From NCBI GenBank assembly GCA_051362555.1, contig CM120647.1, forward strand, positions 15,972,651 through 16,036,650: DNA of 64,000 bases. Direction: 5' to 3'. This DNA comes from Lingula anatina (Eukaryota > Animalia > Brachiopoda). Both the position numbers and the translations under genes were made by a program. The notes under the pieces were generated by a model, which saw only the letters and a program-made list of their open reading frames with translations, was not told the origin of the DNA and searched no databases. Positions 1 to 64,000 of this stretch are shown piece by piece (the first letter of the stretch is position 1; every line of letters starts with the position of its first letter).

Positions 1-1396
1 GTGACCATTATCTGAAGGCCATCCTACGCATGCCCACTAGAGTTGTTTTTCATTCAGCTTTGTAATAATTAACGAGAAATGCAGACAACAGACCAAATAC
101 AGACTCCCCATGTTCATAGAGGCAGAATTAGGCTAATACGTATTAAAGTGGAGAAGATAAGCTGATTACTATACAATTACTTCTACATAAACAAGTTTAC
201 TTTAAAGGGTCATCTACTCGTACTACAGTGACTTAATACGACAACTGTGACAGTACTGATGTACTCCATGTTCCTGTACTAAAAACTAATATGTGCTTTG
301 AAACTTTTTCACTGTCTCTTACGTTATGCTGAAAAGTAAGTCAATTGTTTCTGAAGAGATGAAACTGTTTCCTAAGTTACCAATCAGGCATGAAGATTTA
401 TATCTTTCATAAAAGTCCCTTGTTTAAATGGCACACATGTCTATGGAAGCCAACTGCTTATATATGTAACAATATAAAATCATGCCTATTCATGAACTTT
501 TAGCTTTTAAAAGAAAGAAAAACTCATTATGTTATTTCAAATTTATTATTTTCTTTAATATTCATTTTAAAGGTTCATTTTAAGTAATTAGATCTAACTC
601 CATTTTAACACAGTGCTGCATTTTTGTACATGCATCAATACATGAAACAGTTGTATATATTGCACAGGAGTACAAAGGACCCCGATTTCATATAAACTGT
701 ACTTTTATCCTACCTTTATCAGTCAATAGCAGACGGGCAAACATCCATTTTGATAAAGAGACATATACTTGACTAACAAATGCTAGCATATACAGATACA
801 GACAAATAAAGAAACCATTCAAAATATCAAAAAATTGCATCCTATTTCTACTATAACATTAAAAGTATGTTTATCGCAGCCCTGCTCAAATATTCCTTCT
901 TTCATATGCAATCCACCAGGTCCATGAAAAGAACTGGTATTATTTGTATTTCTATGGACTCTGACATGCTATTATATATACTTACCAAGCATGTCTCAAG
1001 GCCACCCAACCTTCAGAAAACAAGCCACTGTGACATTAAGGACAAAGTCAAAAGTGATATATACACATGCTGAAAGTCATTGCCTGATTTTAATCTTAAT
1101 GGGGTGTGGGTGCATTGAACGTGTGTGTGTGTGTGTGTTTGTGTATGTGTGTGTGTGTGTGTGAGGAAAGAGAAGAAAGAAGAAATTCCCCTGGTTGATA
1201 CAGAATTTTACTGAGGGGTAGGGGTAGTATAAAGGAGGGGTGTAAATTGTTACAGTATTATTCTGCTTCGGTTAAAAATTGAACCGACACTATTAAATAT
1301 TTGTGAAAAAACTTTTAAAGGCACAGAAAAATCATGACTAAAACTCTACACAGTAATTTCACATGCCTTATCATATTACAAAAAGCCCCATCCAAA

Positions 1397-1427
<31 letters not shown>

Positions 1428-2947
1428 AAATGAATATTCTGTGCTTGTCAGGTGAAAATTTCATCCAAATTTCAAGTTAAACAAAAGTTAGGTAGCCATT
1501 TTCAAATCCAAAAGCAGTTTACGAGCTTATTATTTATTTCTTAGGCTATGTGACATAACATTATCATTTGTTCCTATGGAGGACTTGGTGAATAAACTCA
1601 TCATCTTATATTTTATGTTACTAGTACAATAATAGATTGTCCAATACCTTCTAAGATAATGATTTAGGTATCTTGTGAATAACAACATTTGAAAGTCATA
1701 ATATTTTCACAATCAATCAATAATGAGAAAGTTAATCAATCAAGTTATTATAATACTGAAATTAGTCTAGACACGATGTATATTTCAGGGTTAAAAGGAT
1801 AGCACACACATGGTCGGTCATTCCAACATGGCAAGTGAGCGTACTGGTGCGAAAGCCATTGTAATGACATCATCGAAATGCTCGGTTCATGATGTTAAGT
1901 AATAATGAAGTCCAAATATATCCCCTGTTGTTATCAATTGTTAATCAGATTTGATTAAGTAAATATACTAAAATTAGGAGTTCCACCCACAAAACTATTC
2001 ACATATTGCAAGTTGGGTAACTTCATTTTCAATATGAATCTTCACAAATAACCTCTTTTTGAGCTGTTTTAGCGAAATTCTGAGAGTTATCAGAAAAAAT
2101 GTTTTGAGAACCACCAAAGTTATTGATTTTGTTCATTACCACAAAAGAAAAATTGCACTTTAGATAAATAGCTGAAAGTAAAAGTGTGACGGAAAAATTT
2201 GAAATTCATTATTTAATATTGTTAAAGACTGCGTACCTTAAAACGAATATGACAAGCCAAATCAGAACATCCCTGAATGGGTTATAAAAATATATATATA
2301 TATATATTTCAAGAATTCACCTCACTTGACAGAAACCATAATGATCTTAAAATTTCTCTGTATCTGCCTAACAACCACATTTCTGCTAAAAAATTAAATA
2401 GTTGTTTACAGTTGCTAGATAACAAAAATAAACTAGATGCATTTTTGATGGTAGTTTAAATTTCAATCATTTTATTATCTTATTATTGCCAGTATTTCTT
2501 ACACAGAAATAATAGAATGCGGCATATATATATATATATGGAATGCATCATATCAAATTATTATTATTATTATTTTTATTTTTATTATTATTAAGAATGA
2601 CTTAATCAAAAGTTACAGTTTTTAACCTCTGCATCCACTTTATCTAATGCTATTTTTAACTATACCACAGAAATATCTCATTGAAACTTTTACAGAAATT
2701 TTGATTGACATGTTACACCAGCTTTGACAATGACTTTTTTTTATGAAAGACAAATGAAAAATGTGAATACTTAGACTAGTAATAATATTTACTTCTCTGT
2801 TGTCATAAATCCTCCTTAAAGGGTGTCATTAGAATATTATCTTGTCACTGTTGAAATATAGCTTACAGCCAGACTAAAACTAGGTCAACAATCTGAATAT
2901 AGCACTATGGTTAGGGATACTCTGCTTGGTGTGTGCGTGTGAGTGTG

Positions 2948-2980
<33 letters not shown>

Positions 2981-3402
2981 TCATGTAATGTCAGAGAAAT
3001 ATTACATTAATTTTTATTCTGCACAATTGTAGACATGTGGTGGGTTCATTTTTACATTCACACAGCACAGCCTATATATATAACTAAATAGCAATGATAA
3101 GAAAGAAGACTACAAAGGAAATGGGGTAATTTTCCACATCTACAAATTGGAAAACAATGACTGCATCTTTGCCAATGTTTGCATGATAAAATCTATTGAT
3201 ATTTTCAGTCACAACTCAAATGAAATAAACAAAATCTCCTTAATTCCATATTTTTCTATTCTTCATGCAGCACTTGGCAGGAAATTGAGTTATTTTCAAG
3301 ATAAATGAGTAGAAACGATCACAGAAAGGAGAAGGCACTCCTGACAGAGTCGTTCAGACAAAGACTATTTTGGACCGATAATGGGATTTAGTGGTACTAC
3401 AG

Positions 3403-3915
3403 TGTAGGTGGTACAACAGAGGGATTAGTTTGGTCTCCTATGGTGAGCTAGTCATAATGGCACAGGTTGATTATAGTGATGACAGGTGGTATAGAGGAGG
3501 GAACAGACTGGTCTCCTATGGTGAGCTAATCACAACAGTACAAACTGATTACATTGGTTATAGGTGGTACAACAGTGGGATTAGTTTGGTCTCCTATGGT
3601 AAGCTAATCACAATAGTACAAGCTGATTACATTGGTTGTAGGTGGTACATCAGAAGGATTAGTTTGGTCTCCTATGGTAAGCTAATCACAATAGTACAAG
3701 CCGATTACATTGGTTGTAGGTGGTACATCAGAAGGATTAGTTTGGTCTCCTATGGTAAGCTAATCACAATAGTACAAGCTGATTACATTGGTTGTAGGTG
3801 GTACAACAGAGGGATTAGTTTGGTTTCCTATGGTAAGCTAATCGCATCAGTACAAGCTGATTACATTGGTTGTAGGTGGTACAACAGAGGGATTAGTTTG
3901 TTTTCACATGGTAAG
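3403..3915. repeat. 78-bp minisatellite, ~6.5 copies
   Basis: AGGTGGTA..TGGTCTCCTATGGT..CTGATTACATTGGTT unit recurs near 3403, 3481, 3559, 3637, 3715, 3793, 3871. Confidence 0.95.
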
Positions 3916-4861
3916 AAGGTCTAAGCACAGTCTGCTGAGGCAGAATGACACAAAGTTAAGATGACATTATCAGACTACAGATGCCCCTTGTGAATTCTTA
4001 TTTTAAGTTTGACTTACTCATCATTAAGCAGACTTTGGTCTACACTTATCATTCAAGCAACAAGTAAATGGTCTGTTTTAGTCATCTCTTATTATGTGTT
4101 ACCTAGATCAACCTCTGCTTAGATACAATGAAAATTTTAACTTCTTTAATTCCTTTTCCTTTGCAGATATAAAACACTTAGAATATTCACATGTAACTTT
4201 GTCCTTAATGTTGACACTGCATGCTATAGGCTATTTGTACTAGAAAAGGCCAGAAAAATATAACCCAAATGCTTTCTACCACACTAGCCTTATAACCTAC
4301 TATACATGGTAGTACTAGTACTTAAAAAAATAACCAAACTAGATATATATTCCATACTTACTTGTCAACTTTCCCATAACTTCCTTAAATTTCTTCCAAT
4401 TAAATCACTGTCTTATTTTTCTCTCTCTTATTCTATTCAAAATAGTTAATTAATCAGCTTTATTCACTTAGCTGCGTTTCATGCCTAGAACTATTATATA
4501 TGAGAGTCAGACTTACGCAGTCAAAAATGATGTTGACGCATGGAGTGATGCTTGTTTACAAATTCTGTCAACCAAAGGTAATAAATGTTAACCATATAAC
4601 TGACAAAGAAACATCTCAAGTGTTGCGGTCAGTTTTGTGGTCAGTGGTCATCGTAGCTCTTACGTCAAGGTCAGTTCTTATCAGAGTGGACCAGGCATAC
4701 AAGCACGTCTACACTCATGATTGTGTAACACTGGCTTTGATAGGATGAGATGAGACGGCACTCCTTTCGTCTGTTTTACTGGTGTCACGATTAGCACTAG
4801 ATGGCTGCTCGTGGTTGTTTATGTCTGTTTTCTCTTTCATTTTCTCTCTGTCTTACACACA

Positions 4862-4898
<37 letters not shown>

Positions 4899-6002
4899 CC
4901 AGAGAGAGAAAGAGAAAGAGAGAGAGAGATTAATTTGTAAAACAGATTCCTACATCACTGTTTCTCTCTCTCCATATGCGTGCATGCATACGTACATGTG
5001 CCAAAGCTCATGCATGCAGTTCAAAATTTTAGAGTCACTGCCATACTTGTCTCTTTAGTATCTAAGCTATTGAATTAAAAGGTTCGCATTGTGTATATCC
5101 CACACAGCACATCAGAAACAGACATGAAACCCCTATCATCCCATATGCCTACTGTACATCTCTTATCACAGGGATAACTGCAGCATTTATACAGTAGTCG
5201 TTACAGTAGGGTTTTTAAACAAAGTTAACAAGAAGTTCACATATTGTTATTTATATTTGACAAAATTTGAATATAATATACTGCCCAGTAACATATTATT
5301 AAATGTATATATATTTTTAAATTATATAATACAGTACGCATTTTGATAATTGTTGAACCTTTGTAAGATGAGATTTGAATGAATGTGCAGTATTTTCTCT
5401 TTTCTTCTTCTTTTTAATGGATGTTATAAGGTAAATAATCAATATGACTAAGCTGAATCTAACAAGAAATATACAGACGTGCATATCCTAAATTATTTTA
5501 AAAGAACATTACTAGTAAAGTGTTACATTAGCCTGGCTTAAAATCATTGCACATTGACTGAAAAAACTTGAGTGAGCTATTAATATTTGCATTAACTTTT
5601 AAAAAAATGCTTATTCCACTGATTGCTTTATTTGGTCCAGGTGCTTGATAATTCAGTCACCATCATAATATCTCCAAGGTATGAAATTATATACCAATTT
5701 TGATTTCTTAAGCAATGGTATGGAAAACATTGAATGAAAATGCCACTAAAATTATTCACATGTCTGTGAGTCAGAAAATATGTGATCATGTCTTTCTAAT
5801 GTTGCCCCAAAAGCAGTCAGGTGATACGAATTTGAGAAACAGGATACGTATACACCTTAGTACTCTTTCCCTATCTCTATCTTTTTCCCGTGAATACAAC
5901 TCTCCACCCCTCTCTCTCTCTCCGTTTCTTTACCACCCTACAATGCAGGTACACAAACACACATGCATGCACACTCGTTATCTCCCACTCTCACAAACAT
6001 GC

Positions 6003-6033
<31 letters not shown>

Positions 6034-6975
6034 ATCTGCTCTCCCATACACATTTCCTCTACATATACATCTATCTGTGTGTACATTTTTTTAGCATGCA
6101 TGTGCACGTATCCCAAGACAGAATAACATTGCAGAAGAAGATGCTGATTTTAATCAATATAGCTTATTCTTACACCATAAAATGCAAAATTCCCTAGCCT
6201 ATTGTAAATAAACATAATTAACAACTGAAAGATATTCTATCCTACAGGTAATGCATTATAAAAGAAAATCTAATTGTAGACAAGTCCCCTTAACTATACT
6301 AGCCTGCCCATACTACTATAGTGATCTACATGCATACAAAACACAAGCAAAGAACTATAATATTTACCTGCTCCGTCTGAGCTGTATCACATCACCTCGG
6401 CTAAAAAGATACGTGTACCACCTTCCACAGATAAATCAAATCTGTGTGTGTGTGTGTGTATCATGTGTACCTGTACCCTTGGCTGATATGTACAGACTTC
6501 TGCTGTGTGTGATATGAGGTGTGTGCAGACTGGGACTACACTGGACCGAACAAGAGATGATCAGGCAGCAGTGATACCCTTTTACCTTAGGTTCTAGATT
6601 TCGGTATTGCCAGCTCGATCTTGATTTCACATATAACCAACAACACGTGGAAAGGTACAGTGAGCAAGCTAGCTTTATAGTGCTCTAACACACAGGGTAT
6701 ACCCAATCTTAAATAATTATATGACAATCATATGTACCTGCACTTATATCTAATATTTACTTTTAGCAGTGTGATGCCCAGCATGTTTGTACTGGGATTA
6801 TTCTGAACCAAACACCATTTGAACAGGGCACAAAATGACCTTGATGTTAAATCTGTGACAACACAATATAGACTTTGTTTCAAAAGCCTTCATAACGATA
6901 ATAAGTAAACTTATTTATACATGGTTTGCTCCCTTAATTGCCTGTTCATATTTCTAAATATGAACAGGCAATTAA

Positions 6976-7303
6976 AGGGATAATAACTCTTCATATGATA
7001 TCTATATTTCACAATAAAAACATTGTAAATAACTCATAGAAATATAATATATTTTGTTTAACCACAAAAACTGCAGTTATAGCTATTTTTTCTGATATCT
7101 GAGCTTGTCTTTAGACCACGTGACCTCCATTGATGGCTATACTCTGTTAAAATCTCTTAACAAAAAACCAAACTTTTTAGAAAAAAACCAGGGACTAATT
7201 TTGAATGTAAAAATGGATTCATTAACCATTGGTAAGTATGGGAAAATTGTTGTTTACTCCAGGAAAATTCATTTTTTGGCCAAAACGAAGAGTTATTATC
7301 CCT
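6976..7303. mobile_element. Non-autonomous DNA transposon with TTAA TSD (Kolobok-like), copy 1
   Basis: TTAA|AGGGATAATAACTCTTC...GAAGAGTTATTATCCCT|TTAA; closely similar inverted copy at 23118-23456. Confidence 0.88.
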
Positions 7304-8673
7304 TTAAGGGCTATTAAAATATATTAAATTATAAAAAAATGACAAAGAACATTATAACTCTAAAATCTTTACTTATCACAGTTTCATAAACCAGCCTACT
7401 CCCTAAATAATACACCAAACTGACTGATGTTAAAGTCTGGCTCAATTTCTGGTCCAAAATAGTCCTTGTCTAACCACGGCATATATATATGTCTCCATGT
7501 GTCATGTGTTTACACATACACGTGACACCAGTAGGTAGCTGAACTAGTGCTCATATCTGAAGACAAATTATTTCCAAAAACAATCAGTCTTAATTGTGAA
7601 AACAACATACACACATTATTAAGTATTCCCTGTGGCAAATTGCATGCACGTGAATCCAGAAAGAATTAAGAAATCCAGTGTATCTAGTGAGAAAATCATG
7701 CACATATCCATTAGGTGTGTGTATTTTTATACCATTCCTGTTTTACCTGTGCAAACATTCAGTAGCACTGCATTCCACGACTGTTTTATATCAAACCAAC
7801 AGACAAACCACACATTACGATACTGCAATTAGTCATAAATTTCAGACCCCTTCTTTCTTTCATTATCCTTTCAAGACCTTAACATTTTAGCTACCTACAA
7901 AGACAATTCTCCAAGACAATGTCCAAGTCACTTTTCACTCCATTCACATGATCCTTAACAGGTGTTATAAACAAAGTACTGTTCTGAGGGAAATTAATAA
8001 ATCAATGTTGCTTGAATATGGAGAATAATTACTGTAACTGTGTTAACCTAAAAATCATTATTCATGTATGCCACGGACCTGACACTGTTCAACCTCCATA
8101 TCCATGACTACTAAAAAGACATCAATTAAGGACAAATAATTTGCAAAACATTCTATGAGATGATGTTACGGTAATTCTTTGAAATTTTCCTCACCTCACT
8201 TTAAAAAAAATTCTTTTTTCAATTTTTCAGAATACTCATTTTAATTAAGCAGAACATTGCACTTTATTACCAGAATTAACAATTTAATACTTTAAAATTC
8301 GAATTTTTTTCAACAATACATTCTGTGGAGAATTTTTTCAATTTTATTATGTCCAAATTTAATGAGTAATTACTGTAGTCAGCTTCATACACATTAGCCC
8401 AGTTAGGACAAACTTTATGAAAGGTAAACAGCGCACATTTGAATATATCCAAAAGACAAATTGTGCATCTGAATATCCTGCAATGCTACTTTCATTCCAA
8501 ATTTGGACCTTAAAAATGACAAAACTCTTCAAATAAATGGGTCTGTAAGGTTGACAATTTCATTGAAATATTTACAGGAAAACTAAACACCATCATTGAT
8601 AAAACAATCTTTTTCAGTACTGAGTACGTGTTATGCTAATAATCACCCTAACCTAATTAGTTTTCTAGACTAA

Positions 8674-8930
8674 GGCTTCGTTCACATGCAATGTCTATTT
8701 TCTAAATTCTATTTTCTATTCGCGGTATGTCTTATGATCACGCTCTGTGCCCTTAATGTCCCGCTGCGTAATTACTGGCAGCGCGAGCCAGTTACTGTAA
8801 GTTACTATAAGTAACTGGCTCGCGCTGCCAGTAATTACGCGGCGGGATATTCAGTGCACAGACAGTGATCATAAGATAGCGCAAATAGAAAACAGAATTT
8901 AGAAAATAGACATTGCATGTGAACGAAGCC
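8674..8930. mobile_element. Almost fully palindromic MITE with TAA TSD (PIF/Harbinger-like)
   Basis: TAA|GGCTTCGTTCACATGCAATGTCTATTTTCTAAATTCT...AGAATTTAGAAAATAGACATTGCATGTGAACGAAGCC|TAA; inverted arms extend nearly to the centre. Confidence 0.9.
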
Positions 8931-11009
8931 TAATTCTCAATTAACAACCTGTTGCATAGTTTAATTCTTCATCCTCAATTATGAAAAGAGTGCAGCAACA
9001 ACATCCCCCAACATAAAATAGAAAATCACAAAAATGCATTCGTCAGCACTGGTATGTACCTAGGCAACCTCACCAAAACCAGTAGTTTTCCAGATTTTTC
9101 TGATGCACCTACCTGATTATATAAATTCCTCACTCTGCAGTGATAAAGGGCCCAAAACAACAAGAGAATTAAGCCAGCTGTCAAACTGTTGAGCCTCTCT
9201 CAGAATTAAAACATCCGACAACAGGAAAAAAAGGTGATCACGCAATTCAGAGGACTAACTCACATAAAAAATATGTCACGGACATGCTGCTATACAGAGA
9301 GGATCTGCCCTATCCATCTACACTGTCTATTTCAAGGCCAATAATACACATATATCCTATCTCAATAGCAGTTATGACCTACTTACTGAGCTAATGATAT
9401 TGTTGATTGCAACGTGGTGACCTTATTTCCTATTAGCAGGGCCTAGGTGACTGATAATAATAATGATAATTATCATTATTATTATTATCAATATTATAAT
9501 GACTTTCTCATCTTTTTTTTATCAGCAGGACAAAAGAGGCTGTTGTTTTGAATTCCTGAGTTTTCCATTCAGCAGCTATACAGAGTCTAGGAAACTGACG
9601 GTAAAATCACCTTGTATGAATTAAAGCAGGCCTAGCTTAGAAACTGATACAATAACATCAATATGTTGGTAGTAACATCAATGTAAGCACACACATACAG
9701 TACTGCACACCTGTCTCAATGACACACAGGAGAACATATGAACCCTGAGTATACTCAGGAGAGAGAGAGAGAGAGAGAGAGACGTATGGGTAGAGTTTAC
9801 ATCTTCTTCACTTCTTATATATTCAGTGTAATTAGCAGCTAGAAGATCTATGTGAAATACCATGTTATCATACCCCTTCACTTAGACTTAAGATCAGGTA
9901 CTCAAGAGCAAAACACTTTGATCTTAACAGGGATTATATAGGTACTTAGAATCACAATAAATGACCCAGGATGTCTTCAGACCAAAAACTCTTAGCCAAC
10001 AATTTGTTCAATTTAATTACAAGATAAACACATGTGCAGTAGTCCACTAAAATGTTGATACTTGGCATTGTTAGTTTCAAACAGGGGAATACCATATTGC
10101 CCTATCATGAGTCAACTGTCAAAGATCAAAGACTAACATCCTGCACCCTGTAACTCGAAAGCACCGGCATTGTGACCAAGCACAAGTGTCTCATTTCCAT
10201 AACACGTCCATGTAATACATTATAGCCTCTATGTGAAATTGCTTTTCGATGCTTCCGAGTTACAGGGCCCTGGTCTTGTTCAGTAAACCCCTGGATATAA
10301 CAACAGCCTTTAGCTTTACTTATAGTAATCCATGTTACAGTATTAAATACTGGTATTTCTAGAGTGAGTGTAAATTAATAAGAAACCCTGCAGAGTACCG
10401 TGAACACAAACAAACTCCTCTTCACTTGGGGTCAAATACCTGGATCCACACAAGGGGGCTCTGCAAGCCTCAGATTAATATTTTCTTATAGATCATCCAT
10501 GTGATAGTTTTTACTAATTAAGAAGCTTCCTGGACTGTAAGCCAAATCACAAGCTAATTATTTTAATTTTCCTCTCTATCAGTCTTCTTTGAGCATCCTC
10601 TTTGAGCTAGAGTAATGACATTTAATCTTTGGGTATATATATGTAGTTTCATTGTACTATCTTATGTTTTGTTGTGTCCTATTTCAAAATTTTGTAAATG
10701 ATAAAGAATCACCACGGCTAACTGACTAGAGTAAAATTTATCTTTTCTACAAAATTTTAAACTGAGTCAGATATTTATTATTGTGTTGTGAGCAAACTAT
10801 CATGCTAGGAAAATGGAATTCCTCTTAATTATGATTCTATTTTATTGTTATTATAAGATTTGTATTTTGTGCAAATATCATTAAATTTGGGAAAAATAAA
10901 AACCATCCATCCAGGCATATAAAACTGAACAAAAAGAAACACTTTGAAATACCATATTTACAAACAACCAATCCAATAGCTTTCATATTTGCGAGAGGTA
11001 ACAACTCAC

Positions 11010-12245
11010 CAAGTCTGGCATCTCTCTTGGAATGTTTGGCTGTGGGTGAGGGAACTGACTGTACAAAACTGCTGGTGGCGCCATCTTTTGATTGTTCGAC
11101 ATGTTCTAACATGTCCGCTGCATTGGTGATGTGCCTTTCTAGCGCCATCTGGTGAGCCTGGGCAGTCTACAACATAAGCAGGTAGTCTTGAAACATGTAT
11201 TAAGGGAGAAATACTTACAGACATGGAAGTGAGTTGGACATGATAGTGTGTTAGTTGCAACACTGTGCTAGATGTGACAGTGTGTTAGATGTGACAGTGT
11301 GTTAGGTGTGACAGTGTGTTACATGTGACAGTGTGTTAGATGTGACAGTGTGCTACATGTGACAGTGTGTTAGATGTGACAGTGTGTTAGATGTGACAGT
11401 GTGTTAGATGTGACAGTGTGTTAGATGTGACAGTGTGTTAGATGTGACAGTGCTTTTGGATGCGACACTGTGCCAGGTGTGACAGTGTGTTAGATGTGAC
11501 ATTGTGTCAGGTGTGACAGTGTGTTAGGTGTGACAGTGTGTTACATGTGACAATGCTTTTGGATGCGACACTGTGCCAGGTGTGACAGTGTGTTAGATGC
11601 GACACTGTGCCAGGTGTGACAGTGTGTTAGATGTGACATTGTGTCAGGTGTGACAGTGTGTTAGGTGTGACAGTGTGTTACATGTGCTATTACTTTTGGG
11701 ACCATATCATTTGTGAAGCAACTTTCATATTCCCCAGGGGCCCATCCCCCAGGGTTCAAACACAAATTGAGAAGCTTTAATTAGCTCCTTACTGTACTTG
11801 CAGAACATTGGGCAGGAAGAAACTAATAGACGGAACAAAAGAACAGCAATACAGACAAAAATGTTAAATAAAGTAAAAGGCAGAACGTTTATCAATTACA
11901 TTGTGAAACGAGGAAATATCATTTAGGGAATGTTAAAAGCCAAGTCTTCTAAAAAGGTGTAAAGTAAATATAAATCAGATGGAAAGGAAGTCCTACCTGT
12001 AAAGCATCCTCCATGGTTCCCAGAGGCACTAGATCTTCCAAATCTTCATCCACTATCTGGGTACCCTGGTTGATGTAGTGAGTGCTGTAGGCAATATGGC
12101 TGCTTAAATTGTTCATCCATTTCTGAAATTTTCAAATCAGTTGGATGAGTAAATAAATATTGATATTTATTTCATACTTTGATATTCATTTTATACGACT
12201 CCAACCCAATAATTCATTAAAAAACAATAATAAGATGGAGACAGA

Positions 12246-12287
<42 letters not shown>

Positions 12288-13117
12288 CAATAGTAGTAGC
12301 AGTAGCAGTAGTAGAAGTAGTAGTAGTTGTTGTTGTTGTTGTTGTTGTAGAAGTACCACAATAAGTGGTGGTAGTAAAGAGAACAACAACAACAACAACT
12401 ACAACAACAAACAAGTTAATGTAGCAATAACCCTCACATGTAGTTGTATGACAGAAGCTTCCTCTGTGGTCTCGGGCTGCACTGCCAGGGTATGCTTGGT
12501 GGAGTCTGAGAACACTATGGTGAAGATCAGGCTTCTTTCTTCTGGCTACAGGGAGGTATAAATCATCTTATAGTTTATAATGCTCATCTGATCTCTGGTG
12601 TTGAGGGCTTATGTGCTTATCACTGGAGCAACATGTAATCTGCTTTGTTTTTAATAGACACAAATCCATGCCCATTGCTACTTAAGGTGTTTGAAATACC
12701 AGGTATAAATCCATAATTACTAGAGATTTATGAAATACCCTGTGTCACTGACCTGGCTTGTTTGGGAGTAAACATTCTGATTCAGCCAGCAATATTATAT
12801 CACAGAATTGAGAAAAATAAATCTAGAATTGATGTATGATGTAATGCAGTCGTGACTCAGCGTTGTGATTATAACCACCTGTCATTTGACCAGGTCACAG
12901 TGACCCCCCTCAAAGGTCCATGGTATCAGTCAAAGAATTATACAACAAGATGCTTATTAGTTTTCTCTTTTGTGATTGTTTAATTATTCTCTGTCAATAC
13001 ACAGCCGTCTCTTTGTCTCCTCTTTCCTCTATCACTATCTTACACATACCTTAATTACTTACCAATAATAACTCGTGCCTCTATCACTCTCTCCCTTCCA
13101 ACCACTGATTTATTTTA

Positions 13118-13190
<73 letters not shown>

Positions 13191-15042
13191 GAGAGAGAGA
13201 GAGAGAGAGAGAGGCAGGCAAGAAGACAAAAATACTGAAGACAGGAATATTCCTAAATTACCTTTATTTTGGCATTATCCAAATACTTGAAACCCTTTCT
13301 CTTCACACCTGTGGTAGCATCTCCCCTACATAAAAAAAATCCATATTGCATCTTAATACCTGGCGTGGTGACTACAACCTCAACACACAGGTATGAAATA
13401 CTATTTTTTCTGTTGTTTAACACAACAACTTAGTTTCTTGGAAATAACATTTACTTGTCACGTGGATTGAGTGTTTATATTATACAGTGTATCAATGATG
13501 ACATTTATTCCTTGGCTTTCATTAATAATTTAAGTGCTTGACTAAATCTCTGCTACGCTTAAAGATAGCTGTCTTTTTGGTAATATTGAAAGAAACAAGG
13601 TGGGTGTCTGTTGTCTTAACAGTAAGACAGGTGTCACCCCTTTCATACATACCTGCTATTGAAGTATGTAAGAACACCCCTCTCCAAGACAGCCCATATC
13701 GACTTCCAACCCCGCAGACGAGATCTCTGTAAGAAAATTAACAATCAGATACTGGTTAAATATAATATGTGATCAAGAACCTTTGAAGAAAGGCCCTAAG
13801 GCCATGTTTAGCATCTTTAGAGATTATTTACTTTTTTAATCTTCTTTAATTTCCACAACAGACAATGTCAAACCTTTTTGACTGCATCAAACATAAAGTT
13901 TCTTTTACTGAGGAAGAAATGTACTATTTACAGCTTTAATCACTAGCTGAAGTTTGACATTTTGCAAAAAAAAAAATAATAATAATAATAACTTTTAATT
14001 TAAATATAAATAACAAAACAATCAACAAACACAACTTAATTTTACAAAAATTTGAAAAAAATTTTTTTTCATTTATATAAAATTTACCAAAACCATCTAT
14101 TTTCAACAGATGTCTCAAATTGTACACTGATATTGAGCCAACAGCTTTCTATTTCTCAACCACATAATATAATAGACTCAGTTCAGTCCCCCAAATCCCC
14201 TTACCTTCAACAGGGCCCCCTCAAACCTCTGGACCCCCCTCAGGATGTCCCTGACTGGCTGGACATCCAGGATTTGCCTCATGGACGCTGTCCGCGCCAT
14301 CTCAGCAGCTGTCTGACCTGAAATTAAGTTTTAGAAATTGTTTCAACGGCATCTTGGCAGGTAATGGAATCCCCAACCATGCCCCCCCCCCCCCCCTTTT
14401 ATAATTTGCAGACTGTTTAAAATACATTTCAAGTTATCTCACACATTTTGGGTACGTAACCTAAACAAATCAAGTCATTTTTTCAAACACTAATGATACT
14501 TAAAATTTGCTTAGTAAAGGGTATAATATCTTATTATTTTTCAGCAATATTTATCATTGATGCAGTTCAAAATTCAATCTTTTGCCTAACATCATCCTGC
14601 TGCATAAAAAACAATTCCCAGACATTCATCTTCATTGTGCACATTCTGATATGATTTCAGGTTGTAAGAAAAAGAAGAAAGAGATGACCCAATCACCACA
14701 TGACTGCTGGTCTGGGGGGCACTGACGTCAGAAAACCGTAAAAAAAAGTCATGTTCGATTAAGTGCAACTGTATAAATGCTTATGCAGGGGTGAATGGGG
14801 GTGGTCTTCTGGAAGACGGTCAGAAATTTTCAAGCTTACACTGACGGTCATCTATTTTTTTGTCTCGGTAGATGGTCAAAATTGGAGAATAGATCAAAAA
14901 AGATAACTTGGAAGACTCTCAGAAAATATCAGTGGATCTGCCCCTGGTTATGGTTGTGATAGTTTGGATTGTGAGATGTCTCAACAAGCACAATCTCTAA
15001 CTGGCAGCGAATAGTAACACCAGCAAATACATATATCCAAAG

Positions 15043-15096
<54 letters not shown>

Positions 15097-18000
15097 AAAT
15101 GAAGGAAACACTAACATCTATCCCCAAGATATTTTGTTTCCAGCTCAGCACTGACCTTGGTTGTTCTTAATGGCAGGGTTAATCCCGTTCTGTAACAGCA
15201 TGACAGCAGCCTCTTTCTGCCTGCGGTAGGAGGCGCAGTGCAGGGCTGTGTTGCCAAACTTGTCGGTACACTCTATGTTTGGAGGGTTGGGTCCTTTGAG
15301 CTGAAACAAAGCAGAGACTGAATTAAATGCATATACTGCTTGTTAGGTAAGTTAATATATTGTCTACGGTATGTTAGGTTAAGAAGCTTAAGATAAAACA
15401 CTTTATGTAAAATATACACCTTTTTTCTGTAACTGTATATAATCTTATAAATGTTGTAATCCAAAATTTTTGTTTCATTTGAGTAAAAAGAATACATATC
15501 ATATGTATAAATTTAAACATTTGACATCAAGAAATCTACTCCTAGACCATCCAGAGGTCAAAAAGAATTATATTGTAACTGTTCTTTTCATACTTAAAAA
15601 CATTAGTAGTTATGAATCCATTACGCTTTTGGTACCCTACTGACAATATTGTCTACTAGTAGTTGTTGTCTATAGACTGGTTCACATCAGAGAGTTATCA
15701 GTGCCTTACAGTATTCTCACTCTGTGACATTACTATAATTGAACCTTGACTTATTCTACTCTACTCACCAAAGTGGCCAGTTTGTCCACATTGCCCTCTC
15801 TGGCTGCTGTCAGGAACTCTTCCTCTGTTCTTCTGATGTCAGTGTTCTCTGCAGCTAAATATAAATTTAACACAGTAGTGTAGGTTATTATCATGCATGT
15901 TGAACTGTAAACTATTGTTTCTAACAGTCCACATACTTTTATAGTCAATTACTTTCAAGGATAATCAGTTACAATGAACATACTACCTAGCAAATATTAT
16001 TTTATTAACAAAAATTAAAATAAAATAAAGCTTTTAAGGAATATTCATATCACCCTTTCAGATTCTACTTTATTTGCCACATGCCAAATCTACAAGTCAA
16101 CAGCTTATGGGGCAACCTACTCAAGGATAAAACATCACTCTAAAACTAAAGTTGTCTTACTCACCTTCAATCATCTCTCTGATGTCTTGTTTATGAGACA
16201 CCTGTCTGGGAGTGTGACCCTCAGCATTGGCGACACTCACACTGGCGTTGTACTGGAGTAGCACATGGACTATGTCCTAGAGAGATATGACGTATATCAG
16301 TGAAGATTTGGAAAGACTGTCGGATCTTCAGTCAGAGTTAAAGTACACGCAACAGGCAGGGGCGGATTCAGGCAGTCTTCTGGGTCTTCCAGAAGACGGT
16401 CAGATTTTCCATTTTACACTGATGGGCATCTATTTTTTTGTCGGAAGACGGTCAAAATTGGAGGATGGATCAAAAAAGATAATTTGGAAGACTGTCAGAA
16501 AATACCTCTGGATCCGCCCCTGACAGGCAATTATCAGGATAAAGTTATTCTAGTTGACAAAGGGTACAAGTGACAGTAAAAAGCAAGTAATTCTAAATAT
16601 TAGCATCCTAGACTGGGAGATGAGCATCTGGACCTCCAATGTTTATCATGACATGTCAGCTCAGTATGGTCTGCTCACTTTAGAATTATGGTAGAAATTC
16701 TCTCTCTCTCTCTCTCTTACTCACCAGTCTCCCAGTGTAAGCTGCCTTGTGAAGGGGCGTGTCACCCTCTTTGTTCATGATATTTACTTCAGCACCATTC
16801 TGTAAAAGAAAACATATATAGCACTGCTATAACATTATAAGAAAATAATTTCATCATGGAATTAGAGGAAGATGTTCTAGATAAACCGTAAATAAAATTA
16901 ATATTTAAATTCTTAGTGTGGCTGTTGAAAAATTACCCTTTTACTTTTAAGTGTTAGTTTATAAAAATATTAGACATGCAGTTAGTATTCACCCATAGTT
17001 TCTTAATTCTCTCCTGGACTACCAATGGCGGTCAACAGAGAATTACTTTTAATATGTATTGTGAAGTTGCATTACCCTCATGAAGACTTCTCTCAAGGCA
17101 TGGATATCAACTAGATAAGTCTACTTACTTTTAATAACAATATCACAGTGGTCACATGTCCAAAGTACGCAGCGAGGTGTAGAGGACTCCAGCTACGGTT
17201 GGACTTGTTTTCACCTGTTGAATATGACAAGATTGTGTTGGGTGTGACATATGATGTTGGCTGTGATATAATTGTGCTAGGTGAGACAGTTAAAAGGTGG
17301 GTGTGATACGATTGTGTTAGGTGTGACAAGACTGTAGATTTTACTGGAATTATGGTAGTTTTATGTCACTGTAAATTCAGATGTGGCTAAATTGTGATGG
17401 ATGAGAAAAACTGTATTAGGATGATTGTAATGGTGGAGGTAGTAACATAACTGGATTAAGTACAATATTGTGTTAGGTGTAACAATACTTGTTAGGTGTG
17501 TCTAGATTGTTTAAGGTGTGACAATATTGTGTTAGGTATAACAATATTGTGTTAGGTGGGACTGGATTGTGTTCAGTGTAATCTAATTCAGTTAGGTGTG
17601 ACCTGAGCCACACTCACCTTTACAGTTCAAGTTTAATGGTAACCCATCTTGCTGACAGCGTTGTATCAGATCACTCAACTTGCTATCCATCCCATGGCGA
17701 GCATAGTGCAACAATTCTTCATCCACTGTTAAGAACTTTTCTTCCTTAGGGCTTTCAAGGTCTACAATAAATTACATATCATTTAAACATAAATTAACAA
17801 ACAGTAAAAAAAACATTAGCTGTGCTGTGGACTCAAATGTACAATCATTGAATGTTAGCTCCTGCAAATAATGATAAAAATATCAGAGGTATTATCATTA
17901 CAGGTAGCCTTATTCCCTGATAAATATGTACTACAAAATATAATTCTGGTTTTAAGCTGTTGTTTGTAGAACTGCTTTTGTAAAAGACATAACTAAACAC

Positions 18001-18710
18001 ATAATAAAAGACAGATCATTTACAAAAGTAAATATCAATGATGTTCATATAGAAACTCCATAATTCAACTGATTAAGTATAGATATATTTAACAGTATAT
18101 ATACTACTATTTTATCAAGATCAGAGGAACGGTACTTGTGCCCCCCCCCTCCCCCAAACACACACGCACACATGGCACATGTAAGTCTTTTTTTTTTTTT
18201 CAATATCTTTCAGTAAATTGTGAGGTGGTTTTGATCAATTAATGTCTTTTTTCTTTCACATAAATTAGTTTGTAATTTACTGACTGATTTAATTTTGTTT
18301 GCTCGCCAAAGAAATGGTTCCAGCTCTCATTATATTATGAATGAATCTGGAGCTTCTTTTAAAGTAGCGATAAACCATTATAAACTTTACTGGGTAATTG
18401 AGAAAAACACTCAGAAAAAGAACATGGTCAGAAGTGCTTAATTAGTACTGTACTGGAACCGGTACATAAGCATGGACCAAAAGAAATCATGCAGCATAAT
18501 ACATTATATTGGAAGAATTTCATTCTAGCCTGACACGTGGGGAAGCTATTAGCTGAAAGAGCTTAAATCACTATCAGAATGTCATAAATCAAATATCAAT
18601 AATATAATAGCTTGAATGTTATATATATCACAAACCCCGCCCACTTTCTTGTCCCATTAATCTAAGTGAAACCTACCAGGAGTTTCCAGATTGTCTTCTT
18701 GTGTCGCCAT
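11010..18710 (-). CDS. OSBPL1A: Oxysterol-binding protein-related protein 1 (ORP1L), 5' part: ankyrin repeats, PH domain, start of coiled coil; 13 exons, gene continues leftward
   Basis: GT-AG, phase-consistent exons: 18677-18710, 17618-17761, 17129-17214, 16725-16799, 16165-16276, 15769-15854, 15156-15300, 14205-14317, 13653-13726, 13262-13325, 12438-12545, 11997-12122, 11010-11166. Translation ELLHYARHG..LNCKGENKSNRSWSPLHLAAYFGH..GDTPLHKAAYTGR..FLTAAREG..GNTALHCASYR..RFEGALLKRSRLRGWKSIWAVLERGVLTYF..HIAYSTHY is collinear with human ORP1L as recalled. FFAT/ORD exons were not found in the window. Confidence 0.93.
11263..11686. repeat. 17-bp minisatellite (GATGTGACAGTGTGTTA)n
   Basis: About 25 tandem units with variant blocks; in an OSBPL1A intron. 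Confidence 0.95.
12246..12412. repeat. Compound trinucleotide microsatellite (TAG)n(TTG)n..(AAC)n
   Basis: Direct inspection. Confidence 0.95.
13120..13212. repeat. (AT)n followed by (GA)n microsatellite
   Basis: Direct inspection. Confidence 0.95.
14786..14946. mobile_element. MITE with CAGGGG..CCCCTG termini, subfamily 1, copy 1
   Basis: CAGGGGTGAAT...GGATCTGCCCCTG; interior (GAAGACGGTCAG..AAAAAGATAA) shared with 16357-16522. Confidence 0.75.
16357..16522. mobile_element. MITE with CAGGGGCGGAT..ATCCGCCCCTG termini, subfamily 1, copy 2
   Basis: TIRs flanked on both sides by ACAGG (5-bp direct repeat). Confidence 0.82.
17225..17602. repeat. Degenerate ~20-bp tandem repeat (TGTGTTAGGTGTGACAATAT-like)
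   Basis: Repeated TGTGTTAGGTGT cores through OSBPL1A intron 2. Confidence 0.7.
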
Positions 18711-19295
18711 AGTGCCAGAGTGTGTCTGCACGTTCTAAAGATTAAACATCAATGGCATTCCATACACGGTCCTTACGGCATAAGCATCGCGCTGTATCAC
18801 TCTCCTGGAAGTTGAACAATAATAATTAAATGCAAGTAGTTCGGCAAGTACAGTTTACTTTAGTGTATGAGTAATTATCGATATTTTCTCACTCGGGTTA
18901 AACGTTTCTCGATATCTCTCCAACGCCAGTTTCATATAGGTTCTGTTCGTCTACAAGATGGGAAGCAGCCCAAAACAACGCTGCAATCTTTCACTTTGTA
19001 TGTGTTTTCAAATAAAATAGATATCATTCTAAAAATACTTCGCCGCTAACTCGACCCACTTTCTCTTTAGCTCAGCTGACAAACACACAGATATGAACGG
19101 TAGGTGGAATATGCAAGATAAGACCATCATTTTACGCCATTTTACGCCATTATACAAAATTCCCCTGAAAAGAGGAACGCAACCAGAATAACATCATTCT
19201 AGTTATTTCAGTGTGTCGAGCTGACCTGGTCTGATTATCCAACAAATTTTTTTTTTCAGGCGACGAGCACTTTGCTCTAAGACTGTCATTTAAAA
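18711..19295. promoter_or_regulatory. Putative bidirectional promoter shared by OSBPL1A (-) and CCDC43 (+), with a probable CCDC43 5'UTR intron at 19100-19259
   Basis: Divergent start codons only ~585 bp apart; locally more CpG; donor G|GTAGGT at 19100 and poly-T-CAG acceptor ending 19259. Confidence 0.65.
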
Positions 19296-21906
19296 ATGGC
19301 CGCGCCCAGTGACAGCGAGTTTCATACTTGGTTGGAAGACAGATTATTGAAAATAAACCCTGACATAGATCTCGGAGTTTTTGTGGACTATATTCAAGGC
19401 GTTTTGGAAACTGAGACAGACAAAGATGAAATGATAGATGGCATTTCTGGCTTACTAGGAGAAGTTGTGGTGAGTTATGGCATATCCTTTCTTTCTCCCC
19501 CCACCCTAGGTATATCAGAAAAATTTTCAAACTGATCAGAAAATTAAAATACTTATATCATCTGAAAGGTAATGCAAAAACCGGATGAAATCATTTGGAA
19601 TTTTTTAAATATTCCTACAAGCAACAAAGATATTGAAGTTTTTTAACTGAAAAAATCCACCAAAAGTGTCCACACTTCTCAGCTCAAAACCTGTGCCCAC
19701 TGACCAGCAGTGATCACTCAGGCGCAGCAGAGCACCCTGTGTGTCTTTGTGTGCTCAGCCTATTGTCTGGCTCACATAGCCTGTGACTAATCAGGGCAGA
19801 GCTATTTCCCTGTGGTAATTTTCACATCATGTAATATTGCGGATTAAATTAACTATACTTCGCAACCTTCAAATTTCATGATTTTTCTACATAATATAGC
19901 AAATTTCATAAACTTTGCTGGATATAAATTTCAAAAAGATGATACCAGCACTTACCTGAAATTTTTTAGCATTTTGTAGAGGCAAAACTTAAAACAAGCA
20001 GAACCGAAACTTGTCAAAGACTGCAACATGGGAAAATCATGTGACCGGATTTTACTCTTTGATTTACAACTTATTTAGTTAATGGCTTGTATTAGTTTTT
20101 TTACGCAGCGCTAAAAGAGAGATTTAAAAAAGGGGTTCCATAGGCGAACTGTCAGCAGGCCGACTTCAGTTTAACACTTCACTGCCCGTGGACAGTTACG
20201 ACTGTAGCGCCCCTAGCGGATTGTGATCTACCTACCCACCCCCAAGTCTTTCTAACGTTAGAACCATGTACCCCCCTCCCCCTCCCCCAAGCCATTTCCA
20301 TTAGTCTGTAAGTAGGTTAAAAAAACTATATGAGTCAAACGTTTTTCGGTATGAAAAAAGGAGCGTATACATGTGTAGTTACTACTACCAAGGACGTATA
20401 TTCAATATACGTCCTTGCTACTACTCATTCACATACGACTTACATATTTTCTTCAGGAAGATGACGTAGAAGGTGTTTGTGAGACAATTATCAGCAAATG
20501 GTTAGAGCATATCCAGCTGAAAGCAACAAAAGCAGAAGAAGGTAGGTGCTGTATGCTGCAAACCATTCATCCAAAGACAGAGAGAGAGAGACAATGGACG
20601 CGTTCCCAATGAAACTACATGATCATTCTTCGTAGATCAATCCAACTTTCTGCAGGGAACCTCGTTGAATGTAATTAGATAAGTAGAGTAACAAGTCTCA
20701 TCCTGACCTTGAGTTGAAAGGCAAGTGATTGTGTACAAGTACATTTGGAACAAGAGGAGGCGTGTTAATCTGATTACATTAATTTAGAGCCCCCTTGGAT
20801 TGCCTGGATTGATCTTCGTAGAACTATAGTGTCATTGGGAATGAGCCCTGAAAATGATAAAGAAACTTATACCTTAGAGTTTTTGTAAGGAGTATTGAAA
20901 TATATTACATTTTAGCATATTGGAAGGATTTTACTATTGCTATTAATATTATGTACAGTTGAAATTCAACAATCAGAGGAAATGAAAGTCTAAAAACGTT
21001 CAAGTTGCTACAATTACTGAAGAGCTTCATGTAAACTAATGAAAGTTGAAGCAACAACATTTGAGATCTCAATGACCTTTATATCACATTAATTTTATAT
21101 TTCCATAACTAATATAATAATATCATTTATAATTAAATTGGGTACACAATCTTAAATATTTCAATATATACCAATTTCATTTCAGAAACCAAGCTTGCTG
21201 ATCAAAAGCTTGCAGATATGCTGGAAAAACAAAAGATCTCCATACCCACTGTGAAACCAAAAACGGAGGAAGAGAAAGCTCGAAAAGCTGCCATTTTACA
21301 GCAATATGCAGAAATTTCTGATGGAGAATATCCTTTTTTGACAATCCATTGGTTCTGTTATTTGGATTGTGTTAATTAAAAACTTTTAAATGTTCTTAAA
21401 ATGTACTTAGATACAAAGAATATTAATTATTTCATGAAAATTAGTAAACTTTGTCATTACTTACTAACTGACATTTTCCATTTTGTTAATATTTTACTGG
21501 GTAAAATTATTTTTTAATTAATTGTACAGACAAAATGTAAACTTTCATCAAGTACTTTATGTCAGTATTCAACAAAGTGTATTGCAGCATATACCCTAAC
21601 CATCAAAGAAGAAATAAAAGGATTCTGGTATCTTAAATCTATTTGTTAGGTGTTTTCAACTAGTTCTGTTTTAAATTATGTATAATTTGTACCCATTTCC
21701 CAGTGGGGAAATACAATAAATAAGCCAAATGCTTCCTTAACATTGCTTCACAGTGACAGACTCCGATGAAGATGGAGGTGACAGTTGTATCCTTTGCTTC
21801 AAAAATAATTACATTCATTTATTAATGATTTTTTTTTATTAATTATTATATAATTTATTAAAAATTATCTCAAACTGTTTCTCACAAGAATTAGGACAGC
21901 ATAGGA

Positions 21907-21972
<66 letters not shown>

Positions 21973-22265
21973 AAAAAGAATTAAAGAAGAAATATTCTCA
22001 CTGTAAATACTCGGTTTGCACAACTTGGTTTTTAAAGTTATCATTTACCACAATGTTCCTTAATAAATGTTTAGTATTGGTGAAAAATGAAAACTTACAA
22101 AAAGTTGGTGCTGAAGAAAAAGAAAAACGAGAAAAGTTAAAACAACAGCATGAGCAAAAGAAAGAGAAAGATAAACTGGACAGAGAAAAACAGAAACAAA
22201 AGCAAGCAGAAAGAAAAGAAGCAGAGAAGAAAAGGACTCAGAAAGTAGAAAAAAGGATGAGATAG
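19296..22265 (+). CDS. CCDC43: Coiled-coil domain-containing protein 43; 5 coding exons
   Basis: Exons 19296-19469, 20457-20541, 21186-21327, 21752-21786, 22075-22265 join in frame: MAAPSDSEFHTWLEDRL..EEEKARKAAILQQYAEISDGEVTDSDEDGGDSLLVKNEN..ERKEAEKKRTQKVEKRMR. Matches recalled human CCDC43 motifs (EEEKQRKAALLAQYA; ERKEKEKKRTQRGERKR). Confidence 0.92.
20600..20850. mobile_element. Degenerate MITE in CCDC43 intron 2
   Basis: Imperfect inverted ends TTCCCAATGAAACTAC..GATCAATCCA / TGGATTGATC..ATAGTGTCATTGGGAA. Confidence 0.55.
21328..21751 (+). other. U12-type (minor spliceosome) AT-AC intron of CCDC43
   Basis: 5' site ATATCCTTT at 21328; branch TTCCTTAAC at 21733-21741; terminal AC at 21750-21751; removal keeps the frame (GA|A = Glu). 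Confidence 0.92.
21787..22074 (+). other. U12-type GT-AG intron of CCDC43
   Basis: 5' site GTATCCTTT at 21787; branch TTCCTTAAT at 22056-22064, 10 nt before the end of the AG at 22074; no polypyrimidine tract; frame kept (T|TA = Leu). Confidence 0.9.
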
Positions 22266-23117
22266 TGACTAAAAAGTGTTCCTTCATCCCCTCTCTTGCC
22301 CCAGTATAAATATATATTGAAAACTTCTTATATATGGTCTCTTATCTGCTCAGCAAGTTTACCTAGGCAACATCATTTTTTTAAAGTAGTAAAACAATCT
22401 GTTCAAGTTGCTGTCAATCTAAATAGATTCAACTTGGTCCCCCTGTCTCAGCGGGGGGGGGGGGGGGGGGGGGGGATTAGGATTGCCTCACATAAGAATC
22501 ATAATATAACACCACTTGCCTCACCTCCTTTGAGAGTGGATGGTACAACAGAGGGTTTTGATTGGTTGCCTGTGGTGGGCATATTGTAATAACAATGGAC
22601 CATTCCCAGACCCTATCGTACTAACTGTGGATCTTGGGGGAGATTCTCGCAATCGGCTTAAGTGGCTTCGATGTCTGTCATGCCTACTGAAGCTGCTAGG
22701 GGGTAATTCATTATTGTTTAGCAGCTTCAGTAGGCATGCCTGACATCTAAGCCACTTAAGCTGAAAGCAATTTAACGAGGAACCCCTCTGAGAGGGATCG
22801 ATCTAGGTATGGGAACCCAGTCTAAGACAGATGACTCCAAGGTGTTTCCACCCAACTCTGGAGATATTACTTAAGATCACTTAAGATACCCAAATTGCAA
22901 TAGTTTATGTGGGCAATTTAGAGTCTTTCGTGTACACAGACCACTAGAGTCACGAGTGGTCATATTGTTGAAGTATTAAGGTATAAGCTGTTATTACATT
23001 AAAGACGTGTAGAACAGTAGAAGAGTTGGTACATTACTTTGTTTTTGTCTTTTATTTAAGAAATTAGTGAAATAGAAGAGAAGTTACATATCAGCAATTC
23101 CTGAAGGGAAGTATTAA

Positions 23118-23456
23118 AGGGATGATAACTCTTCGTTTTGGCCAAAAAATTAATTTTTCTGGAGTAAACAACAATTTTCCTATACTAACCAATGGTTAAT
23201 AAATCCATTTTTACATTCAAAGTTAGTCCCTTGTTTTTTTCTTAAAAGTTTGTTTTTTTGTCAAAATCTCTTACTTAAGAGATTATAACAGAGTAAAGCC
23301 ATCAATGGAGGTCACGTGATCTGAAGACAAGCTCAGATATCATAATTATAGCTATAACTGCTGTTTTTGTGGTAAAACAATATATTATATTTCTATGAGT
23401 TGTGTACAATGTTTTTATTGTGAAATATAGATATCATACGAAGAGTTATTATCCCT
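23118..23456. mobile_element. Non-autonomous DNA transposon with TTAA TSD (Kolobok-like), copy 2, opposite orientation
   Basis: TTAA|AGGGATGATAACTCTTC...GAAGAGTTATTATCCCT|TTAA; interior is the reverse complement of 6976-7303. Confidence 0.88.
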
Positions 23457-24506
23457 TTAAGCACTTTCTCTGCTTAACACTAGTTGTTGACTTGTGCGTT
23501 TGTTTGGGTGTCAGGGTGTGTATGTGAGCAGATTCGATTGCAATTCATTCAGCCAGTTAAGTGCCATCCAAAGCATGGAGTAATAAAAAAATTAAAACTG
23601 AAAAAATATTTCTTTTGGTACGAGTTGTCATTCTAGAGCCATCTCCTTTGTGGTTTTCATACTTTGTATAGGTAATAATAAACCATATCACATATACAGC
23701 AGCTCTTTATATTTCAATATATTTAGTTGCTAATAAAAAGACCAATTCCACCATAGGAAATAAAATTCTTGAAGACATTGATAAAAAATGTCAATAATTT
23801 ATTTAATTTAACACAAAAACAATGAATGAAAGAAAGCTGCACATAAAATTTCCTTCTGAAAAATACAGTATCTCAGAAAAAAAAAATACGCTCCACTTTA
23901 TATCCTTGACCCTGAATGCTGTACTACTGGAAAGGTCTGCAAAATGCTTAAGATACAAATGATATTTAACAAAACCAATTTCAGGAAATCTGAATATTTT
24001 TTAAAACACATACAATGGTCACTCCTCTGACCTCCACTTAAAATCCCCATGCAAATTTGGAGCAACAATAACATGCCCAAGGCATACTCGGACAGGACCC
24101 AGTTTGGTAATGGCATCAGTTCTGAAATTCGGTGCAAAATTCTCACAGGAATATGCACAGAATTAGCCTGATGAGTATCTTGAAATATCAAGCAAAAAAA
24201 AAAAAACTTATTGAAGAATTCATAATATAGAAAATTCATCGAAGAATCTACTGAATAATTAAAAATCTCTTTAAAATAATTTAAGAATTTTTATGAAATC
24301 TATTTATTTAGTGGCCCTGGTATTGGGAAGTCGGGGTACAGGACCTAAAACCACATATATGTCAAGATATACACAGAAAAATATTTGTGTATGTCTGGGG
24401 GAGAAAAATCTCCCTGTGACTCCAGCTTGAAGAGGGAAGTCTGTATACAGAGTCCCATAGAACCACATCTAAATTGTCTTTGTGCTTCCAGAACCATTCA
24501 CGTGTG

Positions 24507-27174
24507 TTATAACAACTTAAGTTGTCCTGTCACTTGATCAATGTCTTTAATTTTACCAAATATTCCAAGCACTGTGACCGAGCCAGATGCTATCTGAAAG
24601 AGAAAAGGAAAAAATTTGGTGAATTTGGCATGTTTTATATTCTCTTGTGTTTTGATGATGAGGAAGTCAATAGGTTCTAAAGATAGTAAAATAGTTTTCT
24701 TTTATTATCTATGTACTTTTCATTCACTGTCAATGGGAAATGACAGACTAGGTCACACTTATAACCTACTGATTTTATCAAAAAAAAAAAATAATAATAA
24801 AATGTTTAAAGAAAAAGTCAGAAAATTACCAAACTACTCTCTGAAACATCTTAATTTATAAATTAACAAAACAGATTTCAAATATACATTTTGTTTTAAT
24901 TATTTTTTTCATTATTCATTAATTTACATTTTTTTCTATAAACATTACATTTCTAATGCCCCAAAATTTTTTTTAAAAAAAGAAGCTTTACTAAAGACAC
25001 CACTGAAGAGGTAATTAATGTGTGTGTGTATTTACAATCACTACATTAGTCTCTTGCTATAGTCATTCCTGTACAAAACATTCACCTGTGTTCTCCCAGC
25101 ATCCTGTACTATATAATTTGGAAGACCTAATGCTTCTGCCTTTACCGCCAATGCTATTAACTCCTCTTTATTTGTTCCTTTTAATACTATTTTTGTCTCT
25201 CTGAAAAGGTAAGAAAACAAAGTGAAGACATTTGAGATACTAGCCAATGCTAACTTAGATAGCAAATGATTTTCATTATGCAAGAACAAACATAAAGGCT
25301 TCGTTCACATGCAATGTCTATTTTCTAAATTCTATTTTCTATTCGCGTTATCTTATGATCACGGTCTGTGCCCTGAATATCCCGCGGCGTTATTACTGGT
25401 AGCGCGAGCCAGTTACTATAATAAGACATACCACGAATAGAAAATAGAATTTAGAAAATAGACATTGCATGTGAATGAAGCCTAACTTGCTGTCACAGTG
25501 TCACTACATGAACACAAGCAAGCATACACAAATAACATGCACTCTCTTAAGCTTTCTCACAAATAAATGCACACTAATCCACACAATTTTTCTCCTCCAT
25601 CACCACCTCTCTCCCTCTCTCTTTCTCTCTCAAACACACACAACCACAAACAAATAAAGCATTGTCTAGTTGGTAAGTGCTCAATATATGCCCTGAGATG
25701 ACCATACAAAAACATTACATATTTACAAGACGCCAGAAGTGACCTTTGACCTCTGAGTCTGCTCACCCATACTGCTCCCAATGTAGCAACATTTCCCCAA
25801 ACTTTTGCTGATTGTCCAATATAAGACGATGAATGCCCAGCGCAGCATGTGCAACTTGTGCTGCCACTTTTCCAACACCCATGTTCAGCTCTGAGTTGAC
25901 TACAAAAACCATCTTGTGAAAATCTCCCTCTGCTATGTAGTCTCCTATTTCGTCTTCTGAGCTGTCTGAACTTCCTTCCTGCAGATTCAATGAAAAATGC
26001 ACTATTAGAATATCAGTAATTGAACAGATAATGAAAAACAATCATAAAATTTGATATTAATAATAAATGTGCTCATTGGCTATAATGCCATGACAATTTT
26101 AATCTGCTACGTTATAAATGACTGTAAACTATCAACACTTGCATTTGTACCTTGATCCCATTAAAACATTTTCACTGATATACAATTAACCATAAAATAA
26201 AATAAAAACAATGCAAAAAAATTAATATGATGGCATGTTGAATAATAAACACTGTATGTATGCATAAATGCATGTCTCATAAAGACCACCAATAAAATAA
26301 AAACATTTTTCCCCATTTGTAGCAGTGTTATGATACCTCAAAGTCAAATGGAGCATCCAAGTCCTGATCTTGATTCTCAAATATCCATGCTGCGGCCAAG
26401 TCCGCACTGTAGTTCCCAGTGTGAAACAGTGCCTGGAAATACCACCAGAAGCCACACAATAAGCACAGTCAGAACAAGTTGACCCGCAGACTAACAGATC
26501 CGCAGACTAAATATGGCTGACCGTCTTAACAGCAACAACGCTAATCCCCTAATGGTCTGCTCGCCTCCACATGTGCCATTGCTGTGCCACAGCAATAAAA
26601 CCTGGGAGCCCAGATTTCAACCATTTACTGGCAAGTGTGGAAATGGGGAAACCGGCAGGGAATTAAGCTAATACTGCTTTTAAGTGGGGTTGGCCATATT
26701 TAGTCAGCAGATCAGTTAGTCCAAGGATCATCTGTTAAGAATGCACTCAAGAAGACACATAATATAATGTAATCAAACCATACACATACAAGTACATGGA
26801 ACTATCCAGTATGTTTCAAAGCCAGATTGAAAGGAGGGTGTACATATTGGGTATACCTGCATTCCCTGACCCACCCCAAAGTGGGTGTACCCCCTCCCCA
26901 CCTCCTTTTATCTCCAAAGAAACAGTGTAAGGAGTGAAACAAGATGAAACTAACATGGCAAGTTATTACAAAACATCAATCCACTTATACTTGGCCATGT
27001 CATATGGAGAGAGAGAGAGCAACAGGCACACACACATACATACACACACACACACACATAATTAACCTTGATAGCTGCGTTCCTTGACACCCCCATGTTA
27101 GTGAGCAATTGAATTAGCTCTTCCTTTGGAACCCAGTCACCTTCAGCACCCGCTGTGGCACCATCGTCACTCAT
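24507..27174 (-). CDS. Peptidyl-tRNA hydrolase 2 family protein with N-terminal UBA-like domain (~205 aa, 5 coding exons)
   Basis: Exons 27067-27174, 26337-26432, 25767-25978, 25086-25200, 24507-24593. PTH2 motifs KMVFVVNSELNMGVGKVAAQVAHA, ETKIVLKG, VQDAGRTQIASGSVTVLG, IDQVTGQLKLL*; UBA-like LTNMGVSRNAAIKALFHTGNYSADLAAAWIFEN. A non-coding first exon probably ends at 27999 (donor GTAAAT). Confidence 0.92.
25297..25482. mobile_element. Second, internally deleted copy of the 8674-8930 MITE
   Basis: Same TIRs GGCTTCGTTCACATGCAATGTC / GACATTGCATGTGAATGAAGCC|TAA; lies in a PTH2 intron. Confidence 0.88.
26463..26746. mobile_element. Degenerate MITE with long TIRs in a PTH2 intron
   Basis: GACTAACAGATCCGCAGACTAAATATGGCTGACC is inverted relative to GGTTGGCCATATTTAGTCAGCAGATCAGTTAGTC. 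Confidence 0.65.
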
Positions 27175-30100
27175 TTTGGGTGAAGCTGTTAAATTTAAAA
27201 AATAGCATAATATTTGAGGATAAATTAGTGGTATGAAAACACTGGCTGCAAAGACAAGTCTGTGATGTTGACATGCCCCATGGCAAATGCCACTGAAATA
27301 AAAGCTTGGCCAGTATAATTTTGTTAATTTGTTCCTGCCACCTTCTCTATCTTTACTTAGGACCTGTCATCTTGGACCCTTGTGGCCACCCCAACCACCA
27401 TCACTATCCTGTGGAATGGTTGGATAGGGGGCACTGCAAAAGTTGAAAGCATTTGGAACAGCAAGACTGAAAGACTTTTGCTAGTTCTAGGAAAGCAAAA
27501 TGTGCAATGGGCTGTTGTAATGAAAACCAAACCGTTATGTCAGCATGATGACAGGCTTTTCTTTCTAGATTGCTTTATGTGGCTGTACCTCAAGATTCAA
27601 TAGTCAATCAAAGCAAGGAATTAGATAATTCCTTGATCAAGTGACAGCCGGGTTATGTAGCCCATACACGTACATTGTACAGGCATAAGCATTTTAACTT
27701 TAAATCCAGCAAATTTTGAGTTTCAATCCTTAACATTCTTTACGAAAAAAGGCCGTAACTAAAGGAAAAAATAGATCAAAATGACATTTTAGTCTTTAAT
27801 TTATAGTAAGCTTTTCAAGGCACACGCAGCTCAGTCAGTCAACTAGATGAATTCAACCAACTTGATTCAACTAGCCGGCTGAGCTATTTTAAAACCAAAA
27901 CCAAGGGCCCCAGTTAAGTCGCACTGGAGACGGCCCTTTCCATTTTATTGTTTTATGACCCGTGTCGATTAAAGAATAGAAGAGTTATGTCAATTTACCT
28001 GCAAAATTGGTTCACAACGTTGTAGCAAAACAATGTCACGTTTTTGCCGCAAGACGAACAGACAGACAAACAAAAATGAAAAAGGAAAGAAAACTTGCTT
28101 CCGATGCTGCACCTGATTAGAGGCACCTGCAAAAAAGTAATAATAATAATAATGACAATAATAATAATAATGACAAGAATAATAGATAGATAGATGTACA
28201 AAGAAATAAAATGAATAAAATGAAAATTAAATTAACATATATAGTATTTATTTTGATATTTGCCTTTTCCAATTCTCACAGAGTTATGGCGATTACGTGC
28301 CAGAAAAGGAAGAGAAATTAAGTTGGTAAGTCGTGGGAAAATGCCATTTACCCCGGGAAAATATGTTAAATATGAGTTTTTGGCGCAAAAATCCTGGCTT
28401 GGAAGTCTTCAAAAAGGAGAAAAAAGACATTAAAATTTCAATTTTGTCTTCGCGAAATAACAATTAATAAAAAAGTTATCAAATGTTGACAGTCAAACGG
28501 CCTTTGTTTTATTTGTGCAGTAAGTACGTGCAATAGATGTACGACTGCTTTGCTGGCTTTTTGTGATGGATTTTGAGGGGAAGTGTTTAAACTTCCTGTA
28601 CATAAGCCTATCCTGGACTGGCTGTCACCTTGACTGACCATAGGACCTAGTAAACCATATAGAACACTTGTCTCCAAGAATAATGAAAAATAATAAAATC
28701 GGTTAAGCAATTTTATTGTGAGCTATATGTCTGAAATAGTTAGCTTATATGTATTTTGGTATTATAATGATCTAAAGTATTTATACTTATTTATGCTTAT
28801 GTGCAAAATTTATGTAAAACTGTAGTTTAGAGAGCTTGTAAAATGTAATTATTATTTATTATTATTATTTTAAACGAATTAGTGTAAAGTGTAATCTTTT
28901 ATTGATTTAGCATTTATCAGCTGTTATTTACAGTGGCACGTAAAATTATTTTGGAACATAACAAGCCGTCTTTTCACGAGTCTCTTAACTTTTCTTACGT
29001 CAGTGGGTCTACCAGTAGGCCTACCAGTGCATCTCACTTCTAGTACCAGCCACGATCGAGATCAAAAGGCTCGAGCCAACTACCGCAATATCATAAAAAG
29101 GAGCACCCAATGATGAATTGCTTACACAATCCCGTCCTCGTACTTGGGACGCTCTTAAGCACAGAAGAATTGTTTTGATGCCTTTTTGATTATGTTTCGA
29201 AAACCACTGTTGTTGTTTGAAAAAGAATATATTTAATTTTTCACGCGTTAGGTGAAAATAACGTCAGTTTAATTGAATCAATGTCTTAAAGACCTCACTT
29301 TTGGAGACAGCACACTTCCCTGTGAATATATTTGTATTTTAATTTATTCATTTATTTATATTTATTGTTACGTCCTTTGAGGAGATTTGGTCGAGTTTGC
29401 GATTCTTCTTCAATTACACATATGTTGGCGTTTGGTTGTTTGTGACATTTAATTAATGCGTGCTTTTTTACTATTTGTGAAACACGATAAAAAGAAGACA
29501 GAAAGAATACACGTGTTCACGTGGAAAGTTCACCTGTTAGCAAAAAATGCAAATAGTTGATATTCCGAATAAACGCATTTTCACGCCTTTTAAAGACAAA
29601 TATTGTCTTAAAAGACAAATGTTAAATCTTTCCTTAAAATGCAGTCAATGAAAAAGCAATTGGTATAGGCCCTAAACAATGAAATGTACATTATTAAATG
29701 TTTTACATAATCAATGTCCTTCTTCCCGGGAGAAGAGGAAACGCAATAATTTATGCAAACGAACGATGGCAAAAAAGTGAATTTTTTTCACATTCACGTT
29801 ATAAACGTCTTCTTTGAAGTTGGTGTGTTAAAAATAAATTGACTTTTAAAAGGGAATGATCGTTAGTTATCCCCTTTCACGAACACATTTAACTCGCGTC
29901 TTTGAGGTTCGCTAATCTGAAAAGAAATTAAAAAAATGATTACAAAAGTAATCGCCATAAACGATTCAGAGATGCTAAACTATCTTAAAGAGGCAAAATA
30001 GGAAATTACAGGTATATAATTGAATGGCAATAAAAACTTGACAGCAACCAGCGTTCAAGGTGAAATGCTATTATAGACGTTGATGAGAACTATATTCTTC

Positions 30101-30413
30101 TCATAATGCCAGCAAAGCACCCAATAATTGCAAGCTGTTGCTAGGACAGCGGGGAGTTCCTTGTTTAACTTGTATGCCTGGCTCTTTTCACTCCCTTACC
30201 GTATTTCGATTTGCTACACTTAACTATCATTCTAACTGAAGTATTCAAAATGAGCTTTGGCAAAAAAGCGAAATATTGAATAAGTTTGATTTGCCGTAAA
30301 TGCCATGAACTTGATTGCAGATAGATGTTATTGTATATTGGTGTGTGTATCATGCACAACGACAATAAACGACACTGGCTTTCATCACGAATGTTTGCAT
30401 GTGTATGTGTCTT

Positions 30414-30643
30414 CGTGGCGGAATTAAGGGGGATTAAAGGGAGTCCTGATCCCCCCCCCCCCCCCCCCCCCCCCGTCGGTTTCTGAAAAAAACATACTAA
30501 TATTCCCCTCTTGGAATTAGAATTTTCACTAGCTGATTTATATTACTAAACCGTACCAAATGCCATCGTTCGCCCTCTAAAATGCCAAAACCCCACACCG
30601 CATCCGCAGACTCCCCCCTCAAATAATCCTCGATCTGCCCCTG
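30414..30643. mobile_element. MITE with GGCGGA..TCTGCCCCTG termini, subfamily 2
   Basis: Shares TCTGAAAAAA..AGAATTTT..CTAAACC..CCAAATG core with 34574-34789 and 41320-41521. Confidence 0.65.
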
Positions 30644-31589
30644 TTTAAAGTCCTTCTCTTTTATATCATACCCGGTCTCCACGTTTCGTTACAGCTATGA
30701 CGACACTCCCCTGTCCGGACTGCATTCAATTATTCATAGAACACACACAGAGATCTTAACACATAGATCGATCGTTATTCATTAGACCTGATTTAGCGAG
30801 AAAATTTCGAGGTTTGGCACAGCGACTTCATGGCCTTGTGGTGCATTGACCGACACACAGCGAGAGGATTGAAAAGGAAAGAACCAGATTACACAGAATT
30901 TTATCATTATCATATTCTATAGTTTTTTTTTCACTGAAAAATTTCTTTGGAAAAATCCATTGGACGTACCAGTGGTGTGTTTAACTAAAATCTTTTGAAA
31001 AATTGGATGTGTAACGATTTTAATTTCTTCCAAATGATAATACTTAGAAATAAACGTTTCAAATGGAAATAGACCTTATCAGTGAGGAATAGCAGTGTGA
31101 TGGTAAAAAAGTACATGTGCTGTTCTGTGTTAATTGACTGAAAGGTCACCGTAAACAAAAAGCACTCCCAAGGTGGCTATACCTATCTTCAAGTGCTAAT
31201 GATGACGACGGTTTTGACATTAAATGCAAGATGCATTTCTTCTCTTCATCGGGGTTTCCAGTGAATAAAATACTAGTACATTGAATATTTTGTTTGGGAT
31301 TAACAGATGTATAATAATACCCGAATGCCATATTTTCTTACATTTCTTTATTTTGTATAATGGGCGTTTTAACAAAAAAAACTTGTTTGTTCATAACAAC
31401 TGACTTATAAAAATCACGCATAAAAAAACTTTAATTAATGTCATATCGTGTATTTTGGAATTAAATGAGATTTCCCTCTGTAACAATATCATATCACGAC
31501 ATAAGCCATAAGTTTATTATATGGAAGAAATCTACAGTAAAGCCATGAGTGAGAGGAGGGCGATAAGGCCTCATCAGTGTCAGTCACTG

Positions 31590-33051
31590 TAGGGGTGGGC
31601 AAATGAAACCTTTTTTTTTAAATTTAATTTCAAACAAGTGGATTCTGTGGCCATATTGGCTGCTGAATACAAATATAAAAAGTTTTTTTGTTTCAGATTA
31701 CATCTGATATTGGTATCTAGCAATTTTTCAAAATGGCCAACAACCCCCCCCCCCCCCCCAAATCACAGATTCCTCATGTAAATCTTTAAATATCAGTTCA
31801 AGTGTGGCTTGTGATATGTCTAACCATATGATTTCACGATAAATGAGCGCAAAATAGACAAATCAGTTTTGTTGGGTCATTTCATTTTGGGTTAAAAAGA
31901 GGATTTTTGGTCATTTTGAGGTAAAAATCACCCCTAACTGACCATTTGTGTGTACAAAAATACAAATCTTCATGCACCTGTGATTTTTAAGTTGGGGAAA
32001 ACAATAAAACAACAAATACATTCAATATTGTTCAAGGTTCATATGAAACTGTACAGCCTTGCCATATGGAGTAGTCATAATGTTAGTAACATACAGGAAT
32101 ATGTACAGTAGTACACTCTGTAGCAGAGCATTAATGTCATCATTTACAGTGCCTTCTGGCCTCAGTGCATTTCTTATTGATGTTTTCAGTTCCTCTACAT
32201 CGAATTTTTCCATTCTAAGCTTGCCATCTGCTGCTTTTACACGTCTCATCTGACGAATGTCTAGAGCTACTTTCATCTAAAAGCTGTTTTTCTGTGAGAC
32301 TTGGTAATATGTCTAGGCTCTTTGCAATCATTGGGCCATTATGGTCTTTACATCTTCCCAAAACTGCCAGAGTTTTACCAGCTTTTTTCTTCTTGAGCTC
32401 CTCCTTCTTGTGTAGTGCTAGTTTCTTTGCAGATTCAACAGTTGCAAGAAAGTCTGCTTCTAGTTTTTGCACTGCTTTCACCTCTTCAGAGCAGCGAGCC
32501 CATTTCCACCTTCCTTTCCTTTCTGCTGTCCTCTTCCTTTCAAATTGAGAATGGACCAGAAGACCCCCACTTGCAAGCAGATTCTTTCTGGAAAACGTCT
32601 GAACAGTAGAACTTCCTCCAGTTACTTTATTCCTGTGGTCTAGCTTTGGAAATTTAGACTCACGCCTTTTATTTATTTATTTATTTTTTTTGCTTTTTTG
32701 TTCACTGCAGATTGTTCTCGCTCATGTTTCCTTTTCTGTTGTTTCTTCCAATGTTTTGGAACTGTAGAAGTACACACAGCGTTGTAACACCCAAAGCAAT
32801 TATCTTCGTAGAAAGCTTCGTCCTGTTTGGTCATCTTTACTCCGAATTCATCTTCAAGCTGCTTTTGATATGCTGAGTCGTTTGTTCGAATGTTGTGAGC
32901 GTCAGATGTCAGCACGTCATTGAAATGAGTGGCACTTTTAAACCATTCGTCAGTTCTCTTCTTTTCCTTACAATGCTCCATTTTTTAAAAGTTATTAACC
33001 GCTCATAGTCTGCTTTAATTTTCCTTGCTACAGATCTTTCATGCATAGAAT

Positions 33052-33093
<42 letters not shown>

Positions 33094-33491
33094 GATCCAA
33101 TCTTTCCTGAGCTCATTAGCAACCATCTTGCTGCTTGTATCACGAGACTTTGCCTTCTGTCCCTTGGCTGTTTTTTTACTAAGCGCTAGCATTCTATCGA
33201 TGATCTGGATCCCAGATGGTGATTTGCCAGTGGATTTGAACTCAGTGATTTCTTTGTAACTTTCTCCTAACAGTTCTTTTTTTGTGTCATTGCGCAATGT
33301 TGTCTTCTTTCATCCACCCTCTACCAGGGCCACAGATTGATTTTTCACTAGATATTAACGGATATGTCTCTGGTTAAATAGATGGCTAATCTCTGCACTG
33401 TATCTTTCATCCACGGTGGTGGTGAAATACTATTCTCTACCAGGGCCGCAGTTATTATTGTGGACGTATTTGCTGAGGTCTTTTTTCCACA

Positions 33492-33522
<31 letters not shown>

Positions 33523-33630
33523 TAATATAAATCTTTATCTTTGGTAAAAAAATATTGTTGGACTTGTGTTCAGCAGCCAAAATGGCCACAGAATCCACCT
33601 GTTTTATTTATTGTCATTTGCTCACCCCTT
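31590..33630 (-). mobile_element. Decayed, internally deleted DNA transposon (hAT-like termini) with transposase fragments
   Basis: Imperfect TIRs TAGGGGTGGGCAAATGA..GTGGATTCTGTGGCCATATTGGCTGCTGAA (31590) and TTCAGCAGCCAAAATGGCCACAGAATCCAC..TCATTTGCTCACCCCT (to 33629). Broken minus-strand ORFs at 33028-33297, 32909-33100, 32673-32981, 32215-32481, 32022-32276. No clean TSD seen, so superfamily is tentative. Confidence 0.72.
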
Positions 33631-34573
33631 TTGTCACCCACAGTCTAATGGACTAACTGGTGCCTACACGTTCAGAAAAGAGTGACAAATATACAAAACT
33701 ATGTAATCGTTGTACAATTGTACATCTCTCCTGATTTACGACTAGGCTCTCATTTATGTACATGTATATGTGTGTTCTTATTTTCATTGAAGCGACACCC
33801 CACATGAAGCCTACAAACCATCTCATAAACATAATTTCGGCTTCACATATTATACCAAACAGAAAGCGAATAACGTCAAATTTCATTCAAATGAGGTATT
33901 ATTTTTCATTTTATACATCCCTCTATTGCAAAAAGTTATTGAATATTAAAATATTGATTTAATGTCAAAAGCCTTCACTATAACCTACATGTATATCATA
34001 ATTAATGCACTGATGAGTTGGACTCTTGGTTCCAACATGGGTTCTCTGTTCAGAAAATGAGAGTTCCAGGATTCTACGGTTCAAAATCTGCTGTCCGTTG
34101 GCCCCTGAGATTTAAAACTTAGCCTCCAGAGGTTCCTAGTTTAAAAATGCTGCCCGCCGGACTGTTAGTTTTAAAAAAGGCTCCGGCGGACACTGATCTG
34201 ACTGGACACTGTCACGTCACACCGGTATTCCGTTTCACGGCGACTGTACGTTTTTAGTCTTTAAATTTAAATTTTTGATCACCACAGGCATCATACGAAG
34301 GCTATATTGTCAAAACATTTTGTGTCCCATTAAAGACCCCAATACTTTCTGTTGACCCATAATTTGTACTGATTCCATGGGACTCTGCTGCCATTTCTTG
34401 TTCTACCATTTCTGTCACACCGATTTGTGTAGAGGTTGTATGCAGACACTCCTGGTTTCGTTCTAATGTGTGTTTTTTTTATTTCGTTGCATGTGTGATC
34501 AAAGATATACCGTGTATGAAGGTTGATGAAGAGAGTTGCGTTCTAATCACACGCTACTGGAAATCTCTGCATC

Positions 34574-34789
34574 CAGCGGCGGATTTGAGGGGGGGTCAGG
34601 GGTCCTGACCTTCGATATCTGAAAAAATGGTTCCTCTTGAAATCAGAATTTTGACAAGGTGAATCATAGTTCTAAACCGTTCCAAATGGCACATTTCGCC
34701 CTCTCAGTTACCAACATTTTCGGGGCCATTCAGCAGCCCCCCCCCCTCCCCCCCCCTTCCCCTTTCAAATAATCTTGGACACGCCCCTG
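34574..34789. mobile_element. MITE subfamily 2 copy
   Basis: CAGCGGCGGATTT...GGACACGCCCCTG plus the shared core. Confidence 0.7.
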
Positions 34790-35157
34790 AATCCATTATA
34801 TCGCGCATAAAAAAAGCACACAAGGTGAACACGGCAGTGATAGAATTCCAACTCACGAAAAACTTGTTGACGTGGAATACTCAAAATAACAAACTAATTA
34901 TTCCAATTAACGTGACGGTTACAAAGGCATGTCCTACCGTGACTCTAAGTATTCTTGTTTGCCAGCGCTTAATGCACGCTACTCAAGTGTATACCTGAAT
35001 GCTTATGCAAGGCCGGCAAATTGATTCGGTAATTTCTTGCTCAGCAGCAATAAATCGTATCTTCTAAGAAGAGCGGGAGTTGTATAAATGTCCAGCAAGC
35101 GCTGATCTGCGTCACTTGTGTGCAACAACTGCACAGAGATTTCGAATATTCAAAAAC

Positions 35158-38100
35158 ATGATCATCATCCGCCTTACTTTAAGCGCGCTGATAATTGTTC
35201 AGCTTGCCCATGGAAATGGTCAACTTGCTGGATTAGCCCAAAAGTCACCCAACGTTGAGATTTGGACGCTTGCGGGACTCACGAGAGACCCAGAACATCT
35301 AAGAGATGAAGCGCAAGGAATAACCACTAAAAAGACGCCCATTACTGATGGAAGAATTCACAAGGGAATCACACAAGAGTCGTCCACTGTTGAGGGTAGA
35401 ATTCACGAGGGAATCACACAGAAGACGTCGCCCACTACTGAGGGTAAAATGCACGTGGACGTCACACAAGAGACGCCAACTACTAAGGATGGAATGCACA
35501 AGGAAGCCACACAAGAGTCCCCCAGTCAAAAGGATTCATTTCGAGAAATATCTGGCAACAGCAGTGAAACGTCTTCTTTCCCAGTTGTGATTCTCACGCC
35601 GTATAGATGGCTCTGTGTAAAAAATGGTAAACACAGCATCAGGGTCCACTGCAACTGCGATCCTTTGTGTGTCCTGTATGATGACTGCTGTTATGGGATG
35701 ACAGAGAATGCGACTGTGTGCGCTGCCTCTGTCAGATTAACAAGGACACACGGCACAATGCAATCTGCAACAATTCCTGGAACCAACGTAACAGAAACTC
35801 AAAGTGACAGCACCACCTCGGCTGCATCCCCTAACAAAACGTCTTTGATAAGGGGGGAAAAAAGAAGTCGACCCTGTGTCTATTTCCCTGGCACAAAAAA
35901 GCTCCTGTAGAAGAATTCCAGCATTAAAACGAGAAAACCGACAAAACACATTACCTTTTATGAACATGCATGGACTGAGTTTTTGGATGGTGGATCAGTG
36001 TCCGTCGTCTTGGCTGGAAGAGGAAAGCCTTGTCAAGTGTACTGATATCTCAAATACTAGCCTCACAGAAGACGCGCTATTGTACCAGCCAGTCACCGAC
36101 CCAGATACAATGATCACCTTCAGAAACAAGTACTGTGCAGCCTGTAATGGTATCAAGGGTACCGGGGAACCGTGGGAACTCGCCGTCTATTCCGCTAGGG
36201 CACTTCTTAGCGACATTACAAATTGCAGCTCCTCGATTTGTGTCTTAAGAAAAATGAGAGATCGCAGAAGTGATGGTTTTTTCCTCCCAAAGCCGGAATG
36301 GAATTTAGGGACATGCTTCAGGGAAATTGAGGGCGTTGCCTTTGGCCCTTGTCAGTTCAGCTTTATCAATGGAAGCGTGCGTCGTTTACCTCATCCACTC
36401 CCAATGCACTCAGCTTTACGAGATGCCTGTATGGCGTACAACAACCCTGTCGTCGTTAACCGTTTTGATGTAAGTTACAAGAATTACCACTGCATATTGT
36501 GTTATGTAGGTGATTTTACACTCGGGAAAGGTGAGTGGTTCGCTTTTCTACTACTACGTCATGTGTAAAAATTTTCCAGAACCATGCATTTATGGCATTT
36601 ATAATTACCGGTATCGTGCAGTTAACTGGCCTTCATCGTAATCTCAAGAATTTTATTTGAACCTTAGGAATAAAATGCACGTTTACGTTCTCGTAGATAT
36701 GATAATTATATATTTCCTAAAGAAATGGTGCAGTTCGATTTCGCCTAAGTATCACAAAGAAACAGCTTAAATATTCATATTGCCAAGCATTCTTGCAAGA
36801 TGTGCAGTATCTTTTGATTAAATTTATGTGTTTGGAAATAACATTATTGCAGATACAGTGTATATGGAGTTTTAATTCAATTTAGTTTTCATATATAATA
36901 CGGAAAAGGAAACAATTGATTGAAAATAGACGGAAAACCTAACTGACATTGATTACTGAGAAAAATAACGTTTTTTATGGAATTGTACTATGATGAAAGT
37001 TATTGACAGTCCTCCATAATGTATATTAGTTTTTGCATCTTGGGATTGAGCTTCACTGTAATGTATTTCACTTGGTTCATTATGTGTAATATAAATAAGT
37101 CAGTGATAGGGAATTTTAAAGTGGTATCAGATCTTTAGGTCACCACTAATGGCGTATTCTATATTGATTTTGTAGTCACTTGTCTGTAATCTATAAAACT
37201 TGACTTGGCACCTAGACAAGTAACAAATTTCTACAGAAGAGGTCGCACGGTCGCAAAAAAGTACATTTGATGATATCATTAGCTCTTTTTAGGCGTTTTA
37301 TGCGACCATGAAATACTTCTGCTATTTCACTGTAGCGAGTCATCTTGCTTACGAGACACAAGATGAACGACGAGTTGATTTCGACTTCTGCCCCATGGAC
37401 AATTAAAAGAGATTAATTCGATTTAGCAGTTTGACTTACAACAATACGAGTAGTTGAACAACACGTAGCTGATCATGTTTGCTAATCTTGCATGCCCACT
37501 AATTAATTGACTTAATTAGTGGGCATGCATTCAGATTCAGATCAAAATTGCACACCGCCACCTCTAAGAACCTTCGGTCTTTCTTTCCGTGCCCTATTGT
37601 ACCTGGGAGACCAAGACAGGAAACAGAGTGATGACGTCATGACTAGGGTGAGAAAACGAGCTGCAATAATCATGAATGATGAGGATGATACTAAAAATTG
37701 CATGTATAGATAAAATATTGTAAATAATTACGTTATTAATTCTTTCCCGCATGTGTCATGTTAATAGTCTGATGTAATTATTGTCAGAAGTGTCTTCCCG
37801 ACTTTATGGATGTAAACCGTAAGTCGTAAATACAATGTGAATCTGAACACGTCCCTTTTTTCCAGCCTGTAGATCAGCAGATAGTGTGCCCCCCTGGTTT
37901 TGTTCCTGTTGCCCAGGACTGCCGCTTTACATTTTGAACCATGCGACTGGGTTCCAACACCCAGGGATGGCTGTGGAGATATCAGAAGTGATGGTCGATT
38001 GGCAGCTGTACTGAGAGCTGTGCCGGCACGCTTTCATTACTGTGGGCGGAAACACGGCGCTGTTGACACGTCCATCACCTTTGTCCTTGAAACAATGGTC

Positions 38101-38397
38101 ACTCTTCACGTGAGAATAGCCCACTACGAGGAAGGTCGTAACATGTTTAACCATGTGCAAGCACGGATGGAAACTGCTCTGCAAAACGCGCAGTTGAAGA
38201 TATCCGGAAGGCCAGTGGGTGTACGTTCAGGATCGTTCTCTGCCTGCATGAAGAACGCCACGAACCCCAGCTCCGTGAGGCCATTTCATGGGGTGTCCAC
38301 GCTCTCAACCCCGAGGCAGAGCCGAGGAAATATACCTGTTGGTAATGTTACAGTTTGGTTGTTAATGGCGCTGGTGGCAGTGGTGTGGGATTTCTAA
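35158..38397 (+). CDS. Secreted/GPI-like somatomedin-B-domain cysteine-rich protein; two apparent +1 frameshifts (pseudogene or assembly error)
   Basis: TATAAA at 35083; signal peptide MIIIRLTLSALIIVQLAHG; T/E-rich repeats; SMB motif HCNCDPLCVLYDDCC; Cys modules PVTDPDTMITFRNKYCAACN and YKNYHCILC; hydrophobic C-terminus VTVWLLMALVAVVWDF. Exons ~35158-36530, 37520(or 37535)-37647, 37866-38397. Frame breaks near 35852-35900 and 37925-37936. Confidence 0.75.
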
Positions 38398-38599
38398 CTA
38401 TATGGGCATGACCATATGAAGAAAGATGTAGTATTGGCACTACTTTGACTAATCAATACATAGATGGATATCCAAGGTTTTTCGTGCTTGTTTCGTAATT
38501 TATCGTTTTAATTATAATTAAGTTTTAAAAACAGTTACAGTTTTACTATTCGGCAAAATTATTCTAAAATAGTTATGTGGACTTTATGACCAACAAGCT

Positions 38600-38795
38600 T
38601 CCGTTTTTGCCTTTGGTTTGTTTGCAAGATAACAACCTAACTCAAAAAGTTAAGGGACCATTTTGATTAACTTTTTAGGATAAGTCAGAAATGGCCTAAA
38701 TAAGAAGCGATGAGGTTTTGGTGGCTGTTCTTTATTTGAGTAATTAATCATGGTAATTGAATTGTCTTGGCAGGAGATTGCGGTCTTTGAGTGTT
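38600..38795 (+). mobile_element. Degenerate relative of the 60771-60995 element
   Basis: GTTTGTTTG..AACTCAAAAAGTTA..TTTTGATTAACTTTTTAGGA..TTTTGGTGG..CTTGGCAGGAG..TGCG is collinear with that copy. Confidence 0.55.
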
Positions 38796-39165
38796 TTTTT
38801 ATTTTTATTTATTTATATTTTTTTTTTGAGTTATCAATTATTCTGTATTCAGTTAGACTAATTCGTGCACGCAGCAGACTAGAGCTCTATACAAGAAGCC
38901 ATACCAAAGGCCCTATATAGAGTCTTGCTTGACAGTACAGATATGTGTATAGAATTAGCAAGTGATATATCTGTGAATTTCTAGTGAAAAAATTAATCTG
39001 TGGTCGTGGTAGAGAGTAGCAGATTAGCTTTGGTTCTCTTTTTGATTCACTGTTAAAACAGTCACAGGTCTTGTGGTGCATGACTGGTATTATAAATGTA
39101 AATTGATCTTTGTGAGATAGTTAACGATAGCATGATTTTCTTCGTAATTAAGTTATCAATTTGAT

Positions 39166-40028
39166 AAGCCTGGGTCCCAACTCCACTTACGATTTTTAAA
39201 GTTCCTCTTGTCTGGCTGAGACGTAGCTAGATCGCAGGGAAGTAATTGGTGAATGCAAGGAGTGCGCAAGAAGAAAGTGCGTGGAAAGTACGAGAGTGTG
39301 TGGAAAGCACAGGTGTCCCGCGAGCATCGTGCACTACGTACAGGTACGCTATCCGTACTAAGAGTACTAAGAGGAACGCAAAAACAACGGAAATGAACGT
39401 AGCGCAGTCTTGCTGCTTTCCTACAGTTGTTGCTCGTCCTTTGCACGCGAGTCTTGCGCGTTGAGATGTTTTTGCGAAGGTATAAAAACAGCGCATGTAT
39501 AGGAGATCATTATATCCGCAGCAGTTTTCAAAGATGTGGTCTTTTTAGGCATTTTTCAAACTTGAAATCCAAGTCTGAAATTGATACATTTTTCGTGCAT
39601 GCTCCTCCTTTTAAACCCACGGTCCGTGCTCGTGGAGTGACCACTGGTCACTCATCGATCACGAAGCCCCTGAGGTCCACACGGTGGGCGCGTGGAAGTG
39701 CGGAGTGAGCACGGAGTGAGCAAGAAATAAGAACGTGTATCTTGCGCCTTAACCATGTACATCGCACGCAACGTAGCCACCCAAGCGTAGTGGGAAATAA
39801 AGAAGTCGCTCACGTGTTCCGTACGCCACGCGGACGTTTCTTCCTTTTAGATTTCGTAGACAGCACGCAGCGGATGTTGATCATGTCGAAAATGTTCTAC
39901 GCGCAGTCTGCGCCCTCCAATAGCTGCACGGTGGACGTGCTCCTTACGTACGAAATCCCGCGGTTTCCCCATTTTTTGGGCCGTAGACCACACGTAGCAG
40001 CCCGTACGTTGGGTTGGGACCCAGGTTT
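39166..40028. mobile_element. CpG-rich non-autonomous DNA transposon (Harbinger-like, tentative)
   Basis: TIRs AAGCCTGGGTCCCAAC / GTTGGGACCCAGGTTT bound a GC/CpG-rich block with short internal repeats; no clean TSD. Confidence 0.6.
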
Positions 40029-41319
40029 CATTAACAACATAATTTTGGTCACCTAGATTACGTTTGTCATGCGATGTCCGCACGTTACACATATACTGCC
40101 CGTAAATCTCTTTTCGTGCGGCGTCTGGGCAGAGGTAGGCGGTGGCCGCGCGAAATCGTGCGGCTTCACGGCCACCATAGGCTCTACAATTATATCAAAT
40201 TTTGGACAATTCTTTGAAATTGCAAGCCCGTAACATTATCGTAGTTGGCAATGCACAGCTCCCATACGGACATTGTGCGGTGGATTTGCCGTCATCGTGA
40301 TAATGGTGAAACCTGTTGTTGGACTGGTTCCCTTCCACCTTTGGTGGTTGAGGGGAATAATAACAACAGTCTCTCTCTGTCTACAAGTATCTTGTCTTTT
40401 AGGATGTTCGCTGCCATGTACCTTCACAGGAAAGATGTTTAAACTGTGATATTCACTCACAGGAATTTTAGTTTCTGTTTTTCTCATTCCGACCACGGGT
40501 GAAAAACCGTAAGGGCGCAGCTGAACCGCCAACGTATCGATCTTTAAGCTAAAAGATTTATGCCGTACGGAAGGCAGCGAAGGTAGTCTGGGCTAAAGTT
40601 CTAGAATCCGATGACTATTTTAAATTTTGTGAATGACTTATGTTGTAAATGTTGTAAATTCAGCGGCAATAAGTGTAGCTGTAAATTTGTCATGTTGTCA
40701 AGCAAAAGGTTATGGTTATCGTTTTATCAATCGCAAATTAGCAGACTTTAATTGAGATCCGGTAAACTAAAATTTCGGAAGTTAATATGTTCAAGTATAA
40801 TTCTGTTAAGAAACAACTCCCTGTAAAAATTGCGTTTTAATTAGGCAGGAATGGAAATTATTAATGTCTCAAGGATTGGGTTAATTGTTTGGTTTCACGA
40901 TCAAAAAGAATTTGTTCATGACGTTTAAATAACGCTGCACGATTACAATTTTAAATTAATTCCCAAGTTGTTGAAATAAAATTTTATACATCTCATTTTG
41001 GATTTGGAAAAAAAATAAAAGCTGCCTTACCTGGCCTAAAACCAGTTAACCTACGCATTGTGTTTGTCATTTTATTTCGTTAATTGATTTTGTAGATGGG
41101 GTTGGGGCGAGATGATAAAGGTAATATATTTTAGATACGCAGTTTAGTTTGATAAGGCGTGAAATAGAGTCAAAGAGGAAGTTGAGTACTAGATTGATAT
41201 ATAGAACCAAGAGGAAATATTTTGAAGCTAGAAAGACAATCTATTCTGAATGTTTCTATCACTGACATGCATGAAATGAAGCACAATGTATCGGTAGTAA
41301 ACATATACACGTATCAAAG

Positions 41320-41520
41320 CAGTGGCGGATTTGGAGGGGGTCCCTCCCCCCCTTCGATTTCTGAAAAAAATCACACCAAAGGTTCCCTCGTCAAATGAGA
41401 ATTTGGCTAGCTGAATCAAAGTTCTAAACCCTACCAAATGGGGGGGGGGGGGGGGGGGGGGAGTCGGCACCACATTCGCACCCCCCCCTCCCCCATTCAA
41501 ACTATCCTGGATCGGCCCCT

Positions 41521-41521
<1 letters not shown>
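41320..41521. mobile_element. MITE subfamily 2 copy
   Basis: CAGTGGCGGATTT...CCTGGATCGGCCCCTG plus the shared core. Confidence 0.7.
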
Positions 41522-41587
<66 letters not shown>

Positions 41588-41988
41588 TTGTGTAGGTGTG
41601 TCCGTATGTGTAAAAGAGAAAGAGAGAAAGAGGGGGTATAGTGTGTGTGTGTGTGTGTGTGCATGTGTGTGTGTGTGTGTGTGTTTGCAGGTTGAAGAGA
41701 GAGTTGAGAGGGCACCTGTGTACATATATGTTTGCAAATATACTTTATATGCATCCTTTCATAAAGAGAAACATCTCCGAACTGACATCAGGGCGGCACT
41801 GGTTGATACCATTCATCGTTATATGGGACATTTAAATTGTGACGTCAGCAAAATCCCCGCCTGAAATCATGTTTAGGAACAACACGAGACGATAAACACT
41901 AATTGTTTTTCTATAAACTACAAACATTAAAGAGAACATTAACTTAAAGTCTTCTCCACGACCGCCGCCCATGAAGAATCTGTTTTAT

Positions 41989-42074
41989 ATGCTAATGAAA
42001 TGTCTGTAATGATGGCAATTGTGACGTTTGAGCCTTTTTGATGTTGTGAAAATATACGCTGAAAATAGTATAAA
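41989..42074 (+). promoter_or_regulatory. Core promoter of cystine-knot gene A: octamer/TAATGARAT-like motif, TGACGT, TATA
   Basis: ATGCTAATGAAAT at 41989, TGACGT at 42022, TATAAA at 42069; same module upstream of B and C. Confidence 0.7.
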
Positions 42075-42164
42075 TGTCTCGCTGTGGATGGTCATTGATA
42101 AAAGAAGTTCAACATTTAGCCTGAAACAGCGCGTTCGCCAAAAAAGAGCAACTATCTAGTCAAA

Positions 42165-44709
42165 ATGAAGGTAAATATAAGTGTTCTATTTGACTGTAGT
42201 TTGACCTTATAAGACTTTTTTCGTTTCATGTAAGCACGGTTTTTGTTTCTGATGTTACTGCGTTTGACAGTTATGACTTGGAAAATGTCGAAGGAAAAAA
42301 CTAGAAAAACACAAATTCGACCTGGAAAGTAATGCAACGTAGGCCCACAGTAGGATTCGTACTCTTGTGTCCAAATACATGTAGCAAACTTAGGTCGACT
42401 ATAAAACCTCATTTTAACAGTAGTTTTTGCTGTATAACGATCGTTATTAGCAAGTTGTCGCACTATGCGAGATTTTTATGGAAACACTCCTTGGAACTTA
42501 TACCTTCCAATCGCTTATGGTTGTCAAGTTAGATATATCTATGTAAGCAAAAACAGTTACATGACGATTTGGCGAATCATAGACTTCTTTCAATTTATTA
42601 AAAAAGCGCACATTTTTATTTCTTTTAGTAGGCTAATAATATTATCATTATTTATTATGTGTAATAACTACATTTTTTTTCAGACGATAATCCACGTGGT
42701 ATGCATGGTATTTGCCATTGTTGGAGTGGCGGAGTGTGCAGACGAAGATAAAAAATGTATGGGAATTCAAACAATAACAGGAAAGGGAAATAATAAGTCT
42801 CCTATCATCCCACCATTGTCTGAGGATTGTTTGTAAGTCATACATTTATTTATTTATTTATTTGCTTATTTATTTATCTATTGTTTGTTTGTTTTTTGCT
42901 TATTTATTTATTTAAATTCTCTATCAAATGTTTGTAAAATTAATCTGAAAAAAAAAAGATAATGTCAGGTTGGATTCTGACGGTGGGGAAAATCCTAAGA
43001 TCACATTCCGATAACTTGCACATTTAAATACTTCGACGTATTGGAATTTTCTCTAATCACCTCAGGGTCACAACTAACCACACTCAAGGTAGACCACATT
43101 CTTTAACATATGATAATGAATTGCAGTTTAATTGAACTTGAACACAGTAAAAAGAAGTTCCTTGTCTACTTTTGTTAACGTGTCTTACGATGTCTCTGCA
43201 AATATATTTTATCATGCTTTCAAAATTTTGTTAATTTTATATTGTAAATTTTGAAAAAAATTGTTATCCCCTTGAAAAATAAAGAAATTGTCAACATGTG
43301 CTTAGCTTTGAAAGATTGAGCCTAGTGATAGTGATCAAGTTTTCAAATAAATAAATAAACAAGTAAAAGAAAAAAAAAAGAAACATTTCAAGTCCAAGCT
43401 CTACTGTTAACTTTTACTGAATGTTCAACTGTTTATCGATTACGTTTTTAATGAATTGACATCTTGATTTTTTCTATTCTAGTAAGAAGTTGGATAACAA
43501 CGGCATTTCTCTCTCTTTGTAAGTACATGTACTTGTATATATTTACTGCAATAACTTGCACGTGTAGTGTAGTGTAGTAGAGCGCAGTGCAGCACAGCAC
43601 AGTAGAAGTATAGTATAGTATAGTATAGTATAGTATAGTATAGTATAGTATAGTACAGTATAATTTTCTATATGTTCTACGCGTTAAACTCACATCTTCT
43701 ATGCTGACCAATCTGCGTTTTATCTCTTCTACATGTTTTACTATGTCTTATCTTTTATCCCAGGCCATTCTGCCTAAAAGATGAATGTGACGCGACCTAC
43801 AAAGCCCCGACCACAATAAAATACCAAAACAAGAACTGCAAAGTCATTTGTCCACATATTTTCCACTACGCACAGGTGGTTTGTGACACGTAAGTTGTAT
43901 TTCATTATTTTTTATTTATTCATTATGTCATTTATCTTTATCATACTTAGCATCATTAAAACAGCAGGAGTCAGAGAATAACTCTATCCTTTTATCGTCA
44001 GTCATGGTACATGTAACATTTGTTCTTCCTCTACTAATTACAATATTATATGATTTTTAAAACTTTCAAATGAACGATTCTACGTTATGTACGTGTAGGT
44101 CAAACATATCTGTAAAATAACAAATGTGAAGACAATCTTCCGAACAATATCTACTTTCCGACCTGTGACTTTTTAATAAGGCATATGTGTATACCCATGT
44201 ATTTGAGTGGCAAACCAAGTGAGCTGACCTTCGCAAAATCTGTTGACTAATTCAAACGAAAGTTTAAGCAGGGTTTATGCCACACTACAAAATTTCAATC
44301 AAAATGTGCGTGTGTTATGGGCTCGATGTCTTTCTTTGAATACACTTTTCATTCTGGTAGTAACTAGATGTGCAGAGGACATACAGTGTAGTCCATCCAT
44401 CGATTATATTGAAAATAAAGAACTTTTTACCAAGGGATACTAACCTAAAAAAATATTCACACTGACGCGCCGTGTCCATCGACAAAACTTTTTTTACTAA
44501 AGGCATATTACTTAGTCTTTATTGCTTTTAAACCTTTTCTGTCTTCTTTATTTTTCAGGAATGAGGCCTGCGGGACAAATAAACACTGTGACGTTGACGA
44601 AAACTTCAAGAAAACATACACAGTGTTGGCCAATTGCCCAGGAAAACCAAAACCAATAAAGATCAAAGTAGAGAATGTCCCATACTGCTGCTCCTGTCAA
44701 AATGACTAG
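42165..44709 (+). CDS. Secreted 13-Cys cystine-knot protein, copy A (Spaetzle/neurotrophin-like fold), 143 aa
   Basis: Exons 42165-42170, 42684-42832, 43764-43889, 44559-44709, all GT-AG and in phase: MKTIIHVVCMVFAIVGVAECADEDKKCMGIQTITGKGNNKSPIIPPLSEDCLPFCLKDECDATYKAPTTIKYQNKNCKVICPHIFHYAQVVCDTNEACGTNKHCDVDENFKKTYTVLANCPGKPKPIKIKVENVPYCCSCQND*. Fold inferred from Cys spacing and terminal CCxC. Confidence 0.85.
43608..43660. repeat. (TATAG)n pentanucleotide microsatellite
   Basis: Direct inspection. Confidence 0.9.
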
Positions 44710-45790
44710 AACTGTGATCAATGTAAAGTTCAAACTTAATGAGTTTTGTTAGAAATATAATACGGAACGGGAGGAAACTTCTTCACAATATACAATTTGT
44801 AAAGTTTGTTTCATTTGTGATTGTTCCTAGACGTTCGTTGAAAGCCCGGGCGAGTTCACTGTCAAGAGCAGTGAAAAATGTGACTGAAGTTATAATAATA
44901 AGATATACCTTTATTTTTGTAACCATGACTCCGTTGCCAAACATTGATATTTTTATCATATGGAGCTTCACGAACTGAAGGTATAAATGCTGCACTTTAT
45001 ATTGTATGGTCAAGTCAAAAGAATAAAAATTACGGCAAATAGGATATGACAAATGATAACGCATTTACATAGTAATTTCATTGTATCAAGCTTTTCAAAA
45101 TCTGTTTCTAGGTTATATTTATTCTTAAGAAATACCGCACAATTATATTTATTGTAGTCTTCTTAAGAAATCGGCGGTCGAATGTTGTGCAAGAATCTGT
45201 AGATATTTCATTTGATATAATTTTAGATATATTTGATATAAAAAAGTGCAATATGCTGGTTCTGTACTGCCATTTGTATACTTTTGAATTGCAAAAGCTG
45301 TAGATAGGCGTAGGCAGTGTTCAAGGTATAATGTTGGAATAATGCGTGTATTTTGCAATAAAAGTTTTAAAATATTGAAGTGTGTTGAGTGATAAATATC
45401 TCCCTAGTGTCTTGTAATGCATTAATTTTATTTTAATCTTTGTTCGTGTGACTGCTTGGAGCGCCAAGTTCTGTCCACTCTTAGGATATTTCCTCCAAAG
45501 TCTGGATTTTGACAGTATTCCATAGTCAACACACAAATTCATTCATCATCAGTGTTAATAAACAATAAATGTAAAATACTGCAGTCATTTTTCATTGTCA
45601 CATACATTTGTGAGAAAGGGCCAAAATTCGATTTCCAATCGGTTGCATGCCCGGTATAACCATACTCTCCATCAGAAATCATCTAAGTGATGACATCAAC
45701 ATTATGCAACTATTCTTGCAAAGTACTGAACTGTGCATAGAATTAGCCACAGGAATATCTGTGAATATCTAGTGAAAGTCATCCTGTGAC

Positions 45791-45981
45791 CTGGTCCCAG
45801 TTTTACAAAAAAAAACAAAAAAACTTAAGTCCATTTCCTGGCTTAGTTGACTAGGATTCCCATGAGAGTGTTGTTACACTACTCCTGATAAAATGAGATG
45901 TGTCCATGTGACATTGAAAACTTGGCAATTAAATTCTTAGTCAAGGAACCTGACTTAAGTTTTTTGAGGAACCGAGGCCTG
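45791..45981. mobile_element. Degenerate MITE
   Basis: CTGGTCCCAGTTTTACAAAA..CTTAAGTC..TTGACTAGGATT is inverted relative to AATTCTTAGTCAA..GACTTAAGTTTTTTGAGGAACCGAGGCCTG. Confidence 0.55.
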
Positions 45982-46576
45982 GCAGAGGGTAGTGTAGCTG
46001 AGTTTTAAACTGCAGACAAGCACTACAGGTACGAGGTCTACAAGGTGAAGCTATTACCGCGTCTAGTATGTAAAAGTAATGACTGCCATTTACCTGCATT
46101 GTATCCAAAAGGAAGCATCATTTTCACATTTTCGTTGCTGATGGCTGTCTTCGTCTGATTTTTCTGTGCTTATCTCACCAAGGAACTTTACGAAATGAGC
46201 TCCCTTTATTTACCAAAACCCAGAAAAAAGTGCTAAACCATAAATTTAATAATAGTACATAATAACAAGGCGAAGAGCTTGATGTTAAAGCAGATAGCAG
46301 TAAGAAAAAGCATTAAAAAGCATTGCATTTCAAAATCTACGAACTGATAGGACCATGATAATTATATCCAGATGCAATGCAAAATAAGTGCTGTCGTATA
46401 GACAATCCAAGCAGTGGCAAAACACTTAATTTAACTTTTGTCTTTTATCTTTTTATCACCATTTTTATTTTTGCAATATTTTTTATTATATAATGTATAG
46501 CATTTGCAATATTATGCTATATTTGAATAATGAGAGAGCTGGCAAATATCATATTGTATCGCTTAGAGTTCAATAA

Positions 46577-46638
<62 letters not shown>

Positions 46639-46941
46639 AAAATAATTGTAATTAAAAAATGCGGATAAAAGAAGCAGGGTTTCATGATCAGAGGCTTTAA
46701 CTAAATCATATTAAACCGATTTACAGAATAAAAATGTATCTTTAAAAATATATAATTATCAGACTAATGATCGAGCGGCTTCTTTTGATCTTTGCAGTTT
46801 ATCCCCAAAAAAGAAACGAGATTGTCATTTATCCCAAATAATTAGAGCATTAAGGGCAATCTTTTTTATCTGTATCACTCAGTGTGTTAGCTGAAGGTCG
46901 GCTGGAACATGGTCAGAATATTTACTACTTTTAAGTTTAAT

Positions 46942-46996
<55 letters not shown>

Positions 46997-47412
46997 TAGA
47001 GAGAGGAAAGAGGAGAGGGATAGGCGTTTTATTTATTTACTTTTATAAAGCAATTTCAGTCAACGAAGGATGGTTGCTTCAGTCAAAAAACATATTACTC
47101 ATTGTTCCTCTTAAATATCTTCGTTTGACGCGATAAAAACAGCTGACAACCATTAAAGAGTAATTTTAAGGATAGCAATATTCATAAGCAACTTCTTGGA
47201 AGCCAACCAAAATGTGTCATCAGAATAACAACGTTTATAAATTTACATGTAGCATTACACATTATTCATGATAACAGTTTTATTGGGTAGCGTCCATTTG
47301 AATAAGGTGGCCACTTTTAATGTACATTAGATAAATGAATCAGCGGTGTGAACGAACTTTTCTGTTCTTCTTGTATTTCTGTCCCTCATTTCCTCCTATC
47401 TTTTTCCCCTAA

Positions 47413-47455
<43 letters not shown>

Positions 47456-48917
47456 TTTGTTTTTCTTTTATCTCATTTTTTCTTTTGCTAGTAATTAGTA
47501 ACTACCACTCCATTACCATGTTATCAAATTGAACCTTTGGTGTATGTTGCCCTTTTTAATTAATTAATAAATAATAATAATAACCATTTTAACTTAAGAT
47601 CCTCAGAACTGAGCAAAACAAACGTCCCAGCGCTGTTTACAAAGATAAAAGTAAAACCTCGAGCTCATACAATGTACAAAGGTCTTTGATTAAATGTACA
47701 CATATACATGTACTAATAGTTTGTTTATTAAGAGCAGTCAGCGTAAACGTTAACTCTGTTCATTTATTTAATGACTGTTTATTTCAAAGAGAAAAAGTTA
47801 TTCACTCACCGTGACTCTTTTAAATGGGAATTAGTTTTTCTTTCATCTAAATGTACGTCATTTCACAGCATGCGCGGGTAATATTATAATACGCGTTAGA
47901 TGTCTAATGTGTGTTTATGTATTTAGCAAAGGTCGGCGACTTTGTTGTAGTCCCCGTCCCAATTTTCATTAAAAGTACATACTATTAAATAAGGTTACCA
48001 TCGAAGCCCAATACATGGCTTGGATCTATGAAACGGACACATTTTGACCATATAAGTTGATCACACGGCTAGCATATTACGCCACACCCATGACAAATCG
48101 TTACTTACTGCTGTTATGAAAATCAAAAATTTAAAAACCCGTTATTTGGAAGGAGAATGTTTTGAATACAGACGGGATTTAAGTGACGTTACGTGCTCTG
48201 TTTAAATCTCTTGAGTTAATGAACATCAATTAAGGACACATAATGCTAATTAAACGTGTCAATTCTGATCACCAAGTTAAAGGATCCCTTCTTTTATGGT
48301 CTTGACCTCCTAGTCATGTCCTATTACTAAGTCAAAATCAAATGACGAACCTGTTTTGTAAGGAGCTTTTTTTGCCAATTTTGTCACTTTTCGTAAACAG
48401 TTTTACCTATCGTGACGACTATGAAAATTTTGTTGACTCATTACAAATATAGAGGATGCACATTTTTGTAGCATCTTGGATGCATGCCAAACGCGTGTGC
48501 GCTTGTTTGTGTGTGTAAGGGTGTGTAGGGGGTGGAGGAGGGGGATGGCAGTCTCATATTGAAGATAACAGTTTTCGTATTGCTTCGAAGTTCTGAAAAA
48601 TTCCAAGGATTAACTGTTCCATTTTCACCAAACCCCCAGACTAGAAACTGAGACAGTGAAACGATAAGTTATGGCAGTCGATACCGGGCTGTGTCGTTTT
48701 GAGCGTGTGATGAAAATGTCAATTTTCAATGTTTTCCTCAACTGGTATGACGTAGGCAACGGTCCCGCCTGGGCAGGATTTTTGCTCTATCAACAAACCA
48801 GATGGATGCGCCCTTTCCCAATTAAATCCCATTGTTTTGACATAAAAAGTTGAGCACCATGGCTAATTAATCTTGTGTCTCGATTGAAGTTGCCGCCCTG
48901 AGAAAAATTGTTTTTCT

Positions 48918-48999
48918 ATGTTAATGAATTACCTGTTAAAGGTAATTTTGACGTTTGAGTGACTTGTTTGACTTACAGTAGGTGGTGAAATAGTATAAA
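48918..48999 (+). promoter_or_regulatory. Core promoter of cystine-knot gene B
   Basis: ATGTTAATGAA at 48918, TGACGT at 48949, TATAAA at 48994. Confidence 0.7.
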
Positions 49000-49097
49000 G
49001 GTACCTCCTGTACGATCTGCTGGTAAACACGCCCTCAGAGCGACACTGAAGAAGTCTTCAATTTCTCAAGATATTTTAGCTTTATCAATCTTTCAAG

Positions 49098-50073
49098 ATG
49101 AAAGTAAGTATTCCTTATAGTTACTTTACTTAGGCTACCCGTTGTCTCAAACACAAAGGTTCTAGCGTTCCTAAGCCTGAATAGGAACGAGAGAGAGAGA
49201 GAGCAAAAAAAAATTATAGCTAATTTTTAATCAATCCCTATTTTTTATTGTGGGTGATTTGTCTTAACTTAAATTTTGTCCTTTTTTTTGTAATGTCAGT
49301 AGCTAAGCAGGTTATGTTTTTAGTTAAAAAGTACACAAAAAAAAAATAACAACTAATACACGTTTGTGGACATTTCAGATGAAACAACAGTAAATTTGAT
49401 CTGCATTTCATAAACATCGTTATCTTTTAATCATTGTTAATTTTGAATCTCTTAATTTCCTTACAGGGGTCAATATTCATGCTCGCAATATGTGTGGCAT
49501 GTGTAGTGTCCGAAAAGGTGGATTCTGCCGCCAATACATGTATGGGAATACAAACATACACAGGCAAGGGCGCAAAGATGAAGAAAACTCCTGTCATACC
49601 GCCTCTCAGCGATGACTGCCAGTAAGTGAGATATTTGCTTAAACAGTTAACATTATTTTCAATTTAAGAATCTTCCCTGAAAAGTACACAGCACTAGGGC
49701 TAAATTCAAATTGCCAATAAAGCAAGTAAGGCACATCTAATGCGTACTTTAGGCATTGCAAGTTAATTCAAATAAATTCCGCATTGAAGAAATAGCCATT
49801 TTTATGTCCAGTGGACATTAAAAGAGACCATGCTTTCAAATTCCTCAGCTGTTAATTGTGCGTGTAGACATTAATTTTAGTGAGAGTTTTAGCATGAAAC
49901 TATTGAAACACATTTTCAAGAAGAGAAAAAGAAAATTATCAATAGCAAGTTATGAAAATTTAATGATCAAAGTGACTTCAATTGGCTGATCCTTTAAAAC
50001 AACCCAAAATGGGAAAAACAAGATCTGGAATCGCTCTCTATGACTTGTTGCAAACACAGATAATCATCATCAC

Positions 50074-50131
<58 letters not shown>

Positions 50132-51382
50132 ATAAAATTCATCATTTTTTAAATTCCAAGTATTGAACATTTTCTTTCGTTATATTGTAGCAATAAGTTG
50201 AAGAAAGCAGGGATCATTCCGTCGATGTGAGTATAAGGATTTTTCGTCTTATTGATCACGTTGCATTTTACAAACTAAAGTCACTTTTCCGCTTTTGCGT
50301 CTTCGTCATAGAGTAAAACTGAGTAAACAAACTTATTCAGATACGTGACGTAACAGACGAGGAAAAGTTACACAGATTTTTCAAACGTGTTTTATTTTTT
50401 TAACCTAAGATATGCATCTACCATGCATAAACAACCAAACACATGTATTTGTTATAATGCGCCAAGAAACAACCCTGGCATAAATTCAATTTTAATATTA
50501 AATTAATTTATCGTGATACTTTTTGAACCTTGTTTCAGGCCAATGTGTCCCAAGGAAAATGGTTGCACAGTGACGTACAAGGCAGTGGAATCAGTCAGGT
50601 TAAACAGCAGAAAAGTTTGCAAGGTCGTCTGCCCGCACATCCTCCATTATCCTAAAGTGGAGTGCGACAAGTAAGCAGCATCCACTTTTTTCATTACAGA
50701 GAGTTTTACCGTTCAGAAAAACACTAGGCGTGGGAGAGGACGGGAGGGGGGGATTCCAACTTATCTTTTTGGTAGGGAAAAGTACGCTCTCTATCAAGTT
50801 TTGCATAGTTGCTATGCCATTATGATAAAAAGATCCACTTTTTTCAAATAAGGAGTAAAGTTCAACTGTCTCCATTTCCATAACAAGAATGACTCAAAAC
50901 TAAGGTCCCATCCCCATAGACACCGCGGTTTTTATGGGATTGGGGTCCTAGAAAACTAAACTTCGAACTCGAAAAAGAGGTTAATAGATGTTATTTTGTC
51001 TCTCGTTTTGGATTTGATTTACATCGGTAATTTAGAAAACTCCAAACAAAAAGTGCTGGTGAATTGTTAGGAAACCTATGTGTTGTTTTATACGGACCCA
51101 ACGTTAATGATATGCCTCTAACTCTCTGCTGTCTTTATAGCAGCAACAGATGCATTGCAGTGTTTAATTATCTCTTACAGAGATGAGAAATGCGACAAGA
51201 AGAAGAAGAAGCACTGTGAGAGAGACGACGTCAATTACACAAGCACATACCGAGTGTTGGTGAAATGTCCAGGCACTAAAGGGGACACCATTATGCTAAT
51301 CTCCAAGCAGGCTACGTGCTGCGACTGCATGAGTGGGTTCTTCTTAGACTTTTCTTCATTATTTTCATTTGGAAAGAAGTAG
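49098..51382 (+). CDS. Secreted 13-Cys cystine-knot protein, copy B, 164 aa
   Basis: Exons 49098-49103, 49467-49621, 50539-50670, 51181-51382: MKGSIFMLAICVACVVSEKVDSAANTCMGIQTYTGKGAKMKKTPVIPPLSDDCQPMCPKENGCTVTYKAVESVRLNSRKVCKVVCPHILHYPKVECDKDEKCDKKKKKHCERDDVNYTSTYRVLVKCPGTKGDTIMLISKQATCCDCMSGFFLDFSSLFSFGKK*. Same intron positions and phases as copy A. Confidence 0.87.
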
Positions 51383-51667
51383 AACTGAAAGACCTTTTTT
51401 TTTACATAGTATCTTCTGGACTGTAATCTTAATTGTGCTTATCGTCCAATATGAGAGTGTGCGTATTATAAGTTGACTCTTTGCGGGCGTTTCCGTGTGT
51501 CATCGGACGTTTCCGGCTGTGTCACCATGGTGACTAGAGGGGATGATAACAATTGGTCGAAATCTTGCTCTCAAGATTCGTTGACTGACTACATGTGTCT
51601 GTAAAGGTTTTATGGTATGTGCAATGCTGCCATGTAAATAAGCAAGAAGTGTGGTATAGGAATTTCG

Positions 51668-51713
<46 letters not shown>

Positions 51714-52697
51714 TATATTTTTTGTGTTAGTCTATTCCTTTGATCAAGATTTTCAAAAGGTATATATTTTGGTGCTATACCCAGGACCATATATTGTATC
51801 TTGTCCAGATATACGTGTACAATGTTTTATTATTTTGGTTTAAACATGCAAGAGAGAATTATACAAAAGCACATTTATGGGGCACCCCAAGCCATTGCAT
51901 GGGCCCTAATGACCAACATTTCGGAGGCAAACATCTCTGTACAGCCATTTGGATGATTTTGTGTCAAAATTCAAATGTACACTGATTGCAGCGTACGTCT
52001 AAACGTACACAGACTGTAAATACGTACATATTCTGGGCTAGACAGGGTAGGAAATTTTATTGCTTATTTTTGAATTGAAAAATGAGAACATTCATGTTTT
52101 GTTTATAAATATATACTATATAATTTTGATATGCTTCCAAGACTTGCAATTATTCATTTGTAATTGTATACTATCATATTCTTAACCGTTTTATTGAATA
52201 AACAGTAGAAAAACGTGGATTTTCTTCAATGTAATGTTTTTATATAATCAAATGTTACTTTGGCATTCGTATGATATCTTTTCGTAAAAACGATCCATTC
52301 TTATTTATTTTCAAACCAATATTTGCCGTTGTGCTGTATTTAAACTGTGACAAAATTTCAACAAATATATTTTAAATCTTTTATTACATGAATGACAATA
52401 TATCCTTATTCGACTATGTTAAAAATGGAACACAAATCGTGCATTGCTTCCTGTTCTCTACTGTTGGTCTTGTTTTGGCAGAAGGCCCATAAAGGTGTAT
52501 TTTTTATGTCACAGGGGTATCTAGTATAGACTGTTAAAAAATCAAAGAAGTGACTCTTCAGCAATTTTGTAACAGACCAGTAGCGACCCCTGTGGTCAGA
52601 TAGAAGCACACATGGGCCTGTGCGCACGTTATTCCACAAACATGAGAAAACAGCGTGCACCGTGTGGATTTCACATTTTACTGGCGCCCATAGACGA

Positions 52698-52807
52698 TAG
52701 ATTGTTGTATAGTAGTTTGCATATCTTTGCTATGTGAGAAATTTCATTAAGTTAGATTGTTGTATAGTAGTTTGCATATCTTTGCTATGTGAGAAATTTC
52801 ATTAAGT
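52698..52807. repeat. Perfect 55-bp tandem duplication
   Basis: TAGATTGTTGTATAGTAGTTTGCATATCTTTGCTATGTGAGAAATTTCATTAAGT occurs at 52698 and 52753. Confidence 0.92.
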
Positions 52808-53980
52808 TGTCGCCTTGTTTGCATATTTCTCATACATTTAACTTTTGTGCTCCCGGAAGCTGACAGCAATTTAGCGTGAACCCCCAGGGAGTTAGGTCGA
52901 TCCAGATGGATCGAACTAAATCTGTGGGAACCCAGTCTTTGTCAGACTTTCCCATACGATGTTCTCTGTCAATTTAATATAGGCCATCCTACTAGTAGGT
53001 ACCATCCTCATCTTCTCTTGAAAAAATGTGTGTACATCGTAAGTAGCTCTTTAACATTTTCTCCTTCAGTTTTATGCATTGTAATACACTCGACCAAGAA
53101 GTTAAAAATGTGGAATTTTTTTTCAAAAATTAAAAATAAACCAGGTTATATAGTGGGAAAACATCTGGAGTATATAACAGTACCGAATGGTACCGAATGG
53201 TACCAATATTTGGTAAAAATATATACCTGAGCTCATAAGATTACTTTATTCTTATTCAAAATAACGATGTTTCCGAACTTTTTTTGGGCGACTGTAAAAA
53301 GTCCCCCCTCCTTTATCTACGAGTACATATAGATGGTTTAGTAGCTTATGATTTGCCTTGTCTGAGTATCCTTTTGGCTCTTTGCTTTTGGCTCATCTTT
53401 GAGTTGTTTTCTCAGCACTTTTTTATTATTATCATTTTGTGCATTTCTAACGTTATCTGCCATGTCTTCCTAGTACTGTACATGTATTTTCATTTTTTTC
53501 ACCGAAGCTGTAAACATCTTTTATTTTTTCCAGTTTGACCTCAAATCCTTTCATAGACCCACTCATTATCTCTTTTATTTCTGCTCTCTCTGTAGTAAGA
53601 GTATTTGATGTTTGACTTTGCCTTCGGTAATCTCAGTTATTTGTTCACTTCGGTGTGCCTTCCTCACTAGTCTTGACGTTGAGTCGTATGATCCCCACAC
53701 AGACCTAGCATTTCTTCCTCTTTTACCTAGCCATGGTTTTTATCTCTTACATAATATATATTCCAACTATGTTTGAGCTCTTTCTATCGCACTACGTGCT
53801 TATTAGTTGTCTTTTGTTCTTACATTTTTGGATTATTGTTCCAGCGAACACCTTGAGTCAGCCATATGCCGCCATGTTCATCCGGGTCCTCATCGATGCC
53901 CTGACGTAATAGTTCGGCACTGTGGCTAATAAATCTTGTGTTTTGATTGAAGTTGCCTCCCTATGAAATATTGTCTTTCT

Positions 53981-54064
53981 ATGTTAATGAATCACCTGTA
54001 AAATGACAATTTTGACGTTTACGTAACTCGTGTGCCTTGGAGCAGTTGGTGAAAATAGTATAAA
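53981..54064 (+). promoter_or_regulatory. Core promoter of cystine-knot gene C
   Basis: ATGTTAATGAA at 53981, TGACGT at 54013, TATAAA at 54059. Confidence 0.7.
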
Positions 54065-54162
54065 AGTACGTCGTGTTACATCTGCTGGTAAACACGCCCT
54101 CAGAGCTACACTGAAGAAGACTTCAATTTTTCAAGTAATTCTACATTTATCGATCTTTCAAG

Positions 54163-54324
54163 ATGAAGGTAAGCAGTCATTGTGGTTATTTTACTTAGTC
54201 CACTTGCTTTTTTTCACCACAAAGGTTCTAGCGGTCCTAAGCACGAAGATCTATTCGCTGGTCTCTTTATAGCTTTACCATCACAGAAACTGCAAAAATG
54301 TGTGTATGATTTAATTTACTAAGA

Positions 54325-54368
<44 letters not shown>

Positions 54369-57300
54369 AGAGAGTTTATAAGTAATTTCAACCAGTCCCC
54401 AACCTTTTTATTGTGACTGGTTAAAATGTCTCTTAATTTCAGTTTTGTCCCTTCGTCTAATGTTAGCAGCGTAAGACATAATGTAGTTTTTTATTTACTG
54501 TAACGCTTTAAGGGCAGATGACTGTAAGAATGAAATATAGGTGGTCAAGACTCAAAAAAGATTTCGTTCAGTTTTTGCCTTGGGACAGACTTTTGTCGTT
54601 ATCCAACCAAACCAACACTGTTTCTGCTCAAAAAAGGGTCCTTGCTATGGTTGCAGGCCAAACTTGATTTTTTGGTCAATTTAGTTAAATCTGGAAACTT
54701 GGGCATTCTGAGATAAAACTGTCGTTTTTGGTTCTGCACTTCAATTACACGTATATCGGTACTTTTAAATTATTGTCATGTCTAATTTCCTTATTTTCCT
54801 TGCAGGGTTTTGTTTTTATGCTCCCGCTGTGTATGATGTTCGCAATGTTCGCAAAAGTGGAATCGGCCTCCAATAGATGTATGGGAATACAGATGGACAT
54901 TGGAACCGTCATGAACATAAAGAGATCTCCGGTCATACCACCTCTCAGCCCTAGCTGCCAGTAAGCGAGAATTATTTTCACAGTGTAATTTGCTCTCAGA
55001 TTAAGATTCTTCACATGAAGTACTCCCTATTAAGACTTACTTCAAATTGCCAATAAAGAAAAAAAGGTATTTTTGATGCATGCTTAAGTCTTTGCGATAG
55101 GAAAATGACCTCCATGTGAAAGAAATAGTAATTTTGTGTGCAGAAGGCAAAAAACGGGGCCTTTTTTTCTAATTCCTCGTCTGTTAATTGTGCGTGTAAA
55201 CATTTTAGTGAAAATTACTCCACAAACTATTCAAAAACATTTTCAAGTAGAGAGGGAGAAAATTAAGACACACTTAATGTGTGTTGCTCATGGTGTCTTC
55301 GCAGCTGATCTTTTAAAACATTCCCATAAATGAAAGAAATATTTGGATCTTTGTCTTCTGTTTCGGCCAAAGGCATTAATTATTATCATTATTGATGTAC
55401 TTGTTATTTTTGCGCTGTACAAAATGTTATTTTTTGTTGTATTGTAGAAATAAATTGAAGAACGCAGGGATAATTCCGTCGATGTAAGTGAACATGGCCA
55501 ATCGTAAATATTTTTGCTGCTTAGGTATATGACTGAACATTACGGTAATGTTATATTATACCACAGGGAAGCTGCAGAAACTCTATTGCATTTGATTAGT
55601 GTGACGTCAGCTCAGTGGCCCATAATAAAACCCCATAATACTGCAGCTAACTGAATTAAATTGCAATAAAGATAATAATACTTTTTGACATAAGGCCACA
55701 GTTTTTTAATTTTATGGATGACATCCTGCGCGCGCACGGATTTTCGCCCGTTCTCCAAAAAAAAAAAAAAAAAAAGCCCCCCCCCAGCCCCCAACGAAGT
55801 CGGTTGTCGCAAACGTTGTTATTGAATTTGCAAGGAAATGAGCTTTCTGCGCATGCGTATTTTTGCCACGTGGAAATGCGGCCACTTTGCTGTCAAATTC
55901 ATCTCTAGGATTACTTTCAAATTACACAACAATAAAAGTCATAAAGAGAACGGGCGCCATCGTTTTGGATTGGTATGCCATTGATATTGGGCATGGAGAT
56001 ATCACCTTTTTACAATTGTGCCAAAGGCTGGCGGCGGCCGAAACATTTCTGTGACATTCTGTATAAAGCAGCACATTAATACCAGGTTTTCTGTAGCGAA
56101 AAAAGGGTCGACAAGGGCGTCCAGGTATTTGGTGGGCTGAAGGTCGGACAGGCCACCTGACAGTTTAGCTGCTTCGTGTGAGTTGAAGTTGACAAAATGG
56201 CATCGTCTGAAATGACCTTTAATAGATTTGGTAGTATTAAGCATATCTTTGCATCATTTTTTAAACATTTCTGTGAAGTGTTCAAAATGTTTTAATATTC
56301 TGAGAATACAAATAAAGACACACTGTTTGATTGATATTTGTTTTATTGATTGCTATACCAAATGAATGCATGAAATAACCTTAAATAGATTTGGTAATAT
56401 GAAGTATATCAATTCATGACTTTTTTTACATTTCTACGAAGTATTCACAATGCTTTAATATTTTGAGAGCATGGATAAAGACATATTGTTAGTTTGATAC
56501 GTGTTTCTGTGGTTAAATTTGTGTTTCCAGCTGTGTACTGACAGCATTCCTTTACTTAAGCATTTTTTTTTTTGGGGGGGACTGTTTTTTTTTTTTTTCG
56601 CCCTCTCGCACCGATTTTGGGGTACTCAGAGGATGTCATCCATAAAAATAAAAAAGTGTGGCCTAATTGTTGATAAAAAGTCTAATTGTTTCTAGAGGGA
56701 ATAAACGTGTTTTTCTGCAGATGAGATATACTTTACAGCCTCGTCCAATCATCAAAAGGCCTTTATCACATATTTCTCTATTATTATTCTCTATTGCCTA
56801 TATACATGAATGTACGTGTATTAATTTTCGAAATAATTCATCATGGAGTCAGTCAGGCATTGGTATTGAATTGAAACATTTTGCTAGTTTTAAACCTTGT
56901 TTCAGGCCAATGTGTCCCAAGGGAAATGGCTGCACAGTGACCTATAAGGCAGTGACGTCGATCAAGTTGAGTGGCGGGAAAAGGTGCACGGTCGTCTGCC
57001 CCCATGTCCTCCATTATCCTAAAGTAGAGTGCGACGAGTAAGCAGCAGCCATGTTTTGTCTTTCAGTACAGATATTTTTTACCGTTACGCATGCGCAATC
57101 ATCTCCGTTACAGGAGTGATTCGAAACTTAGAAACGTAACACTCAAAGAATGGTTTATGGGTTTAAATTTCAGCTTTTTTGGAAATGAAGTACAATGGTG
57201 ATTAATTATGTTAAAATATTCGGGAAAATAACTCAGTATCAATACCTTTCTTTCACTGCGACTTTTGTAGCAGATTATCGTACATGCTCGTTTTCTTTTC

Positions 57301-57495
57301 TTTTAAAGTCATGAGAAATGTCCGGGGAATAAGAAATGCCAGAGGGACGACGACAGATACACGAAAACGTACCGAATTTTGGCAAAGTGCCCCGGTGAAA
57401 CCATCTTGCTTGTATCCAACCAGGCCACGTGCTGCGACTGCTTGAGCTCATTTTTCTTAGACTTTTCCTCATTATTTTCCCTCGGAAAGAAGTAG
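54163..57495 (+). CDS. Secreted 13-Cys cystine-knot protein, copy C, 159 aa
   Basis: Exons 54163-54168, 54806-54960, 56906-57037, 57309-57495: MKGFVFMLPLCMMFAMFAKVESASNRCMGIQMDIGTVMNIKRSPVIPPLSPSCQPMCPKGNGCTVTYKAVTSIKLSGGKRCTVVCPHVLHYPKVECDDHEKCPGNKKCQRDDDRYTKTYRILAKCPGETILLVSNQATCCDCLSSFFLDFSSLFSLGKK*. The last acceptor is AAG. Confidence 0.85.
55694..56663. mobile_element. Non-autonomous DNA transposon with TAA TSD (Zator/Harbinger-like) in intron 2 of cystine-knot gene C
   Basis: TAA|GGCCACAGTTTTTTAATTTTATGGATGACATCCT...AGGATGTCATCCATAAAAATAAAAAAGTGTGGCC|TAA. Confidence 0.85.
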
Positions 57496-59484
57496 TGCAG
57501 AAAGGACTGATATTTTCATATCCTCTTCTGGTCAGTTATCTCAAATGAGTTTATCGTCCAAATGAGGGCTTGTCTAGAATATGTTGACTCTTTACGGGCG
57601 TTTCCGTACGTCATCGGGCGTTTCCGGCCGTGTCATCATGGTGACGAGGGAAATGATTGGTCTGTTGTTTCAGTGACTGATTCCATGTGTCTTTAAAGTT
57701 TTTATGGCACGTGTAATGGTGTCATGAAAATAAGCAAACAGTGTGTTGTATAGGCTAGGATTTTTATCTCAGTTTCTCGTGGTCGTCGACTCCATGAACC
57801 AAAATTTGCCAAAAAGGAAATTATTTTAGTGCTTTACTTAAGAATATATATTGTCCAAACACACGGCCAAAATGATATGTTAATTCTGATGAAATCTGTA
57901 AAGGAGGACAATATTAAACCACCTTGTTTTTCATTCCGAGCGTCGATATATTGGCTTACAATGGTTACGACCGTTCGCCTTGTTTAGGTGTTTTTAGTTA
58001 AGATGACGATTAAAATACTTGTTATTATTAATTTGAACCCTTCCGCAAACTACCATTTGAAAGTACAGGTATATTGGTACATAGGGCGATTTTGTGACAA
58101 AAATAATTTTCTGCGCTGAATATAACTAACGTACAGTATGAACACTTCCGTATTTTGTGGACTGGAAATGTGGTGTTATCTCGGTTTGGGCAGTGTTGAA
58201 AATAGGCGACATCCATAGACTATTTATGACTTCAAACTTTGCAATGTAAATGTATTTTTATATTAAGTCAAGGAATATTAATTTTGATATGGTTTTAGGA
58301 TTTGAAACTGTTCTTTTGTAACCGTGTATTGCTCTGTTAGTTCAGCCGTTGTATTGAATAAACAGTGGTGAAAAGTGAATTTTTCTGTAATTATTATTAT
58401 TTTGTAATTCAACTTTAGAGTCATATGTTGACTTTGCCACAAGCTTTCGTAAGAACTACACTTTTGTAAAAAATATGTATTCACTTTCAATTCAAAATTG
58501 GAATATAAATTTAGTTTTATCTGTGACAAATAGAAAAATGGATAACAATGAAATTTGATTGGGGTTGCATGGAGATTGATTCAAACATTACCAAAGATTT
58601 TCATCGAAAAAAAAAAATCAATACATTTCATCTTGAAGAACCCATCCAATCAGGTTGCTGGTTTCGACTCTGTTGTTGTTTAGGACGAGGTCAGATTGTG
58701 TCAGAGAAGAATACCCATTAAGGTTATCATTGATGCGACAGAGAAGACGCACAGATATCTCTCACAAAATCAAGACAAATATAAAGATTAATTAAATAAA
58801 TAAATAGGTAAATTGTTGATCAAATAAATAACTGAATAAATGAATGATTGAATGGAAACTAGAAACTGTAGCAAGATAATTGAAAAAATAAGAAAGATAA
58901 AGGAATATAATAATAAATAGCGAGGTAAATATGAACAAAAGATAATATTATTTATTTTACATTATTTTCGGTATGCATCACAAAATATTCCATATGACTA
59001 TATAACGGACTTCAACTTATATCAGTACATTGGGTCATGCCACAGGTCCTTCCAACCAACCCTATCTGCCGCACTGGGGGGGGGGGGGGGAGGGGGGCGT
59101 CTCCCCTAGTTCAAGAGCCATAAAGGGACTCCCTAGACTCCCTAGGCAATGGACCACCTCTGTGGAAGTATACCCAGGTTTTTACCCACCACCCTCCAGA
59201 CTCAGGATACAAAGATCATGTAAAACACGCGCCAAAAATCAATAAAGGCCTAACAAAGTACATATTGATGAAATCGTCGTTTATTTCACAGTACAGTATC
59301 TGAGTTATGTATGTAGCCGTCGATAACAGTGCACATGTATATACCCTGATTTTGAAATATTCATATGGTTTTCCAAGTCAAACATTTCCCATCCCGGTAG
59401 TTAAAGCACGCCAAAGGGTTTTCAGTAAACAAATATTGGAGTGTTTTTTCTTTTTACTTTGTTTTATTATTGAAATGAAAGTTA

Positions 59485-59515
<31 letters not shown>

Positions 59516-60435
59516 ATGGGGGGGGGGGAGGGGTCGTGTTCCCTTTTTACAAAAACCTTAAGTCGGAATGTAATTTGAGTTGACATTTTTCGCCTATTTA
59601 CTAAAGAAGTGATTTTCATTTTTCTTATAAGTTTAATAGAAGATTTGCTTATTATCAAAAGTGACTGTTTGCAAGATTTATTGTATTAGATAATTTTAAG
59701 TGATTTATTGACGCAAAGTAATTTGGTAATGATTTTTGTTTTGATGTCGCCTAAAGTCACGCACTTTTTGTCAATTTAATGCCATGTTTTGTCGTTTTTT
59801 TCCAAGTTTTGAGCAGCACTTAAATTATATCGTTACGGTCCTTGTAAGAGTCAAATAGAGTGAATCTCTTGTATTGCCTCAGAGTATCATTTCAGCTTAT
59901 AACCGTTACATCCAATCCTTCTTCGAGTGTAGTCTGCTGCAGAGTGCCTCGCATAAAACAGATAATAATTAAATTAAGAAAATCTTAAGAAGAGAGAGCA
60001 AGCTGTTCATTTTTTTCTCTCTTTGGACTCAGTATGATGAAGTGATAGGCCTTTTGGTCCAAACCCCACTTACAAGCAAGAGATCCAATTCTCTCACTTC
60101 CGCTTCCTTCTCTGATCATGGGAAAACGTCCCCGAATAGAGAAAATGGCAAACCGAATCACTGCCTTTTCGTCACTAGCTAAAGATCTCCCATCTACATG
60201 TAAGAGGCATATCCATTCATGAAAACAACTGCTTATCATTTCAGTTGCAAGTCCTCTTTTCAAACAATTATTTCTAAACTCTTTTTATTTCCACATTTAT
60301 TATTCTAGTGCATGCTTTCCCGTCACCGTCCAATCTCGTTTTTCACGTTATTATCATCCAATCGCATTCTCCCCAAAGATATCCCCAGATCAACAATTTC
60401 CTCTGATTATCCACCAATCACATTCAGGATTCCAT

Positions 60436-61700
60436 TCACCTCATTGAAAACCGCCTGGAAGTCAAATTCATACGCGTCACTCCCAAATGACCCAACGATC
60501 GCAAAGGCGTCGGGTTTTCCGCACTTGTATCAAGAGCGGTGTCCCAGAGTTCCAAATTCTTGACTTCTTTCTCGTCCTCCAACTCGTCTCGTGCGTCTGC
60601 GAGCATTTCCTGGTGCTCGTTGCAGCTCTGTTGTAATTTGAGTTGATGGATTTCGTGGCGGAGGGATATTAGTTGGCGCGCAAGGTCCTGATCTTGGGAA
60701 CGCATTTCAGTCTGAAATTAAATGATAAAGCCTTAATAACAATGATATCATTATAAATGTTCATGCAATTATTACCTCCGCCAAGGAGGTTATGTTTTCA
60801 TTCCTGTTTGTCTGTCCGTTTGTTTGTCATCAACATAACTCAAAAAGTTATGGACTGATTTTAATGAAATTTTCAGGAACTGTCTAAAGTGGGCCAAGTA
60901 AGAGATGATTAGTTTTTGGTGGTGATCCGAATCAATAATCAATCAATAATCAATAATAATCAAAAATCGCTGCCTTGGCGGAGGTCTGCGCTCTCGTTCA
61001 CTTTTGTTTTGCAGATACATGTTTAATAAGTCGCGTCAATCAGAAACGAATAAAGCGATAAACTTACTAGTTCCTCTCGTAACCAATCCAAAGCATCACT
61101 TATTCGCTGCTCCGCCTCCGACAGTGGCGCCGCAGTGTGGTCAGAATCCTCGACGCCATCTTCCGATATCGTACCAAGTCCATTCTGTACCGAGTTCGGT
61201 TTTCCTTTCGTGCCTCTCTGTAAGTGTTTCTCCTGCCACTCGACGGTGCTCCTTCGTCTTGTACTTAGATTTAACCGGGCAGTCATAGCTTTGAGCTCTG
61301 CTAGCCCTCCCTGCTGTTGCTGTTCTTGGGTAGTTGGCGCCATTGGCGAAAGTGACGCGTAGTCCCCATTTAACATAGACGGGGACCTACCATCTCCCAA
61401 TCCGTTTTTTAACGTCATTATAGGTGGAGACAATTTCACTTTTTTCGGCGAAAATTCAAGTTTATCAATCATCTTCGTTGATGCACGAGGCAGATGGTTC
61501 CTCTCCTCATCAGGAATTTTATTGTAATCGTTCGGGATAAAATTGCACAGAGCGTCCCCTATAAGCGCCGCCCGTCTTCGTGGCCGCTGTCGAATGACGT
61601 TCTGGTTAACGTCTTCTAGTTCTGCGGCAGCGGCAACGGCATCGGCGTTTTCGTAGATGTGGGCATCGTCGTCTTTGTTTCCATTTTCTTCTGCCATCAT
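60436..61700 (-). CDS. FAM167A: FAM167 family protein (DUF3259), 2 coding exons, ~302 aa
   Basis: Exons 61068-61700 and 60436-60711 (phase 0). Motifs LKAMTARLNLSTRRRSTVEW, ISDALDWLREEL|TEMRSQDQDLARQLISLRHEIHQLKLQQSCNEHQEML and GVTRMNLTSRRFS match FAM167A/B; probably co-orthologous to both. Confidence 0.9.
60771..60995 (+). mobile_element. Non-autonomous Helentron/HINE (DINE-1/Pearl-like) element in the FAM167 intron
   Basis: ACCTCCGCCAAGG and inverted CCTTGGCGGAGGT subterminal repeats, GTCT/GTTT microsatellite, core AACTCAAAAAGTTATGGACTGATTTTAATGAAATTTTCAGG. Confidence 0.7.
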
Positions 61701-64000
61701 AATGTTCCGATCGACGTATTTTTGAGAACTTCCAATGGTCCTTTCAGAATTATTCTTGAGGGTTTCAGTAAATATATCCTTGCATTCGGATTTCCAATTT
61801 TACAATTACCTTGAATTTGAATAGCTAGATCTATGAATTTCAGAGCTTATGAAATTTCAAACTGTATTCCGTTTAACGCCAATTTAAATTTTAATCGTCG
61901 GTATTTCAAAACGATTCATAACATCATATCGTCGCAGTAACATATTTTGGTCCTCTACTGGGTGTCTCAATATTTCAAGACGCATTCAGCTACTTTGGCC
62001 AATATTTCCTGATACACGTATGTCGCATGAAACTTAATCGCTTTGGTTTTGCGAAACGAAAGGTCTATCTTGTCTCGAATCTCGAATCGTATTATAATCT
62101 TGCCTATCTGAAATCGCGGCACGGTCTACCTAGGCTCTATGGAATCGTAGAATGGCCTATTTGACCCTCTGAAATCGAAGAACGGTCTCTCTGGTCTATC
62201 TAGATGGAAGAAATCTTGGTCCATCAACACAACCAGGAATCGCAGACCTAGATCTGCGTATATATTTCTTCTCAGATATCAGTTGTAACACAGCCCGTTC
62301 AAATATATGCATCTAGTAGACAGCCAATGTAAAAGTGCAACCCAATCCAATTAGGGATTCAACAGTTAGCATTATTAACAGGCAGACACTGGCAGAGACC
62401 ATTATCATACAGACCGCCGCTATGGACTAGGCTTGCTTGTGGTTGCCGTATTAATTCCGTATTGATGTATATCGATTGGTACCAGATTGAATAATCTGGC
62501 TTTAAAGCATTTTTCGCGGAAATGGCGGGTTGCTAGGAATGTATTATGGGGCCACTCACTGTTTTGTGTGTACAAATTTTAACAGCCCTCGGGAGAATTG
62601 AGAATTTGGGAAAACCCCAACTCCTGGATTATTTCTGAGACGTAGATATAATCTTAGACAAGTGAATCATGAAGAATTTAGTGGAGGCAAATTCCAGCAC
62701 GTATGATCCGACCTCCTCTTAAATTTCCAGGGAATAACGGGAACGAAACTGTATATAGAAAACACTGAGTTTCTTATCTAGTACCACATTCCTTGGCAAC
62801 GATGCAATCCCGATTCGATGCGTGATGAAGCTAATTGGCAAGAGTGCCTCTGATGGTCAACTTCCTGTTTCCCGCGTTTAAAGTGGGGATCTCTTATATA
62901 TTCTCCTGGTCTTCAGTGCATAGAATGTAATGGCAACTTAAATGGATACTATAACGATTTTAAAATCGTGCGACAGTGCTTCTATCTGGCGGTCACACAA
63001 TTACTGTAAAAAGATTGTTCGGTGACGGTTGAAGAAGTCGATAGTCCGATTCACTGTTTTAAAAAGTACACTTAATATCTTGTATCTGTCTTAAATGATT
63101 GTCTTTTGCAGCCATATACTCCGGCCCTGTTTCTGATACTGTTTTCTTTGGTTTCAGCTGTGATGACAAACTTATCCCAATACAAATCCGCCTATCAGCG
63201 ACTTCACTTGTCTTTTGTACGCTTCTGACGGTCCTCTGTTAGTCACAAAATCTGAAAAATAAGAAAATAACCGCTAAAATACTATGAATCATAGAGACAG
63301 CACGAAAGTACGCATTGCTTATGCACCTTTTCTCTGAGTAACCAGATGGAAGAGTGCTTTGCCTTTAATCGTAAGGCATGATTCAGTCCTACCTTGAACA
63401 TCCCCATCAGATAAATTGCATTACTGAGCATGATACAATAACCGTAATGGGGTTTACGTCTTGTTACCTGGCAACAATTGCCATGACAATAACAATAAAC
63501 TCAGGGAACATGATTCTCCAGATATCTGAGATCTGTTGGCAGATATTGTCAATTTTTTGTTTAGTACCGCGGGGGACAAGCGAGCATACCTTGCTTATTG
63601 GTGTTTGATTTCCAGAACAACCTACTTCTAGGTAACGTCTTAAAATGGTTTCCGTGTTCGTTGAAATTCGGAATAATTAATCAGACAAATAAAAGGATTA
63701 AAATGATACTTGTTGAACGTACGCGTCTCATAGAACAGTGTACCAATCTGTTGCACATGTACATTGTACAACATGGCAATTTTGTCACGAACATTTTACC
63801 AAAAGTTGGACTCTCAAATTACCAAAAATATAATAAATAAATAAATAAATAAATAAATAAATACGCCTTCGGTTGTGACATGTGATATGTGACAGATGCA
63901 TCACAAGTTTATCAAATATTAAACGAAGCTAATTCGCGGTATTGTCCACATTGATGTATGGTCATTGAATCACAATAAGAAAAATACTATTACTCACTTT

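What the first reader, a model, noticed from the sequence alone, without database searches (positions are those of the whole stretch)
42165..57495. Tandem cluster of three intact genes for a possibly undescribed 13-cysteine Spaetzle/neurotrophin-like secreted protein family
Seen: three head-to-tail genes, fragmented in the ORF track, share one architecture (6-nt coding exon 1 'MK', intron phases 0/2/2), a signal peptide, CMGIQ..P[IV]IPPLS..C.P.C, C..TYKA, C.V[IV]CPH..HY..V.C, TY.[VI]L..CPG and CCxC. All 13 mature Cys are invariant while the loops diverge. Established: C..(P)..C..C..C..CCxC spacing typifies the Spaetzle/NGF/coagulogen cystine knot, and Spaetzle dimerises through an unpaired Cys. 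Inference: the odd Cys count suggests disulfide-linked homo- or heterodimers. The short Cys-containing N-terminal segment in place of a long prodomain, plus extra finger cysteines, is unlike canonical Spaetzle or neurotrophins. Candidate lineage-specific Toll/Trk-type ligands, clotting, pheromone or gland/venom proteins.
Basis: partly seen in the sequence, partly recalled or inferred. Interest (0 to 1): 0.85.

Follow-up and report, generated by a model that had tools for sequence, protein, structure and literature searches.

The report
Lamp-shell cystine-knot secreted protein family
Three neighbouring intact genes of the lamp shell Lingula encode small, likely secreted proteins predicted to fold like growth factors (a cystine knot) but fitting no named family, so they are probably an unstudied, lineage-restricted set of extracellular signals.

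Summary
The three head-to-tail genes are there and intact. They match unnamed RefSeq models of the brachiopod Lingula anatina (LOC106180581, LOC106179071, LOC106180636). One RNA run splices gene 1's 'MK' exon (218 reads). All 13 cysteines are invariant. A fourth paralogue, on another contig, keeps them; the sequence searches found nothing outside Lingula. Two AlphaFold models (pLDDT about 70) give a helix plus a two-finger beta fold. In the structural searches 31 of 31 and 35 of 36 rows were cystine-knot growth factors, all weak (Z up to 5.0). Noggin ranked first both times; Spaetzle was last or unlisted. There is no Pfam hit, no long prodomain, no CXGXC and no CXCXC. So this is a predicted growth-factor-type cystine knot of an unnamed family, not a demonstrable Spaetzle or neurotrophin. 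Most likely it is a secreted ligand or ligand trap, perhaps a disulfide-linked dimer (untested). Receptor and tissue are unknown. Verdict: new variant of a known kind, interest 0.5.

The parts
42061..42074 (+). Gene 1 TATA-box motif, 96 nt before the ATG
   Evidence: the shared 12-mer occurs 3 times in the window, once before each gene; read ends pile at 42110-42114
42110..42170 (+). Gene 1 exon 1: 5' UTR plus coding ATG AAG (42165-42170)
   Evidence: RNA depth and joint to 42684
42684..42832 (+). Gene 1 exon 2: signal peptide, Cys27, PPLS motif, Cys51
43483..43518 (+).
   Evidence: AG..GT, in frame; present in P0003; helix 49-57; not tested with reads
43764..43889 (+). Gene 1 exon 4: finger 1, predicted knot Cys I and II
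44559..44709 (+). Gene 1 exon 5, coding part: predicted knot Cys III-VI, finger 2, CCxC, stop
48987..48999 (+). Gene 2 TATA-box motif, 104 nt before the ATG
49098..49103 (+). Gene 2 first coding exon (MK); absent from the RefSeq model, which starts at Met7
   Evidence: homology to gene 3 exon 1 region (81% over 335 nt)
49467..49621 (+). Gene 2 exon 2
50191..50226 (+). Gene 2 36-nt microexon
50539..50670 (+). Gene 2 exon 4
51181..51382 (+). Gene 2 exon 5, coding part, with a Phe-rich 17-residue tail
54051..54064 (+). Gene 3 TATA-box motif, 104 nt before the ATG
54163..54168 (+). Gene 3 first coding exon (MK)
54806..54960 (+). Gene 3 exon 2
55448..55483 (+). Gene 3 36-nt microexon
56906..57037 (+). 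Gene 3 exon 4
57309..57495 (+). Gene 3 exon 5, coding part, with the Phe-rich tail

Best explanation
Three intact tandem paralogues encode small, likely secreted proteins predicted to form a growth-factor-type cystine knot with a helical cap, which likely act outside the cell as ligands or ligand traps by binding a protein partner through the two fingers. Shown: gene structure, cysteine pattern, splicing and transcription of gene 1's first two exons, purifying selection. Predicted: mature Cys 4, 7, 8, 9, 12 and 13 form the knot (ten-membered ring); the helix before it packs on the fingers as in noggin and coagulogen. Inferred: the short N-terminal part stays attached by disulfides instead of being shed as a prodomain; Cys 6 and 10 bridge the finger tips; one Cys is left over and would link two chains, the first Cys of CCxC being the best candidate.
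For: Hydrophobic N-terminus and no other hydrophobic window above 1.8 in 4 of 4 proteins. Two models agree on topology, pLDDT 71 and 70, mostly 70-90 over the knot. 31 of 31 and 35 of 36 rows of the wide structural searches are cystine-knot growth-factor chains, out of 48,161 compared. Atlas neighbours by features carry NGF, IL-17, Spaetzle or noggin domains (0.90-0.92; 11-53% of members). Ring spacing C-x5-C plus C-x-C equals the noggin motif quoted in 10.1101/510602. dN/dS 0.28 for genes 2-3. An odd count also in the fourth paralogue (15). Known members of the superfamily are secreted regulators (PMC4079206, PMC9071555).
Against: All structural scores are weak (best Z 5.0, rmsd 3.8-3.9; no Foldseek hit at E 0.001), and the tool warns that Z under 8 can mean a common arrangement. 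Alignments had only 4 sequences; two or three of five models scored under 60. No disulfide was observed. High level in X4 (373 reads in 9.5 million on 210 nt) and tandem expansion fit a bulk secreted effector as well as a signal. A shared fold shows no function. Gene 1 may have 14 mature Cys.
Confidence: 0.5

Rival explanations
1. Coagulogen-like bulk effector: an abundant secreted protein whose helical cap is opened by a protease so that it polymerises or sticks (wound clot, mucus, adhesive or defence secretion).
For: Coagulogen gives the longest alignment, 100-105 residues including the helix (Z 3.7-4.1). High transcript level in X4. Basic residues in the loop between the first two mature Cys of all three genes. 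Tandem copies, shared TATA motif, CpG-undepleted region.
Against: rmsd 4.3-5.2, identity 12-15%, tied with other knots; no Pfam hit. No entry among the 14 no-homology shell proteins of PMC4595640 Table 26 fits by length, pI and composition. The coagulogen cleavage mechanism is recalled, not read here.
Confidence: 0.25
2. One reading: divergent Spaetzle/neurotrophin-type dimers that activate a Toll or Trk/p75-type receptor.
For: Spaetzle cluster is the top Atlas row for gene 1's knot by features (0.90, 15% of members) and by structure (TM 0.53, under the naming bar). Neurotrophins fill the top 11 Foldseek ranks for gene 3. Long finger 1 (31-32 residues) with an extra hairpin. CCxC ending, like Spaetzle (recalled).
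Against: No Pfam Spaetzle or NGF hit. Spaetzle crystal structure Z 2.1, last of 36. No long unstructured prodomain as described in PMC9427763; no RxxR site in 4 of 4. The NGF family keeps only the six knot Cys (PMC4079206); these have 13.
Confidence: 0.17
3. The proteins are disulfide-rich but not cystine knots; the predicted fold is a shallow-alignment artefact.
For: No significant sequence or Foldseek match; pTM only 0.58-0.59; shuffled proteins reach an Atlas score of 0.9 in 4-10% of cases.
Against: Two targets give the same topology; the Atlas's own model agrees (8 of 10 structure rows are eukaryotic clusters, 6 named knot families); aligned range ends put Cys on the known knot positions of several families.
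Confidence: 0.08

Closest known systems
Noggin / noggin-like / Trunk / PTTH group
   Same: Top structural row for both models (7ag0_A, Z 5.0, 89-90 aligned, covering helix and knot); ten-membered ring; C-x5-C-x5/7-C-x15/16-C run close to noggin's x5-x7-x14; secreted.
   Different: Cys I-II gap 31-32, not 22; ends CCxC, not CXCXC; only one Cys in finger 2; three Cys before the knot; no Pfam Noggin hit; about 60 residues shorter than noggin (length from aligned range to 232).
Spaetzle (Drosophila, Aedes Spz1C)
   Same: Knot without CXGXC, long finger 1, CCxC end (Spaetzle's CCxC and its interchain first Cys are recalled; PMC9427763 confirms a covalent dimer).
   Different: No long unstructured prodomain; about 45 residues with three Cys and a helix instead; extra finger Cys; weakest structural row (Z 2.1); no Pfam hit.
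Neurotrophins (NGF, BDNF, NT-3)
   Same: Lead one Foldseek list (E 0.085 and worse); extra hairpin in finger 1.
   Different: 13 Cys against six; no furin-type RxxR; smaller ring; no Pfam NGF hit.
Horseshoe-crab coagulogen (1aoc)
   Same: Similar size, Cys-rich, helix packed before a knot; longest alignment (100-105 residues).
   Different: Z 3.7-4.1, 12-15% identity, other phylum, no sequence signal; odd Cys count.
DAN family, sclerostin, glycoprotein hormones, vWF CTCK
   Same: Z 4.0-4.8 over the knot; a Cys in each finger placed for a finger-to-finger bridge (compare gremlin motif).
   Different: No CXGXC eight-membered ring in 4 of 4 proteins.

Membership tests
Cystine-knot growth-factor superfamily | Two-finger beta fold matching solved members | tested here: met
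   Predicted only; 31 of 31 and 35 of 36 rows; scores weak (Z up to 5.0)
Cystine-knot growth-factor superfamily | Six Cys placed for I-IV, II-V, III-VI (PMC4079206) | tested here: met
   Range ends put gene 1 Cys72 on FSH-beta 3 and sclerostin 80, and Cys150/152 on noggin 228/230; that these are knot Cys is recalled
Cystine-knot growth-factor superfamily | Disulfides actually formed in that pattern | not testable with these tools
   No coordinates or chemistry available
Cystine-knot growth-factor superfamily | Secreted (signal peptide) | tested here: met
   Hydropathy only, 4 of 4 proteins
Spaetzle | Match to Pfam Spaetzle model | tested here: not met
   0 of 4 proteins
Spaetzle | Long unstructured prodomain cleaved from the knot (PMC9427763) | tested here: not met
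   About 45-50 residues between signal and Cys I, with three invariant Cys and a confident helix; the fourth paralogue has a longer Thr/Ser-rich stretch
Spaetzle | Fold closer to Spaetzle than to other knots | tested here: inconclusive
   Z 2.1; Atlas TM 0.53, under the naming bar
Spaetzle | Covalent dimer; binds Toll | not tested
   Candidate Cys present in CCxC; no dimer or receptor model was obtained
Neurotrophins | Only the six knot Cys (PMC4079206) | tested here: not met
   13, 13, 13 and 15 Cys
Neurotrophins | Match to Pfam NGF model | tested here: not met
   0 of 4
Neurotrophins | Structural match | tested here: inconclusive
   Foldseek E 0.085 or worse; Z 2.9-3.5
Noggin / noggin-like | Ten-membered ring, C-x5-C with C-x-C (10.1101/510602) | tested here: met
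   3 of 3 window genes; x4 or x8 in the fourth paralogue
Noggin / noggin-like | C-x22-C and terminal CXCXC (10.1101/510602) | tested here: not met
   x31-32; CXCXC in 0 of 4
Noggin / noggin-like | Match to Pfam Noggin model | tested here: not met
   0 of 4
Noggin / noggin-like | N-terminal clip (noggin residues 28-48, PMC9071555) | tested here: inconclusive
   Alignments start at noggin 61-63; the model's N-terminus is low confidence
DAN / glycoprotein hormone / TGF-beta type | CXGXC eight-membered ring | tested here: not met
   0 of 4
Coagulogen | Helix plus knot fold | tested here: inconclusive
   Z 3.6-4.1, rmsd 4.3-5.2
Coagulogen | Protease-triggered gel formation (recalled) | not testable with these tools
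   Needs protein
IL-17 | Pfam IL17 match | tested here: not met
   0 of 4; structural Z 3.5-4.3 is tied with other knots

The most novel reading that the evidence does not exclude
A separate branch of the cystine-knot superfamily that joins a noggin-type ring and helical cap, a Spaetzle/NGF-type finger hairpin and CCxC, and a DAN-type finger bridge, and that is switched on by cleavage of its disulfide-tethered cap: a protease-triggered clotting protein or Toll-type ligand of brachiopods, evolved apart from horseshoe-crab coagulogen and insect Spaetzle.
Probability: 0.12. Interest if true: 0.8.

Novelty: new variant of a known kind. Interest (0 to 1): 0.5.

Why it matters
Brachiopod extracellular signalling, immunity and wound sealing are little studied. 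These genes give four concrete, small, expressible proteins with a cysteine pattern that fits none of the named cystine-knot families tested. A structure would help relate the noggin, Spaetzle, neurotrophin and coagulogen branches, and a receptor or clotting result would fill a gap for lophotrochozoans. The limit: the Atlas lists many unnamed invertebrate clusters of this general kind, so a lineage-restricted knot family is not surprising in itself.

Tried and rejected
Pfam on 9 single exons and on 4 whole proteins: nothing at cut-off; the one weak row (WH_GDS1, E 0.007, 1 of 4) was taken as chance. PDB sequence searches, single and profile: only E 0.8 or worse. Homologue searches: only four Lingula proteins; single-sequence queries, no profile search of the large library was possible, so distant relatives may be missed. 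No Spaetzle row among 31 rows or the top 50; absence there excludes nothing. Run search: no RNA holder listed. Runs X1, X7, X9 gave 0 reads, which is no test; microexon inclusion and genes 2 and 3 were not tested with reads. No whole genome was held, so the paralogue count is a lower bound. Shell-protein link: LOC and XP ids absent from the one supplement of PMC13425148 (it may use other ids); no fit among 14 entries of PMC4595640 Table 26. The coagulogen structure paper could not be read. Earlier findings: none. Positive selection: not seen (dN/dS 0.28; gene 1 pairs near or at saturation).

Full report
Observation. A six-frame scan found each listed motif once per gene, all on the + strand between 42.7 and 57.5 kb. 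Exon models built by coordinate gave three open frames with GT..AG introns. The database proteins then showed a segment that the four-exon models lack. It is a 36-nt exon in each second intron, flanked by AG and GT, 32 of 36 identical between genes 2 and 3 against 14 and 7 of 36 in flanking intron, and 20 of 36 against gene 1. The five-exon products are 155, 176 and 171 aa, with 13 invariant Cys from residue 27; identities are 66 of 153, 70 of 150 and 115 of 171. One 12-mer ending in a TATA box occurs three times in the window, 96-104 nt before each ATG.

Identity. Single exons of genes 2 and 1 and the gene 2 protein retrieved three 'uncharacterized' RefSeq proteins of Lingula anatina, a brachiopod. 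The window differs from them at 6, 2 and 3 residues, none a Cys. A search of 1.84 billion representatives with the gene 2 protein gave 3 hits at E up to 0.001: itself, gene 1, and a fourth Lingula protein on a different contig (LOC106153472, E 4e-8, 36%). The fourth aligns at 11 of the 13 Cys; by spacing its Cys75 and Cys153 supply the other two, and it has two more. The helix-coding segment is conserved in it. No hit lay outside Lingula, but only single-sequence queries were run.

Expression. Four of the nine listed RNA runs were laid on 41900-43330. X4 gave 373 reads, nearly all on gene 1's exons 1 and 2; 218 cross the 513-nt GT..AG intron, strand fits a + transcript, and ends pile at 42110-42114. 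That is about 190 reads per kb per million by a crude count that overstates. The other three runs gave none, which the tool rates as no test. The microexon junctions and genes 2 and 3 were not tested with reads. dN/dS is 0.28 for genes 2-3, lowest over the microexon region and the tail. CpG observed/expected is 0.75-0.87 over the genes against 0.33 in the first 28 kb; in invertebrates that pattern tends to mark regulated rather than housekeeping genes (established knowledge, recalled).

Fold. AlphaFold2 on four-sequence alignments gave pLDDT 71 (gene 1) and 70 (gene 3), low over the first 30-40 residues, with one helix (49-57; 51-59) followed by paired strands. Against 48,161 solved chains, 31 of 31 rows for gene 1 and 35 of 36 for gene 3 were cystine-knot growth-factor chains (three rows with vague titles were assigned from recall). 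Noggin led both (Z 5.0, rmsd 3.8-3.9, 89-90 aligned); sclerostin, gremlin, coagulogen and vWF CTCK were within 1 Z for gene 1, sclerostin and gremlin for gene 3. Spaetzle came last for gene 3 (Z 2.1). Foldseek had no hit at E 0.001; it ranked sclerostin and coagulogen first for gene 1 and neurotrophins first for gene 3. Re-alignment of Foldseek's lists put noggin first for gene 1 and vWF CTCK and IL-17A first for gene 3. The Atlas pointed to mixed NGF/IL-17/Spaetzle clusters by features (0.92) and to noggin (TM 0.41) or Spaetzle (TM 0.53) by structure, all under its naming bar. The superfamily is consistent across methods; the family is not.

Cysteines. Ends of aligned ranges place gene 1's Cys72 at Cys I and Cys150/152 at Cys V/VI (the partners' knot numbering is recalled). 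That makes the knot 72-116, 104-150, 110-152, with a ten-membered ring as in the noggin motif quoted in 10.1101/510602. Seven Cys remain. Cys132 sits at the tip of finger 2 and Cys93 in finger 1, the arrangement of the finger bridge in DAN-type proteins (inference). Cys27, 51, 67, 89 and 149 leave one unpaired; Cys149 is at the place of Spaetzle's interchain Cys (recalled), but it could as well pair with Cys67 or Cys27 in the same chain. Gene 1's Cys20 may stay in the mature chain and make the count even. No dimer model could be obtained.

Mechanism. Most likely (0.5) a secreted ligand or ligand trap that keeps its short N-terminal cap and binds a receptor ectodomain or a growth factor with its fingers; members of the nearest group do either (PMC9071555). 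A bulk coagulogen-like effector (0.25), a true Toll/Trk ligand (0.17) and a wrong fold (0.08) are the rivals. No call shows a partner, tissue or activity.

Known and new. It fails at least one defining feature of Spaetzle, neurotrophins, noggin, IL-17 and the CXGXC families, so it is filed only under the superfamily. Paper searches found no paper with both 'Lingula anatina' and 'cystine knot', none with these locus ids, and no title on this family; the library lacks most subscription journals. Seen: passages of PMC4079206, PMC9427763, PMC7535936, PMC13425148 and 10.1101/510602; part 1 of 5 and passages of PMC9071555; passages, a supplement search and part 9 of 24 of the supplement of PMC4595640; a supplement search of PMC13425148. 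Expression tables in unread supplement parts may bear on tissue. Verdict: real, intact, unnamed; new variant of a known kind; interest 0.5.

Noticed in passing
window 35068-38397 (+): Upstream gene fragments with a hydrophobic start, a weak somatomedin-B hit (E 0.05, below cut-off), a Cys-rich exon and a hydrophobic C-terminus; looks like a secreted or membrane-anchored SMB protein.
   Followed up: partly
window 60436-61799 (-): FAM167 gene downstream, convergent with the cluster (Pfam E 1e-26).
   Followed up: partly
window 25763-27366 (-): Exons of a PTH2-domain (peptidyl-tRNA hydrolase 2) gene (E 3e-11).
   Followed up: partly
window about 28000: CpG observed/expected steps from 0.33 (1-28000) to 0.83 (28001-64000), suggesting a boundary between methylated and unmethylated domains.
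   Followed up: no
window 49098-49103: RefSeq model XP_013418030.2 starts at Met7 and lacks the MK exon that genes 1 and 3 have and that is conserved here with its TATA motif; the model is probably truncated.
   Followed up: partly
window 51329-51382 and 57442-57495: Genes 2 and 3 end in a conserved Phe-rich tail (dN 0.03; low pLDDT) that gene 1 and the fourth paralogue lack; possible membrane or dimer contact.
   Followed up: partly
window 3403-3915 and 11228-11677: Tandem arrays with periods of about 78 and 102 nt (self-BLAST); the first is open for 180 codons.
   Followed up: no
window 8667-8937, 22653-22764, 25296-25485: Palindromic elements, two of them related (92% over 129 nt), like MITEs.
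   Followed up: no
window 32215-33309 (-): Three adjacent 93-153 codon open frames with no Pfam hit at cut-off; possibly a decayed mobile element.
   Followed up: partly
P0004 (LOC106153472, another contig): Fourth paralogue with a Trp/Gly then Thr/Ser-rich N-terminal stretch and two extra Cys; its gene structure was not seen.
   Followed up: partly
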